NCBI GenBank assembly: GCA_021372535.1
Contig: JAJFUH010000112.1
Span: 1,034-65,033 of the forward strand
DNA from: a bacterium
Lineage (GTDB): Bacteria; Latescibacterota; Latescibacteria; Latescibacterales; Latescibacteraceae
Reading direction: 5' to 3'
DNA length: 64,000 nucleotides
How positions within the stretch are numbered: position 1 is the stretch's first letter; every line of letters starts with the position of its first letter. The notes under the pieces are model-generated. The model made no database searches and was not told where the DNA came from. It saw only the letters and a program-made list of their open reading frames with translations. Of this stretch, positions 1-64,000 are shown piece by piece. The position numbers and the translations under genes are program-made.

Positions 1-2
1 AC

Positions 3-584
3 GTTCTCGAGATCGGATGCGGCACCGGCTGCCTGACCCTTGAACTGGAAAGAACCGGCGCCGCAATAACCGCAGTCGATATTTCACGGGACCTTCTCGA
101 ACGAGCCCGGCTCCGGATAACCTCGCCGCGTGTCACTTTCCTCGAAGAGGATTGCTGCCATTCCCGTTTCCCGGACGATACATTCGATACCATCATCGGG
201 AGCTCCGTTCTTCACCACCTCGATATCGATGCTGCATTACACGAGATATACCGGCTCCTGAAGCCGGGGGGCAGCATTTTTTTTACCGAGCCGAATATGC
301 TGAATCCGCAGATAGCCCTTCAGAAAAACATACCATACCTGAAACGAAAATTAGGTGATTCTCCCGATGAGACCGCTTTCATACGATGGTCGTTGAAGAA
401 TAAAATGCTCAAAGAAGGTTTCAGCGCTATAAAAATAGTGCCGTTCGACTTTTTGCATCCGGGAATTCCACGGTCGCTCATATCCATTGTTCAGCCGTTG
501 TGCTCATGGGCCGAAAAGATACCCATGGTGTCCGAAATAGCCGGCTCTCTCTATATCCGTGCGGTGAAAGCGGGGGATGAATGA
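3..584 (+). CDS. Class I SAM-dependent methyltransferase, 5' end truncated by the window edge
   Basis: Frame 3 is open from nt 3 to the stop at 582-584. The translation begins VLEIGCGTGCLTLE (motif I, the GxGxG SAM-binding loop) and continues with a LLKPGG region. The listed ORF 297..584 is just the Met-initiated tail of this same frame. Confidence 0.7.
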   Translation, partial: VLEIGCGTGCLTLELERTGAAITAVDISRDLLERARLRITSPRVTFLEEDCCHSRFPDDTFDTIIGSSVLHHLDIDAALHEIYRLLKPGGSIFFTEPNMLNPQIALQKNIPYLKRKLGDSPDETAFIRWSLKNKMLKEGFSAIKIVPFDFLHPGIPRSLISIVQPLCSWAEKIPMVSEIAGSLYIRAVKAGDE

Positions 585-661
585 GCCGGATTCAATCGAT
601 AAAGATCAAAACATCGGACGATTGCCTGTTTTAACTTTTTATACTGCTTTGTGGGTCCACG

Positions 662-2599
662 ATGACGCGAAACACAAAAAAAATGATTGTCAGTATAGTG
701 CTTGTCATGCTGACGATGTGTGTTTACCTGCAGGTTCGGGGTCATGAATTCCTCCAGCTCGATGACGATACCTATATATACGAGAACCATCATGTCCAGC
801 GAGGATTGTCATTGGAAGGATTGAAATGGGCGTTCAGTTTCAATGAAATCGCTTACTGGCATCCGCTGACATGGCTGTCGCTCATGCTCGATGCTCAATT
901 CTTCGGTAAAAATCCCGCCGGTTATCACCTCGAAAACATGATAATTCATATTCTCAATGCGCTTCTTGTATTCTTTGTTTTCGAACGCATGACGAAATCG
1001 CTCTGGTCAAGCGCTTTTATTGCAGCGCTTTTTGCCCTTCATCCCATCAATATCGAATCCGTTGCCTGGGCGACAGAGCGTAAAAGTGTGCTCAGCACCC
1101 TTTTCTGGATGGCGACGATGTTCGTTTATGTGCTCTATACTGAACGACCGTCTGTCAAACGGTATCTTCCCGTTCTTCTCTTTTTGATCATGGGTCTCCT
1201 GTCAAAACCCGTTCTGGCAACACTGCCGGCTGTTTTATGCCTCGTCGATTTCTGGCCTCTCGAACGGTTCGCCAGTCTTGGGGTCAAACAACGCCGGAAA
1301 AACAAGCCATCGCGCGGAAATGCTCATGGATATGGCAACCGCCTGCTCTTTTATGAAAAAATCCCCCTGTTTTTATTATCCGCATCTGCCGTTTTCATAT
1401 CGTTTCTCTCGTCCCGCGCTTTTCCGAGTTTTACGAGATCGATTCCGCTGGCCCAGAAAATCTCCACATCGCTTATCGGTTATGCGTTATACATAAAGAA
1501 ATTTCTGTGGCCCGACAGTTTCGCTGTGTATTATCCCTATCCTTCCTCTGTGTCGCCTTTGCATATTGCGGTTTCTGTCGCGCTGCTTGCCGTAATAACC
1601 GTATTCGTCATCAGATATGTCCGCTCAGCACCGTATCTCATAACCGGCTGGCTGTGGTATCTCATTACGCTTTTCCCGGTAATCGGTATCGTACAGGCGG
1701 GATTATGGCCTCTGATCGCCGACAGGTTTGCGTATGTGCCGTTTATCGGTCTTTTCGTCATGGCATCATGGGGATTGCCACAAGTATTCAGGGCGTGGAG
1801 CATTAAGAGAGAAATTCTCGTCGTGATGGCGGCAGCTTCGATTCTTGCGTGCGCGGTCATTGCCCGGATCAACGTACGGTACTGGAAAGACAGCGTTACA
1901 CTGTATCGGCATGCCCTTGCGGTAACCGATAACAATGCCGAGATACAGTGGAGGCTCGGGCTCGTTTTCCTACAGCTGGACAAATATGACGAGGCATACG
2001 CGGCGTGCGGGCAGTCGCTGAAGATGTATCCGTATATACCGCAGGCATATAATATCATGGGATTGTCTCTGGTCAAGAGAAACAGGTATGATGAAGCCAT
2101 CGCACATTATAAAAAAGCATTGCAGATGAAAGCCGATTATGTTGAGGTATATGATAATCTGGGATCGGCGCTTGCTGACAGGAATATGCCGGATGAGGCG
2201 ATCAGACAGTATAATGAAGCGCTGCGGATAGATCCGGATTTTGCGAAGGCCCATAACAACCTGGGATCGGTTCTTGCCGAGCTTGGCAGAACCGACGAGG
2301 CCATCGGGCATTACAAAAAGGCGCTCGCGATAAATCCCGATTATGCCGAAGCGCACAACAATCTGGGGGTCGAGCTCGAAGGAATCGGGAAAATAGACGA
2401 GGCATTCAGGGAGTATTCCGAAGCGATCCGCTTGAAACCAGATTATGCCGATGCGCATGTCAATCTTGGAAATGTGTACTTTCACAAGGGTGATTACGCC
2501 AGAGCCGAAGAACAGTATCGACAGGCGCTGCTCATCAATGCGCACCATGCGGTTGCGGAACAGAATCTGGCAATCATCCGGTCACTGCGGAAACAGTAA
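662..2599 (+). CDS. Polytopic membrane protein with an N-terminal GT-C (PMT/TMTC/ArnT-like) glycosyltransferase-like domain and a C-terminal TPR array
   Basis: 645 aa. The N-terminal region has a DD motif (LQLDDDTYIYE) typical of GT-C first-loop catalytic sites. About 10 hydrophobic helices follow. The C-terminal third carries at least six tandem 34-aa TPRs with a recurring AxxxYxxALxxxPDYAEAHNNLG pattern. Confidence 0.65.
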   Translation: MTRNTKKMIVSIVLVMLTMCVYLQVRGHEFLQLDDDTYIYENHHVQRGLSLEGLKWAFSFNEIAYWHPLTWLSLMLDAQFFGKNPAGYHLENMIIHILNALLVFFVFERMTKSLWSSAFIAALFALHPINIESVAWATERKSVLSTLFWMATMFVYVLYTERPSVKRYLPVLLFLIMGLLSKPVLATLPAVLCLVDFWPLERFASLGVKQRRKNKPSRGNAHGYGNRLLFYEKIPLFLLSASAVFISFLSSRAFPSFTRSIPLAQKISTSLIGYALYIKKFLWPDSFAVYYPYPSSVSPLHIAVSVALLAVITVFVIRYVRSAPYLITGWLWYLITLFPVIGIVQAGLWPLIADRFAYVPFIGLFVMASWGLPQVFRAWSIKREILVVMAAASILACAVIARINVRYWKDSVTLYRHALAVTDNNAEIQWRLGLVFLQLDKYDEAYAACGQSLKMYPYIPQAYNIMGLSLVKRNRYDEAIAHYKKALQMKADYVEVYDNLGSALADRNMPDEAIRQYNEALRIDPDFAKAHNNLGSVLAELGRTDEAIGHYKKALAINPDYAEAHNNLGVELEGIGKIDEAFREYSEAIRLKPDYADAHVNLGNVYFHKGDYARAEEQYRQALLINAHHAVAEQNLAIIRSLRKQ

Positions 2600-2623
2600 C
2601 GACTGAAAGGCGATTCGGATACC

Positions 2624-4243
2624 ATGTCAATTAATGTTATCGACATTTCCGTTATTCTGGTGTATTTCGCCGCACTCATGGCAATAGGATTTTTGAAAGG
2701 GCGGGGGAAACGGGTCAATTCCGGTGAATATTTCATTTCAAAGGGAACACTGCCATGGTGGGTAATTGCCATGGCGTTCGTTGCCACCGGCATGAATACC
2801 GAACAGTTGATCGGTCAGAATGGTATGGGATACACCATTGGCCTCACCATGGTCAACTGGTACATAATAGTGTTTTTTGTCTATTCGATGCTGGTTCTTG
2901 TTTTCCTTCCCGTATACCTCCGTAACGGCATCGTGACCATGCCTGAATTTCTGGGAAAACGGTTCGACGAGCGAAGCCGGAACGTATTCACCGTGCTCCT
3001 TCTGGTGAGTTATGTCCTCCTGAATCTCGCTGTAGTGTTCTATGGCGGCGCGAAGCTGCTCGAAGTCGTCATGGGCCTCAATATATGGTGGGGAGTTTTC
3101 ATCCTGGGCGCTGTAGCAGGTATCTACACCATGTACGGCGGAATGGCATCGGCATCGTATACGGCGGTTCTCCAGTTCGCCCTTATTTTCATATCCGGTT
3201 TTTTTGTGTTTTTTATCGGATATGCCAAGCTTCCGCACGGATGGAGCGATGTCGTTGCACATGCTCCCGGTGGTTTTCACCTTATCCAGCCGATGAATTA
3301 TCCTGTTATCCCCTGGCACGCAATACCCCTGACCATTCTGGGTCTGCACCTATACTATTCCTGCATCAACCAGGCTCTGGTCCAGAAAAGCTTCGGCGCA
3401 AAAACGGAGTGGGACGCCCGTATGGCGATCGTTGTCGCCGGTATGTTCGTGTTTCTCAGGCCGTTTGTTGAGATTTTCCCCGGTATGATCTGCAGGGCGC
3501 TCGCCGTTTTCGATCCGCGTTTCGATCTCGGCGATCAGCCGGTCGATAACGTTTTTCCGCTCCTGATACGCGAGCTCATCCCTCAGGGACTTCGCGGACT
3601 CATACTGGTCGGTATTCTCTCGTCGGTCATGTCGACCATTTCGGCGTTTCTCAATTCAATTTCCACACTCTTCACTCTCGATGTCTATAAAAAATGGATC
3701 GAACCCGGTGCTGACGAGAAAAAACTCGTTCGCGTTGGAATTATCGCCACCCTGTTTCTCATGATTTTCAGCGTTGTATATTCTCCTTTTATCGGTATAA
3801 TAGGCGGCGGCATCTTTCATTATTTTCAGATGATTGCATCATATCTTGCTGTCCCCATAGCGACAGTATTTCTTGTCGGGATACTCTGGAAACGGGCCAC
3901 ACCTGATTCAGCATTTGTTGTACTCATTGCCGGTATCCCCATTGGTCTTTGTATCAACTGGCTTATCCCTCATCTCTTTCGACCGGAGACAGTTGCGGCA
4001 TACAGTTTAAGTAATTTCTTCATCATCAGCGGAATGACCCAGGCGGTCTGTGTGCTTCTCATGCTCGCCATCAGCATGTTCACACAACCGAAGCCCGTCG
4101 AATCCATTTCCTCGCTGCTTTTTACGAAAGAATCACTCATGCTCCCCGCAAACGAGCCGAAACGTCCCTTTTATCAATCGTTCTGGGTCTGGTGGTTTTT
4201 GTTTGTGGCGATGTACGTAATTCTGTATATAATGTTCTGGTAG
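2624..4243 (+). CDS. Sodium:solute symporter family (SSF) transporter
   Basis: 539 aa with about 13 TM segments. It has an SSF-like N-terminus (vilvyfaalmaigf..) and a GxxxxxxxxQ loop. It lies next to sugar-kinase genes. Confidence 0.7.
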   Translation: MSINVIDISVILVYFAALMAIGFLKGRGKRVNSGEYFISKGTLPWWVIAMAFVATGMNTEQLIGQNGMGYTIGLTMVNWYIIVFFVYSMLVLVFLPVYLRNGIVTMPEFLGKRFDERSRNVFTVLLLVSYVLLNLAVVFYGGAKLLEVVMGLNIWWGVFILGAVAGIYTMYGGMASASYTAVLQFALIFISGFFVFFIGYAKLPHGWSDVVAHAPGGFHLIQPMNYPVIPWHAIPLTILGLHLYYSCINQALVQKSFGAKTEWDARMAIVVAGMFVFLRPFVEIFPGMICRALAVFDPRFDLGDQPVDNVFPLLIRELIPQGLRGLILVGILSSVMSTISAFLNSISTLFTLDVYKKWIEPGADEKKLVRVGIIATLFLMIFSVVYSPFIGIIGGGIFHYFQMIASYLAVPIATVFLVGILWKRATPDSAFVVLIAGIPIGLCINWLIPHLFRPETVAAYSLSNFFIISGMTQAVCVLLMLAISMFTQPKPVESISSLLFTKESLMLPANEPKRPFYQSFWVWWFLFVAMYVILYIMFW

Positions 4244-4294
4244 GATGTATGGTGGTTAAAGGGATTACCTGAGAACACGGAAGGTTTTGCGCAT

Positions 4295-5248
4295 ATGAAT
4301 GTTATCGGATCGGACCTCGGCGGAACGAAACTCTCATCGGCTCTTTTTGCTCCCGAGGGGACGATACTGTATAAAATTTCGGACATCCTCGATGGGAGAG
4401 AAGGAAAGGATGTCTGCCGCCTGATACATGATCACATACGGAATCTGCTCTCGGAAAGCGATACTCCGGTCAGTTCGATCGGTATTTCCGTGCCCGGCAT
4501 ATACCGTGAAAAAACCGGGAGCGTATGGGCGCCGAATATTCCCGGTTGGACCGATTATCCGCTCCGTGACGATCTGATCGACCTTATCGGAGATACATCG
4601 ATACGGATAACCATCGACAGCGACAGGTCATGTTATATACTCGGCGAAACATGGAAGGGCGCGGCACGCGGCTGCTCCGATGTCGTTTTTATTGCTGTCG
4701 GCACCGGTATCGGCGCGGGAGTGATGGTCAACGGCGCTGTCGTGCGGGGAAATTCCGGGTGCGCCGGCTCGATCGGATGGTTTGCCCTCGACCGGCCGTA
4801 TAAAAACGACTATGAAAGAAGCGGTTCATTCGAATACCATACCTCCGGCGAAGGGATAGCCGGGAAAGTACGATCCCTCCTTTCAAGCGATACCGCATAT
4901 ACGGGAATCCTCCGGGAAAAAGACTATGCCGCGATAACGACCCGTGACGTTTTCGACGCCTACGCTAGTCACGATCCCCTGGCGGTTATGGTTCTCGATG
5001 AAAGCGTGGAATTATGGGGAATGGCCGCGGCGAACATGATAAGCCTGCTGAATCCGGAAATGATCGTTTTCGGCGGCGGTGTTTTCGGGCCTGCGGGGCA
5101 GTTTATCGATAGAATCAGGGATGAGGCCCGGAAATGGGCACAGCCGGTAGGATGCTGCGATGTCAGATTTACCGTTTCGAAGCTCGGACCCGATGCCGGT
5201 CTTTATGGCGCCGGAAGGCTGGCACTTTTGAAGGAGGGAGAATACTAA
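4295..5248 (+). CDS. ROK-family sugar kinase (glucokinase or N-acetylhexosamine kinase type)
   Basis: The N-terminus reads MNVIGSDLGGTKLSSALF, an ASKHA phosphate-1 motif. A DGxxC..GxxGCxE-like Zn region is present (GNSGCAGSIGWF). The C-terminal glycine-rich motif is GGGVFG. Confidence 0.75.
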   Translation: MNVIGSDLGGTKLSSALFAPEGTILYKISDILDGREGKDVCRLIHDHIRNLLSESDTPVSSIGISVPGIYREKTGSVWAPNIPGWTDYPLRDDLIDLIGDTSIRITIDSDRSCYILGETWKGAARGCSDVVFIAVGTGIGAGVMVNGAVVRGNSGCAGSIGWFALDRPYKNDYERSGSFEYHTSGEGIAGKVRSLLSSDTAYTGILREKDYAAITTRDVFDAYASHDPLAVMVLDESVELWGMAAANMISLLNPEMIVFGGGVFGPAGQFIDRIRDEARKWAQPVGCCDVRFTVSKLGPDAGLYGAGRLALLKEGEY

Positions 5249-5299
5249 AAATTTTTTCAATCATACCTTAACTGAACGAAACACACGAAAGGAAAAAAG

Positions 5300-6061
5300 A
5301 TGTTAGCGAAAGAATGGCTCAATAACGCCCGTGACGTCATGGACAAGATCGAAAAAACACAAATGAAGTCGATACAGAAGGCAGCGGAGATCATGGCGGA
5401 GAGTATCGCCGCCGGAAGGTGGGTTCACACGTTTGGCTGCGGTCATGCGACGCTGCCTATCGAGGAGATGTACCCGCGCATCGGAGGATTTGTGGGTTTC
5501 CATCCGATGATCGAGCTTCCTCTTTCATTTTTCACCCATATCGTCGGCGAGATGGGGGTTCATCAATTCGTGTTTCTCGAACGCGTGGAAGGGTACGGGA
5601 ATGAAATTATGAAGAGTTATACCTTCGATCCCCGTGATACCATGTGGTTTTTTTCACATTCGGGAATCAACAACGTCAACATAGATGTCGCGCTCGAAGC
5701 GAAACGTCTCGGCATGAAAATTGTTGTTACAGGCTCGGCCGAGGCATATAAAGACATCCCGACCCGTCACTCCTCGGGAAAAAAGCTGTTTGAAATCGCT
5801 GATGTCGTCGTGGATTCGTGTGCTACCGCCCAGGATGCATCGGTCGCGCTGAAAAATCACAAGGACAAGATAGGGCCCGTTTCCACAATCTCTTTTGTCA
5901 CATGCGTCTGGATGATGATAACGACAGTCGCGGAAATTCTTGCGGATAAGGGAGTCAAGGTCTATATACATCCATCGCATAATGTTCCCGGCGACACAAC
6001 CGCAAAAGACCGTCTCACTGAAGCGCTGAATGAATACAAGAGAAGAATTGCCGGAGTATAA
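5300..6061 (+). CDS. SIS (sugar isomerase) domain protein
   Basis: It has a TFGCGHA phosphosugar-binding loop and a FFSHSGINNVNIDVALEAKRLGMKIVVTGS motif (the SIS S-x-S-G-x-T block). Length is 253 aa. Confidence 0.6.
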   Translation: MLAKEWLNNARDVMDKIEKTQMKSIQKAAEIMAESIAAGRWVHTFGCGHATLPIEEMYPRIGGFVGFHPMIELPLSFFTHIVGEMGVHQFVFLERVEGYGNEIMKSYTFDPRDTMWFFSHSGINNVNIDVALEAKRLGMKIVVTGSAEAYKDIPTRHSSGKKLFEIADVVVDSCATAQDASVALKNHKDKIGPVSTISFVTCVWMMITTVAEILADKGVKVYIHPSHNVPGDTTAKDRLTEALNEYKRRIAGV

Positions 6062-6164
6062 CAAAAAGAGTATTTATTTGCCCGGAATTCATCATTAATG
6101 GTATTGTCGCGTAAGCTTACAGCATAAGATAATCTTGCGCTATACGGAAAATCGCATATAAAAA

Positions 6165-6193
6165 CAGCCCCTGGTTCACAAGGGGCTGTTTTT
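6165..6193. terminator. Bidirectional rho-independent terminator between the convergent SIS and LmbE genes
   Basis: AAAAA, then CAGCCCCT, loop ggttcaca, AGGGGCTG, then TTTTT. The stem is a perfect 8 bp. Confidence 0.65.
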
Positions 6194-6238
6194 ATATGAT
6201 TAACATGGATTATGGTTAGCGGTATAATCCTGCATTCA

Positions 6239-6967
6239 TCAGCGTTTGACCGCTTCCAGGCAGTCCGGCAGATAGTGACACATGAATGTTCTTCCCCAGC
6301 GCTGCGATGGTTTGAACGCTTCGGCCATTCTTACTCCGGCCTGGAGACCGCGGAATTGCGCCGGGATTTCAAGAAACGCATCGAGCTCGTAACCGAACAG
6401 ATCCTTCATCCATGCGTTCTGGCTGGCGTGTTTTTTAACCATTTCGACTTTCGTCTGGAACGTACCGGTAATATCGACATAGATTTCCGGCTCGAAATTC
6501 ACCCCGGCGGGAGTATCCATGTGGTATACATGGGGAATTTTACCGTTCGTCGGCGGCATGGTGGTTTTAATATTCGGTACGCCCGCCATATGGATACATT
6601 CGTCCACGATATATCCCGAAAGCGAGTGATCCGGGTTGTAATCCTGGCGCCAGTGACAGAACACCACATCGGGATCGGCGATTCTGAACGCATTGATGAA
6701 CGCAAGCCGTGTCTCACGGGTGTCGAAGAGGAACTCATCATCGAAACCGAGCCAGATAAGCTCTGCGCCGAGCACCGAAGCGCCGTTGAGGGCTTCCTCG
6801 TGACGGATTGCCGCGATCTTTTCCGGCGGGATGGTCGATGAACCGACATTGCCGTTCGTGGCAACACAGAAAAACAGCTTGTCGCCTCTCGCTTTATAGC
6901 GCGCCGCGGTTCCCCCGCAGAATGTTTCGATATCGTCCGGATGGGCGCCGACAAAAAGGACATTCAT
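6239..6967 (-). CDS. LmbE/PIG-L family N-acetylglucosaminyl deacetylase
   Basis: It has the HPDDIE motif (Zn-binding AHPDDE-like) and a C-terminal HxxH region. The start was chosen at MNVLFVG (6967), which has an AGGAGG RBS 6 nt upstream. The ORF track gives 6985. Confidence 0.75.
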   Translation of the reverse strand: MNVLFVGAHPDDIETFCGGTAARYKARGDKLFFCVATNGNVGSSTIPPEKIAAIRHEEALNGASVLGAELIWLGFDDEFLFDTRETRLAFINAFRIADPDVVFCHWRQDYNPDHSLSGYIVDECIHMAGVPNIKTTMPPTNGKIPHVYHMDTPAGVNFEPEIYVDITGTFQTKVEMVKKHASQNAWMKDLFGYELDAFLEIPAQFRGLQAGVRMAEAFKPSQRWGRTFMCHYLPDCLEAVKR

Positions 6968-7317
6968 AGTACCTCCTGCATACATTTACAGCCCGATCTG
7001 CTAAAAAAATAAATAGAACGCGGATTTACGCTGATTGGGCGGATAAACGCGGATTTGAAATTGTATACATATCTCTATTCAGATGTGAACGATTAATAAT
7101 TTTACTAAAGATAAGATAAACAATCGATTATGGATTATATCAAGAATTCCAGATGCGTATGGTGGAGAGAGTTCAATCAGCTCATGAACACGAATGTATT
7201 ATAGACGGTTGTCATTCCCAAGAACGAAGTGAATTGGGAATCCAGTATTCTTCTCATTATGTCATGAGCATGAAATACTGGATTCCCACCTCGATTTCTG
7301 TAACCGGAGAATACTAT

Positions 7318-8805
7318 CTACTTTTTGAGATTCTCAAGGTAATTGATGAATGTCTCCATATTTCTGATATACGTTGCCGTATTGATCCCCATGAATTCCT
7401 TGCGCGGGTTGTGGATAAGATCGATGAAATCGGGCTCGTTCAGTTTTTCGACCCATGCTCCGCGGGCATCCATCGATGATATAAGTTTGCCAACCGTTGC
7501 GGGATCGATCTTCCTGACTCTCGGGGGCGCCTGACGTTTCGCCTGGTATTCTGCCTGAGCCTCGGCGGGTGTCAGGGCATTGACACGATCGTATTCTTTC
7601 CTGACAGCATCGACATCTATCCGTGTCTGCGCGCCGTAATGTTCGAGGAAATCTTTCGGCTCGTAATCGATCCAGTAACTGCCCTGTTCGATGCTCGTTC
7701 CCTTACGGTGGGCATAGAGGGGCTTGTTCGTTCCCAGTTCATAGAATATGGCATGGGTGACCCTGTCGTTCATCCTGTTATGATTCGCCGGTAGAACTGA
7801 ATTTGCAAGCCACTCGATGGCATCGGGTATTCCCCTGAGATACTTCTTATCCCCGGTGATCATGTAGTATTCTTCCAGATCCTCGATGCATGTCACTGTC
7901 TGGCCGGGCATGACCGATGCCGGCTCATATGACCGCGCGGCGGCGGATTTCATGTCCATGTCGTACTGCTGGCCCCAGCCGGCCTGCGGCTTTGCAAGCT
8001 GGGATATGATGACAAAATCCATGCCGCGATATGCCGCTTTACGGTATTCTTCGTTCCCGAGTTTTTCAAAAGCTTCGATAAGGAGATGAATATTCCCCTG
8101 AATGACATCGTCATTGAACGTGTAGTACGGCGTATAATCGGGATGCCCGTCATGAGGGAAATCGTCCCGTATCGGGTAACGCTGCGGCCATGCGCCGTTC
8201 GGATACTGGGATTGAAGCACAAAATCGAGCGCCTTGAGCAAGGGAACACGGTATTTCGGATCGAGCGTCGTCATGTAGAGGTTCATGAGAAACCGGGTCG
8301 CGCCCGATGTGACATCGTCATCGTACGTGCAGTTGCCGTAATAATGGTAGTATTCTTCCCATCCCCAGCACTTCGATGCAACATCATCATACCATTTCCG
8401 TATGCCGGGCATATCGAAATCGATGAGATAATGCCAGCCGCCGGATGGATGCTGACCCCAGATAAGCGCGTCCGCCACCCGTTCGGCATACCGGAGGTAC
8501 TGCGTGTCTCCGGTCGCTTTATACGCATCGAGAAGCATTTCGCCGACCCCTACAGTCCCGGGGTCCTGTACCCATATCATGGATTTACGGGCGGGAATCT
8601 CACCCCATTGATCGGAAAGGTCCGAGGTGTATTTCCAGACAAATCCTCCGTGGTTGGAAACGGTGTTCATCATGAAGTCCGTGGCTTTCTGCATACTGTC
8701 GAGAACATCTTTCTCACGGGACTGAGCAGCTGCAGGACAGGAGATTCCGAAACAGAGACCTGCCAGCATGATGAGAACACGCGTGTGAAGAAGAAAACGC
8801 CGCAT
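7318..8805 (-). CDS. Secreted protein with alpha/alpha-toroid-type repeats (QxxxGGW / YPNGAW). Possibly a polysaccharide (pectate, PL10-like) lyase. Function uncertain.
   Basis: The signal peptide is MRRFLLHTRVLIMLAGLCFGISCPAAAQ. It has repeated aromatic/Gly-Trp motifs (HGGFVWKY, HPSGGWHY, YPNGAWPQ). It sits inside the sugar locus. Confidence 0.4.
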   Translation of the reverse strand: MRRFLLHTRVLIMLAGLCFGISCPAAAQSREKDVLDSMQKATDFMMNTVSNHGGFVWKYTSDLSDQWGEIPARKSMIWVQDPGTVGVGEMLLDAYKATGDTQYLRYAERVADALIWGQHPSGGWHYLIDFDMPGIRKWYDDVASKCWGWEEYYHYYGNCTYDDDVTSGATRFLMNLYMTTLDPKYRVPLLKALDFVLQSQYPNGAWPQRYPIRDDFPHDGHPDYTPYYTFNDDVIQGNIHLLIEAFEKLGNEEYRKAAYRGMDFVIISQLAKPQAGWGQQYDMDMKSAAARSYEPASVMPGQTVTCIEDLEEYYMITGDKKYLRGIPDAIEWLANSVLPANHNRMNDRVTHAIFYELGTNKPLYAHRKGTSIEQGSYWIDYEPKDFLEHYGAQTRIDVDAVRKEYDRVNALTPAEAQAEYQAKRQAPPRVRKIDPATVGKLISSMDARGAWVEKLNEPDFIDLIHNPRKEFMGINTATYIRNMETFINYLENLKK

Positions 8806-8959
8806 TGTAAACCTCCGTCAATAAAAAGGGTTATGGAGTTGCATCGATGAGTTCCTGACATTCTGAATAAAATACACCCCGGAAGGCAAATCACCAAGCG
8901 AAACATGGAAGTTATGACAGTAAAACGTGAAGGAAGTATGGTTTTTACTGCAAAACAAC

Positions 8960-8989
8960 TTTACAAAAAATAAAATACTGTATTATAAT
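8960..8989 (+). promoter_or_regulatory. Candidate sigma70-type promoter for the FGGY kinase gene
   Basis: TTTACA, an 18-nt spacer, then TATAAT, about 85 nt upstream of the ATG at 9075. Confidence 0.35.
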
Positions 8990-9074
8990 CCGAAACTGTT
9001 TGAATCCTGTTCATACGCATTATATTACAAAGAGAAAACCTTTACAACCAGGAAACACGCAGGGAGATTCGCAT

Positions 9075-10565
9075 ATGTATGTACTGGGATATGATGTCGG
9101 GAGCTCCTCGATAAAGGCTTCGCTGCTCGATACCGGGACCGGGGATATCGTTGCATCGGCTTCTTCACCTGACAAGGAACTCGATATATTGGCCATTAAA
9201 CCCGGCTGGGCCGAACAGCATCCCGAAACATGGTGGGAGCACCTGAAAAACGCAACTGCCCGGATGCTTTCGAGAGTGCATGTAAACACCCGTGATATCC
9301 GCGCTGTCGGAATATCATATCAGATGCACGGCCTCGTCGTGGTCGATAAAAATCACCGTGTGCTCCGGCCCTCGATAATATGGTGTGACAGCCGGGCGGT
9401 CGAAACAGGGGAGAGGGCATTCGAGGATATCGGAAAGGAAACCTGCCTCAGGCATTTTCTCAATTCACCCGGGAATTTTACCGCATCGAAGCTCAAATGG
9501 GTAAAGGAAAACGAACCGGAGATATATTCCCGGATACACAAGGCAATGCTTCCGGGAGACTACATTGCCATGAAAATGTCCGGGGAGATAAAAACGACGC
9601 CATCCGGCCTTTCCGAAGGCATCATGTGGGACTTCGTAAAGGAAGGCCCGGCTGATATCGTTCTTGATTATTATGGCATCTCAAAGGAGATTATCTCCGA
9701 TCCGGTTCCGACATTTTCCATGCAGGGTGAGATGACATCAGACGCCGCATCAGAACTGGGGCTACATCCCGGAACGGTTATTTCATACAGAGCTGGAGAT
9801 CAGCCGAATAACGCATTGTCGCTCAATGTGTTAAATCCTGGAGAAGTTGCCGCGACCGCAGGCACTTCCGGTGTCGTATACGGTGTTACCGACAAGGCCC
9901 GTTACGATCCCCGCTCGCGGGTCAATACGTTCGTACATGTCAATTATGCGCCCGAGACTCCCCGTTACGGCGTTCTCCTGTGTATAAACGGCACGGGGAT
10001 TCTCAACAGCTGGCTCAGGCATAATGTCATGGGAGAATCATCCTATGAGGAGATGAACGATCTCGCATCGCAGGCCGAACCGGGCGCTACGGGCCTGTTC
10101 ATTCTCCCGTACGGCAACGGCGCAGAGCGGACGCTCGAAAACAGGGACATCGGCGCTGTTTTCACGGGGCTTAAGTTCAATACGCACAACCGCAGCCACT
10201 ATCTCCGCGCGGCGCAGGAGGGGATTGTGTTTGCCATGCGGTACGGTCTCGATATCACCCGCACCATGGGTGTCGAGGTGAACAAGGTCAGGGCAGGTCA
10301 TGCCAACATGTTTCTGAGCCCTCTTTTCCGGGAAGTTTTTGCCGCGGTCACCGAATCGACGGTCGAGCTGTACAATACGGACGGTTCCCAGGGCGCGGCT
10401 CGTGGCGCCGGGATCGGAGCGGGAATTTTCAGGAATCCGTCCGATGCCTTTGCCGGTCTGAAAACAGCCGAAGTGATCGAGCCCCGCAGCGAGCTGATCG
10501 AACGGTACCGCGATATATATCAACAATGGCGTTCCTGTCTGGAAAGATATATTCACAAGATTTAA
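9075..10565 (+). CDS. FGGY-family carbohydrate kinase (xylulokinase-like)
   Basis: MYVLGYDVGSSSIKASLLD is the FGGY N-terminal ATPase motif. A GDQPNNALS motif follows. The start was chosen at 9075, after an AGGGAG RBS. The ORF track gives 9000. Confidence 0.75.
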   Translation: MYVLGYDVGSSSIKASLLDTGTGDIVASASSPDKELDILAIKPGWAEQHPETWWEHLKNATARMLSRVHVNTRDIRAVGISYQMHGLVVVDKNHRVLRPSIIWCDSRAVETGERAFEDIGKETCLRHFLNSPGNFTASKLKWVKENEPEIYSRIHKAMLPGDYIAMKMSGEIKTTPSGLSEGIMWDFVKEGPADIVLDYYGISKEIISDPVPTFSMQGEMTSDAASELGLHPGTVISYRAGDQPNNALSLNVLNPGEVAATAGTSGVVYGVTDKARYDPRSRVNTFVHVNYAPETPRYGVLLCINGTGILNSWLRHNVMGESSYEEMNDLASQAEPGATGLFILPYGNGAERTLENRDIGAVFTGLKFNTHNRSHYLRAAQEGIVFAMRYGLDITRTMGVEVNKVRAGHANMFLSPLFREVFAAVTESTVELYNTDGSQGAARGAGIGAGIFRNPSDAFAGLKTAEVIEPRSELIERYRDIYQQWRSCLERYIHKI

Positions 10566-10652
10566 CAGAACACGGATTTTCGCGTTTTTATCTTTTTTTG
10601 ATCCGGATGGTTTATTCTTACTGAATGTACTATTAATGGCGATATATTTATA

Positions 10653-10779
10653 CCGGAGTAATTCCGGTGGATGGGCAACAACAGGAGGTTGCCCCAACGT
10701 ACGCGAACGATCATTTCGTCATGAATAATATTCTTTGTGATTTTGTGCCGTCGTGGTGAATTATTTTCATGAATAACCA
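10653..10779 (+). repeat. Leader unit A: hairpins followed by one copy of the conserved intergenic element
   Basis: The first hairpin is CCGGAgtaatTCCGG (10653-10667). The second is GGGCAAC, loop aacaggag, GTTGCCC (10673-10694). The element atttcgtcatgaataatattcTTTGTGatTTTGTGccgtcgTGGTgAAttATTTTCATGAATAAcCA then runs 10713-10779. Confidence 0.6.
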
Positions 10780-10936
10780 TCATGACCATATATGATCACA
10801 TCGAAGGATGAAAACGTAATTTCAGATATAACATATTATTACATGAATTATCTTTCTCCGTGTCTCCTTGGTGAAATTTGTTATGATATTTTCAGATAAA
10901 TCCGGGGCAATGACTGTTCGTGCATGTTTTCTAAAT

Positions 10937-11068
10937 GTTGGGGCAACCCCCCGTGGTTGCCCACTGTAAGTAATCCCCGGGGATTACCCCGGTATAAAAT
11001 ATTTCGTCATGTATACTATTCTTTGTGTCTTTGTGACTTCTTGGTTAAATATTTTCATAAATGATCCA
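10937..11068 (+). repeat. Leader unit B: hairpin, an 18-nt perfect palindrome, and a second copy of the conserved element. A tandem duplicate of unit A.
   Basis: The hairpin is GGGCAACC, loop ccccgt, GGTTGCCC (10941-10962). The palindrome gtaatccccggggattac is at 10970-10987. The element atttcgtcatgtatactattcTTTGTGtcTTTGTGacttctTGGTtAAatATTTTCAtaaATGAtCCA runs 11001-11068. Confidence 0.6.
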
Positions 11069-11090
11069 TACCAGCAAGGAGGTAATTATA

Positions 11091-12230
11091 ATGTCCGAAC
11101 ATACATCGTTCCACAGTATCTGCCGGTGGACATTCAATCCGGGAAAGGGAGGCTTTGTTCCCGCAGACATGCGGCCAGAATGGGCTTCTGACAAATTCGG
11201 CACGGTGGACATGATTCGCCTTGTCAAAGGCAGAATAAAGCCGCGGCTTCCGGAGTATATCGGGCTCGGCCTGGAGGTTCATTACGACAACGAGATCAAC
11301 GAAAACACCGTGAAGGAAATTTCCGACGCCCTCGTGGATACGGGTATGTACCTTGCCATGATCACACCCGGCGCCCACGGCCACTGGGGATACGGCGGTA
11401 TTGCCTCGCTCGACCCGAAAGAACGGTCGACCGCCGAGGAATTCGGGCAGAGAACGGTAGATCTCGCTTACGGAGTCCTGAAAAAGGCATGGCACCCCGA
11501 GGCGGGTAAAGCGCCCTCGCTCATTCTCTGGAACGGCTCGTTCGGGTATGATTTAGCCACCATCGGCATCCGGTCCATGTACCGTAATCTCAAGGAGAGC
11601 GTAGCGAAACTCTGCGCCTACGAAGCCCGTAAAGGCGGGGAACTGTACATCGGATTCGAGCCCAAACCGAATGAGGGACATCCGGCCATGCTCATTCCCA
11701 CCGTGGCGAGCGCACTCGTTTTCTGGAATCGGCTTGCGGTTGAATATGGCGTCTCCACGGCGAAAAAGGGAGTCAACAAGGAATTCGGTCACTCGGAGAT
11801 GATCGGCCTCGATCATGTGTACGATACGGTCGAGGAGCTCGACAACAATGCGATGGTTCACATGCACCTCAACAGCCAGGGGTATAACGACGGCATCATT
11901 CTCGGCGGACCGGGGAAATTCGACATCGATCACGGCGCCCGTGTGAACGGCATGAATATCGCCATAGCGGGTCTCATACAGGAAGCGGGATTCAACCGCT
12001 GGAAAGGCCATGACATGCAGACACGCGCTTATGACAACACGGAGCAGGGGATCGACCGTGTCATCAGGAGTGTCCTGAGCTGGGAGGCATGCGAACAGAC
12101 TGCCCGTAATCTTGATACGACCGGTCTGCTCCGTTTTCTTTCACAGCGCGAAACCGCGAAAGCCGAGGATATGATGAGAGCCGCCCTTGTCGATGCGCAG
12201 AAATTCTTCGATGAGATGTATGGAGGATAA
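11091..12230 (+). CDS. Xylose-isomerase-like TIM-barrel sugar isomerase (divergent XylA/RhaI-type)
   Basis: FEPKPNEGHP matches the XylA FEPKP motif. ILWNGSFGY corresponds to XylA WGGREG. The start at 11091 has an AAGGAGG RBS. The ORF track start at 11061 lies inside the repeat element. The FGGY kinase is adjacent. Confidence 0.6.
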   Translation: MSEHTSFHSICRWTFNPGKGGFVPADMRPEWASDKFGTVDMIRLVKGRIKPRLPEYIGLGLEVHYDNEINENTVKEISDALVDTGMYLAMITPGAHGHWGYGGIASLDPKERSTAEEFGQRTVDLAYGVLKKAWHPEAGKAPSLILWNGSFGYDLATIGIRSMYRNLKESVAKLCAYEARKGGELYIGFEPKPNEGHPAMLIPTVASALVFWNRLAVEYGVSTAKKGVNKEFGHSEMIGLDHVYDTVEELDNNAMVHMHLNSQGYNDGIILGGPGKFDIDHGARVNGMNIAIAGLIQEAGFNRWKGHDMQTRAYDNTEQGIDRVIRSVLSWEACEQTARNLDTTGLLRFLSQRETAKAEDMMRAALVDAQKFFDEMYGG

Positions 12231-12360
12231 TCCGACAGTTACGTTGGAAAAATTTAAATCGACCGCGGATTTACACGGATTGGGCGGATTTTAAGGGATT
12301 TGTTTTTATTATAACTTTTTTAATATTAACGATTGATAATTGGTATAGTTAATATAAATA

Positions 12361-12421
12361 ATGTGTTATGTCTATTTGTGCCTTTGTGTCTTTGTGGTAA
12401 AATATTTTCATGAATAATCCA
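12361..12421 (+). repeat. Third copy (C) of the conserved intergenic element
   Basis: atgtgttatgtctaTTTGTGccTTTGTGtcTTTGTGgtaAAatATTTTCATGAATAAtCCA. A terminator hairpin follows about 35 nt downstream. Confidence 0.6.
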
Positions 12422-12452
12422 GATTAAATACATAAAAAATCCTTTATATATC

Positions 12453-12491
12453 AAAAAAAGGCGCAACCGGTATTTCGTGGCTGCGCCTTTT
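12453..12491. terminator. Bidirectional rho-independent terminator. It serves glnA on the minus strand, and possibly a short plus-strand transcript.
   Basis: AAAAAAA, then GGCGCAaCC, loop ggtatttcgt, GGcTGCGCC, then TTTT. Confidence 0.6.
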
Positions 12492-12514
12492 CATTTCATG
12501 GTACGTTATTATTC

Positions 12515-13933
12515 TTATAGATCGTAGTACATGGCAAATTCCCACGGATGGGGACGGAGCCGCAGGGCATTGACCTCGTGTTCCATCTTGTACCATATCC
12601 ACGTTTTGATGACATCCTCGGTAAATACATCGCCTTTGAGCAGGAACTCGTAATCGTTTTCGAGCTCTTTCAGCGCCTCTTCGAGCGATCCGGGCATGAC
12701 CGGCACACCGACAAGCTCTTCCGGCGAAAGGTCATAGATATCCTTGTCGAGTGGGTCTCCGGGATCGATCCTGTTCTGGATGCCGTCGAGACCGGCCATG
12801 AGGAGCGCCGAAAAGGCGAGATAGGGATTGCAGCTGCAGTCGGGATACCTGATCTCGGCGCGTTTCGCTTTCGGGCTCATCGAATACATGGGGAACCTTA
12901 TCGAGGCCGAACGGTTGCGCTGTGAATAGGCGAGGTTCACCGGCGCTTCGAAGCCCGGCACGAGCCTCCGGTACGAATTGGTCGTCGGGTTGGTGATACC
13001 CGCAAGCGCCCGTGAATGTTTGAGAATGCCGCCGACAAAATACATCGCCATCTCGCTCATGCCGGCATAACCGGAGCCAGCGAACAGCGGCGTGGAACCC
13101 TTCCAGAGCGACAGGTGGGTATGCATACCCGTCCCGTTGTCACCGAATATCGGTTTGGGCATGAATGTGAGCGTTTTGCCGTTTCTGTGCGCGACATTTT
13201 TCAGTATATACTTGTAAAGATTGGTGCTGTCGCCCATACGGACGAGGCTGTCGAAGCGGAGGTCGATTTCGCCCTGGCCGCCGGTCGCAACCTCGTGGTG
13301 CTGGGCTTCGACCTCGAGACCGCATGCGGTAAGAACCTGCACCATCTCCTCGCGGAGGTCCTGCTGAGAGTCGGTCGGCGGAACGGGGAAGTAGCCTTCC
13401 TTGTACCGCGGCTTGTAGCCGAGGTTGGGGGATTCCTCACGGCCGGTGTTCCAGTGTCCCTCGATGCTGTCCACATAGTAATATCCGGCATGGGAATTCT
13501 GGTCGAAACGGATATCGTCGAAAATGAAAAACTCAAGCTCCGGGCCGACAAAAGCGGTGTCTGCAATACCGGTGGACTTGAGATACAGCTCCGCCTTTTT
13601 TGCGACATTCCTCGGGCACCGTGTGTAACGCTCACGGGTGATGGGATCGACAATATCACAGATCATGCTGATGGTTTTATATTTCGTAAAAGGATCGATG
13701 AAGACAGTTGTCGGGTCCGGCACAACGAGCATATCGGATTCATTGATCGACCGCCATCCGCGTATGGAAGAACCATCGAAGCCGAAGCCGTTCTCGAACG
13801 AATCGAGATCGAGCTGTTTGACCGGCACCGAAAAGTGCTGCCACATTCCCGGAAAATCCATGAATTTGAGGTCAACGGAAAGAACGTTCTCTTTTTTTAC
13901 CATATCGAGAACATCATGGGGAGTATGACTCAT
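12515..13933 (-). CDS. glnA: Glutamine synthetase type I
   Basis: Near-colinear with E. coli GlnA: FDGSSI, NESDM, GPEPEFF-like ([11 protein letters not shown]), HHEVATGGQ, KPxFGDNGSGMH, [29 protein letters not shown], and the adenylylation-site block DIYDLSPEE. Length is 472 aa. Confidence 0.92.
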
Positions 13934-14269
13934 TATTGCCTCCTGAAAATTACGGTGAATTTTATTTTTTCTTTGCTGAACAGTACCAAGAGAAAGCTAT
14001 TACGGTGCCAAAAGCGTAAATAATGCTTAATAATTTGATAATATTATACTTATGCTGATATATATACAAACGGGAAAAAGTGTGTTTTGTTCAAATAATG
14101 CAATTGATGTTCAATTTCTGATCATTATCATGACACCCTCATTGACACACAGGTGTAATTCTTTTATATTACATACTTAATTAATTTTACACGCATATCA
14201 GATGGCTGTTCAGGGAATCCCTTTTGAAACCACTCATATACCAAGTGCAAGACAGGAGAAATTACGGTC

Positions 14270-14935
14270 ATGTTACGGAAACATAAAAAACTGACGAAAA
14301 AAGAACTCAAGCAGGATCCGCTCGTGATATTTACCGCACAGTTCCTCGATTATATCCAGGGAGAATGGATGAAAATCGGGGGTACAATTCTTGCTGTTTT
14401 ACTTATTATATTTGTTTCGATGTTTATTGTCAAAGGGAAACATGCATCCGAGAACAAGGCCTATGATGCGGCATTGATCGCGCTCCAGACCAATGCTCCC
14501 GAAGCTCCCGATCTTTTGAAAACCGTTGTTGAAAAGCATGGCGGTTCCCAGAGCGCGGCAATGGCATTGATTCAACTGGGCAACATGTATTTTCAGAAGA
14601 AGGATTACGACCAGGCAGAAAAATATTTTACACGGTATATCGATAAATTTTCAGGTGATGTTCTTACCGATTTTAATGCATATAACGGGCTGGGGTCTGT
14701 TCTTGAAGAGAAAAACGAGCCGGCCAAGGCAGCCGCGATATATGAGAAATTTATTTCAAAACATGCTAACAGCCCGTTCACATCCATGATGTGTATTAAT
14801 ACCGCCAAAGCTTTCTGGCTTGCCGGTAATAAAGAACAGGCGAAAACATATTTTTTAAAGGTTGTGGATAATCCTTACGATTCAAATGAAAAGCAGGAAG
14901 CTCAATACTATCTTGAAACCTTGCAGATTCAATGA
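14270..14935 (+). CDS. Membrane-anchored TPR-like protein (YfgM-like architecture)
   Basis: A short cytoplasmic N-terminus, a single TM (IGGTILAVLLIIFVSMFIV), then a TPR-like helical domain. The stop overlaps the start of the radical-SAM gene. Confidence 0.45.
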   Translation: MLRKHKKLTKKELKQDPLVIFTAQFLDYIQGEWMKIGGTILAVLLIIFVSMFIVKGKHASENKAYDAALIALQTNAPEAPDLLKTVVEKHGGSQSAAMALIQLGNMYFQKKDYDQAEKYFTRYIDKFSGDVLTDFNAYNGLGSVLEEKNEPAKAAAIYEKFISKHANSPFTSMMCINTAKAFWLAGNKEQAKTYFLKVVDNPYDSNEKQEAQYYLETLQIQ

Positions 14936-15867
14936 TTAAAGGCTGTGTAATGAATCCGGGATATGTTGATTTATCGGAGCAGGGTATACTTGATAAAAGA
15001 GTCAGCATCCTTGCCGAATATTACAGAGAATGCACGCTGTGTCCTCACATGTGCAAAGCAAACCGAATCAGGAGTAACAAAGGGGTATGCCGGTCCGGGA
15101 GCCATGCCGTCGTCGCCAGCCACAACACGCATAACGGTGAGGAACCGCCCATTAGCGGATATGCAGGTTCGGGAACGATTTTTTTCTCAGGTTGCAGCGG
15201 ACGGTGCCTTTTCTGCCAGAATTATCCCATCAGCCAGCTAAATACCGGAACCCCCGTGAGCGATAAGCGTTTGGCATTCATGATGCTCGATCTCCAGAAG
15301 CGGGGATGCCACAATATCAATCTGGTAACGCCGACACATTTTCTTCCATCCATTGTCCATGCGATTTCAATTGCGGTAAAATCGGGATTGCGGCTCCCGA
15401 TTGTATATAATACAAGCGGATATGAGCGTGTTGAGATTCTGGAACTCCTGAACGGTATCGTCGATATCTATCTTCCGGATTGCAAATATGCCGATGATAA
15501 TGCCGCATCAGTTTTATCCGGTTTCGATGACTATGTCGCCCACAATCGATCGGCGCTCAAAGAAATGTTCAGACAGGTGGGGAATCTTCGCATTGTCAAC
15601 GGCATAGCTACCAAAGGCCTGTTAGTCCGTCACCTGATTCTCCCCGACAACCTGTCGGGCACTGAAACAGTGCTGAAATTTCTTGCCCGGGAAATATCGC
15701 GGAATCTGTATGTCAGCCTTATGGATCAGTATTTTCCCGCATACCGTGCGACGAATCATGCTGTTTTATCACGGCGTATCAATACCGAGGAATATAACGA
15801 GTCACTGGAATTCTTTACTGCATGCGGTCTGCATAACGGCTGGATACAGGAGCATCTGATTAATTGA
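14932..15867 (+). CDS. Radical SAM enzyme, PflX-like (COG1313-type, a homolog of PFL activase)
   Basis: The CSGRCLFCQN CxxxCxxC radical-SAM cluster is present. An additional N-terminal Cys cluster reads CTLCPHMC..GVC. It overlaps the upstream gene by 4 nt. Confidence 0.55.
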   Translation: MIKGCVMNPGYVDLSEQGILDKRVSILAEYYRECTLCPHMCKANRIRSNKGVCRSGSHAVVASHNTHNGEEPPISGYAGSGTIFFSGCSGRCLFCQNYPISQLNTGTPVSDKRLAFMMLDLQKRGCHNINLVTPTHFLPSIVHAISIAVKSGLRLPIVYNTSGYERVEILELLNGIVDIYLPDCKYADDNAASVLSGFDDYVAHNRSALKEMFRQVGNLRIVNGIATKGLLVRHLILPDNLSGTETVLKFLAREISRNLYVSLMDQYFPAYRATNHAVLSRRINTEEYNESLEFFTACGLHNGWIQEHLIN

Positions 15868-16017
15868 GATTTTTTTCAATATTTATATAGAAAACATCGT
15901 TCGTATTGTATATACTTTATACGGAGGCAACAAGGAGGCGATTGAAACACATATTTAAAAATTTATAATCGGTATTTCACATATAATTTTTTGTTTTTTT
16001 AATTTAAGGAGGCGTAC

Positions 16018-16533
16018 ATGGCAGTTGAACAAAAACCACAATTGACTGAAGAAGAAAAAATCGCAAAGAAAGCCAGATTATTTCGTATAATCTCGAATAT
16101 TCTTATCGGTGTAGCAGTAGTTGTTATTACCATTTTTATCATTTTTGCCGTCGGCACAAAAAAGAACATTAATACCCAGACAGCCATGGATACGCAGGAA
16201 CTCAGAAGCAAGCTAAAACAAATTGTAGCGCTCGAGAAAAAATATCATGAAGAACATGGCGAATATGTAAAAATCAACTTTCTTCAATTGAGTAAAGACC
16301 TTCCGATTTTCGATCCAAACCCGATGGGTAACTTCAGATATAAATTCGATCCTGAAACGGCGACTGCAACCGGTATGGAAAAAGACGCATCGAGTGATGT
16401 CAATGGTGATAGCGATGGGAAAGACGGGTTGACTCTCAACGTCAAATGGGAACCGGGCAAGACAGATGGAAGCGATTTCTTCTGGACCGATGAGGATATT
16501 GCGGATTTCCAAAAACGCGCTGCGGAAAAATGA
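16018..16533 (+). CDS. Hypothetical protein with a single N-terminal TM anchor
   Basis: 171 aa with an AAGGAGG RBS. It has a TM helix (ILIGVAVVVITIFIIFAV) and an acidic C-terminus. No family was recognised. Confidence 0.5.
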   Translation: MAVEQKPQLTEEEKIAKKARLFRIISNILIGVAVVVITIFIIFAVGTKKNINTQTAMDTQELRSKLKQIVALEKKYHEEHGEYVKINFLQLSKDLPIFDPNPMGNFRYKFDPETATATGMEKDASSDVNGDSDGKDGLTLNVKWEPGKTDGSDFFWTDEDIADFQKRAAEK

Positions 16534-16558
16534 TGACGATCATCTGTGTGTGATTGGC

Positions 16559-16598
16559 AACGGGGTTTTTTCTCAAGTAAAGAAAAACCCCGTTTTTT
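16559..16598 (+). terminator. Rho-independent terminator
   Basis: AACGGGGTTTTT, loop tctcaagtaaag, AAAAACCCCGTT, then TTTTTT. Confidence 0.7.
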
Positions 16599-16706
16599 AT
16601 TGTTTTTTATCATCAGTCGTTCCTGAAAATTAATGTAATAAATTGTTAATAAAGTAATTGTAATATATTTATTAGGTAGTAAACGCCATGTACATGGAGT
16701 CATTTC

Positions 16707-17288
16707 ATGAACTCATCAGTTCGCATCCATGTATTTCTTTCGCTTTTACTGCTCGCGTTTCTGCTTGCCTGCAGTAATAGTGAAGACAGCCCGATCGGAC
16801 CCGGTGAAGTAAATGTCATTTCCGGCATGACGTTTGTTTCGATCCCTAGCGGGACTTTCCGGATGGGGGATGAGGATGGCTATCTTTCGGATGAGTGTCG
16901 CCCTGTCCATACCGTGACGGTATCGTCATTCGAGATGAGTGTATATGAAGTGACGAACGCCCAGTATGCGTCATACCTGAATGAGGCGCTGTCGTCGGGC
17001 ATTATCAAGGTATCGGAGAATGTTGTCTTGGGCAAAGGTGGTGAGTACGATGATCAGCCGTATATTGACATGTATTATCCGTACGATGCGGACAATACAT
17101 GTTGGATCGGTTATAGTTCCGGCGTATTCGGTGTGTCGAGTGGTAAAGAGAACTGGCCGGTAGTGAACGTGACGTGGTATGGAGCGAAAGCTTTTGCACA
17201 GTACTTAGGTTTTGTGTGTGTCCTGCCCGGGAGTATCGAGGCATCTAATACCCGGTGCAACAGATTTCGTGTAGGGCGGTACTCCTGA
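16707..17288 (+). CDS. Lipoprotein with an FGE-sulfatase (SUMF1-like) domain that appears C-terminally truncated. Possible pseudogene.
   Basis: It has a lipobox (LLACSNS) and the blocks FRMGDEDG..RPVHTVTVSSFEMSVYEVTNAQYASYL and NVTWYGAKAFAQYLG. The ORF ends where the paralogous domain in the STK (47686-50190) continues with RLPTEAEWEYAARGG. The downstream frame has no FGE similarity. Confidence 0.5.
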   Translation: MNSSVRIHVFLSLLLLAFLLACSNSEDSPIGPGEVNVISGMTFVSIPSGTFRMGDEDGYLSDECRPVHTVTVSSFEMSVYEVTNAQYASYLNEALSSGIIKVSENVVLGKGGEYDDQPYIDMYYPYDADNTCWIGYSSGVFGVSSGKENWPVVNVTWYGAKAFAQYLGFVCVLPGSIEASNTRCNRFRVGRYS

Positions 17289-17478
17289 AGGTTGATCTGG
17301 CTGCTAATGCTAAAGACTTTTTCAGGGACAACTCATTAAGATGCAGGACAGATCATTTGCTGAAAGACTTTTATGAGAGAACTGCTGAAATATCTCATAA
17401 TCGCCCTGATAGTCGGGGGAGCGGTTCCGTTGATATTATCATATCTGACCAGAAAACCGCCATCGAAAGGGAAGTAAG

Positions 17479-19296
17479 TCAACGATCCTTTGCGGCTGAT
17501 TTGACCGCTGAAACGAGTTCAGGATTCAACTGAATCCGACGCGCTTCTGCTTCTTTAACATACCTGAGCGCCGCCTCATAATCCCCATCCATGAATGTTG
17601 CCACGGCCAGGTTGTTCAGGATCATATATATATTTCCCTTTTTTTCCATTGCAATTAAAAGATAGTGAATGGCCTCCTTGTACTCCTGCTTGGCAATTTT
17701 GACCGTTCCCAGTTCCTGGAAAGGCAGGGGAGTATTCGGATTGAGCCTGATCGAGGTCTTCAGCTCATCTTCCGCTTCGTTATATCTTCCCAGCTTTTCC
17801 AGTACGGTGCCATAGTCATAACGTGCGCGTGAATTATCCGGACTGAACTGTGCAGCCTGTGCATAGAAGCGTGAAGACTCCTCATAACGTTTTTGATCAT
17901 AGAGGCTTCTTCCGAGACCAAGCAGTGCTCCATCATATTTTGGGTATATTTCAAGAGCCTTTCGGTAATAATCCTCTGGCGTACCCATGTTATCGCGAAA
18001 TCCCGACAGATACCCCATGTTACAGAGCACTTTCGCGCTTTTCGACCCGTTGCGGAGCTCGGCGCCAAACAAACTGAAATCATCGTGCCATTCGCGGTTT
18101 CGGGAAACGGTCCTGTACGCGTAAACGCCTGTAACAAGAATAAAAAGGATGGTGGCGGGATAACGCCATCGCCGTATCAAACGTAAAAATACAAGACCTC
18201 CGCAAAGCGCAATACCAACTGATGGGAGATACATGAGTCGTTCTCCCATGATTGTTCCTATGGGAAAGATAATATTTGAAATAAGCAGATACGGAATAAA
18301 GAAAAAGAGAAAACCGACCAGGTACAGGAGATCATATTTGCGGCAATAAAGGGCAGAAGCCGTACTGCCCACAATGAACAGTAAACCGGTTATGGGAATT
18401 AGGTGAAGCATCGATGTGTAGAGCGGCAGCTGGTTGTATGAATAATCCGCATATAATTTTACGGGAAACACCAGTACGAGAACATACCGTACGAGCACAC
18501 CAAGCGCTGTGGCAATTCTTTCAACCATTGGTGCGACGGCGATGGGATTGTCCACAAATCCTGGTTGGAATCCCAGTAAAACGTTTTTAAGCACCGCCCA
18601 GCGTATAAAAACATAAACGATGACACAGAGAGTCAAAACAGCATATTCGATAATCTTCTTTTTTGTGGTGAACGGTCTTTTAAGAGCAATGTCCAATACA
18701 AGTACCAGTACAGGGAAAACAACCGCGGTTTCCTTTGAAAGGAGCGCGCAAAAAAGAAATAACGCAGCTGCGGCCAATCCGAGTATGCCTTTCATGCTGT
18801 ATTCAATACATAACCACGATAAAAGCATGAAAAATACACAGAGTATTTCCGGTCTGCCGGCATTATTTGCCACAGCTTCGGTATGAACAGGAGCTACAGA
18901 GAAAAGGAGCACACTCAGAAAAGAAAGCGGTATCGAATCCGTCAGAGACTTCAACAGTAAAAAAAGGCATAGCGCGTTACATGCATTGAGCGTAACATTA
19001 ACCGCATGATAATAGAAAGGATTCAGTTTATCGCCGAACTTGTTCAACACGAATGAAAGGACAGTGAGCGGCCGATATAAGCTGTCTCCGGTAAATCCGG
19101 AACCTGCGCGGTAATTGGAGACGAATATATCTTTGAGGGAATAAGAATCGGTGACCATTTTGTTTTCGACAATCAGGCTTTTATCATCAAATGCAAATTT
19201 GCCAACGAGTGTATTTGCATAGATAAGAAAATTGGCGCAGAGAAGAACAATCGATAAGATGATGATATTCTTGGTATTAGCTTTAAAATAGGTCAT
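17479..19296 (-). CDS. Second TMTC/PMT-like GT-C membrane protein with a C-terminal TPR domain (paralog of 662-2599)
   Basis: 605 aa. It has a DD motif (FAFDDKSLI) in the first loop, about 11 TM helices, and C-terminal TPRs (YYRKALEIYPKYDGALLGLG...). Confidence 0.65.
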   Translation of the reverse strand: MTYFKANTKNIIILSIVLLCANFLIYANTLVGKFAFDDKSLIVENKMVTDSYSLKDIFVSNYRAGSGFTGDSLYRPLTVLSFVLNKFGDKLNPFYYHAVNVTLNACNALCLFLLLKSLTDSIPLSFLSVLLFSVAPVHTEAVANNAGRPEILCVFFMLLSWLCIEYSMKGILGLAAAALFLFCALLSKETAVVFPVLVLVLDIALKRPFTTKKKIIEYAVLTLCVIVYVFIRWAVLKNVLLGFQPGFVDNPIAVAPMVERIATALGVLVRYVLVLVFPVKLYADYSYNQLPLYTSMLHLIPITGLLFIVGSTASALYCRKYDLLYLVGFLFFFIPYLLISNIIFPIGTIMGERLMYLPSVGIALCGGLVFLRLIRRWRYPATILFILVTGVYAYRTVSRNREWHDDFSLFGAELRNGSKSAKVLCNMGYLSGFRDNMGTPEDYYRKALEIYPKYDGALLGLGRSLYDQKRYEESSRFYAQAAQFSPDNSRARYDYGTVLEKLGRYNEAEDELKTSIRLNPNTPLPFQELGTVKIAKQEYKEAIHYLLIAMEKKGNIYMILNNLAVATFMDGDYEAALRYVKEAEARRIQLNPELVSAVKSAAKDR

Positions 19297-21271
19297 AAGT
19301 GCCGCCGCAATGTTTACGCATAATATATCTTATGTAAACTTATATATCTGCCGTTAGTATGTATTCCCCGTTTATCGAGCTGTTATGGACACATCCTGTC
19401 CCTGGGCCGTGGAAACGATATTTTCCCTCATATATGTCTTATCCCTCATAGTCATTCAACTGTTCTTTCTATTTGGAGACAAAAAACTTAAACCATCATA
19501 AATAAAGATACCATCGAAAAGTATCGGAATCAAGATTATGATGCTGTACTTTTTTAAAAATGATTCACATAATCATCATCACTTTATCCTCCACCGATTA
19601 CTTCTCAATATCCTTCCGTGTCACGGCATAATACTCACCATCCGGACATTTGTGATTTAAAAGACTTACATTTTGAATGATAACGATAAAAATTAAATGA
19701 TAACATCGTCTCTCATTGACAAAAAATCATTCTCTCTTTATAAGCAAAATAATGTATTTCTAAAAAATCAATAGCGTCATCATAGAGATTTACGGAAATA
19801 ATACGGTTATTATTTTCAATTAGTTTTAAATATCTCTATCAAGAAATTCAACTTCTAATGTGAATGATCTTATGAATTCTGTAACTATCTGAATCCCATA
19901 TGATTAAGAATACTCTGCATTATATTGTACAGTCTCAGACGCTACTATCCAGATTTCCGTCATATGACGTCTTATTTATTGACTTTTTTAAACATAACAT
20001 CGGACAAAATGAATAAACCTCCCCGTACGCTATTGATCTAAGATCGTCATATAATTGACTTATTTGCGTCAGTTAAGCATATATTAAAAGTATTCAATTT
20101 CCAATAGTGTCGTGTTTATGTCGTACGATATTGAAAAAAGTAGCTGAGATACTATTTACATAAATCTCATAAATAACAACAATATTACATTTATTCTATT
20201 GAAAATCACTCAGTCTTAATAATAGCGACATGTCGTAATAAATGCAACAATATATGACGATTGTCGAGTAGTGATAAAACGCCATGTCCCTTTGGTGATA
20301 CAGGGCAATTATCCTCATATTCATGTAAGATACAGAGATCACTTATACCAATATCGTAAGCATATTGATCCGATTATAGCGTCATACGACGCCAACAAAT
20401 ATTACGGATGATTCAAGAGTAATTTTATTTGTAAATGTAAATATATCACCGGTAACGTCGCCTTTGAATACAACCCATTGAATAACACCTGTACCGGATC
20501 GCACTTCAACGAAAATGATTTTACCGCTTTAACAGACATTCGTAACCCTTTCTTTTATACCGACAGCTTCGCCGTCACTTGATGTAATATCTCGAATGCA
20601 ACCATGCGGTATTTGAGAACGATAGTGTTGTCAGACAACCTGTGTTATCGTAAAGTATTATTGTTACCATATTAACGATTAATATATTGTCAGAAAAGGA
20701 GTTATTGCAATGACAGGGAAATTCCTCGCATGTATGAAACAAAATTATAATTCATTATATATATTATAAACAACATACTAATATATCGTGCGTCATATTG
20801 TATCATATATTATATAGCACTAAAATAAATATGATATATAATATAATCATACTACAACAATATTATTCCAAAATTACGAATGTGAAAAACCTTTAGTAAC
20901 GACACGAACTTTCGCTTTAACGCTTCATTGTAACGCATCCGAAAAAAACATAATCAAAATATATTTGTCACTTTATTTATTCTGATATACTTAATGCTCT
21001 ATTTTATAAAACGACATGTCGCAATATCGGCAAAATTACGCTTATGATTTTTCAGTATCAGGGGCAGCGTTCGTCTCTTACGTTTCACCGATACGAAATA
21101 TAAAATAATCCGTTTATTAAGTGGGGCATGGCGAAGCCGAGGGGGATCAATCATATCAGTTGATTTAACTGGATATCCTGATAAAAATTCAAGCTTTTCT
21201 GACGAATAAAAAAAGGAGCGATAAAAAATCTTCGCTCCCCTGCTCCATTATACTGATGTCATACAGTTTAT
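19297..21271. other. ORF-free AT-rich island of about 2 kb
   Basis: No ORF of 60 codons or more in any frame, although the track accepts GTG starts. GC is far below that of the flanking genes. It contains the palindromes cgacatgtcg (twice), cgtcatatgacg and tcgtacga. Confidence 0.5.
21212..21245 (-). terminator. Rho-independent terminator of pnp
   Basis: On the minus strand: GGAGCGA, loop agatttttt, ATCGCTCC, then TTTTTT, 25 nt after the pnp stop. Confidence 0.6.
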
Positions 21272-23362
21272 TTATACGGGTTGTTTTTCCTTGAGAACGG
21301 CCTTACGGCTGCATTTGATTTTTCCCTGGTCATCAATACCGATAACTTTAACTTCGACTACATCTCCAAGGTTAACGATATCTTCGACTTTTTTAACCCG
21401 CTTTTCATCAAGCTCCGAGATATGGACAAGACCTTCCTTTCCGGGAAGGATTTCGACAAAGGCACCAAAAGTAGCGATCCTCTTGACCGTTCCTTTATAG
21501 TTCTTGCCTATTTCCGGATCCTCGACAATTGCAAAAACCATGTCGTATGCAGCCTGACCCGCAGCCATATCGACAGCGGCGATAATTACCGTGCCGTCAT
21601 CTTCGATATTGATCGTTGCGCCGGTCTGCTCCTGGATGCCTTTGATAATTTTGCCTCCGGGTCCGATTACCGCGCCGATCTTATCGACTTTGATTTTCAT
21701 GGTAATGATGCTCGGAGCATATTTTGAAAGACTTTCACGCGGTGCTGAAATCGTCTCGTTCATGATTTTCAGAATATGCTCACGGCCGTCTCGTGCCTGT
21801 GCGAGGGCTTTCGACATGATCTCTGTGGTTATACCGTCGATTTTTATATCCATCTGTATTCCGGTAATACCCACGGAGGTTCCTGCAACCTTGAAATCCA
21901 TATCGCCGAGATGGTCTTCATCCCCGAGAATGTCGGACAATACCACATACCTGTCACCATCGGATATCAGACCCATTGCAATGCCCGCAACAGCGGTTTT
22001 TACCGGTACACCGGCATCCATGAGACATAATGACCCCGAACATACCGTAGCCATGGACGATGATCCGTTTGATTCGAGAATATCGGATACGATCCGTATG
22101 GTGTACGGAAATATCTCTTCCTGTGGAATAACCGGAGCAATCGATGTTTCGGCAAGATGACCGTGCCCGGTCTCACGGCGCGAGGTGCCGCGCATCTGCT
22201 TGACCTCGCCGGTACTGAACGGCAGGAAATTGTAATCGAGCATATAGCTCTTGTAACTGGTTCCTTCAAGATCGTCGATCATTCTTTCATCGAGCTTCGT
22301 GCCCAATGTCAGCACACCGAGAGATTGGGTCTGTCCGCGGGTAAACAGCGCTGAACCGTGTGAGCGGGGTAATACGCCGACTTCGCATGTAATGGGGCGA
22401 ATTTCCGTATATGAGCGTCCATCAAGACGAATCTGGTCATCAAGTATCATGGAACGCATCAACTGTTTTTCGATTTCGCCGAACGCAAGTTTAAGGAGCA
22501 ATTCGCTTTCAGGATATTTCTCGCTGAAGTGCTCCAGCACTTTTTCCTTCAGTTTATCGAGCGCGTTATTACGTTCCGATCTCTCTTTCATTCTGGTTAT
22601 GGTTCGGAATTCTTCGAGAAATTCGTTTTTCATATCGGCGATCATTTCTTCTGTCGGAGCAACCGCCGTATAGTCCATGACAGGAGCGGAAATACCCTCG
22701 ATAAATTCGCGCTGAAGGTCGCAAATCTCTTTTATATACTTCTTTGAAAACTCAATTGCCCCGGCCAGGACTTCTTCGGTAACTTCGAAACAACTGCCTT
22801 CAACCATGAGAATATCGTTATCGGAACCCGCAACAACGATGTTCAGGTCACTTTCCTCAAGCTGCGTATAAGTCGGATTTACGATGTATTCGTTTCCAAT
22901 ATGACCGACATGGACCGCGCCGAGTATCTTCTGAAGCGGTACAGGCGACAGCATGCAGGAGGCAGAAGCTCCAATCAGCCCCAGAACATCGATTTCATTC
23001 TCCTGGTCTGATGACAGCACGGTGACAATAATCTGGATTTCATTGCAGAAACCCTTGGGGAAAAGAGGCCTCAGCGGTCGATCGATCTGACGGGCGCTCA
23101 GAATTTCATTGGTGTTCGGCCGTCCCTCGCGGCGGAAGAAATTTCCGGGAATTTTACCTATGGCATAGGATTTTTCCCTGTATTCCACGGTGAGCGGTAA
23201 AAAATCTTTGTCGCCGCTCGGTTTTTTGTCAACGCATACCGTCGCCAGCAGCATTGACTCCCCATAAGTAACCAGAACAGCGCCGTCTGCCTGTTTGGCT
23301 AAACGTCCTGTTTCCAGTCCGAGGATGTTGTTTCCTATTTGCTTTGTCGTTTTTCTGTACAT
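21272..23362 (-). CDS. pnp: Polynucleotide phosphorylase
   Basis: 696 aa with two RNase PH domains, a KH region (GPGGKIIKGIQEQTG) and an S1 domain (GTVKRIATFGAFVEI). Confidence 0.92.
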   Translation of the reverse strand: MYRKTTKQIGNNILGLETGRLAKQADGAVLVTYGESMLLATVCVDKKPSGDKDFLPLTVEYREKSYAIGKIPGNFFRREGRPNTNEILSARQIDRPLRPLFPKGFCNEIQIIVTVLSSDQENEIDVLGLIGASASCMLSPVPLQKILGAVHVGHIGNEYIVNPTYTQLEESDLNIVVAGSDNDILMVEGSCFEVTEEVLAGAIEFSKKYIKEICDLQREFIEGISAPVMDYTAVAPTEEMIADMKNEFLEEFRTITRMKERSERNNALDKLKEKVLEHFSEKYPESELLLKLAFGEIEKQLMRSMILDDQIRLDGRSYTEIRPITCEVGVLPRSHGSALFTRGQTQSLGVLTLGTKLDERMIDDLEGTSYKSYMLDYNFLPFSTGEVKQMRGTSRRETGHGHLAETSIAPVIPQEEIFPYTIRIVSDILESNGSSSMATVCSGSLCLMDAGVPVKTAVAGIAMGLISDGDRYVVLSDILGDEDHLGDMDFKVAGTSVGITGIQMDIKIDGITTEIMSKALAQARDGREHILKIMNETISAPRESLSKYAPSIITMKIKVDKIGAVIGPGGKIIKGIQEQTGATINIEDDGTVIIAAVDMAAGQAAYDMVFAIVEDPEIGKNYKGTVKRIATFGAFVEILPGKEGLVHISELDEKRVKKVEDIVNLGDVVEVKVIGIDDQGKIKCSRKAVLKEKQPV

Positions 23363-23387
23363 GAATAAATAAACTCCGATTTTTAAA

Positions 23388-23657
23388 TTATTTACGAATG
23401 CTCAGGTCTTTGATAAGCGAACGGTATGAATTGATATCCGTACGCTCGAGATAATCGAGGAGCTGACGTCTCTTTCCGACCAGTTTCATGAGTCCGCGCC
23501 GGGTATGATGGTCTTTTGTGTTGACCTTGAGATGTCCGGTCAGATCATTGATTCGATGAGTCAGAATTGCAATCTGCACTTTTGCATTGCCGGTATCCTG
23601 AGCGGTTTTACCAAATTTTGTCGCATACTCCAGTTTGTGTTCCTTTGTGATTGCCAT
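23388..23657 (-). CDS. rpsO: 30S ribosomal protein S15
   Basis: 89 aa from MAITKEHKLEYATKFGK..., with an AAAGGAGAG RBS. The ORF-track N-terminal extension is unlikely. Confidence 0.9.
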   Translation of the reverse strand: MAITKEHKLEYATKFGKTAQDTGNAKVQIAILTHRINDLTGHLKVNTKDHHTRRGLMKLVGKRRQLLDYLERTDINSYRSLIKDLSIRK

Positions 23658-24609
23658 TTTGTTTTTCTCTCCTTTTGTCATGACAATATATTTTTTTAGT
23701 TGTCTCAATGTCGCTGTTGATTTGCCGTAGAAGGTCCTGCTGATCATTGAATTTTACTATGTTTCTCAGTTTTTGTGTAAACCCTATTCGTATGTCTTTA
23801 CCGTATAAATCACCTTGAAAATCGATGATATGTGTCTCGATGGCGTCACAGTGAATATTGAAGGTCGGTCGGCTCCCCATATTGATAACGGCGGTTTTTC
23901 GTATTCCGTCTATTTCCGCCCAGCCGGCATATGCTCCCTTTCCCGGTAAAATCTTGTCGGAACTCCCGGGCTCGATGTTAGCGGTCGGAATTCCGATTTT
24001 TTTCCCCCGTCCGTCACCCCGGATTACTTTCCCCTGTAATGAATAATCCTCACCGATGAGCTCAGCCGCCTTTTCAACGTTTCCTTTGGCCAGAAGCGTC
24101 CGAATCAATGAGCTTTTAACCGTTAAACCATCAAATTCTACAGAATTAACCGTCCTGAGGGTAAAATTGAGCGCCTCGGCTAATTTCTGAAATGTCTCCG
24201 GTGATTTTTCACTCCGTTTTCCAAACCCGTGATCATATCCTATAAACAATGTATTCATTTTGAGGCGTTTTATCAGATAATCCCTCGTAAACTGTTCAGT
24301 GGTCAGATTGGCAATATCCCGTGTAAATGTCAGTACACAGGTTATATCGATCCCCAGTTTTTCAAACAGAAAAAGTTTTTCTTCCTGCGTTGTCAACAGT
24401 TTCGGCGTGGAATCCGGTTTCAGCACCGACATCGGGTGACGGTCAAAGGTGACGACAAGAGCTTTATCACCGGTCGCCCGTGAGTTTTTGATAAGCTCCT
24501 GCAGGATATACCGGTGCCCGATATGAACCCCGTCGAATGTACCAACAGTTATCGATGTGTTATAGTCCCAGTCCGGTGCTGCATCAAGAATATCTTCCAA
24601 CAGTATCAT
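23608..24609 (-). CDS. ribF: Bifunctional riboflavin kinase / FAD synthetase
   Basis: GTFDGVHIGH (FAD synthetase nucleotidyltransferase motif) and a C-terminal riboflavin kinase domain (GxGRGKKIGIPTAN, PTFN..E.H). The 3' end appears to overlap rpsO by 50 nt. Confidence 0.85.
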   Translation of the reverse strand: MILLEDILDAAPDWDYNTSITVGTFDGVHIGHRYILQELIKNSRATGDKALVVTFDRHPMSVLKPDSTPKLLTTQEEKLFLFEKLGIDITCVLTFTRDIANLTTEQFTRDYLIKRLKMNTLFIGYDHGFGKRSEKSPETFQKLAEALNFTLRTVNSVEFDGLTVKSSLIRTLLAKGNVEKAAELIGEDYSLQGKVIRGDGRGKKIGIPTANIEPGSSDKILPGKGAYAGWAEIDGIRKTAVINMGSRPTFNIHCDAIETHIIDFQGDLYGKDIRIGFTQKLRNIVKFNDQQDLLRQINSDIETTKKIYCHDKRREKQNGNHKGTQTGVCDKIW

Positions 24610-25316
24610 GGTATCTTTGGCATAAGAGGAACAGGCCTGACCAAACGCAGTATTTCGTCACGACCATGAAATTGTGTAATCGCAAGAAAATCAACGGCAT
24701 CATCAATAGTATAACGCCCCGATGCGATTCGCTTCAGCGCCGACAGGTGGGACGGACACCCGGATTTTTCTCCGATTTGATGTGCAATAACCCGGATATA
24801 AGTCCCTTTTGAACACACGATATCGAGCACTATCTTCGGGTAGAGCGACATATCCGTTTGAATCGATTCTATATTGATTGTCCGCGGTTTCCGCTCGACC
24901 GTTTCACCTTTGCGGGCAATCTGATACAGTTTTTTGCCGTTTACTTTTACCGCTGAATACATGGGGGGTATCTGTTCCGATTCGCCCGTAAAACCCGCGA
25001 TGATTTCTGCCAGATTTTTTCGATCGACCTTTTCTGGATTCCCGGTCGCCGTGGTTACACCGTCACAGTCATGGGTATCGGTGGCCAGTCCGAATGTTAT
25101 CTCTGCGCGATATCGTTTCCGGTCATCGGCAAAGAGATATGCGCTTTTTGTTGCCGCACCGATAAGAAGCACAAGAACGCCGGTCGCATTCGGATCAAGA
25201 GTGCCGGTATGTCCTACTTTCACGCCTCCCAGTAAATTACGGGTTTTTTGTACAACATCATGCGAAGTCCAGCCTTGCGGCTTGTCTACAACAAGTATTC
25301 CATTTATATCAATCAC
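24606..25316 (-). CDS. truB: tRNA pseudouridine(55) synthase
   Basis: GILVVDKPQGWTSHDVV and the catalytic Asp block HTGTLDPNATGVL. Confidence 0.88.
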   Translation of the reverse strand: MIDINGILVVDKPQGWTSHDVVQKTRNLLGGVKVGHTGTLDPNATGVLVLLIGAATKSAYLFADDRKRYRAEITFGLATDTHDCDGVTTATGNPEKVDRKNLAEIIAGFTGESEQIPPMYSAVKVNGKKLYQIARKGETVERKPRTINIESIQTDMSLYPKIVLDIVCSKGTYIRVIAHQIGEKSGCPSHLSALKRIASGRYTIDDAVDFLAITQFHGRDEILRLVRPVPLMPKIP

Positions 25317-25663
25317 TGTTTGTTTTTGGCCTGCTCGATAAGTTTATCCATCTTCATTCCGTCTATCAGCGATGAATCATACCGGAATGTCAGCTCGGGA
25401 AGATATTTTAAAATTACCCGTGTTCCGAGAGACATACGGATAAATCCCGCAGCATCGTTAAGGGCATCGAGAGACGACTGTACGGCTTCGGTATCACCGA
25501 GAACGCTCACATATACGTTCGCATGCCTGAGGTCCTTGCTGACATCCACACTCGTTACCGTCACCATTCCGATACGGTGATCTTTCATTTCACGGTCGAT
25601 AATGATGGATACTTCACGGTGAATGAGCTGCGATACTCTGTCGGTTCTGTTAAATCGTTTCAC
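25313..25663 (-). CDS. rbfA: Ribosome-binding factor A
   Basis: 116 aa with RxxRVxxLIxxEVSxII and GMVTVTSVDVSKDLRHANVYVS. Confidence 0.85.
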   Translation of the reverse strand: MKRFNRTDRVSQLIHREVSIIIDREMKDHRIGMVTVTSVDVSKDLRHANVYVSVLGDTEAVQSSLDALNDAAGFIRMSLGTRVILKYLPELTFRYDSSLIDGMKMDKLIEQAKNKQ

Positions 25664-25678
25664 AGGGAACGTCTGCTT

Positions 25679-25960
25679 TCAATAATAATCGATTCGTGAA
25701 TCAATAACCTCGACCCGGTGATCGCCGTATACGAGATCAAGGGCCTTTCTCAGAACACTCTCGGTAAATGTCGCATCGTTCGATACCGCGGCAACACCAA
25801 TGGAAGCCCGCTGCCATTTATCGGTATTATCTACTTCAGCTACCGAAATATTGTACCGGCTCCGCAACCTGTCCTTGATGCTTTTAATGGCAAATCGCTT
25901 CGTTTTCAGGGAGCCGCTTTCCGGTATAAAGAGTTCGATTCGTAAAACGCCGATGACCAC
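25679..25960 (-). CDS. DUF503-family protein (the conserved small gene between infB and rbfA)
   Basis: 93 aa, position conserved in the nusA-infB operon of many phyla. It has the GVLRIELFIPESGSLKTKR-type N-terminus. Confidence 0.7.
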   Translation of the reverse strand: MVIGVLRIELFIPESGSLKTKRFAIKSIKDRLRSRYNISVAEVDNTDKWQRASIGVAAVSNDATFTESVLRKALDLVYGDHRVEVIDSRIDYY

Positions 25961-25974
25961 GGAGCATTATTCCC

Positions 25975-28257
25975 CTATATTTTTCTCGACTCTTCGAGAA
26001 TCTCGATTATCTCGAGGTTATCACCGACCTTAAGGTCATTGTAACCGTCGATGCCGATGCCGCATTCATAACCCTGGGAAACCTCGGACACATCGTCCTT
26101 GAAGCGCTTGAGCGAAGATATGGATCCTTTAAAGATTTCGATACTGTCGCGGATAAGCCGTACTTTTGCATTGCGTTTGATAATCCCGTTGGTAACATAA
26201 CAGCCGGCAATATATCCTACGCGGGGCAGTTTGAATACATCGCGAATTTCCGCGCTTCCCGTAATCTTTTCCGTAATGGTGGGTTTTAAAAGCCCGCTCA
26301 GCGCTTTCCTGACATCATCGATAACCTCATAAATGATCTCATAGAGTTTGATTTCAACATCTTCGCTCTCGGCGAGTGAGCGTGCAGCTGCCGAGGGACG
26401 GACATGGAAACCGATGATGATCGCTCCCGAAGCGGCGGCAAGCAGCACGTCATTTTCGTTGATTCCGCCTACAGCCTGATGAATTACCCTTACACGAACC
26501 TCGGGATGGGAAATCTGTGTAAGCGAATCTGAAAGCGCTTCCATCGATCCATCGACATCCGCCTTGATAATGAGATTGAGCTCACCCATCTCCCCGTCTT
26601 TGATCTTATCATATATATCCGACAGGGTCACACGTTTGAGACGTCTGAAATCCTGCTCGCGTTTCATCATGCGGCGTTTCTGGGCGATGTTTTTTGCCTC
26701 GATTTCGTTGTCGAAGGTATACAATTTATCGCCTGCCCGCGGAACGCCATCCATTCCGAATATCTGGACCGGGATTGATGGGCTGACGCTGGTGAGACGT
26801 TCCCCATACTCGTCGAGCATTGCCCGGACACGGCCGGTAACCATACCGGCAATAAACGGTTCGCCGATCCTCAGGGTGCCGGATTGAATAAGCACTGTTG
26901 CAAGAGGCCCTCTTCCGCGATCGAGCTTCGAGTCTATCACGACACCGGTTGCTCTCTTCGACGCAACGGCTTTCAGCTCGAGCATCTCGGCTTCGAGCAA
27001 TACTTTATCAAGCAGTTTATCGATATTTTTACCTTTTTTCGCCGAAATTTCCTGGCATTGAAATTTTCCGCCCCAATCCTCGACAAGGATATTTTGACGG
27101 GAAAGATCGGACCTGATTTTTTCCGGATCCGCATTTGGCAGATCGATTTTATTGATGGCGATCACAATGGGAACACCGGCCGCCTTTGCATGATCGATTG
27201 CTTCTATCGTCTGCGGCATGACACTGTCATCGGCCGCCACAACGAGAATGACTATGTCGGTAACCTGCGCACCACGGGCGCGCATGGCGGTAAATGCATG
27301 ATGGCCGGGTGTATCGATAAACGTGATCTTCTGCCCGCTGGGAATTATAACGGAGTAAGCGCCAATATGCTGGGTAATCCCTCCGGATTCACCTGCGGCA
27401 ACATTCGATTTCCGTATATAATCGAGCAGCGATGTTTTGCCGTGGTCAACATGACCCATAACCGTAACAACAGGCGGTCTCGGTACTTTCTTGCTTTTCT
27501 TCGATTCCTCGATTTCACGGGCTTTGAGTATATCTTCGGCATATTCCCCGAGCTGTTGAACGACAAAACCGAATTCTTCCGCCAGGAGCTCGATCGTATC
27601 CATATCGATTCGCTGGTTGAGCGAAACCATCATCCCCATCTCCATGCACTTCGAGATGAGCGCGCTCACGGGTATCCCCATTTGCGTCGCAAGCTCGGAA
27701 ATCGATACAAATTCGCTCACCTTTACCGTATTACGGTCTTCCTGGATTTCTTCCTTGGTGGCCTGTTTGGAACGGGGCTTCTTGGATTTTGACCGTGTAT
27801 CGGTGCTCATGCTCGCCATTGTTTTCTTGAAACTGTCCTGTACGGCGGCCATGTCGACTTTTTTACGGCGTTTTCGGGCTTTACGTGATTTCTTTTCCTC
27901 GGTACGCTCTTTTTTCTTTTCAGCTGATTTTTCTGCAGAGGGAGTTTCGGGAGTTTTCTTCTGTTCGGTTTTATGCGGTTTTTTTCTCTTTTTCCTGCGT
28001 CGCGGTGCAACGGGAGCTTCTTCTTCACCTGGTGCTTTTTTCGTTATCGCCTCACTTATTTCCTGCTTCTTCTGGATATCTTTCAATGCAGCATCATGTT
28101 GTTTTTCAAATTGTTTCTTTATATTTTCATACATTTTTTCTTCAATAATACTCATATGGCTCTTTATTTCGAATTTCATATCACGAAGCATCATCATGAG
28201 GGCTTCGGAGGAGATATGAAATTCCTTTGCAACCTGATACACTCGTTTTTTCTCCAT
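25975..28257 (-). CDS. infB: Translation initiation factor IF-2
   Basis: 760 aa. The GTPase G1 motif [12 protein letters not shown] is present, followed by DTPGH and NKID. The middle region is Lys/Glu-rich. Confidence 0.92.
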
Positions 28258-28364
28258 ATTCTCCTCCCAGTATATTTAAAAGGTAATTCTTAACATGTTT
28301 CCGCCGGATTTGTCATGATTACAGCATGGTTTGACTCCGCTCCGGTTCGTAACAGATATCCGGT

Positions 28365-29678
28365 TTATTCTCCGTCTTCTTTCGCGGCTTCAACATTTTT
28401 CATTTTCCCGTCACGATTGACAAAATACTCTTTCGCCAGTGCAATAAGTTTTTCGGCGGTTTTTGGACCCACACCGGGAATCTGAACAATAAAGTTTACA
28501 TCCGCATCCGCGAGATCCCTGACAGTATTGATATTATGACCGTTCAGTTTATAGACCAGTTTTTCTCCGATACCTTTCAAATCGATAAGAAGTCCCGCTG
28601 CCCGTGTCTTGTCGGCTTCGCTCTGGACAAATTCCGACTGGCTGATAATATCCACATTCAAACCAGTCAGGTTACTCGCGAGCTCGGCATTTAAACCGTT
28701 CTTTCCTATCGCAAGGGAAAGCTGATCGTCATTAACGATCGCCGTCAGTTTGCCCTGCGCCCTGTCGATATCGACCCTGAGCACGGGTGCCGGGCTCAGC
28801 GCCCTGGCCAGATACGATGCTATATCATCACTGTACTGGATGATATCGATACGCTCATTGTTCAATTCTTTGACGATTCCCTGGACACGGGACCCTTTGA
28901 TTCCAACACAGGCGCCTACGGCATCGATACGGGGGTCGGATGACATGACTGCGATTTTGGAACGTTCACCCGGCCTGCGCGCTACACCTTTTATTTCGAC
29001 GATCCCTTCATAGATTTCAGGAACCTCTATCTCAAAGAGCCGCGCAAGGAACTTGGGATCGGTACGGGATAAAATAATCTGAGGACCTTTTGCATCCCGT
29101 TTTACATCAATAATCAGCGCCCTGATGGTGTTTCCCTGGTGGTAACGCTCTCTCCGTATCTGATTCTTATGGGGTAGAATCGCTTCCGCTCTGCCCAGGT
29201 TGATATAAATGTCGCCGTGCAAAACCTGTTGAACGGAGCCGGTCACAATTTCATTGATCCGCTGACGGTAATCGTCATAAACCTTATCGCGCTCCGCCTC
29301 GCGAACTTTCTGAATAAGGCTCTGTTTTGCCGAATGTATCGCGTGACGTCCAAAATCCTCGAATTTCAACGGTTCACGGACTTTTGCGCCGATTTTCACT
29401 TTCGGCTGAATCTCGCGTGCCCGTTCGAGGTCAATTTCATTCAACGGATTCTCAACTTCTTTTACAACATTCCATTCTGCTTCCATGGTGATAACTCCCG
29501 TGTTCAAATCGACATCCACGGTAATATTATCGGTATCACCAAAACGTTTTTTGGCAGCACTTAACAGACCGGCCTTTATTGTTTCAACAACCAGTTCGCG
29601 GTTGACATTCTTCTCCCGGGCTATCTGGTTGATGGCCTCAAGAATATCGTATCGTTGAGTTATTCCGGTGTCACTCAT
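28365..29678 (-). CDS. nusA: Transcription termination/antitermination factor NusA
   Basis: 437 aa with an N-terminal domain, S1, two KH regions and a C-terminal HhH. It sits directly upstream of infB. Confidence 0.9.
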   Translation of the reverse strand: MSDTGITQRYDILEAINQIAREKNVNRELVVETIKAGLLSAAKKRFGDTDNITVDVDLNTGVITMEAEWNVVKEVENPLNEIDLERAREIQPKVKIGAKVREPLKFEDFGRHAIHSAKQSLIQKVREAERDKVYDDYRQRINEIVTGSVQQVLHGDIYINLGRAEAILPHKNQIRRERYHQGNTIRALIIDVKRDAKGPQIILSRTDPKFLARLFEIEVPEIYEGIVEIKGVARRPGERSKIAVMSSDPRIDAVGACVGIKGSRVQGIVKELNNERIDIIQYSDDIASYLARALSPAPVLRVDIDRAQGKLTAIVNDDQLSLAIGKNGLNAELASNLTGLNVDIISQSEFVQSEADKTRAAGLLIDLKGIGEKLVYKLNGHNINTVRDLADADVNFIVQIPGVGPKTAEKLIALAKEYFVNRDGKMKNVEAAKEDGE

Positions 29679-29977
29679 ATAATGATCTCCGACTACCTGT
29701 TTTTTTGCAAAACAGTAATTTATTAACCAGATTCACAACAGAAAATGAAGTATATAATTAAAAGAGTGAGCCACCGATACAGCCCACTCTGCCCTAGAAA
29801 ATATAATATATATCATTTAAGTAATGATATGCAACGATTTTTTGCTAAATTCTGGAAAATATTCTTTATATGTCATCAGTTGGAACTATAAACCGTTATA
29901 TCTTTTGTTCATGTCTCCCCGATAAATCATGCAGTGAAATTTTCAGAGAGCAGTCTTCATTATGCTTTTGCGGTATA

Positions 29978-31030
29978 TCAGCGTTTTTTCAGCTTTTTTA
30001 TATTGTCAATAATTTCTTTTATAGACCCGGCGCTCAGTTTAAAGACAATGCCGCGGATACCCTGTATTGCGGGAATTTCCATCGTTTCATCGGGATTTTC
30101 GGAATAGACGAGAACCGGTATGCGGACACGATACACGAATTGCTGTATTAATTCATTTTTTTTATCGTAATTCTGTTTCTCACGGGAAACGTATTTAACA
30201 AGTGCATAATCCGCTTCATCATGAATTATATAATTATCGGTGGAATCGAACGTTTCTGTATACCCGATCAGCATTCCCGGGCCGGCAACCGTACGATATC
30301 TGTCGGGCGATATATCCGAAGTATCGATGTGAATTCCGTCCGCATCGAGCATTAACGCGCAATCGAGACGATCGCATATCAGTACCGGGATGTTATTTTC
30401 TTTACAGAGTACCACGAGGGGTGACGCATGCTCCATAAATACTCCGTCACTGGAGTTATTGTCGCTGTATGCTATGATATCCACGCCTGCATCAATCGTT
30501 GCCAATGCGCATTCAGCCGCGTCATTATCATATAGAGCATCGTGGTCAATAACGACAAATACTTTAAGATTGTCGTTATTGAATACACGGATTTTATGGA
30601 TATGGATTGCGAAGGTCTGTTCGATGTCATACATGCGGAACCGGATGGTTTTAAAGTGATGAGACAGGTGCGGGAAAAGAAGTTTGCTGTACTCCTCGAG
30701 CGTTCGGAGCGCCTCCTCAGTCCTGCCGGCATTTGCCTTCACGATGGAAAGGATATCGTCGCGCGTGCGTTCCGACCGGGTTTCTCCGCTCCGTAAAACA
30801 TCTGAGTCCGACCCGCGGGATGCAAGGAGAAGGCTGTCGAGGCTCTTTTCGGATTTTACCACCTGGGCGAGTTCGTGCCGTATATCCTTGACGGCTCGTG
30901 TCAATGCCTCATCGTCGAACAGCATACGGGCGGTATCTTCAAGCACTCGTATGCCTTCCGCAGCCCGGTTAAGGCTGGCATCGATCAGGCGCAGTATGCT
31001 TTTTTGCAAAGGTTTCATGGCCTGTTTCAA
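29978..31030 (-). CDS. Thiamine-phosphate synthase (ThiE)-like TIM-barrel protein with an N-terminal extension of about 140 aa
   Basis: The C-terminal half carries ThiE blocks (ICDRLDCALMLDADGIHIDTSD resembles [22 protein letters not shown]; also GPGMLIGYT). The N-terminal domain is unassigned. Confidence 0.5.
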   Translation of the reverse strand: MKQAMKPLQKSILRLIDASLNRAAEGIRVLEDTARMLFDDEALTRAVKDIRHELAQVVKSEKSLDSLLLASRGSDSDVLRSGETRSERTRDDILSIVKANAGRTEEALRTLEEYSKLLFPHLSHHFKTIRFRMYDIEQTFAIHIHKIRVFNNDNLKVFVVIDHDALYDNDAAECALATIDAGVDIIAYSDNNSSDGVFMEHASPLVVLCKENNIPVLICDRLDCALMLDADGIHIDTSDISPDRYRTVAGPGMLIGYTETFDSTDNYIIHDEADYALVKYVSREKQNYDKKNELIQQFVYRVRIPVLVYSENPDETMEIPAIQGIRGIVFKLSAGSIKEIIDNIKKLKKR

Positions 31031-31099
31031 TCGGGTAATTTGGAGGGATTTTCCTGTTTCAGAAGTTAAAAAAAGCTCCCGGGTGAAGGAGCTTATGAT

Positions 31100-31321
31100 T
31101 CATTCGTTTGAAAGGTCTTTGTAATTGAGTTTCACATGACCTTCGCCCTGCTCCTGAACGATTTTAACTATCCACCCCTTTACTTCTTCACCGTTGATTT
31201 TAATTACCTTCGGTTTTTTTTCAAGCACTTTTGTTTTCGGATTCAGTCCAGAACATTTGCCTTTGATATCACGGCAAAAAATCCACTCTGTTCCCGGGTC
31301 GGTATTCTTTTGAGACATCAT
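31100..31321 (-). CDS. Small hypothetical protein (73 aa)
   Basis: ORF co-directional with and immediately downstream of the DUF2229 gene. No family was recognised. Confidence 0.35.
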   Translation of the reverse strand: MMSQKNTDPGTEWIFCRDIKGKCSGLNPKTKVLEKKPKVIKINGEEVKGWIVKIVQEQGEGHVKLNYKDLSNE

Positions 31322-31375
31322 GACACCCCATATATAAAGTATCTTGTTGTGTAACAGAGAAATAATAAGGACATA

Positions 31376-32656
31376 TTAACGGTTTTCGAAAAACCTGTTG
31401 TAACGTCTTTCCACCTTCTTTCTGCTCATATATCCTTTTACCAGTTCCATATAAATGCCGATATCCCTGTCCATGTCGACGTTCACGCCATCATAATAGA
31501 ATACCCTGCAGGGGATATTGTTGTGATCCTTTGAGAAGGACGGATAAACCGCTTCGGTAACAATGCCGTTCATACAGGAAAAGGGGCTGATATCGACAAT
31601 TCCGTCAACGCCCTTTGCATAATAATACCCTGATTTCCCTATACTTATCGCCATCTCGCCAAGAGCCCCCGAAGGCGGGAGATAGGATTCCGCCAGATTC
31701 ATCACTTCCGAAACATCCGATGGCTCCTCATATCCGACGAAATCATCATGGAAAAGTTCGAGAAGTTTATGTTCATCCTTTTTCATCACACTCTTTTTTA
31801 TCTGGACAAGCGCCATATCGACCGAAAACCGTTTGTTCTGTTTTATCAGATTATCCATACGGGTCCAGTCAGTATAGAATACCCATTCACTGAGGTCGGC
31901 GATCCATGTCTCGGCGCCGTTTTCTTCAAGTTTTCTGATCATGTTGTCATTGGCAAACCTGTTGTGACGGCAGTATATTTCGCCGACTATGGCCAGAAGC
32001 GGCTTCCCCTTTTTATAATCGGCGTCGATTGCCCTGAATCTGTCTCTTGCCCTGACGAGAGTTTCCTTTACCAGCGCGACAGAACGGCTGTACGACAAAT
32101 CGGTTCTCTCCAGCGCCTTTTCCTGTTCCACAAGCGATCGTTCGTAGACATCATCGGCAGTTCCTTTGGTTTTTTCATACGGTCTTGTCTTAAAAAGCAT
32201 TTTCCGCAGAATATCCGAGGCAACCACCGCTATCCAGGCTTTCTTGAAAAATGTAATACTCCCGATGCCGCCATATCCATTTGAGGAAGTTGGAGATAAA
32301 ACGATGACATCGTTCAGGTTGAGGTCTGCCAATACTTTTTCAAGCAGATGACAGTACTGGCCGAAACGGCAGGGACCATTGGCAGTCAGCATCATGAATG
32401 CCGTTTTTTTAGGATCGAATCCTTCCGCTTCAGTAATTTTTAAAAAGTCGCCGAGTGTTATCTTTTCGGGGAAACATTCTTCACCCGATGAATACATCGC
32501 TCCGAGTTCGAGGGTCCGTGCATCGGAAGGCGGGGTGATACGGGCTTCGATTCCCTGTGAGCGGAAAACGGCGGCAAGCAGTCTGGCGCCTGCCTGTGTC
32601 ATCGGGGGAATATAGACTGTTCTTCCCTTGAGTGTCTGCGCGCCATCGACTTTCAT
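31376..32656 (-). CDS. DUF2229-type protein (the conserved partner of CoA-substrate-specific enzyme activase)
   Basis: The start was chosen at MKVDGAQTLKG, giving an ATGA overlap with the activase stop. It has a Cys-rich region (GPCRFGQYCH...EIYCRHNRF). Pairing with the upstream gene matches the known fused-protein architecture. Confidence 0.6.
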   Translation of the reverse strand: MKVDGAQTLKGRTVYIPPMTQAGARLLAAVFRSQGIEARITPPSDARTLELGAMYSSGEECFPEKITLGDFLKITEAEGFDPKKTAFMMLTANGPCRFGQYCHLLEKVLADLNLNDVIVLSPTSSNGYGGIGSITFFKKAWIAVVASDILRKMLFKTRPYEKTKGTADDVYERSLVEQEKALERTDLSYSRSVALVKETLVRARDRFRAIDADYKKGKPLLAIVGEIYCRHNRFANDNMIRKLEENGAETWIADLSEWVFYTDWTRMDNLIKQNKRFSVDMALVQIKKSVMKKDEHKLLELFHDDFVGYEEPSDVSEVMNLAESYLPPSGALGEMAISIGKSGYYYAKGVDGIVDISPFSCMNGIVTEAVYPSFSKDHNNIPCRVFYYDGVNVDMDRDIGIYMELVKGYMSRKKVERRYNRFFENR

Positions 32657-35600
32657 GTTTTTGTTCCCTCCCAGGTGCTGAGAAAGCCTTTGGAATCGAG
32701 ATAGGCCTCGCACCGTGTCATCATCCCGGCATCATTGGAATGGCCGTCGAACTGGAGCACCAGATATGGACGTCCCAGCGCCTTCCTGATATACTGCTTG
32801 ATAAATGAATCCGGACCGCATTTGAAGTTGGTGATATAGATTATATCGAACTGCTTTTCCTGCGAAAGCTTGATTGCCGTCTGTATAATCTTTTTACCGT
32901 AATTCCAGTACATGTTCCGGTGATATCCGGAAATATCGGTTCCCTCGAAATCGAGGAAATCCATGGGAATGACATTAATCCCGTATATTCCCGCGAGTTT
33001 GGCGGCGACAGAGAGATTAATCGCCCGGTCATAAATGTTATACGGTCGCCCGACCAGTACGATAGCTTTTTCTCCGGCTGTCTTTACCTGTTCGACCGCA
33101 TGACGTCCCGCTTTTTTGAGGCTGCTCCTGAATTCCTGTTGCGCTTTGACCGCCTTATCGAATGCCCGTTCGGAAACAGCCCGTGATATGCCGTACTTTT
33201 TGAAATACTCCGTCAGCTCATTCCTGACCATCTTATCGCCGTCGCGGAAATGGAGGGTCGGCTTGAGGATTTTATCACGGTGCGGATGAAAAACCGGAGC
33301 ATGTTCGGCCACAAACGGGAGTGTCATCCCCCAGACACAGACAAAGGATTCATATTCGGGGGTTTCCGTTTCGGCATTGATGATATTCGGGAGCCAGACA
33401 TAATCCACACCTTTATCAAAAAGATGCCGTATATGCCCATGCGCGACAATCAGGGGATAACACGGTTCGGCCACAACGCTTTCTATGCCCATGTTTGAAA
33501 TGGTTGTATTTGTCGCATCCGAAAGAACCGTGCAGAAGCCGCATTCGGAAAGATAGACGTTGTAGAAGGGCAGCCTGTCATACGTATACATCGTCAGGGG
33601 TATGCCGACCTTGGGGCCGATCATTCCATTTTCAATATAACTGCCGAACAGCAGTTCCTCGCGTTTTTTATAGAGATCCTCGATTACCGCCGACTTCGAG
33701 ACTTTTTTACGTTTCCTGTAGCGTTCGGAGCACTTGTCACCCCAGTAGGTTTTTTCTCCGTCCACCGTGAATTCCTGCACGGTGCAGAAATTACTGCATC
33801 CCTTGCAGGTAAACTCACGTAATTCAAAGTGGACTTTGGTCAGATCGAATCCCTTGAATGTCGAGTCGAGGTTGATCGCTTCCATTTTACGTTTTGCAAG
33901 CAGGGCCGCCCCTATTGCGCCCATCACGCCGTTATGGGGAGGCACGATGATCTCTTTTCCGGTGACCCGAGCAAAAGCAGCGGCCACAGCATCGTTGTAT
34001 GCCGTTCCGCCCTGGAAGAATATGGTGTTGCCGATTTTCCTGTCCCGCACCACCCTGTTGAGGTAGTTATAGACCACCGAATAGGCCAGACCGGCGATTA
34101 AATCCGCCTTTGGCGCTCCGCGCTGGAGGTATGAATAGAGGTCTCTGCCCATGAAAACCGTGCATCGCTCACCGAGCCGTATCGGGTGTTCCGAGGAAAG
34201 CGCGATTCTCGCGAACTCGTTGATAATGCTGATGCTGAGGTCCTCTGCCTGTTCTTCGAGAAACGATCCGGTTCCCGCGGCGCATGCATCGTTCATGGTG
34301 AAATCGACCACGATGCCGTCTTCGATGGATATGTATTTCGAGTCCTGGCCCCCGATTTCAAATATGGTATCGACTTCTTTCCCGAGCATTTTTCTGCTGA
34401 TATGGAGAGCGCCGGTCTTGTGAGCGGTTATCTCGTCATTGATCGTGTCGGCGCCGATGAGAATACCGATGAGCTCACGGCCCGACCCGGTTGTGGCGAC
34501 GCCTTTTATTTGTATCCGGTCGCCGATTTCACGGCCGATTTCATTGAGGCCTTCGCTGACAACCTCGATGGGACGGGCTTTTGTCTGGGTATAGATTTCC
34601 TTGATGACATTGCCATGAGCATCGATTACAACGAGATTGGTACTGACCGAACCGATATCGACGCCAAGGTATGCGGGAATGGGTTCCTTCGTATCAGGGA
34701 AAGTAAAGGGTATTACGTGTTCGCGGAGTAATCTGACATGATCGAGGGTCAGTTTATCATATGAAGGGAATACGGAACTCTTGGTTTGAGTCCTCGCAGA
34801 CTGAATCATCACCGGCGCCTGGTCGAGCGACTTGATCGCGCATCCGAGGGCTCCGAGCCAGTTCATGGTCTGCGGAGTATATATATCGTTATCGTCAAGG
34901 TCGAAAATCTGCCGTATCGACTGGAGCATCCCCGAATTCATAGCCACACCGCCGATAAACAGTACCGGCGGCGTTACTTTCTTGCTGCGGCAGATTACGC
35001 TCTTGAAATTACGTGAAACGGCATTGCAGAGACCCTTGAGCACTTCATCGGGCTGATACCCGCGCTGCTGGGCGTGTATCATGTCCGATTTTGCAAAAAC
35101 CGAGCACCTTCCCGCAATCTGAGCGGCTTTGGATGCCTTTTCCACAACCGTGCCGATTTCCTCTATGCGGAACTTGAGCCTCGATGCCTGCTGGTCTACA
35201 AACGCTCCCGTTCCCGCCGCACAGTCGCCGTTGTTGCCGTAATCGATAATGTTGAGAGTACCGTTGGAGGTATCTTTCCCTAGAAGGATATACCGTGATG
35301 TTTCTCCCCCCATTTCGAAAATGGTCCGGACATCCGGGTGGAAATGGTTCACAGCTTCGACAATGGCGGCAAATTCATTGATAACGGGGACATTGTAATA
35401 TGTTCCCGCAAGCTTGCCGCCTGAGCCGGTTACCGTGAGATGCAGTTCGCCGCCGTCCAGAAATTCCATGATGGAATCAAGAATAGTCTGGGCCGCAACA
35501 AGGGGCTGTCCCTTGATCCGCTGGTATCGTGACAGAACGACTGCAAACGCTGCATTATCCTGTTCCGTGTCGAAGGAGAAAAACTCTTTGTGAGACGCCA

Positions 35601-35691
35601 TTTTCCGTAATACGGCTTTATCCTCTTTATTCACGATAACCGCAGCTTTTATACTTACCGAACCGATATCGATGCCTATTCCGACCTTCAT
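32653..35691 (-). CDS. CoA-substrate-specific enzyme activase: two tandem BadF/BadG/BcrA/BcrD (HgdC-like) ATPase domains plus an HgdB/HgdD-like dehydratase-component domain
   Basis: 1012 aa. There are two ASKHA N-terminal motifs (GIGIDIGSVSIKAAV and YLGVDIGSVSTNLVVI). Cys clusters are typical of the dehydratase component (CKGCSNFCTV, CYPLIVAHGH). Confidence 0.7.
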   Translation of the reverse strand: MKVGIGIDIGSVSIKAAVIVNKEDKAVLRKMASHKEFFSFDTEQDNAAFAVVLSRYQRIKGQPLVAAQTILDSIMEFLDGGELHLTVTGSGGKLAGTYYNVPVINEFAAIVEAVNHFHPDVRTIFEMGGETSRYILLGKDTSNGTLNIIDYGNNGDCAAGTGAFVDQQASRLKFRIEEIGTVVEKASKAAQIAGRCSVFAKSDMIHAQQRGYQPDEVLKGLCNAVSRNFKSVICRSKKVTPPVLFIGGVAMNSGMLQSIRQIFDLDDNDIYTPQTMNWLGALGCAIKSLDQAPVMIQSARTQTKSSVFPSYDKLTLDHVRLLREHVIPFTFPDTKEPIPAYLGVDIGSVSTNLVVIDAHGNVIKEIYTQTKARPIEVVSEGLNEIGREIGDRIQIKGVATTGSGRELIGILIGADTINDEITAHKTGALHISRKMLGKEVDTIFEIGGQDSKYISIEDGIVVDFTMNDACAAGTGSFLEEQAEDLSISIINEFARIALSSEHPIRLGERCTVFMGRDLYSYLQRGAPKADLIAGLAYSVVYNYLNRVVRDRKIGNTIFFQGGTAYNDAVAAAFARVTGKEIIVPPHNGVMGAIGAALLAKRKMEAINLDSTFKGFDLTKVHFELREFTCKGCSNFCTVQEFTVDGEKTYWGDKCSERYRKRKKVSKSAVIEDLYKKREELLFGSYIENGMIGPKVGIPLTMYTYDRLPFYNVYLSECGFCTVLSDATNTTISNMGIESVVAEPCYPLIVAHGHIRHLFDKGVDYVWLPNIINAETETPEYESFVCVWGMTLPFVAEHAPVFHPHRDKILKPTLHFRDGDKMVRNELTEYFKKYGISRAVSERAFDKAVKAQQEFRSSLKKAGRHAVEQVKTAGEKAIVLVGRPYNIYDRAINLSVAAKLAGIYGINVIPMDFLDFEGTDISGYHRNMYWNYGKKIIQTAIKLSQEKQFDIIYITNFKCGPDSFIKQYIRKALGRPYLVLQFDGHSNDAGMMTRCEAYLDSKGFLSTWEGTKT

Positions 35692-35734
35692 AATGACCTT
35701 TACTCACAGTGTGATTGACGTAATAATCAAGAAC

Positions 35735-36292
35735 TTATGATGTGCTGTCGATTTTCGATATGGTGATATTCTGTTGAGCCTGATATTTCCCCTTCTTGTC
35801 TGCGTACGAGATATCACATGGACCATCTCCGCCCAAAAAGAGCACCTGGGCTATACCTTCATGCGCATAAATCCGGACGGGATGACTGTTGGTGTTGATA
35901 ATCGAGATGGTGACAAATCCCTCCCATTCCGGCTCGAAGGGTGTGACATTGACAACAACTCCGCAGCGGGCGTATGTCGATTTCCCGAACGTAATGGTGA
36001 TCACATCGCGCGGAATCCTGAAATACTCAACCGACTGGCCGAGCGCGGTCGACCCGGGCTCCATTTCGAGAATGTCACAGATAATGTCGCTGAACATCGC
36101 GTGTGTCAATATTTTCGGATCGATGGCGCCGGTGCCGGAAAATATCTTGAATGTATCGGAAACACGCATATCGTATCCGTATGAGGAGAGCCCGTACGAG
36201 ATTTTCCCCGGCCGTGTTTCACCCTCCGCAAATGGTTCGATCATGCCGTGTTCCAGCGACATCCTGCGTATCCATGAATCGGGTTTTACCAT
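35735..36292 (-). CDS. dcd: dCTP deaminase
   Basis: GYDMRVSD matches the Dcd GYDLRLG block. The C-terminus resembles the E. coli Dcd tail ([19 protein letters not shown]). The start was chosen at MVKPDSWI to avoid overlap with nrnA. The ORF track gives 36355. Confidence 0.7.
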
Positions 36293-36293
36293 G

Positions 36294-37322
36294 TTATGAA
36301 TCCCTTTTATTGAGAACCGATGCCGAAGCGTCCAGAACACGGGTAACGACTGCATCGAGCGTACCGTTCATGCTTGCCCCGGCAGCTTTGGGATGTCCGC
36401 CTCCTCCGAGGAGAGACGCGATTTCGTTTGCCGGAATCGAATCGGCCGTACGGAAGCTCGCTTTAAACAGGTCGGTCCCTTCCTGGATTACGAGAAAAGC
36501 TATCTTGATATCCCGGATGATACGCAACTGTTCGATTATACCTTCCGTATGCTCGCGGCTGGCGCCTGCCTGTTCGAACATTTCACGGGTAATTACCGAG
36601 TATACTATTCTCCTGCATGGTGTTATGCGAATCTCTGAAAGTGTCAGTCCAAGCAGTTTCTGACGGCAGAACAGTTGTCCCGATTCCATATGCCGTCGTA
36701 TATTCGGAACGTTTATGTTATATTCGTAGAGCTCCGATGCTATCCGGTGAGTCGTTGCCGTGGTATTGCTGTACCGGAAAAATCCGGTGTCGCTTACGAT
36801 CGCAGTAATGAGCGCTTCTGCTATCTGCTTGTTTATAATCGATCTGTCAATATGACACAGCAGATCGTAGACAAGGGAGCCGGTCGAACACGCACGGGTA
36901 TTGAGGGCGAGAATGTCAGCCTCGATCTGTTCGGGCTGATGATGGTCAATTACTGCTTTTATCGCGTCATTGTCGATAAGGAATTCTCTGATATGCCCCA
37001 GCCGCGCGTAATTTCCGAGATCGAGAACAACGACAAGGTCGCCTTTAACCGGGCTGTTTTCCGGTAATCTGGTCAGTCCGTATGATTCGATGATGCCATG
37101 AGGGTCGAGAAACCGGTACAGATCGGGTGTGGATGATTCGTTGATAATCCGGATTTTTTTTCCCATTCCTTTCAGGAAAACGGCAAACGCCATCACGCTG
37201 CCGACCGCATCACCGTCAGGATTGACATGGGTTGAAAGAAATATCCTGTCCGAATCATGTATCGCTGTGGCGATTGCCGTCCATTGGTTTTCGTTTTCAG
37301 GGTAAAATGCGGACATGGTCAT
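36294..37322 (-). CDS. nrnA: DHH-family phosphoesterase (NrnA-like nanoRNase / pAp phosphatase)
   Basis: It has the DHH motifs [14 protein letters not shown] (VIDHHQP) and [10 protein letters not shown]. Confidence 0.75.
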
Positions 37323-38155
37323 AGTTTCTCATACCAGTTTTTCATCAGTAAGGCATCTTTTTCGAGCGACGGGCTCTCACACACAAGAAATCCACACACG
37401 CCGTTGTCTTTCAATACTCTGAGCAGATCGCGATAATTCAGGTCCGACTCATCGAGGTTGAGGTGTTTCTTCTCCCCTTTTGCGCCGAATTCGATGCCCG
37501 AAATATGCATATGCATACGTTTGAGCTCGTGATCGCCGAGCACAGATCGGATAGTGTCGATCACCGTTTGAAATTCCCGCGCGGTATTGAATTCACCGCT
37601 CCGGGCAAAAAGATGCGCCCAGTCGATACAGGGATGTATTCCATCGAGCTCTTTCGAAAGAGACAGAATCTCATCGAGAGAACCGAATTGTGTCGGTTTA
37701 CCGGTCAATTCGGGACGAATATCTATCGATTCATCAAAGGAGCGGACAGCATCACAAAGCCCTTCGAGCTCCTTTCGTATCGTTCCATACACCGTTTCAG
37801 GCGTCTGTTTGAGCATGAAGCCCGCATGAAACGTAATACTCTCTGCGCCGCTCAACCCGCCGAAGCGGGCTGTGTTGATGATACGTCTCCTCGATGCTTC
37901 GAGCTTTTCCGGCTCGACTGCGTTGAGGTTGATAAAATAAGGGCCGTGCGCGGAAAGACGTATGCCGTTCTCACGGGCGGCGGCGGCAATTTCACGGGCT
38001 TTGTCTTCACCCGGAAAGGTTCCGCGAACGTACTCGAGCTCCATGCAGTCGAGTCCGAGTTCACGCAGACGCTTACAGGCAGTCACCGAATCACGGGGTT
38101 GTGCCGATTCCGGTGTTCCCGCTGTTCCGAACAACAGACGGTCGACCGGTCTCAT
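37319..38155 (-). CDS. Xylose-isomerase-like TIM-barrel protein, endonuclease IV (AP endonuclease family 2)-like
   Basis: HGPYFINL matches the Nfo HxSYLINL block. FHAG, DWAH and MHMH are metal-ligand-like positions. Length is 278 aa. Confidence 0.5.
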   Translation of the reverse strand: MRPVDRLLFGTAGTPESAQPRDSVTACKRLRELGLDCMELEYVRGTFPGEDKAREIAAAARENGIRLSAHGPYFINLNAVEPEKLEASRRRIINTARFGGLSGAESITFHAGFMLKQTPETVYGTIRKELEGLCDAVRSFDESIDIRPELTGKPTQFGSLDEILSLSKELDGIHPCIDWAHLFARSGEFNTAREFQTVIDTIRSVLGDHELKRMHMHISGIEFGAKGEKKHLNLDESDLNYRDLLRVLKDNGVCGFLVCESPSLEKDALLMKNWYEKL

Positions 38156-38385
38156 CGGGCACCTTTCCGGATATACACGCTGATTTCGCCGTTTTTCTCG
38201 GACATGCCGAGAAATTCATTACCGGTCATCGCACACCAGCTCGGCATATCGTTTTTTATGCCTTCGTCATCGGAGATAACGGTCAGGGTCTCCCCTGCCA
38301 TCATTTCCTTGAGCCTGTTGGATGTTTCGATGATCGGCACCGGGCAGAATTTACCGACAGTATCGATGGTATAATCGGTTTCCAT
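38152..38385 (-). CDS. TusA-like sulfurtransferase (SirA/YedF/YeeD family)
   Basis: 77 aa with a CPxP motif (GKFCPVPI) near the N-terminus. Confidence 0.7.
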   Translation of the reverse strand: METDYTIDTVGKFCPVPIIETSNRLKEMMAGETLTVISDDEGIKNDMPSWCAMTGNEFLGMSEKNGEISVYIRKGAR

Positions 38386-38603
38386 GAAACATTCTCCTGT
38401 AAGATATATAATATGGTTAAGAAATCATTCAAAATCAACGATTTTGTTGAAATGCTCACCGGTTTGCCGTATTATATAAAATGGACAATTTTTAATAATA
38501 CCATACGAAAACGTAAAGTTTTGAAAAATTATAAGATATTATTTATATTGTTTTTATAAATTTACAATAATTCATATTACCTGGCCCGGTGAAAAGGTTC
38601 TCC

Positions 38604-39110
38604 ATGGAATTTTTCGATATTCTCGATGATGAAGGAAATATAACCGGCTGCGCTTCCCGTCAGGAATGTCACAGCGGAACACGCTATCTGCACCGGGTCG
38701 TTCATGTGCTCGTATTCGACACATGCGGGAGGCTGTACCTTCAGAAACGCTCGCAGGACAAGGATATAGAGCCCGGGAAATGGGATACATCGGTCGGAGG
38801 CCATATCATGTCCGGGGAGATGCCCGAAGACGCTCTCATTCGTGAAGCCGAAGAGGAACTGGGAATCACCGGAACCGCTTTTGAGTGCCTGTACACATAT
38901 ATAATGGAGACCGATATCGAACGTGAGCTTGTCTTTACCTTCCGGTGTACATGGGAAGGGACGGTCAGATTCCACGGACAGGAAATCGAGGAAGTGTGCC
39001 CGTTTGATGTAGCCACCATCGGGTCATTGCTCGGCAGCGGCTGTTTCACGCCTCATTTCGAGGAGGAATGGAGGCGATACAGTCAATGGACGGATCAAAA
39101 CGGGGAATAG
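38604..39110 (+). CDS. NUDIX hydrolase
   Basis: The Nudix box is GGHIMSGEMPEDALIREAEEELGI (Gx5Ex7REUxEExGU). The start was chosen at the ATG 38604. The ORF track uses a GTG at 38589. Confidence 0.7.
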   Translation: MEFFDILDDEGNITGCASRQECHSGTRYLHRVVHVLVFDTCGRLYLQKRSQDKDIEPGKWDTSVGGHIMSGEMPEDALIREAEEELGITGTAFECLYTYIMETDIERELVFTFRCTWEGTVRFHGQEIEEVCPFDVATIGSLLGSGCFTPHFEEEWRRYSQWTDQNGE

Positions 39111-39116
39111 CAGGCA

Positions 39117-40892
39117 TTACACGATTTTTTCCGTATCGACAACCATCACGATACGGTTGGTATCCTGCAGAGGAGCATAACCCGCGACCGGAGGCTGTTC
39201 CGTCGCGGATGTGATGGTGCCGTGCGGGAGTACTCTGATACCGATAACACTATCGACACGGGTGCCGGTGATGCGATTCTTCCCCGTGAGCACGATTATG
39301 CGCTCTTTCAGCGGTTCCCGTGGGCGTTTCGCGGCGCGTGATCCCGGTTTTTTCGCGATATCGACAAGGTGAATGACTGTCTCGCCGTACCGGAGGACGT
39401 TTGCGGGAAGCTTGTCCGTGCCCTGCATGCCCGGCAGAAGCGACGAATGAAGAATCTCCTTTACCGTATCAGCCGGAAAGCCGTAATACACATCGTCAAC
39501 CACGGCGATAACGTATCTCCTGTCATCCCGGGATTCACGGGTGTCAGCCTTCTCTGCTGTTCCCGCAGCAATATCACTGAAATACTTCGTGTTGACACAG
39601 TACAGCGGTTCCGTACCGCCGTCAATTTCAACCGCGTGCCCCAAAATCGGCTCTTTTCCGGAGGATTGTGCGTTCTCCGATACCGTCGCGGAAAGAAACC
39701 GTGAGACGGAGCTCACGAGCAGTCCGGTTCTGGTGTTGGCCCCTTTCAGGACGAGGATACGGGATTGAGGAGTAATGGCGAGTTTCCCGGAACCGAGGAG
39801 CACTCCCATATCAAAAACAGGGAGATTTTTGTCCGTTATATGAGATATTCCCCCGGGATAAGCCGTTTCAGACGAAACCGGGGATATGCCCGAAGAATCA
39901 GTAATCGAATCGAGTTCGTCCGCAGCGATTCCATATGATTCTTTTCCGGCCTGAAACATGAGTATTTTCATCGTCCCGGTTTGAGGGAAAGAGGGACGTG
40001 TAACCGCAGTTTTCGGCGCCGGCGCGGGTTTTTCGCGTTCCCGTGGCTTTTCTTTTTCTGCCGGAACAGCGATAATTTCAGGTTTTACGGTTTTTTCCGC
40101 TATAATTTCCTGTGCAGGGGATTTCTTTTCGATACGGGTTTCGGGTACTGTTTGTTTCACGGCGGCGGGAGTTATTCCGGCCGTGCCCGACATTTCCTTG
40201 ATGAATGCATCGAAAGTTTCGCGCGGAGTACGCTCGATGTTCAGCAGAGCGGCAGGCTGATCCTTGATCATTTTTCCGACAGCATTGACGAATACACGGC
40301 GCTGGAACAGGAGCGATTCCCCCTGAAGCGGAAGAGCCACAAAGACATCGCCTGATTCAGCGGGCGCCGTATCGAGACCGAATCCGAAAATGTTTCTGCC
40401 GAATGTTCCTAGTGCATGGGCGGCAGATCGCCCATCCACCGGTTCAGTGTAGAATATCCAGAGATGATATTCACCCTTGCCGCCTTCGGTTACCTCGATG
40501 AGGGACGGAATATTTTTCCCCTGTAATTCCCCGGCAAACTGTTTTGCCTTGGTAAACGGATGATCGAGCTGGTCGGAAAGAATGAATTTGACCACACTCC
40601 ACGAGGTTTTACCGGATTTGGAAAGCGGATTGACTCTGACCGTGATATCTCCGGCGCAATGCTGAGCGACAGCCTCGTCCAGGGAGATTTCAGTCCGCTC
40701 GAAACGGCCTTCTCCCTCGATCTCGAACGTATCGACCGTCCGGCAGAACACATCAATCATGATATCCGCAGGAATGGAGGATTCGGATGCGCCCTTGTGC
40801 TTCTTTTGGGGCTTTTTTTCGATTATTGTCCGGGCTAAATCCGACCGCTTCGTAAAGTAGTCATCCCTGCTTTTAAACCGTCCCGGGGTCAT
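39117..40892 (-). CDS. Multidomain protein: an unassigned N-terminal domain of about 250 aa, a Pro/Lys-rich linker, and two tandem CheW-like domains (ParP-like candidate)
   Basis: CheW-like block 1 is MKILMFQAGKESYGIAADELDSI...VFDMGVLLG. Block 2 is RYVIAVVDDVYYGFPADTVKEILHS...HLVDIAKK. It is translationally coupled (4-nt overlap) to the upstream ParA-like ATPase. Confidence 0.55.
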   Translation of the reverse strand: MTPGRFKSRDDYFTKRSDLARTIIEKKPQKKHKGASESSIPADIMIDVFCRTVDTFEIEGEGRFERTEISLDEAVAQHCAGDITVRVNPLSKSGKTSWSVVKFILSDQLDHPFTKAKQFAGELQGKNIPSLIEVTEGGKGEYHLWIFYTEPVDGRSAAHALGTFGRNIFGFGLDTAPAESGDVFVALPLQGESLLFQRRVFVNAVGKMIKDQPAALLNIERTPRETFDAFIKEMSGTAGITPAAVKQTVPETRIEKKSPAQEIIAEKTVKPEIIAVPAEKEKPREREKPAPAPKTAVTRPSFPQTGTMKILMFQAGKESYGIAADELDSITDSSGISPVSSETAYPGGISHITDKNLPVFDMGVLLGSGKLAITPQSRILVLKGANTRTGLLVSSVSRFLSATVSENAQSSGKEPILGHAVEIDGGTEPLYCVNTKYFSDIAAGTAEKADTRESRDDRRYVIAVVDDVYYGFPADTVKEILHSSLLPGMQGTDKLPANVLRYGETVIHLVDIAKKPGSRAAKRPREPLKERIIVLTGKNRITGTRVDSVIGIRVLPHGTITSATEQPPVAGYAPLQDTNRIVMVVDTEKIV

Positions 40893-41635
40893 ACAAGCTC
40901 CTCGACAAGATTCCGGAAATCCTGCGCGCCGATACTGTCAGGATCGTATTCCATGATACTCTGACCCATTGCGGAGCTTTCACCTATTTTGACGTTCCGC
41001 CGTATCTTCGTTTTTGCAAGCGTGTCACCGAAAAAGGAGTGAAGCTGTTTCACCATTTCGCCCGCAAGCACCGTATTGGAATACATGGTCGGTATCACAC
41101 GGCCGATTTGAAGCCGTGCATTGTAATTATCACGAACCGCATCGATGGTTTCGAGCAGCTTGTTGGTTCCGATGACGCTCAGGTGTTCGCAGGCCACTGT
41201 TATATAGACCTCGTCGCTTGCCACAAGGCCGTTCACCGTGAGCGCGCCGAGGGAAGGCGGGCAATCGATGAGAATGTGGTTAAACCGTTCGGTCACGGGT
41301 TCAAGCGCTTTTTTCAGTCGGCGTTCATATCCGATAGCCGCAAAAATCTCGCGTTCGATGGAAGCGAGCAGGATATTGGATGGCACGAGCCAAACATTTT
41401 TGTGAATAGGCGCGATAACATCCTCGATCACCGCGGTCCCTCTGATGACATCATATACGGTCCGCTCGAACGAATCGGGATCGCTTCCGCACCATGATGT
41501 CAGGTTACCCTGGGGATCGAGGTCTATAAGGAGAACAGAACGGCCTTTCCGGGCAAGCTCGAATCCTATATTAACCGTACAGGTGGTTTTACCTACTCCA
41601 CCTTTCTGGTTGGCAAATACTGCAATTCTTTTCAT
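40889..41635 (-). CDS. ParA/MinD-family ATPase (ParC-like candidate)
   Basis: The deviant Walker A is ANQKGGVGKTTCTVN. DLDPQGN follows. The start was chosen at MKRIAVF. It is immediately downstream of pilC. Confidence 0.75.
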   Translation of the reverse strand: MKRIAVFANQKGGVGKTTCTVNIGFELARKGRSVLLIDLDPQGNLTSWCGSDPDSFERTVYDVIRGTAVIEDVIAPIHKNVWLVPSNILLASIEREIFAAIGYERRLKKALEPVTERFNHILIDCPPSLGALTVNGLVASDEVYITVACEHLSVIGTNKLLETIDAVRDNYNARLQIGRVIPTMYSNTVLAGEMVKQLHSFFGDTLAKTKIRRNVKIGESSAMGQSIMEYDPDSIGAQDFRNLVEELV

Positions 41636-41790
41636 GCAACCTCCGCGCCGGTATCTGTCATCCGGCAATATCGCACAATATATCGGACAAATGAAAGCCG
41701 TCAGATATGCTGAGCGTTCATAACGACATTACCCACATGTATGGGATGAAAACAGTATGAATGGCCGGCGTCCGAACAGCAATTTCATCA

Positions 41791-42999
41791 TTAACCCTGT
41801 ACCGCATCGATCATACTGAACATCGGCATGTACATAGCGATGAGCACGCCGCCCATAATAACCGCAAGAATGACGATGATTATAGGTTCCATGAGACCTG
41901 TCAGAGTCTCGACCGCCGCATTCACTTCTTCGTCATAAAAGTCGGCAATTTTGTTGAGCATCTGATCCAGACCACCCGATTCCTCCCCCACTGCAACCAT
42001 CTGGATAACCATGGGCGGGAAAACATTGGTTTCCTTCATCGGCTCGGTAATGGTTTTTCCTTCGGAAATCGCCGTAATCATGCTCTGCAATGCCCGGCGA
42101 ATAACCATGTTCGAGGCTGTTTTTGCGGTAATTTCGAGGGCTTCGAGAATTGATACACCACTCGAGAGAAGGGTTCCGAGTGTCCGTGAAAACTGGGCAA
42201 CTGCGCTTTTTTTAGCCAGGTCTCCGAGGGCAGGGATTTTCAGTACCATTTTATCGGTATTGAAACGGCCTTTCGGGGTTTTCCGGTATTTGATGAACGC
42301 TGTGAAAGCGGCGACTATTACCGCGACAATGGGAAGTATTTTTTTCGGTGTTTTCATGAAATTTGACATATTGACAACTATCTGGGTAGGTGCGGGAAGT
42401 TTCGCGCCTGCATCGAGGAACATCTTCGTAAATACCGGGATGACAAAAATCAGAAGTGCTGCTACGGCGCCGACTGCTACAATCGAAATAATGATGGGAT
42501 ACATCATTGCGCCTTTGATTTTACGGTTGAGAGCCGCCGCTTTTTCGAGAAACGAAGCGAGACGCAGCAGGATTGTATCGAGGATACCGCCGATTTCGCC
42601 GGCAGCGATCATATTGACAAATAATTCGGGAAATACTTTCGGATGTTTTGCCAGGCTGTCGGCAAGTGAATTCCCTGACTCGACGCTTTCGGTTACGGAA
42701 ATGAGAACCTTTTTAAAGTTCGGGTTTTCCGACTGTTCGGAAAGAATGTTCAGACACTGTATAAGCGGAAGACCCGCGGAGATCATCGCGGAAAACTGAC
42801 GGGCAAAATTGGTGATGTCCTCGGCTTGTACTCCGGTGCCGATCTGTAAACTGAATCCACCTGATTTTTTCTTGACTTTTGTAACGATAATGCCCTTTGA
42901 CCGGAGTAATTTGTAGACTTCCTCCTGGCTGGCGGCGGAAATTTCCCCCTTTACTCCTTTACCGCCTCTTGCTTTACCTTCGTATAAGAAATCCGGCAT
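41791..42999 (-). CDS. pilC: Type IV pilus assembly inner-membrane platform protein (GspF/PilC family)
   Basis: 402 aa with two repeated GspF domains, each carrying the conserved GxxLxxxL..P motif. It has three TM segments. Confidence 0.8.
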   Translation of the reverse strand: MPDFLYEGKARGGKGVKGEISAASQEEVYKLLRSKGIIVTKVKKKSGGFSLQIGTGVQAEDITNFARQFSAMISAGLPLIQCLNILSEQSENPNFKKVLISVTESVESGNSLADSLAKHPKVFPELFVNMIAAGEIGGILDTILLRLASFLEKAAALNRKIKGAMMYPIIISIVAVGAVAALLIFVIPVFTKMFLDAGAKLPAPTQIVVNMSNFMKTPKKILPIVAVIVAAFTAFIKYRKTPKGRFNTDKMVLKIPALGDLAKKSAVAQFSRTLGTLLSSGVSILEALEITAKTASNMVIRRALQSMITAISEGKTITEPMKETNVFPPMVIQMVAVGEESGGLDQMLNKIADFYDEEVNAAVETLTGLMEPIIIVILAVIMGGVLIAMYMPMFSMIDAVQG

Positions 43000-43051
43000 T
43001 TCGGTTTATCCCGCCCGGTGAGTGTTGTCGTTCCGATCCGATTTTCCCTGT

Positions 43052-44725
43052 TTATGCGGTCATTGTCTCACGAATCACTTCTTCATAATCGACTATTCCC
43101 TGTTTCATCTTGAGAATCGCATCCATACGAAGCGTAAGCATACCGTCCTTGATAGCCTGATCCCTGATGTCGGCTGTCGAACCGCCATCCAGAACAACCT
43201 GTCTGAGCGTGGGGGTCATCAGCATGACTTCATAGGCGCCGATTCTTCCTTTTTTGCCGGTCCCGTTGCATTTCGGACAGCCGACAGGTCCGTATATGAC
43301 GTCATCTTTAGTTATATTCAGTTCTTTGTGAAGCTCTTCGGGCACTTTAATGGGTTTTTTACATTCCTTGCAGAGACGGCGTAAAAGCCGCTGCGCCTGA
43401 ATGAGGTTTACCGCCGATGCTATCTGGAATGGCGCTATTCCCATATCGATCATACGGGTAACCGTGCTCGGCGCGTCGTTGGTATGGAGAGTGGAAAGCA
43501 CAAGGTGTCCGGTCAGGGCTGCTTTCACTGCGATACTGCCGGTATCGATATCACGAATCTCGCCGATCATGATGATATTGGGGTCCTGGCGGAGAAACGC
43601 CTTGAGCGCCGCGGCAAAAGTCATGCCCACCTCGGTACGGACAAGAACCTGATTGATACCGTAAAGATTATATTCCACAGGGTCTTCCGCTGTCATAATG
43701 TTGACACCAATCTGATTGATATGGCTCAGCGCCGAATAAAGCGTGGTGGTTTTTCCCGAACCGGTCGGCCCCGTTACCAGAACCATACCGTACGGCGATT
43801 CGATAGCATGCAAAAAATCGTGTAATGCTTTCTCAGTGAAACCGAATGTTGTGAGGTCAAGGGTAAGATTGCCCTGGTCGAGAATACGCATGACGATCTT
43901 TTCACCAAACAGCGTCGGGAGTGTCGATACACGGAACTCGACAGATTTTGAGGGCATACGGATTTTAATACGGCCGTCCTGGGGAACGCGGCGCTCGGAT
44001 ATATCGAGATCGCTCATAATCTTGACTCTCGATATAACCGCGGCTTTGAGTTTATTGGGAAGTGGAGGCATTTCCTGCAAAACACCATCGAGACGGAATC
44101 TGACACGGACCTCTTTTTCGAAAGGCTCGATGTGGATGTCCGATACACCCTTCTTGACCGCATCGACGAGGATGGAGTTTACGAGACGTACCAACGGCGC
44201 GTCGTCGGCATGGACACCCTCGACCTCCTCCTCGGTTTCCTCGACGACCTCGAGATCCGAGCCCTCGAAATCACTGAGAATGCTCGACATTTCCTCGGTT
44301 GTTTTATATATCTTGTCAATAATAGTACGAATCGAGCTTTCGGTTGCTATAAACGGTTCAATTTTATATCCGGTGATGAGCTTTATCGAATCAAGGGCGA
44401 ACATATTGGTGGGATCGGATATTGCCACCTTGAGTGTTTTCCCGTCACGGGAAAAGGCAATGACCTGAAATTTGATCGCTACTTCAGCGGGTATGATATT
44501 GACAACATCCTCGTCGATCTCATCGAGCTTCAGCTCGACGATTTTTATGCCCAGCTGCTTGGCAAGCGCGCTGTAAAGATCATGTTCGTTAACATATCCG
44601 AGCTCAATCAGGTTACCGCCAAGGTTTCCGCCCTTTTCCCGCTGCCGCTTGAGTGCATCCTCAAGCTGCTGCACCGATATTTTCTTGTCCTTGACAAGAA
44701 GATTGCCGATTCGCGCCTCAGCCAT
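43052..44725 (-). CDS. pilB: Type IV pilus assembly ATPase (GspE/PilB family)
   Basis: An N-terminal GSPII_E_N-like region, the Walker A VTGPTGSGKTTTL, Asp/His boxes, and the C-terminal tetracysteine motif CPKCNGTGKKGRIGAYE. Confidence 0.85.
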   Translation of the reverse strand: MAEARIGNLLVKDKKISVQQLEDALKRQREKGGNLGGNLIELGYVNEHDLYSALAKQLGIKIVELKLDEIDEDVVNIIPAEVAIKFQVIAFSRDGKTLKVAISDPTNMFALDSIKLITGYKIEPFIATESSIRTIIDKIYKTTEEMSSILSDFEGSDLEVVEETEEEVEGVHADDAPLVRLVNSILVDAVKKGVSDIHIEPFEKEVRVRFRLDGVLQEMPPLPNKLKAAVISRVKIMSDLDISERRVPQDGRIKIRMPSKSVEFRVSTLPTLFGEKIVMRILDQGNLTLDLTTFGFTEKALHDFLHAIESPYGMVLVTGPTGSGKTTTLYSALSHINQIGVNIMTAEDPVEYNLYGINQVLVRTEVGMTFAAALKAFLRQDPNIIMIGEIRDIDTGSIAVKAALTGHLVLSTLHTNDAPSTVTRMIDMGIAPFQIASAVNLIQAQRLLRRLCKECKKPIKVPEELHKELNITKDDVIYGPVGCPKCNGTGKKGRIGAYEVMLMTPTLRQVVLDGGSTADIRDQAIKDGMLTLRMDAILKMKQGIVDYEEVIRETMTA

Positions 44726-45021
44726 AGGAAATATTCACCCCCTGATTCAGAAAAAATCCGGTTTCCGTTATCTTGAACCTGTATTGATAAAATATATAAA
44801 AAACGTCAAAAAGCAAAAAAATAATATTTTATGAGTTTTAATAGTTTTTTTTATAACGCACAGTCAGGAAACGTAATAATTCATTATTTAACAATTTGAT
44901 AGCACTATCAATAATACGATGTGCCGTTCATGCCAGAATTTATTTATCCGTGAAACAGTTCGGCATATTCAACAGATACATGCTTTATTCCCCGGTTCGC
45001 ACGGATAATCCTGACTGATTA

Positions 45022-45900
45022 TCAGACAAGTACCTCAAACAGTTTATGCCTTCCGGTGAATCCTTTTAAATCGAAAAAGCCGATACACCGGGTTTTTATC
45101 TGGGTATCGTTCGAAATCATTTTTTGCACCGTTTCCGCGATGAAGATACGGTCCGATCTTGGCATGTCGTCCTTTTTAATACCCATAACCGTTTGATGCA
45201 TATCGTCGATTTTAACCGATTCGACGCGAAAAGCCATATCGACAGCCATACCCCGGCGGTCACCATCGGGAAGCTTGAAAGTCTCGCCGTAATTGATACC
45301 GATCCGGACACGGATTCCGGCGGATGATTTCTGTTCCTTCAGGTCGGTTAAAAAGCCGATAGCCAGATTGACCGCGGGTTTAACCTTGCTGAAAACGAGC
45401 ATGAAACCGTCACCGGTATTTTTTATGAATTCCGCGGGATTTTCCTTGAGATTTTTTTTCAGACAGAGCAGCAGAGTATTTTTCACTTTACTGGCGATAC
45501 GGTCACCGACAAGCTGGGCGATATTCGAGGAACCGACCATATCGATAACGACGATTGCTTCGGGTGTTGTTTCCATCGCGGAATCGGGTTCGGCAAACCG
45601 CTCTTCGGTGCGCCGCGACACTTTCAGAAACGTATGCCCGAGTCTGAAAATATCTCCCGGATTGACCACTACGGGAGCGGTGACCGGATCGCCAAGAAGA
45701 AACGTGCCGTTCTTGCTTTTACTGTCCTGAAGGGTAATCACCCCGTCTTCAGCTACCTCCAGCACGGCGTGGGTACCCGATATATATTTATCATCGGGTA
45801 AAACAATATTTGATTCGGAGGAACGGCCGATGCTGTATGTGCCGGGTATCAGGGTTGTCCGTGTACCCTCTTTTTCGCCATTCAGAATAAATAAATACAT
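45022..45900 (-). CDS. FHA-domain protein fused to a class III adenylyl/guanylyl cyclase catalytic domain
   Basis: The FHA block is YSIGRSSESNIVLPDDKYISGTHAVLEV...NGTFL. The cyclase blocks are VVIDMVGSS, NTGDGFMLVF and RVRIGINYGE. Confidence 0.7.
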   Translation of the reverse strand: MYLFILNGEKEGTRTTLIPGTYSIGRSSESNIVLPDDKYISGTHAVLEVAEDGVITLQDSKSKNGTFLLGDPVTAPVVVNPGDIFRLGHTFLKVSRRTEERFAEPDSAMETTPEAIVVIDMVGSSNIAQLVGDRIASKVKNTLLLCLKKNLKENPAEFIKNTGDGFMLVFSKVKPAVNLAIGFLTDLKEQKSSAGIRVRIGINYGETFKLPDGDRRGMAVDMAFRVESVKIDDMHQTVMGIKKDDMPRSDRIFIAETVQKMISNDTQIKTRCIGFFDLKGFTGRHKLFEVLV

Positions 45901-46250
45901 GACTGCCTGTACCGTTTTTTAAGAAATTGACGTTAAAAAAGATATTTCAATATATCCGTTTATTTGTGAAATTGTCAACCGGTATGTGTTGTTAAAAGAA
46001 CGCCGAAACCACCTTTTCACGAGAGCGATGTAAAAAATGCTTTGATTTATTGCCATTACGGGCATGTATAACGTCGCTTCAGGATGTCGGCTGACAGCAT
46101 TACGGAATATTTAAGGGATTTATTATCAGGATTTTCAGACTGTTTCTAATATAAAGCATAAAGAAAAAGCTTGACAAGCATAAATATAAAAAATATAGTT
46201 CCATATGAAAAAGTACGCTAATAAATTCATTTATTTTTGGAGTAACCACT

Positions 46251-46793
46251 ATGGAAGAAGACTGGCGTATCACACTGAGTTGCCTTGAATCGCCCGATCC
46301 GTCATTTGTCGGAACCCAGAAAGTATTCACACAATCTCCAATCAACATCGGACGCGCCGAAAACAGCGATATGGTAATACCGGATCTGGCTGTGTCGCGA
46401 AACCACGCAATACTCAGGATCACGGCGGATTATACACGTGTTTTTATTACCGATATGAGCACCCATGGGACAGAAGTTTCCGGGAAAGTCGTTCCAAAAG
46501 GCAGGGGCAGCGGTTTCACCCTCGAGAATGGCGATACGATCAAGCTGGGAGAAACCGTGTTACAATACGAGTTGAAACTGAAAACGAGTGTTCAATCCAC
46601 CATGGTCGGTAAAATTGACCGGAGTTTCCTTGATAAGCCCCCCGAGCCGGTTGTTGCCGAAAAAATCGAAGAACCGGTAATACCGTTAAAAACCGTCGCA
46701 CCCGCTGCCGCCCAAAAGAATTTTAACCCGATTTATCTCGGCATAATCATTATCAGCCTCGCGCTTATCATATACCTGTTAATAAAAGGCTGA
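46251..46793 (+). CDS. FHA-domain protein with a C-terminal TM anchor
   Basis: The FHA block is INIGRAENSDMVIPDLAVSRNHAILRI...HGTEV. The C-terminal hydrophobic helix is IYLGIIIISLALIIYLLI. Confidence 0.65.
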   Translation: MEEDWRITLSCLESPDPSFVGTQKVFTQSPINIGRAENSDMVIPDLAVSRNHAILRITADYTRVFITDMSTHGTEVSGKVVPKGRGSGFTLENGDTIKLGETVLQYELKLKTSVQSTMVGKIDRSFLDKPPEPVVAEKIEEPVIPLKTVAPAAAQKNFNPIYLGIIIISLALIIYLLIKG

Positions 46794-46839
46794 TATTCAC
46801 GAAATTGAGCACGATTTCCTTTTCAGGAGAAACCATAGA

Positions 46840-47685
46840 ATGGTTACCATGACAACCGCGGGTTTGACAGACACCGGCATGTCCAGAACAAATAATGAAG
46901 ATACGTATTTAACTGATAAATCATTGCTTATCGTGGCGGATGGTATGGGCGGAGCCGCGGCGGGTGAAGTTGCAAGCCAGCTTGCGGTAGAAGAGATATC
47001 AAAAAAACTCAGGGGAACAGTGTATGTTTCGGACGACCAGATACGGAAAGCATTTAACGACGCCATCTGGAATGCCGATGCAACAATAAAAGAACGTACC
47101 CGTAAAAATCCCGATCTCAGAGGGATGGGAACGACCATAATGGCCGCTCTCCATCTCGGCGACCGTCTTCTTATAGGATTTGTGGGTGACTCACGCGCGT
47201 ATATCGTCACTCAGAAAAATCAGGATTCTCCTGCCTCGTCACGGCCCGATGTTCCGAAAGTCGATACAAATGCCGCAACCGCAATCTTACAGAAAATCAC
47301 CGATGACTTTCAGCCTTCATCTAAGGAAAAAGGAAGCATCCAGCGTATAACGAACGATCATTCTGTTGTCATGGAACTTGTCAATTCCGGTGTCATACAG
47401 GAAGATGATATCCGCACCCATCCCATGAGAAACCGAATCACACGGTGTGTGGGGAATCTGACCGATAAGGGTCCCGACTTTGTCTGGCATACCATAGCCA
47501 ATGACGATACGCTTATTTTGTGTTCGGACGGATTATGGGAAATGATTCACGAAGACCTGATTTTCGCCATCGTGAAATCGTCGAAAACTGTCGAAGAAAT
47601 GTGCAAGCGGCTTATCAATGCGGCAAATGATGCCGGCGGAGCCGATAACATCACCGTCATCACGGCTCAATTCAAAAAGCAGTAA
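46840..47685 (+). CDS. PP2C-family Ser/Thr protein phosphatase
   Basis: The PP2C motifs NEDTYL, VADGMGG and a GGADNITVI tail are present. Confidence 0.8.
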   Translation: MVTMTTAGLTDTGMSRTNNEDTYLTDKSLLIVADGMGGAAAGEVASQLAVEEISKKLRGTVYVSDDQIRKAFNDAIWNADATIKERTRKNPDLRGMGTTIMAALHLGDRLLIGFVGDSRAYIVTQKNQDSPASSRPDVPKVDTNAATAILQKITDDFQPSSKEKGSIQRITNDHSVVMELVNSGVIQEDDIRTHPMRNRITRCVGNLTDKGPDFVWHTIANDDTLILCSDGLWEMIHEDLIFAIVKSSKTVEEMCKRLINAANDAGGADNITVITAQFKKQ

Positions 47686-50190
47686 TCATCGCTGTTTCCC
47701 ACCCCGCGCCAGACGGAATCCCGTGTGCGGTCCCGTGTAATCGGGAGGATGCGGTCCCCGTATCGAGTTCCTGATAAGCTTGGCATTCGAATTCCATCCG
47801 CCTCCCCGAACAACACGCCCTGGTCCCTGCGAAGCTCCCGCGGGATTCACCACAAGCCCGGATTGATACGGTCCGAACCAGTCGGCGCACCATTCCCACA
47901 CATTTCCCGCCATATCGTTCAGACCGAACTGATTGGGAGGAAATGTGCCTGCTCTGGTCAGTGATGTCCGCCAGCCTGTCCCGTTATTCCAGTCGTTCCC
48001 GAAATTGGCGCGTTTTTCGGGAGATTCGTCGCCCCATGGGTACAGTTTACCCTCCAGCCCGCCGCGCGCGGCATATTCCCATTCGGCCTCGGTCGGGAGA
48101 CGGGCGCCGGCCCATTGTGCGAATGCGGCCGCATCGGACCACGATACGAATACAACGGGACGGTCGGGACGAGCCTGCTGGCTTCCCCATGATGGAGGCT
48201 CCGCGTGACCGGTTGCCTTGAGAAATGCCGCATACTGCACCACGGTTATCTCATCACGGGACATTTCGAAAGCCGATACGGTTACCCTGTGTACCGGCCG
48301 GACCTGCAGCTGCTCCTCGATATCGCCCTGGGAATCACCCATCATGAACGTACCGGCAGGAATCCGTATCCAGACAAGCGCGACCGTTTCCTTCGGTTTT
48401 GTTTCCTGTTTTTCGGGCTTGATTTCCGGTTTCACGAGAACCGCAACGGGCTGATCCGTCGCTTGATTCCTGGTTTTTGCTGGCGGTGCAGTGGTTTTTT
48501 GAGGAGCCTTATCTTCCGGTTTTTCCACGGGTTTTTTCTCATCGGTGCGCACAGGGGATGACGATGAAGCCGGGCGTGATTCAGCCGGAGATTTTTCCTC
48601 GGTCCGGGTCGATAAAGTTTCCGGTTTTTTCTCCGGGGTTTTTTGTGCCGGTGAAGCGGAAACGGGCGGCTGTTGCTGCGTTTTTACCGTTTCCTGCTGT
48701 TTTTCCGCGGAAGGCAACATGCGTTCCGGTTTTTTTTCGCTGTCCTTTTTTACCTGAGGCGAACTATCCGATGACGGTTTCGTCTGTTCCCCGGCGGGAG
48801 TTTCACCGGTTTTTTGCAGTGGTTCCGTCTGAGATTTGGTACCGCCCGAAGATGCCGTTACCGGCGGCGATGATTTCTTCCCCTGCGGAATAACATAGTA
48901 GAGCGCCCCCAGAACAACTCCGATCATGCCCAGCGACAGGAGAGCATACATCAGCATGGAAGCGCGTTTCTTCTCTTTCTGTGGTTTTCCTGCCGCTTTC
49001 CCCGCGCTGGATTGAACCGGTCCCGTGAGGGTATCTCCAAGCTTTCCGGAAGCCTCGGGGGAATCCTTGCCCGGCTTTTCCACTGTCTTTCCGGCGGATA
49101 CCGCTTCAGCCGGAAGTATTACCGTTTCGGCAAGAGGTGTTTTATCCTCTTCCGGGACAGGTTGTCCGTATACGGGTTGAGGAGAAGCGATGGTTTCGGA
49201 CGACTCGGACTGTTCCGGCTGGTTTTCGAGGATTTGCTCATGGAGCGCCTTGCCAAGCTCGGCTGCCGATTGATACCTGTCTGCAGGACTCTTGGCAATA
49301 GCTTTCATGATAATAGCGGAAAGTTCTTTCGGTACTTCCCTGTTGATGGTTTCCGGCAGCGGCGGGAGCACGTTCACCTGATTGTAGAGAAGCGCGGTAT
49401 GATCGAGACCGAAGAACGGCGATTTCCCGACCGCCATCTGGTACAGGACGCATCCCAGACTGTAGATATCCGACCTGCCGTCAACCTCTTCCCCCTTTAT
49501 CTGCTCGGGGCTCATGTACATGGGAGTGCCGATGAACATGCCCGTCTGCGAAAGCTTCGCGCTGCGCTGGGCTTTTGCTATCCCGAAATCGACGACGATC
49601 GGCTGCCGTTTTTTATTGACGATGATATTTTCGGGTTTGATATCACGGTGGATCACTCCCTTCTCGTGGGCATGCTGGAGCGCGAAACTGACCATGACCG
49701 CAAGACGGGCAAGCACCCGGGGTTTGAGCGCCCCGCTCTTTTTGATGATCTGGTCGAGGGGTACTCCCTCGATAAAAGCCATCGAATAATAGTAAAATCC
49801 GCCGCTTGTATCGACATCGTGAATCTGTATAATGTTCGGATGGAGAAGCTTGGCTGCAATTTTTGCTTCACGCAGGAAACGTTTGGCAAAGTTTTCATCG
49901 TATGACATCTCCTGCGGGAGCAGTTTAAGTGCGACAAGGCGTTCGAGACGGCTGTCCTCGGCAAGAAAAACAATTGCCATGCCTCCCCTGCCTAGTTCAC
50001 GGATAATTCTGTACCGGTGCGAGACCGCGGCCTTGAACCGCTCGATGTAATCCCCTTCCCCGTTCTGTGAGGTTTTTTCCTGAGCCCCCGACGGTTTTCC
50101 GGGAGTGATCTCCCTGGGGAGTTTTTCGCCGCAGTTGGTACAAAACTCTGCTTCATCCCTGTTTTCTGTTCCGCATTTATCGCAAAACAT
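47686..50190 (-). CDS. Hanks-type Ser/Thr protein kinase with an N-terminal zinc ribbon, a TM segment and a C-terminal FGE-sulfatase domain
   Basis: The zinc ribbon is CDKCGTENRDEAEFCTNCG. The kinase subdomains are GRGGMAIV..ALK, HRDIKPENI, DFGIA and SPEQ. A Pro/Lys/Thr-rich linker precedes the TM segment (LMYALLSLGMIGVVLGALYYVI). The FGE blocks are RLPTEAEWEYAARGG and GNVWEW. Confidence 0.85.
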   Translation of the reverse strand: MFCDKCGTENRDEAEFCTNCGEKLPREITPGKPSGAQEKTSQNGEGDYIERFKAAVSHRYRIIRELGRGGMAIVFLAEDSRLERLVALKLLPQEMSYDENFAKRFLREAKIAAKLLHPNIIQIHDVDTSGGFYYYSMAFIEGVPLDQIIKKSGALKPRVLARLAVMVSFALQHAHEKGVIHRDIKPENIIVNKKRQPIVVDFGIAKAQRSAKLSQTGMFIGTPMYMSPEQIKGEEVDGRSDIYSLGCVLYQMAVGKSPFFGLDHTALLYNQVNVLPPLPETINREVPKELSAIIMKAIAKSPADRYQSAAELGKALHEQILENQPEQSESSETIASPQPVYGQPVPEEDKTPLAETVILPAEAVSAGKTVEKPGKDSPEASGKLGDTLTGPVQSSAGKAAGKPQKEKKRASMLMYALLSLGMIGVVLGALYYVIPQGKKSSPPVTASSGGTKSQTEPLQKTGETPAGEQTKPSSDSSPQVKKDSEKKPERMLPSAEKQQETVKTQQQPPVSASPAQKTPEKKPETLSTRTEEKSPAESRPASSSSPVRTDEKKPVEKPEDKAPQKTTAPPAKTRNQATDQPVAVLVKPEIKPEKQETKPKETVALVWIRIPAGTFMMGDSQGDIEEQLQVRPVHRVTVSAFEMSRDEITVVQYAAFLKATGHAEPPSWGSQQARPDRPVVFVSWSDAAAFAQWAGARLPTEAEWEYAARGGLEGKLYPWGDESPEKRANFGNDWNNGTGWRTSLTRAGTFPPNQFGLNDMAGNVWEWCADWFGPYQSGLVVNPAGASQGPGRVVRGGGWNSNAKLIRNSIRGPHPPDYTGPHTGFRLARGGKQR

Positions 50191-50535
50191 ACGACCCCGC
50201 TATTTCAGGGAACAGTAGATTCGGATTATACATTTATTGAGAAAGATACAGGCTCTGAAAAAATATTGAATTATAAACCATCGATGTCAATGTTTTTCTT
50301 TCAAAAACTTGATACGTAAGTATTTTCAAGTCAGAAAGGGGTGCAATATTTTCCCAGTCATAACGGAATTTCAAATACAAATGGAATTATCATATGTATC
50401 ATAATCAATGTATCTTCTTGCTTAATAATGTGTTATAGATATACTTCAAATTTCTGTGCACCGTGGCAGGTTTTTTGCTTAATTTATTACTGACTTACTA
50501 TACTTCCATTATAACAGTACCAGCCGCGGGGAGTT

Positions 50536-51807
50536 TTGATTGTGTCAGTGTTTCGGGTTCTGACATATGTTTTGACTGTCATCGTCCTCTTGATACCTGC
50601 TGCCGTGAGCGCGCAGGATGACAGCGAATACGGCCGTATCCTTTCCATCACCGACAAAACGGTCAATGTAAGTTTTGCAAATAAAACCGTGGGTGTGGGT
50701 GAAGAAGTGGAATTCTGGCGGTTCACGAAAATTGTCGATCCGGTGACCGGCGATATCCGCGGCGGGAAAAAAACTATTGTCGCATATGGTGTTGTCGATG
50801 ATATCGGCGTCGGAAAAGTCCAGGTTACGGTAACCGGGATGGTGCTCAATGGCAGAATTGCCATGCTCGACAGGGTTCTTGCCACCGGCAAGGGGAAACA
50901 GATCGTACGGACGCAGAAAATCGGTACGATACAGGAGCTCAAGGATGACGGCGCGATAGTTATCGATCTCGGAACAGAAGACGAAATCAGCGAAGGCGAC
51001 GAATTTCTCATTCAGCGCACGGAAACGGTTGTCGATCCCGAGACGAAAGAGGTGACCGTAAAAAACCAGGTCGATGTGGGAAGAGGACGGGTTCAGACGG
51101 CGGATAAAAAGACAAGTGTCGCTTCCCTTGTCCAGTTATTACCGGGAATGGAGATTCAGAAAACAGATAATGTCGTCTTCGACAAGCTGAAAACAGAAGA
51201 TGAAATCCCACTGTCCGGGAGTCCCGTGACGATCGACAGCCTCCAGAAAGAAATCGTCGAATTACAGCGCGAGGTTACGGTTTTGAAAGCCGCTGTGGAC
51301 AGTCTCGGCCAGGAACACCTGATCTTCAAGGATGAAATAGAAACGGTGCTTTCGCAGCTCATGGCGGGCGATATAAAAGGTACGCGGATTATCCTCAAAA
51401 ACGACGAGCCGATAACACGCGCCGATTCGCCGGAAGTGTTCGCGTCGTATAAAAGAGCCCTCGATACCTGTCTCGACCGTAAATTCAGGCAATCCATAGA
51501 ACTGTTTCATGCATTCATGAAACAATATCCCGCATCGAAACTGACCGAGAACTGCCGTTACTGGATAGCCCAGTCGTATTTCAGCATGGGAAATTTCGAG
51601 ACGGCAATCGAAGGATTCAGGGATGTCATCGACGAAAAGCGGTACACGCACAAGGATGACGATGCGGCAATAATGATCGCGATAACCTATTACAAGCTCG
51701 GGAAACGTGACGAGGCATTGCAGGCTTTCAATAACTTCGTCAAACTTTACCCGTCGAGCGAGTACCGGAAAATAGTCGAAAACTGGATTAAAAAATTATC
51801 CGCATAA
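50536..51807 (+). CDS. Secreted protein with a C-terminal CpoB/YbgF-like TPR domain
   Basis: It has a signal peptide and a coiled-coil segment (EIVELQREVTVLKAAVDSL). The C-terminus has repeats of the YbgF-type YPxSxxxxxAxYWxA pattern. Confidence 0.5.
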   Translation: MIVSVFRVLTYVLTVIVLLIPAAVSAQDDSEYGRILSITDKTVNVSFANKTVGVGEEVEFWRFTKIVDPVTGDIRGGKKTIVAYGVVDDIGVGKVQVTVTGMVLNGRIAMLDRVLATGKGKQIVRTQKIGTIQELKDDGAIVIDLGTEDEISEGDEFLIQRTETVVDPETKEVTVKNQVDVGRGRVQTADKKTSVASLVQLLPGMEIQKTDNVVFDKLKTEDEIPLSGSPVTIDSLQKEIVELQREVTVLKAAVDSLGQEHLIFKDEIETVLSQLMAGDIKGTRIILKNDEPITRADSPEVFASYKRALDTCLDRKFRQSIELFHAFMKQYPASKLTENCRYWIAQSYFSMGNFETAIEGFRDVIDEKRYTHKDDDAAIMIAITYYKLGKRDEALQAFNNFVKLYPSSEYRKIVENWIKKLSA

Positions 51808-51894
51808 GCGGAACAAGATTTAATTGAACACGGATTTTTAGCGGATTTTCATATCTTTTAAATACGAACAATTACGCGTTACTAAATATAGTAT

Positions 51895-51962
51895 AAATAA
51901 TTTTTTATATCTATTTGTGTCTTGGTATCTCAGTGGTGAAATATTTTTATTCATAATCCAGG
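51895..51962 (+). repeat. Fourth copy (D) of the conserved intergenic element, immediately upstream of the TPR lipoprotein gene
   Basis: tataaataattttttatatctaTTTGTGtcTTgGTatctcagTGGTgAAatATTTTtATtcATAAtCCA. The ATG follows 7 nt later. Confidence 0.55.
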
Positions 51963-51969
51963 ATCGCTT

Positions 51970-53112
51970 ATGAGACGGTTAACAGTATTTATCGTTATTC
52001 TTGTTTTTTTAGCGGGCTGCGCTTCCGAAGTGACCTACTACAAACGGGGCGTCGGCTATGAAAAAGCGGGAAAATACACAAAAGCGCTGAATTCGTATAA
52101 AAAATCACTGAAGCGCGATCCCAATTATGCCCTCTCCTTTTATGGCATCGGAAGCGTGTATGTCAAAACAAAACGCTGGGATGAAGCGCTCCAGAACCTG
52201 CTCAGGGCAAACGATCTCGGGATAGACGATCAGGATATTCACATGCTGCTCGGCTCCGTGTATGAATCACTCAACCAGATCGACCTCGCGGGAGAAGAAT
52301 ACGGCAAGGCGATAAAAGCCCGTCCCGATGATGTGCTCACCCATATGACACTCGGCGCGATGCTCGAAAAAAACGGCGATTACACGGGAGCGCTTACGGA
52401 ATACAACAGCGCCATCGAGATCGCTCCCGATTTTCACGAGGCGTATTTCCACAGCGCGCGCATGCTTTTTACCCTCGGCAACTACGTAAAAGCCGAAGAA
52501 GCCTACATTCAGGCGCTCGAATTCAGGCGTAAATATCCCCAGGCGCAGAATAACCTCACTGTCCTCTACCTGAGAACCAACCAGATCATGAAAGCGCTCG
52601 AATCAGCCACTAAAACACTCGATATCGATTCGGGATATGCGCCGGGGATTGTGAATATGGGTGTGGTTCATGAGGTCATGGGGAATAAAGTACTGGCGGA
52701 AGAATTTTACCGTAAGGCAATCGCTCAGGCGAACGATTACGACATGGGCCACTACCGTCTGGCGCTCTTTCTGCTCAAGGAAGGTAAAAACGAAGAGGGC
52801 CGCTATCAGCTTGAAACATCGCTCCAGTATAATCCGAATCTTGCTCCGGCGTATAACGAGCTGGCGATACTCGAACTCGATGGCGGGAATTACCAGAATG
52901 CGCTCGAACTCCTGAAAAACGCCGTCCGGGTCGATTCCACCTATGCCTCAGCTTTTTACAACATGGCGGGGATATACGCCAACACCGGTAAGTACGACCG
53001 TGCGGCCAAAGCATATACGGACTATCTGGCTAAAGCGAAGTCGCCGGAGGATTCGCTCGAAGTTATTTCCCAGATACGGATTCTTCTGTCACGCACTGGC
53101 ACAAGCCGGTAA
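51970..53112 (+). CDS. TPR-repeat lipoprotein
   Basis: A lipobox (FLAGCAS) followed by at least eight TPR units. Confidence 0.65.
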   Translation: MRRLTVFIVILVFLAGCASEVTYYKRGVGYEKAGKYTKALNSYKKSLKRDPNYALSFYGIGSVYVKTKRWDEALQNLLRANDLGIDDQDIHMLLGSVYESLNQIDLAGEEYGKAIKARPDDVLTHMTLGAMLEKNGDYTGALTEYNSAIEIAPDFHEAYFHSARMLFTLGNYVKAEEAYIQALEFRRKYPQAQNNLTVLYLRTNQIMKALESATKTLDIDSGYAPGIVNMGVVHEVMGNKVLAEEFYRKAIAQANDYDMGHYRLALFLLKEGKNEEGRYQLETSLQYNPNLAPAYNELAILELDGGNYQNALELLKNAVRVDSTYASAFYNMAGIYANTGKYDRAAKAYTDYLAKAKSPEDSLEVISQIRILLSRTGTSR

Positions 53113-53159
53113 TACACGAACATATCGAAACGTCTTATAGACTGTTTTGCCCGATAAAA

Positions 53160-55697
53160 TCACCCGTAGCACAGGCTCGCCCCGGCAAGCACATACATCT
53201 CGTCATCCGCTTGCATGAACACAACCTCCCACCCGCCTTCATCCGATACGCCCCGTGTGAGCGATGTGCAGATCGCGTTTTTTATGATGTCGTGAGCGTC
53301 CGATATGTCCTCGTTGAGCTGGTGAATGATCACCACATTGTGGATTGGCTCGTCAATCGTGGTCGCAAGCGAATATATTCCCGACCCGAGCGCTTTTCCC
53401 GTCTTCTCGAACACCGCGGTGGCATGTTCCGCTTCCTCCGGGGCGCCGTGCAGGGCATTGAGGATATCCTTTACCGTCAGCTCAAAGTTGAAAGTCGTAT
53501 TTTCATAGGTGTAAGGGTCGCGTTCGAGGGCTTTCACCATCTTCCTGATTTTTTCCTTCCGGAAGAAGATTTTCCCGGCTTTTCGTTCCTCCTCACGGGC
53601 ATAATGAATAAGACCGCCCCGTGAAACGAGCGCTTCAAGGTGGAGATCGGGGTATTCGTCATCGCATGTCCGCATGAGGGCAAGCTCCCCTTTCGCGACG
53701 AGAAGATTGATGAGGTATGTCTGGTGCAGGAGCGTGGGAAGACCGTTGTGTACATTGTTGATTGCCTCCCGAAGATGAATGTAGTAATCGGGAGCGATAT
53801 CCTCGATGCACGAGATCGCTTTACGGTCGACAATTACACCGGTGCCGAGACCGCGGCCGATCTTGACAAATACGAAATTCTCACCGCTCTTCAAACCTGC
53901 CCTGGCGCGGAGGCGTCGGGTGCGCGCGATGGCGAGCGCCATCGCGTTGGCGCTGTTTTCTACAGCGATATGAATATTCTGAGGAAAGGTGCTGTCTATC
54001 TCAACAATACGTTTAAGCAGTTCCCTGGCGATATCGAAATCTTTCCAGCCCGGGAGATTCATGGCCATGACCGCACGGGTGCCATCGACAAGACCCGATG
54101 TCGCTATGCCGAGAGCAGTCAGCGTTATCTGTTTTTTCCGCAGTTTCTGCCATACATCCGCGATTACTTCCGCGGCCGAATCGAGTATCGCCTCGCGACC
54201 GGTGAATCCCTGCTTGAACCTGGGATTGCCGTTGATATTCCTGGTTGTTATATGAACCGTTTCATCCTCGGTCACATATCCGCACCAAATGCCGGTGGCG
54301 CTGATGCGCAAACCGATGACTGCTTCGTTTTTTACGGGTTTTGCGATACAACCGTTCGAGGGGATGGTAATACTGCCGGATTTTGAATCACTGCTGTCTG
54401 CATTCGCATCATAGGCGATTTCGCCGTTCACTACGGTATACAGCAGGTTGTAATCCTTGTCCAGAACGACAAAATCAGCGCGACGGCCCTTTTCTATTTT
54501 CCCGGTGTCTTCGAGCCCCAGGATAGCCGCCGGATTGGTAGCGGTAATCTCGAAAGCGCGGACAATATCGGGATTATCGCCATTGAGAAGAAGCAGGTTT
54601 CGAAATGTCTGGAGCATGGTCATCACGCTCCCCGAAAGACGGCCGTCCGTAACGAGCCTGACAGCGCCATCGGATATTGTCACCCTCTGCCCCGCAAACT
54701 CAAACGTACCATCGCCCATATCGGGGTTGGCCACAGCGTCGCTTACACCGGCGACGAGGTGGTGCTGATTCATTGCAAGAGCGAGTATCGCCGGATTGAT
54801 ATGAATGAAATCGCAGATTATTTCAAGGCTGAGCTCATCGGCATTCTCGTCGTATATCCGCGGATCGATGAGACCGGTTGCCACTATACCGGGATTCCGG
54901 TGAGACATGGGTATCATGGCATTGAAGAAGTGCGTGAGATGACGGGCGCCGGTTCGGATTGCCGCCACGGTCTGTTCGAGTGATGCCGCGGAATGCCCGA
55001 GGCTCACCACAATCCCGCGGTCAAGAATCGCGCGGGTAAAATTGAAATGACTCGCAAAATCCATTTCAGGAGCGATTGTCATCATCCGTACGCCGTGGCT
55101 GTCGCGGGCGAGCATGTCTTCGTCGAGTATCCTCGGTATGTCACGGACAGTGGCGTCCCAGATGGCACTTTGTGGTATCGCGCCGGATACTTCAGGATTT
55201 ATCTTCGGACCCTCGAGATGCATTCCCAAAAGACGGGCGCGTGGTTTTCCCGGCTCGCCATCGGTCAGTGCAAGCTCGGCGAGCTGTGACCTCAGCATTT
55301 TGAATCGCGCATCGAGATCAACGCCGAAAAATCTACGCGATTGTGCCGGTACTATCAGGGTCGCAAGACACCCGGTTGTGCCGTATGAGGAAATTTTTTC
55401 CAGAATCCGGAGAGGATTCTGAAAACTCCCTATTTCCGAATATCGTGACGAGGTCTGATCGCCGTACCCGTGAAAATGAAGGTCGATAAAGCCCGGCCCG
55501 ATTATACAGTTTTGCGCCCCTATCTGTTTTTCGGCGTTGACCGCGGAGTCTCTGTCCCACCCTACTATACGGCCGTCATGACCGATGTGTAACTTTGACG
55601 GTTTATTGCCGATGGAGCCGAAAATACCGTCCTCCGCCGCCGGAGTGACGATCTGCCCGGCCTCTATGGTCATTTTATATTTGAATTTCGTTTTCAC
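53160..55697 (-). CDS. Fusion of N-acetylglucosamine-6-phosphate deacetylase (NagA-like, N-terminal about 440 aa) with an ASKHA/ROK-like sugar kinase domain (C-terminal about 400 aa)
   Basis: The NagA blocks are colinear with E. coli NagA: GPGFIDLHFHGYG, LGMHLEGP, IAPEMD, VVSLGHSAASLEQ, HLTHFFNAM, RLSGSVMTM and a VVNGEIAY tail. The C-terminal half has LGIATSGLVDG...NLPGW...HIAVENSANAMALA and a G-rich loop (IGRGLGTGVIVD). No CxCGxxGCxE Zn motif was found. Confidence 0.65.
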   Translation of the reverse strand: MKTKFKYKMTIEAGQIVTPAAEDGIFGSIGNKPSKLHIGHDGRIVGWDRDSAVNAEKQIGAQNCIIGPGFIDLHFHGYGDQTSSRYSEIGSFQNPLRILEKISSYGTTGCLATLIVPAQSRRFFGVDLDARFKMLRSQLAELALTDGEPGKPRARLLGMHLEGPKINPEVSGAIPQSAIWDATVRDIPRILDEDMLARDSHGVRMMTIAPEMDFASHFNFTRAILDRGIVVSLGHSAASLEQTVAAIRTGARHLTHFFNAMIPMSHRNPGIVATGLIDPRIYDENADELSLEIICDFIHINPAILALAMNQHHLVAGVSDAVANPDMGDGTFEFAGQRVTISDGAVRLVTDGRLSGSVMTMLQTFRNLLLLNGDNPDIVRAFEITATNPAAILGLEDTGKIEKGRRADFVVLDKDYNLLYTVVNGEIAYDANADSSDSKSGSITIPSNGCIAKPVKNEAVIGLRISATGIWCGYVTEDETVHITTRNINGNPRFKQGFTGREAILDSAAEVIADVWQKLRKKQITLTALGIATSGLVDGTRAVMAMNLPGWKDFDIARELLKRIVEIDSTFPQNIHIAVENSANAMALAIARTRRLRARAGLKSGENFVFVKIGRGLGTGVIVDRKAISCIEDIAPDYYIHLREAINNVHNGLPTLLHQTYLINLLVAKGELALMRTCDDEYPDLHLEALVSRGGLIHYAREEERKAGKIFFRKEKIRKMVKALERDPYTYENTTFNFELTVKDILNALHGAPEEAEHATAVFEKTGKALGSGIYSLATTIDEPIHNVVIIHQLNEDISDAHDIIKNAICTSLTRGVSDEGGWEVVFMQADDEMYVLAGASLCYG

Positions 55698-56033
55698 CTT
55701 GCTCTCCCCGTAACAATTACCTGATGCTTTTTATAAACGGACTCACATACAATGACGATACGACCATGAAAGGTTACACACGGAACATTGTGTCGTCATG
55801 CAGAACGATGTGCAGCACGGGTGAATGACGATAACGACGACTTTTTCATGTCGTTGTGAGTAACCCCATATGTTCCGGCAAAAAAAAGAGGCCGGCAAAA
55901 ACTGCGAGCCTTTTAATATGTATTAACTATTCGACATATTAATTTACTAATAAGCATTATATAATATTCGTGCTGTCAATCAGACCTGAGATGCATAAAT
56001 TCCTGGTATACTGAATAATTATATAATCGTCGA

Positions 56034-56405
56034 TTATCCAATAATTTCGGTAATTTTTGCATTCAGTGTTTTTGCATCAAACGGCTTTACGATATAGCCA
56101 TTTACACCCGATTTTATTGCGCTGACGATATCTTCTTTCATATTCCGCGTTGTAACCATGAGAATCGGAATACTTTTAATTTTAGGATCTGCCCTCACTG
56201 CTTCGGTAAGCTCGAGTCCGTTCATATTTGGCATGTTCCAGTCGGTCATGAGCAGATTGAAATCACCTGCCAGTAATTTTGCCAGGGCGTCCTTACCATC
56301 CTCGGCTTCTTTGACCTGAGAGTATCCCGCTTTAATAACTGTGTTGACCAGAATACGTCGCATTGTAGGCGAATCGTCGACAATCAATATTTTAAGATCG
56401 GGCAA
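56034..56405 (-). CDS. cheY: CheY-like single-domain response regulator
   Basis: 123 aa with LIVDDS, the MTDWNMP phospho-acceptor Asp and a YIVKPF Lys motif. Confidence 0.85.
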   Translation of the reverse strand: MPDLKILIVDDSPTMRRILVNTVIKAGYSQVKEAEDGKDALAKLLAGDFNLLMTDWNMPNMNGLELTEAVRADPKIKSIPILMVTTRNMKEDIVSAIKSGVNGYIVKPFDAKTLNAKITEIIG

Positions 56406-56445
56406 TTTTCTATCTCCTTTTAAGGGTTAAAGCATATATTATCAG

Positions 56446-57840
56446 TTATTTCGAAAGACGAGCAACACTGCCGTCAATCAATCTGAATTGAGACGGCCCC
56501 AGGGTGTCCTCGACGGTGAGCCACTGGTGGCCGATATAAACCTGTAATTTGGGAAACGCACTGACAGCGGCAGAGACAAAAACCTTATCGAGATCTTTCT
56601 GGTCATCGAGGAGTTTTTGTTTGTATTTTTCCAGGGATTCAATTTTTTCCGGCAATGATTTCCGTGTCTCTTCAAGTTTTTCAAGGAGTTGAGCTTTGTC
56701 AGGCGGAAGATGGCCTTTACCATCTATTTTAATTTTATAGAGATAAATAATACTTTTTTCTAATTTCTCATCGGATTCCCGTACTTTTGCCAGTTCTTCA
56801 TCCGTATTTTTCATACGGTCGGCTAATTTTGGATCGATGCCGACCTTTATTACAGTAGGAGTACATGCAACCGAGCCGAGCCGAGCCGTTTCGACTGATG
56901 TTTTTGCCTCGCATACACCACCGACAATGGTACTTTTAGCGCCTTTCGCCATAATCGATCCTCCCGCAAACAGCCTGGCATGGTATGAATCACCAAGAAT
57001 GATAATATCGCGGTCGGCTCTAAGGCACTGGTTTTCAACAAATTTGACTGTTATATCCCTGCCAGCCTGAATCAATGAATTACCGCTTCCGGCACAACCG
57101 CCGGCAATTATGACATCATTACCACTGATTACAATCGCATCCTCTACATTTTCCCGTATTTCAACATCACCCTCGGCTTCAACCCTGAATCCGGACCTGA
57201 CAGAACCGTTTATTTTTACTGTTCCCTTAAATACAACATTACCTGTTTCATAATCGACATCACCCTTGACTTCATGAACCGGGGCTATCTGTACGACACC
57301 TTTTATAAACTGAACCTCACCATCAATGGCCGCGATTATCAGATTGGGATCGTTATCGGCAAAGGCAGTTCCCTTTCCCAGAACAATCTGAAAATCTTTT
57401 CCGGTCAATCCGGGAATCTGGTTTCCCATGACATCAAAGCCGGCTTCTCCGATTGTCGGGGGAATTTTTCTGAAAAGTTTCTGCCCCTTGACAGCCGACA
57501 CCACTTCTCCCAGATTACGGAAATCCATACTTCCGTTTTCGCGTTCGATAGCTTTTGTTTTTTTGTTAAAATCAATATATGCTTCGATTTTGGCTTTCTG
57601 GCCGTATTGCGGTTGTACCGCTTCGGCTATGACAACGGAGGGCATGGGTATTTTCGATTCGCACATTCTCTGGATGATATCTTCCTTAATTCCTGCCTTT
57701 ATTCCTTCTGCTTTCAGTTTAAGATTAACATCATTAACCGAAAGAATTTTACCTTCTCCATACGGGGGAGTGTAATTTGCCACCACTTTCATTTTATTGT
57801 CGGCAATTTTTATTTTAATTGCGGCATCAATATCAGCCAT
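56446..57840 (-). CDS. FapA-like protein (DUF342, flagellar assembly protein A family)
   Basis: 464 aa. The central region has the repeated beta-helix-like G-x-V/I pattern. There is a C-terminal coiled coil. It sits between cheZ-like and cheY. Confidence 0.55.
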   Translation of the reverse strand: MADIDAAIKIKIADNKMKVVANYTPPYGEGKILSVNDVNLKLKAEGIKAGIKEDIIQRMCESKIPMPSVVIAEAVQPQYGQKAKIEAYIDFNKKTKAIERENGSMDFRNLGEVVSAVKGQKLFRKIPPTIGEAGFDVMGNQIPGLTGKDFQIVLGKGTAFADNDPNLIIAAIDGEVQFIKGVVQIAPVHEVKGDVDYETGNVVFKGTVKINGSVRSGFRVEAEGDVEIRENVEDAIVISGNDVIIAGGCAGSGNSLIQAGRDITVKFVENQCLRADRDIIILGDSYHARLFAGGSIMAKGAKSTIVGGVCEAKTSVETARLGSVACTPTVIKVGIDPKLADRMKNTDEELAKVRESDEKLEKSIIYLYKIKIDGKGHLPPDKAQLLEKLEETRKSLPEKIESLEKYKQKLLDDQKDLDKVFVSAAVSAFPKLQVYIGHQWLTVEDTLGPSQFRLIDGSVARLSK

Positions 57841-58021
57841 TACAGCCCCCTGAGTTTCACCGTATTAAATTTTCAAAAAGTATCACTCCGGTGTTGAAAC
57901 AGTGACATCGTTTGATCTCATGCCGAACATGTCTCGGAATCAGTTCCGAAGTGTGGCACCGGCTGGTATATGCCGGGTACCAAACTGTAGTAAATATCGA
58001 TAATACAGCATGATGGTTATA

Positions 58022-58825
58022 CTACGCATCTTTATTTTTATCTGATTCGTTCAATTTATTGAGCAGTGCATTTATATCCGGCTGACCATCCGCTCCATAA
58101 ACTATTTCATCTTTCATATCAGCAGTTCCTCCGGTATCACCGGGCTGGTCGGCGGATTCTGTATCGTCTATATTTTGCGTGGTCTTTATCATTTGTGCTT
58201 TTTCCAGGTATTCGTCGGCTATTCGCTGTGATTTTGCAGACCGGTCAAAATCGAACTCCGCATTACTGTCAAACGCAGCCCCAGTTTCCTTCAGCCGTCT
58301 GATTCCCTCTTCATCGAACCCCTGGAGCAGGTCACCCAGTTTATTCTGAACTCTTCCCATTACCTGCGCAATGCTGTTTATCTGCTGCGTGGTGATATCC
58401 TGGAACTGGAGAGCATTCATGATAGAAAACAGATCATCCTGACTTCCCTCGACTTCTCCCCGAATCACCGCTGTTTTTTCTTTCATTACATCCGGATTAC
58501 ACGATTCGGCGGCATAGAGCGTTTCAATTTCATCGAGCGCGGTAGTCATTGTATTCAAGCGATTAATGACATTATCGACTTTATCCATCACTTCCGTTGT
58601 GGCCATTTCGGTTGCGCTCGTAACTTTACTGAGTTTTTCCGAGGCGGAGGGAATCATTTCCGATGATTGATGCAGATCCGAGTGTATCGAATTCAATAAG
58701 GGGACGACTTCTTCGATAAAATAGACCAGTTTAGCGATCTGCGGCATGTATTTTTTTGTGGTATCAAAGTAGCCTTTAATCGCGTTGAAGCTGTTAATCA
58801 GCCTGGTTATTTCAGCTTTTTCCAT
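58022..58825 (-). CDS. CheZ-like CheY-P phosphatase
   Basis: ALQFQDITTQQINSIAQV matches the CheZ catalytic helix (FQDLTGQ, Asp and Gln). The protein is helical and acidic, and its C-terminus is acidic like the CheY-binding peptide. Confidence 0.55.
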   Translation of the reverse strand: MEKAEITRLINSFNAIKGYFDTTKKYMPQIAKLVYFIEEVVPLLNSIHSDLHQSSEMIPSASEKLSKVTSATEMATTEVMDKVDNVINRLNTMTTALDEIETLYAAESCNPDVMKEKTAVIRGEVEGSQDDLFSIMNALQFQDITTQQINSIAQVMGRVQNKLGDLLQGFDEEGIRRLKETGAAFDSNAEFDFDRSAKSQRIADEYLEKAQMIKTTQNIDDTESADQPGDTGGTADMKDEIVYGADGQPDINALLNKLNESDKNKDA

Positions 58826-60041
58826 AATAATAAATCTCCATAATGATGAAGTATCATTGTAATCGATTTTATTTCCAATTGGTTACAGCACAACTAACAA
58901 ATAGATGCACGATAAATACATACCGTATGAAATATGTTTTTTATTTGCATAAAAGTCAACAAATTTCAATAGGTATGCTTATTATACTATCATTATAAAA
59001 ATGTTATTTTTTTGTTATTAAAATCGCGGAGCAATAAAATAAACTGAAGAATGTGCTCTTTTATATATACGATCGTGTCACAGGATTATCCGCTCATTTA
59101 ATTACCCGGATCTCAGCATAAAACACCATATTCTCAGTTTAAACAATATATTATCGACACCATCAAAGAGATTGACCCGGAAATATAACCACGCATCCTC
59201 ATTTCGCGTTATGTTTTTTTTCTATGGTTATTAAACAAATGATAAAGATAACGTCACATTATGGAGAAATATTAATTTAAATATTTTATTTATATTATTA
59301 TCAATCTATTATAGATATTTATACGCTGTATATGAAAGCGACATTCCTTTCGAATATTTTCGTCAGACGTATAAATACACCAATATTTGTATCTAATGCA
59401 TAGAGAGTTCAATCAATGATATACACAGCGACATCTTAATTATTTCAATTTGTTCGTATTATATTATATCATACTGTTATTACAGGTTATATATAAAATA
59501 TAAATTTAGAAGTAAAAACGACCTGACATGGATAATCTATCATATAAATGTAATATATTACACATAACAGTTAATGTTAAAGTGTAACATATTACACTTT
59601 ACCGTATTAAAAAGTTAAAAATTATATCATATGCTGTATTAATAAGATATTATGTATACTATATCATACTCGGTTCAATCTTCAGGGTCAGGCATGAATC
59701 CATAAGAATGAATCGTTAACATGTCATTATAATAATTATACAATATGATATTTCCCTCAAAAGAGTGCGTGCCGCTTTTCGCGGCGCCCATTTCACTTCC
59801 CCGATACCTCATTCGAGGATGGACGCTGCTTTACAGTGCCCGAGAGGACGGATAAAGGATATTACCGTATAAATGGTGTTCTCATAAAACGAGGATCGCC
59901 ATGTCGTTATATAGTATTGACCGATAAAGAAATTTTATGTATATTTATCGTGTCATATTTGTTACAGTTTCCAATGATATCCGCCTGCTGTTTATACAGT
60001 ACATATATAACTGTAAAATATTCAATTAGAATGGAGGTACA
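58826..60041. other. ORF-free AT-rich divergent intergenic island of about 1.2 kb between the cheZ-like gene and dapA
   Basis: No ORF of 60 codons or more. It contains palindromes at 59549-59562 and 59580-59599, and a GC-rich structured block at 59755-59865. Confidence 0.5.
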
Positions 60042-60923
60042 ATGATTCGTCTTACGGGTACTTTTACTGCAATGGTTACCCCTTTCAAAAATGCAGATGT
60101 TAACGAATCCATGTTAATGCGGATGGTAGATTTTCAGATAGAGAATGGCATATCCGGCCTCGTGCCATGCGGTACAACCGGCGAATCACCGACACTGAGC
60201 CACAAGGAACACCGGCTCGTTATCGACATTGTCATTAAAGCGGCTGCCGGACGGGTTCCCGTAATCGCCGGAACAGGCTCCAACAGCACCGAAGAAGCCA
60301 TAAGCCTTACCCGGCATGCTCAGGAGGTCGGTGCCGATGCTGCGCTCCTTATAACGCCGTATTATAACAAACCAACCCAGAAGGGGCTTATCGAGCACTA
60401 TAAAGCTGTTGCCGGTTCATGCGATATTCCGCTGATCATCTATAATTGCCCCGGGCGGACCGCGATAAATACAACCGCCGATACCATCGTCGAGCTTTCC
60501 GCGCTGCCCACCATTATCGGGATTAAGGAAGCGTCCGGCAATATGGATCAGATATGTGAAATCATCGGACGAACACCGGAGAATTTCACCATCCTTTCCG
60601 GTGATGATTCCATGACTGTGCCCATGATGTCGGTTGGTGCAAAAGGTGTTATCAGCGTCATCTCCAATATTCTGCCGCGAAAAATGTCCGATATGACCGC
60701 AGCCGCCCTGAATGGCGATTATACGGTCGCGTCCGCCATACATGCCGAGCTCTTTCCCCTCATGAGAACACTCATGAAGACAGAGACGAATCCTTCTCCG
60801 ATTAAAACCGCTATGAATATGTCGGGGATGGATGTCGGAACGGTAAGGCTTCCCCTGACCGAGCCGGACGATAACGGGAAAGCCCTGATCGGAAAATACC
60901 TGAAAGATGTCGGGCTGATCTGA
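60042..60923 (+). CDS. dapA: 4-hydroxy-tetrahydrodipicolinate synthase
   Basis: GTTGE and a Schiff-base lysine context (IIGIKEAS), with a GGAGG RBS. Confidence 0.88.
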   Translation: MIRLTGTFTAMVTPFKNADVNESMLMRMVDFQIENGISGLVPCGTTGESPTLSHKEHRLVIDIVIKAAAGRVPVIAGTGSNSTEEAISLTRHAQEVGADAALLITPYYNKPTQKGLIEHYKAVAGSCDIPLIIYNCPGRTAINTTADTIVELSALPTIIGIKEASGNMDQICEIIGRTPENFTILSGDDSMTVPMMSVGAKGVISVISNILPRKMSDMTAAALNGDYTVASAIHAELFPLMRTLMKTETNPSPIKTAMNMSGMDVGTVRLPLTEPDDNGKALIGKYLKDVGLI

Positions 60924-60949
60924 ATTCGTAACGATTACATGAGGTTGAT

Positions 60950-61750
60950 ATGAAGCTTGTCATGAATGGCGCCCTGGGACGGATGGGGCGCAGAATCATC
61001 ACCATTGCGTCCGAAGACACGGAAATAATGGTATCAGGCGCAGTCGAGTTCGGTCATGATGAAGACCTGGGCCGTGATGTCGGCGAGATAATCGGTATCG
61101 GGCATCTCGATGTACCGCTGACAAACGACCTGTTAAAAGCGGTAAAAAATGCCGATGTCGTCATCGATTTCACATGGCCTGATAACATCCTGATCACCGC
61201 CGCCATTTGCGGACAATCGAAAACACCCCTCGTGATCGGCACCACCGGACTCGCTTCCGGCAAACGGGGTGAACTGGAGCGGCTTGTTTCGCCGATTCCC
61301 TGTGTTATGGCGCCCAATATGAGTGTCGGCGTAAATCTCCTCTTCAAGCTTGCCGCCGAAGCCGCAGCGATTCTCGGCGAAGACTATGATGTCGAGATAA
61401 CCGAAGCGCACCACCGTTTCAAAAAAGATGCGCCCTCCGGTACCGCTGTCAGACTTGCCGAAATTGTTGCCGGCGTCCTCGACCGTAACCTCGAACAGGA
61501 GGCCCGTTACGGCAGAAAAGGCATTTCCGGCGAACGTACCCGGAGCGAAATCGGCATTCATGCGCTTCGAATCGGCGATGTCGTCGGAGAGCATACGGTC
61601 AGTTTCGGAACTGTCGGCGAAAGGGTCGAGCTCACACACAAGGCCCAGTCACGGGATGCTTTGGCCCAGGGTGCGCTCCGTGCAGCACGATTCGTGCTTG
61701 CCAACCCGCCGGGACTCTATGACATGCAGGATGTACTTGGATTTAAATAA
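60950..61750 (+). CDS. dapB: 4-hydroxy-tetrahydrodipicolinate reductase
   Basis: GALGRMGR NAD(P)-binding N-terminus and the E(x)HHxxKxDxPSGTA block (EAHHRFKKDAPSGTA). Confidence 0.88.
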   Translation: MKLVMNGALGRMGRRIITIASEDTEIMVSGAVEFGHDEDLGRDVGEIIGIGHLDVPLTNDLLKAVKNADVVIDFTWPDNILITAAICGQSKTPLVIGTTGLASGKRGELERLVSPIPCVMAPNMSVGVNLLFKLAAEAAAILGEDYDVEITEAHHRFKKDAPSGTAVRLAEIVAGVLDRNLEQEARYGRKGISGERTRSEIGIHALRIGDVVGEHTVSFGTVGERVELTHKAQSRDALAQGALRAARFVLANPPGLYDMQDVLGFK

Positions 61751-61925
61751 TTTATTAACCTTGCGCAAAACACTGCCTGCCCGGGACACAGGCTGTCAGG
61801 GGTCCTGTCCCCGATTACTAATTCGGGAACCATGTTTACATACTTTCGACAGCAGCAAAACAATACATTTCAGTATCGGGCGCGTGAAGAAGATACTTTT
61901 TCACCGCCCTTTAACGGAGGATCAT

Positions 61926-63012
61926 ATGTCGCGGACAATCGATAGAATCGCAGAATTACATGAAAAGCTCTCCAATCTCAGGAGGCTTCTTTGACATCGA
62001 TACAAAAAAGAATGAATTAGTAGAACTCCAGCGTAAGCGTGAAGCCTCCGATTTCTGGAACGACCAGAGAGAAGCCCAAAAAGTCATCGATCAGATTACC
62101 GTACGAGAAAAACCCATAAAAGCACTGGAAGACCTCCAGGTATCGTTCAACGACATTAAAGTCCTCAATGAGCTTGCCGAAGAAGAGCATGATGACGCGA
62201 CACTGAACGAAGTATCCTCTGAAATCGATACCCTTGAAAAGAATATCGGCAGCCTGGAGTTTCAGACCATGCTCGGCGGCACCGATGACCTCAAGAACGC
62301 CTTCCTTTCCATAAATTCCGGTGCAGGCGGCACCGAAAGCCAGGATTGGGCTCAGATGCTTCTCCGGATGTATATCCGGTGGATCGAGCGAAGAGGATTC
62401 GAATACGACGAAATCGACATGCAATCCGGCCAGGAAGCGGGCATAAAAAGCGTGACTATCCTCGTTAAGGGTGATTATGCATACGGTTACCTGAAAGCCG
62501 AATCAGGCGTTCACCGTCTCGTACGGATCAGTCCGTTCGATTCCAACGCCCGGCGGCACACCTCCTTCGCCTCGGTTACCGTCCTGCCCGAAGTGGATGA
62601 CAATACCGACATTGAGATCGATGAAAAAGACCTGAAAATCGATGTCTATCGCTCTTCCGGCGCTGGCGGCCAGCATGTCAATAAAACCTCCTCGGCAGTC
62701 CGTATTACCCATCTTCCCACTGGTATCGTCGTGCAGTGCCAGAATGAGCGGAGCCAGTTCAAGAACAAAGCTTTTGCACTGAAGGTGCTCAGATCGAGGC
62801 TCTATCAGCTGCACAAGGAGGAAGAGGAAAAGAAGCTGGCGGAATTTACCAAGGATCAAAAAAAGATTGAATGGGGCAGCCAGATACGTTCCTACGTTTT
62901 TCACCCCTATAATCTTGTCAAGGACCTGAGAACGGATGTGGAAACATCGAACATCCAAACTGTAATGGATGGCGACATTGACGAGTTCATCATGGCATAT
63001 CTGAGCATGTAA
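61926..63012 (+). CDS. prfB: Peptide chain release factor 2, translated via a programmed +1 frameshift: join(61926..61991, 61993..63012)
   Basis: Frame 0 reads MSRTIDRIAELHEKLSNLRRLL and then an in-frame TGA. The +1 frame continues DIDTKKNELVE... into a full RF2 with SPF (RISPFDS) and GGQ (GAGGQHVN) motifs. Confidence 0.85.
61980..61994 (+). promoter_or_regulatory. prfB programmed +1 frameshift site
   Basis: AGGAGG (an internal SD-like sequence), then CTT CTT TGA C. This is the canonical CUU UGA C slippery/stop context. Confidence 0.8.
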
Positions 63013-63118
63013 TACATTTATAATTAATGAGATAGACGATAGAATAATTATTCTGACAGCGTCACCACAACACCGTTACATAATTAATCGTGACAATCGA
63101 AAAGCCCCCGGAGGGACT

Positions 63119-63155
63119 AAAAAATCCCCTCTCTGATCATCAGAGAGGGGATTTT
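63119..63155. terminator. Bidirectional rho-independent terminator between prfB and the convergent aminotransferase gene
   Basis: AAAAAA, then TCCCCTCTCTGA, loop tca, TCAGAGAGGGGA, then TTTT. The stem is a perfect 12 bp. Confidence 0.8.
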
Positions 63156-63191
63156 GCCTAACTTTTTCACCTATGCCTTGCGCCTTCATTT

Positions 63192-64000
63192 TCAGATTTT
63201 ATAATCCCTGACAAACCGGCGGGTGATGTCTATCATGTGTTCGATACGCTCGGGCTCTGCCGCAAGGCCGAAATGCGCGATACGGAATGTGAGGGCATTA
63301 CCGTCCTTATCCTTGTATGCAAAGCCGGCACCGACCATGGTGTTGTGTTTTTCGAGATAGTAATTTCTCACCACATTGCCCAGAATACCCTTTGGTGGAT
63401 AAAAATCCGTCACCACGGGTGACGCGGCGACCGGATCGGCGCTCATACGGAATCCCAGTTCGGCGAGCCCTTCCCTGAGATGTCTTCCCGCAGCGCGGAA
63501 CCGTTCCTGGCGGTTGTATATCCCCTCTTCAATGATACGGTCGACCGACCAGTCGAGTGCGTAAAGGTAGTTGGTATTCCCCGTTACCGGCTGCGGATGT
63601 TCATCGTGCATTTTTATCGATGCATCTCGCCACGACTTGAAATCGAGGTAGAACGGCACACGGCGGTTTTTCGCGGAATCCATGTAATCCCATGCACGTT
63701 TCCCGACTCCGACCGGTGCAAGTCCCGGAGGCAGCTCAAAGCATTTCTGGCTCGCCCCTGCCACCACATCGGCTCCATGCTCTCCCATATCGACCACGAC
63801 GCCGCCGACGCCGGATACGGAATCGACGATGAGGAGCGCATCGAACTCGCGGGCGACTTCTCCAATGGGAGTAATCGGATTTACAACAGCGGTCGAGCTC
63901 TCGTTATGCGTCATATAAATAAACGGGCGACGTTTTTTCTTCATGGCGCTGCGAACTTTTTCAGGATCGGCGGCTTTACCATATTCGTCATTGACAAACG
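63192..64000 (-). CDS. Class V aminotransferase (AGXT/SerC-like), 5' end beyond the window
   Basis: GASQKCFELPPG is a PLP-lysine block like SGSQK..PPG. The frame stays open up to the window edge. Confidence 0.65.
   Translation of the reverse strand, partial: FVNDEYGKAADPEKVRSAMKKKRRPFIYMTHNESSTAVVNPITPIGEVAREFDALLIVDSVSGVGGVVVDMGEHGADVVAGASQKCFELPPGLAPVGVGKRAWDYMDSAKNRRVPFYLDFKSWRDASIKMHDEHPQPVTGNTNYLYALDWSVDRIIEEGIYNRQERFRAAGRHLREGLAELGFRMSADPVAASPVVTDFYPPKGILGNVVRNYYLEKHNTMVGAGFAYKDKDGNALTFRIAHFGLAAEPERIEHMIDITRRFVRDYKI

Follow-up and report, generated by a model that had tools for sequence, protein, structure and literature searches.

Clusters of a Hanks-type Ser/Thr kinase, a PP2C phosphatase and small FHA proteins occur in the actinobacterial fhaA-fhaB-pstP-...-pknA-pknB locus and in the T6SS set Fha1/PpkA/PppA, where the FHA proteins dock onto juxtamembrane phospho-threonines (pThr) of the kinase or are its substrates. 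These systems act in cell-wall growth or T6SS firing and have no cyclase output. The class III cyclase Cya1 of Synechocystis sp. PCC 6803 has an N-terminal FHA domain, and the Ser/Thr kinases SpkA and SpkB affect motility in this organism; however, we know of no clustered kinase, PP2C and FHA set and no pilB adjacency for cya1. To our knowledge, there is no biochemical demonstration that phospho-Thr recognition directly gates a class III adenylate cyclase. In Synechocystis, pilus-dependent motility is under the control of cAMP produced by Cya1 (PMC4284465). The GGDEF cyclase DgcB of Bdellovibrio bacteriovorus is gated by its FHA domain and activated through phospho-Thr peptide binding (PDB 6HBZ; PMC6733907), and our literature search found no other FHA-gated cyclase that had been worked out structurally.

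The locus described here lies on a Latescibacterota contig (JAJFUH010000112.1, assembly GCA_021372535.1) and was analyzed within a stretch of 64,000 nt (the window). The four adjacent open reading frames of the original prediction were all present, coding for a soluble protein of 292 aa with FHA and cyclase domains (FHA-cyclase; 45022..45900, minus strand), a tail-anchored FHA protein of 180 aa (FHA-TM; 46251..46793, plus strand), a PP2C Ser/Thr phosphatase of 281 aa (46840..47685, plus strand) and a membrane Hanks Ser/Thr kinase of 834 aa (47686..50190, minus strand). The FHA-cyclase gene diverges from FHA-TM and PP2C across a 350-nt gap (45901..46250) that holds two predicted sigma-70-like promoter sites, each scoring 11/12: TTGACA-18-TATATT on the minus strand (45978 to 45949) and TTGACA-17-TATAGT on the plus strand (46171-46199). 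The TTGACAA/-10 pair 5' of FHA-TM was kept in 10/10 aligned Latescibacterota loci. FHA-TM and PP2C are separated by 46 nt and are probably co-transcribed, and the kinase gene runs convergent with PP2C with their stop codons abutting. A single operon for all four genes was rejected because the divergent and convergent orientations imply at least three transcription units.

Earlier work described Hanks kinases that end in a DUF323/NirV (FGE-sulfatase) domain, for example in chlamydiae (Krupa & Srinivasan 2005; PMC1262709). The locus kinase shares this architecture but comes from a different lineage, adds an N-terminal zinc ribbon and has an FHA-cyclase partner, which was not described for the chlamydial-type kinases. 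Pfam identified the zinc ribbon (Zn_Ribbon_1, aa 2-24, nt 50119-50187), which is kept in Latescibacterota orthologues, followed by Pkinase (E 7e-48; aa 60-307, nt 49270-50013) and FGE-sulfatase (E 1.5e-61; aa 607-829, nt 47704-48372). The Hanks motifs GRGGMAIV, VALK, HRDIKPEN, DFG and SPEQ are present in the translation, and PknB was the best-scoring NCBIfam family (PknB-like, 343 bits). Hydropathy analysis indicated one TM segment at approximately aa 411-433 (nt 48892-48960) preceded by KEKKR, which places the kinase domain in the cytoplasm and the FGE-like domain outside, beyond a long Pro/Lys/Ser-rich spacer. The extracytoplasmic FGE-like domain of the original prediction thus stands, and its role as a ligand sensor is putative. 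A role as an FGE enzyme was rejected: despite a strong match to the FGE fold family (E 1.6e-42), alignment with S. coelicolor and human FGE showed that the catalytic Cys pair of the C-terminal CxxxxC loop is absent, as the FGE sequence "LCHDSYCNRY" corresponds to "W---NSNAKLIR" in the ectodomain. Alignment of six kinase orthologues further revealed two Thr islands, AETVIL (aa 354-359, nt 49114-49131) and GDTLTG (aa 385-390, nt 49021-49038), as the only conserved columns of an otherwise unalignable juxtamembrane linker (49021..49131, minus strand), and these are candidate pThr docking sites.

FHA-TM combines an FHA domain (Pfam E 1.8e-14; aa ~20-105) with a single C-terminal TM anchor predicted by hydropathy (aa 158-180, nt 46722-46790). 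Its orthologues carry an invariant SVQ[S/A]T motif (aa 113-117, nt 46587-46601) and keep the GR and SRxH residues of the FHA domain, but all of them have His or Tyr in place of the FHA Asn, a partial deviation. The phosphatase passed the Pfam cut-offs for both PP2C_2 (E 4e-16) and PP2C (E 3e-14), scored just under the cut-off of the NCBIfam Stp1/IreP family (227 versus 230 bits), contains the metal-binding motifs RTNNED, DGMGG, SDGLWE and ADNITV, and has no TM segment by hydropathy. The kinase motifs are intact as well, and the domain calls and the reader, eraser and writer logic originally proposed are borne out. Domain identities, topology, conserved catalytic and pThr-binding residues and conserved gene linkage are what the analysis shows, and the locus is a tidy and unsurprising example of a known signalling design. 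Its kinase, PP2C and small FHA protein are clustered as in the fhaA-pknB-type and T6SS systems, whereas its kinase ectodomain is FGE-like rather than PASTA or another module, its small FHA protein is tail-anchored, and its proposed output is a cyclase.

The FHA domain of FHA-cyclase (aa 1-95; 45616..45900, minus strand) was matched by Pfam with an E value of 2e-16 (aa 22-88), and its pThr-binding residues G25-R26, S41..H44 and N64-G65 vary little or not at all in 33 orthologues, which indicates that it is intact as a phospho-Thr reader. The C-terminal class III cyclase homology domain (aa 110-292; 45025..45573, minus strand) gave only a weak Pfam Guanylate_cyc match (24.0 bits, cut-off 21.9; aa 115-221, profile positions 10-131 of 183), and hydropathy revealed no TM segment in the protein. 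A profile built from the 33 orthologues nevertheless matched the solved adenylyl cyclase Ma1120 of Mycobacterium avium with an E value of 4e-15, and an AlphaFold2 model of FHA-cyclase (pLDDT 83.6) superimposed on Ma1120 in Foldseek with a TM score of 0.92 and an rmsd of 1.9 Å. The other top Foldseek matches were class III cyclases and full-length DgcB (FHA-GGDEF). Profile and model thus agree on a cyclase fold, confirming it despite the weak Pfam score. Ma1120 (PDB 4WP9/5D0E; PMC4215837) is the closest solved catalytic domain, at ~25% identity; it lacks an FHA domain and a kinase context, as well as the ~20-aa insertion (aa 229-250) that FHA-cyclase has in common with its own subfamily.

FHA-cyclase has 85 orthologues of ~292 aa, nearly all from Latescibacterota or metagenomes. 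Conservation of the active site was counted in the same 33 orthologues (50-84% identity). The metal-ligand residues D120 and D164, each kept in 32/33 sequences, align with the metal Asp residues of Ma1120, and the invariant adenine pair K160/D214 aligns with Ma1120 K101 and D157. R199, the invariant transition-state Arg R225 and the phosphate Lys K279 are also present, the whole signature being invariant or found in 32/33 sequences. Ma1120 and FHA-cyclase hence share the K/D pair, the Arg and the metal Asp residues, and both lack the canonical transition-state Asn. As the K/D pair specifies ATP in class III cyclases (PMC4215837), the conserved residues suggest that FHA-cyclase is probably an active adenylate cyclase whose most likely product is cAMP.

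Latescibacterota loci whose proteins are 48-70% identical share the gene order around FHA-cyclase. FHA-TM and PP2C were divergent from FHA-cyclase in 9/10 loci with enough upstream sequence, and the kinase was also present in eight of these nine, so the four-gene association put forward originally is conserved. The synteny also reaches unrelated neighbors (TPR genes and an amidohydrolase-ROK gene), and part of it may therefore reflect vertical inheritance within one phylum. Downstream of FHA-cyclase on the same strand, after an AT-rich gap of 296 nt, lies the gene for a type IV-A pilus extension ATPase (43052..44725, minus strand). Its product passes the NCBIfam equivalog TIGR02538 (701.4 bits, cut-off 675.65), scores under the cut-off of the GspE model (583 versus 630 bits) and has an MshE-type c-di-GMP-binding N-terminus (NF053729, 61.7 versus a cut-off of 38), so the gene that was said to follow FHA-cyclase directly is a bona fide pilB. 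It is followed by pilC, coding for a T2SSF platform protein (41791..42999, minus strand; Pfam T2SSF, with PilC as the best NCBIfam match, below cut-off). Since the module adjoins pilB-pilC in Latescibacterota, the process that it most plausibly acts on is the assembly or expression of pili. The suggested cyclic nucleotide control of the pilus is a prediction from synteny, pilB adjoining FHA-cyclase in eight distinct loci; this synteny is confined to one phylum and is broken in three loci (L004, L013 and L014). Control of chemotaxis, also suggested, finds weak and speculative grounds in a ParA/CheW-like gene pair farther downstream.

We propose that these proteins form a Hanks-kinase signalling module with cyclic nucleotide output, running from kinase to phospho-Thr, FHA and cAMP with reset by PP2C, and we give this reading a somewhat better than even chance; its phospho-sites, direction of regulation, product and pilus target are what we infer. 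The membrane kinase would sense a periplasmic cue through its non-catalytic FGE-like ectodomain and phosphorylate Thr residues, the leading candidates being its own two linker islands and the SVQ(S/A)T motif of FHA-TM. Soluble FHA-cyclase would bind these phospho-threonines through its FHA domain, which could recruit it to the membrane and/or pair two copies. Because class III cyclases must dimerise to be active, this FHA-driven recruitment or pairing would switch on cAMP synthesis. PP2C would remove the phospho-Thr mark, while FHA-TM may be a membrane adaptor or a competitor for the same phospho-sites. DgcB is similarly built from an N-terminal FHA domain and a C-terminal cyclase that works as a dimer, and its biology likewise involves type IV pili, although its output is a GGDEF domain (c-di-GMP) rather than a class III cyclase. 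The ligand of the DgcB FHA domain is its own N-terminal tail, whereas the FHA domain of FHA-cyclase begins at residue 1, and its ligand must therefore come from elsewhere. An upstream kinase is only presumed for DgcB; here, both a kinase and a phosphatase are encoded alongside. Cya1, from a different phylum, resembles the proposed module in linking class III cyclase cAMP to type IV pilus motility (PMC4284465).

The sole exception in the catalytic signature is an invariant Asp, D221 (nt 45238-45240; D214+7, R225-4), at the position of the transition-state Asn. In a rather unlikely alternative, this exchange kills catalysis, and FHA-cyclase is a pseudo-cyclase or scaffold whose FHA-controlled nucleotide-binding or dimerisation domain would regulate a partner (e.g., PilB or the kinase) without a second messenger. 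Consistent with this, the Asp is fixed throughout the Latescibacterota clade while relatives mostly have Asn (76/117 members of the wider subfamily), PMC4215837 cites Yan et al. 1997 for the Asn being essential to catalysis in mammalian cyclases, no gene for a cNMP receptor lies nearby (no cNMP-binding protein was found encoded within the window), and decay of this kind does occur in the family, as a degenerate FHA-cyclase relative without the metal Asp residues (P0099) shows. However, strict conservation of all other catalytic residues in the 33 orthologues would be unexpected for a dead enzyme, and the Asn position varies across the subfamily (N/H/D/V/S) with the rest of the signature intact. 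Moreover, Ma1120 is active even though it has Ala (Ala164) at this position, and putting the Asn back caused a drastic drop in its adenylyl cyclase activity (PMC4215837). We therefore regard D221 as a deviation and not a disqualification; loss of catalytic residues, which would have undermined the original prediction, is not indicated, although activity may be low or altered given the invariant Asp. It is very unlikely that FHA-cyclase is active but yields cGMP, a pyrimidine cNMP or another nucleotide instead of cAMP and that the Asp marks an altered active site. Both D221 and F224, the third specificity position, are invariant, Ma1120 has residual guanylyl cyclase activity (PMC4215837) and PADLOC returned a weak, generic PycC match (18.7 bits), but K160/D214 is the adenine-specifying pair, the PycC score is borderline and the locus lacks a defence-type effector gene. 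A Pycsar/CBASS-like anti-phage system was rejected, as PADLOC gave only this match and generic kinase matches, with no effector-type neighbor.

The genes may also belong to two unrelated neighboring systems, which we consider quite unlikely. The kinase, PP2C and FHA-TM would then form an envelope or division module like FhaB/PstP/PknB, perhaps with periplasmic TPR/CpoB-like proteins, and FHA-cyclase would answer another kinase or belong only with pilB. Separate transcription units, the extension of synteny to TPR genes beyond the kinase (one resembling YbgF/CpoB), the presence of FhaB/FipA among the closest named NCBIfam matches of the FHA proteins, and a locus that retains FHA-cyclase and pilB but has no kinase module beside them (L009) all favor this separation. 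Conversely, in the three loci where FHA-cyclase is parted from pilB it is still divergent from FHA-TM/PP2C, the promoter pair is conserved, and the same cyclase subfamily is repeatedly fused to or encoded beside Hanks kinases in unrelated contexts. Among 112 subfamily representatives, 15 have an FHA fusion and seven a Pkinase fusion, and one protein unites FHA, Pkinase and cyclase in a single chain (P0224). Of seven FHA-cyclase genes from more distant relatives, three also adjoin a Hanks kinase gene (L015/L016, L017 and L020); no adjacent kinase was seen for the other four, two of which are on contigs too short for a verdict.

The proposed kinase-to-cAMP module may extend beyond this phylum. 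It is conceivable, if still doubtful, that the subfamily is a divergent class III group serving as a dedicated output module of Hanks kinases across several phyla, that phospho-Thr-gated cAMP is a general route from kinase to second messenger, and that the Latescibacterota form, with its Asn-to-Asp exchange, is connected to the motor of the type IV pilus. In many family members the cyclase half is overlooked by public annotation: Pfam recognizes it in just 34/112 representatives, and "FHA domain-containing protein" is the only label on the exact NCBI match of FHA-cyclase (P0001) and on most other named homologues. The locus is a compact, co-expressible set of a kinase, a phosphatase, two FHA readers and a cyclase, and with its specific candidate phospho-sites it opens the kinase-to-cAMP link to in vitro reconstitution. 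For the uncultured Latescibacterota, it suggests a way in which an external cue might be linked to pilus-mediated surface attachment.

The four adjacent genes of the original prediction were recovered by ORF listing, translation and Pfam searches. FHA-cyclase (45022-45900, minus strand; 292 aa) has an FHA domain beginning at residue 1 (E = 2e-16), followed by a short, disordered linker (pLDDT <50 at aa 102-108 in the AlphaFold2 model) and a class III cyclase domain; the identical NCBI entry is named "FHA domain-containing protein [bacterium]". FHA-TM (46251-46793, plus strand; 180 aa) consists of an FHA domain and one C-terminal hydrophobic anchor (aa 158-180, by hydropathy). The PP2C phosphatase (46840-47685, plus strand) carries the usual metal-binding motifs and scores slightly below the NCBIfam Stp1/IreP cut-off. 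The kinase (47686-50190, minus strand; 834 aa) combines a zinc ribbon (CxxC...CxxC), a PknB-like Hanks domain with all catalytic motifs, one transmembrane helix (aa ~411-433), a Pro/Lys/Ser/Thr-rich spacer and an FGE-sulfatase domain. A 107-aa ORF (46100-46423, minus strand) overlapping the promoter region and the start of FHA-TM had no Pfam family match and was treated as spurious.

A single transmembrane helix directly preceded by KEKKR, together with hydropathy, places the kinase domain inside and the FGE-like domain outside. Assignment of this ectodomain was upheld (Pfam E = 1.5e-61; E about 1e-42 to 1e-40 against bacterial and human FGE). An FGE enzyme was ruled out because the loop holding the two catalytic cysteines is absent from the alignment. 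By analogy with the non-catalytic fold members PvdO and PorK/GldK, it would be an FGE-like binding or sensor module; kinases fused to a DUF323/NirV domain were catalogued already in 2005 (PMC1262709). In one locus present in two assemblies (L001, 5583-7956; L002, 3546-5919) the kinase is split into a 511-aa kinase-plus-transmembrane ORF and a separate FGE-like ORF of 216 or 297 aa in another frame; either the gene is truly split or the low-complexity spacer contains a frameshift. Two exported TPR proteins (50536-53112, plus strand), encoded divergently from the kinase gene and syntenic in seven distinct loci (L001/L002 counted as one), could be periplasmic partners of the ectodomain; one has a signal peptide, a weak FlgT_C match and a YbgF/CpoB-like C-terminus, and the other a lipoprotein-type signal (LAGC). 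A second FGE-sulfatase-like ORF (16707-17288, plus strand; 193 aa) has a lipoprotein-like leader and looks truncated relative to the domain.

The Guanylate_cyc match of FHA-cyclase is marginal (24.0 bits versus a cut-off of 21.9) and covers only profile positions 10-131 of 183 because helix alpha-4 and the next strand are separated by an insertion of ~20 residues (aa 229-250). A profile built from 33 orthologues (50-84% identity) and searched against solved cyclases matched the Mycobacterium avium adenylyl cyclase Ma1120 (E = 4e-15), as well as Rv1900c and other class III cyclases. The AlphaFold2 model (pLDDT 83.6) superposed on Ma1120 with a TM-score of 0.92 and an rmsd of 1.9 Å, and the remaining top fold-search matches were class III cyclases, except full-length DgcB, the Bdellovibrio FHA-GGDEF cyclase. 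Active-site residues were assigned using the Ma1120 alignment and mutagenesis study (PMC4215837). Both metal ligands (D120 and D164) are kept in 32 of the 33 orthologues each, and the adenine-specifying pair (K160, D214), two arginines (R199, R225) and the phosphate lysine (K279) are invariant. The sole deviation from the cyclase signature is D221, an invariant Asp at the canonical transition-state Asn position (D214+7, R225-4).

Strict conservation of all other signature residues speaks for a functional site for nucleotide and metal binding, and FHA-cyclase is probably catalytic with ATP as substrate. D221 is nevertheless a real caveat, as activity may be low or modified. Ma1120 itself is an active cyclase with Ala at this position, where introducing Asn left adenylyl cyclase activity drastically lower and guanylyl cyclase activity abolished (PMC4215837). 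When the cyclase domain alone was used as query in an exhaustive search, D-K-D-R-D-N-R-K emerged as the typical signature of the wider subfamily, with the 221-equivalent position varying (N 76, H 16, D 6, V 6 and S 4 of 117). A pseudo-cyclase acting as a scaffold, for which the Asn-to-Asp change could speak, is unlikely beside an otherwise complete catalytic set, and a different nucleotide product is very improbable with the adenine-specifying pair invariant. A clear pseudo-cyclase does occur inside the family: P0099, a relative from L018 and L019, has lost the metal Asp residues, GDG motif, Arg and Lys (signature E-K-N-Q-E-E-K-E), in contrast to the window protein.

Conserved association of the four genes was assessed by probing metagenome assemblies and GTDB species representatives with the window proteins (tblastn), and it held across Latescibacterota; the GTDB genome scan gave 10 loci, every one from this phylum, and a lookup of the window protein by its exact sequence matched no contig. 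Where loci were long enough (L001, L005 and L010), the full block was seen in the order amidohydrolase-ROK, two periplasmic TPR proteins, kinase, PP2C and FHA-TM, then divergently FHA-cyclase, pilB, pilC, ParA-like and CheW-like. FHA-TM and PP2C are divergent from FHA-cyclase in 9 of the 10 distinct loci with sufficient upstream sequence (the exception being L009), and pilB follows FHA-cyclase in 8 distinct loci. FHA-cyclase is therefore the hinge between two blocks, at least one of which is retained in every locus examined. The FHA-TM/PP2C promoter (TTGACAA-N17-TATAGT, window 46171-46199) has its -35/-10 boxes conserved in all 10 aligned loci and is matched by a divergent promoter upstream of FHA-cyclase; the divergent-region alignment, inspected for conserved regulator-binding sites (a CRP-like palindrome, for instance), showed only the -35/-10 boxes. 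Because unrelated neighbours are also syntenic and all loci come from one phylum, synteny alone is moderate evidence. A rival reading is that two unrelated systems are neighbours here.

That reading is quite unlikely in light of the wider subfamily, in which the cyclase domain is always C-terminal and its N-terminal partners vary. Among 112 representatives these were FHA (15), TPR (about 11), HEAT (about 9), Pkinase (7) and CHASE2 (6), and one protein, P0224, joins FHA, Pkinase and cyclase in a single chain. A Hanks kinase gene directly adjoins three of seven more distant FHA-cyclase genes (L015/L016, with a 19-nt gap; L020; and L017), none lies within 5-13 kb in two (L021 and L022/L023), and the other two are on contigs too short to judge (short contigs include L018, L019 and L024). 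L017 wires the same subfamily to Hanks kinases differently: its cyclase, P0091, keeps the canonical Asn and closes an apparent operon (386-7523) in which two kinase-TPR genes and a ClpB/ClpA-like AAA+ gene lie upstream of it. The case for this cyclase type as an output of Ser/Thr-kinase signaling draws its greatest strength from such recurrence, both as fusions and as adjacent genes, in unrelated contexts.

The nearest worked-out precedent is DgcB, where binding of a phosphopeptide by the FHA domain rearranges the GGDEF dimer into its active state (PMC6733907). Unlike DgcB, FHA-cyclase has no N-terminal tail before its FHA domain, and its linker contains no conserved Thr across the 33 orthologues, so the ligand should be supplied by another protein. 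Between kinase domain and transmembrane helix, kinase orthologues are unalignable apart from two short islands, (E/K)-T-[VLM]-[ILV] (aa 354-359, here AETVIL) and an invariant G-D-T (aa 385-390, here GDTLTG), and FHA-TM orthologues share an invariant S-V-Q-(S/A)-T immediately C-terminal to the FHA domain. PknB-type systems use juxtamembrane phospho-Thr docking, and by analogy we infer that these islands and the FHA-TM motif are the best candidate phospho-sites. An external cue would act on the kinase, which would phosphorylate Thr in its own linker and/or FHA-TM; FHA-cyclase would then be recruited to the membrane or dimerized and synthesize cAMP, with PP2C resetting the system and FHA-TM serving as an adaptor or competing reader. 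Nothing usable emerged from the literature on how FHA-class III cyclases work, or on the FHA domain presumably present in the Synechocystis adenylate cyclase Cya1.

FHA-cyclase does lie directly upstream of pilB on the same strand (43052-44725, above the NCBIfam equivalog cut-off for type IV-A PilB), followed by pilC, a ParA/MinD-type ATPase and a CheW-domain protein. The intervening 296 nt are AT-rich; no terminator in them is convincing, the only promoter-like site is weak, and the two genes may be co-transcribed. An Rfam scan of the whole window found no RNA family, and hence no riboswitch in the long intergenic gaps on either side of FHA-cyclase. Cyclic AMP is linked to pili in the Pseudomonas CyaB-Vfr circuit. 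A further precedent is Cya1 (PMC4284465). At this locus the putative cAMP-pilus connection is one of gene order only, and in L004, L013 and L014 unrelated genes take the place of pilB. The N-terminus of PilB scores above the cut-off of the NCBIfam model for an MshE-type c-di-GMP-binding motif (61.7 versus 38 bits), suggesting that the pilus motor may itself be c-di-GMP-regulated beside a putative cAMP source.

The proposed chemotaxis link found little support, namely a ParA/CheW-like pair encoded beyond pilC and, 6-8 kb away, a CheY/FapA/CheZ-like group. The former (39117-41668, minus strand) is conserved after pilB-pilC in L001, L005, L007 and L010 and presumably resembles the ParC/ParP pair that positions chemotaxis arrays. 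Its ATPase gene (40889-41668) shares 4 nt with the beginning of the gene for a 591-aa protein, in which an N-terminal region resembling archaeo-eukaryotic primases (PF22548 AEP-TOTE, E = 1.9e-13) is oddly joined to two CheW-like domains. The latter (56034-58825, minus strand) consists of consecutive genes for a 123-aa CheY-like receiver, FapA (DUF342) and a weakly CheZ-like protein. GC content is lowest in the window at 58-60 kb (0.355) and is also low at 18000-22000 (0.38-0.40, compared with about 0.50 elsewhere). This second stretch surrounds the gene for a TPR/TMTC-like membrane protein (17479-19296), and no ORF of at least 200 aa occurs at 19.3-21.3 kb.

A scan with defense-system models excluded an anti-phage (Pycsar-like) role. 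Overall, the gene arrangement is confirmed and its interpretation as phosphorylation-gated signaling is partly supported. Each component and pairwise combination is of a known kind (FHA-cyclase fusions, kinase/PP2C/FHA clusters, kinase-FGE-like fusions); the novelty lies in a well-conserved instance from Latescibacterota that has both pilB synteny and a fixed Asn-to-Asp change in its active site. The wider comparison also reveals an under-annotated cyclase subfamily repeatedly tied to Hanks kinases. The locus is of moderate interest, its chief value being that it would allow a clean test of whether phospho-Thr gates a class III cyclase.
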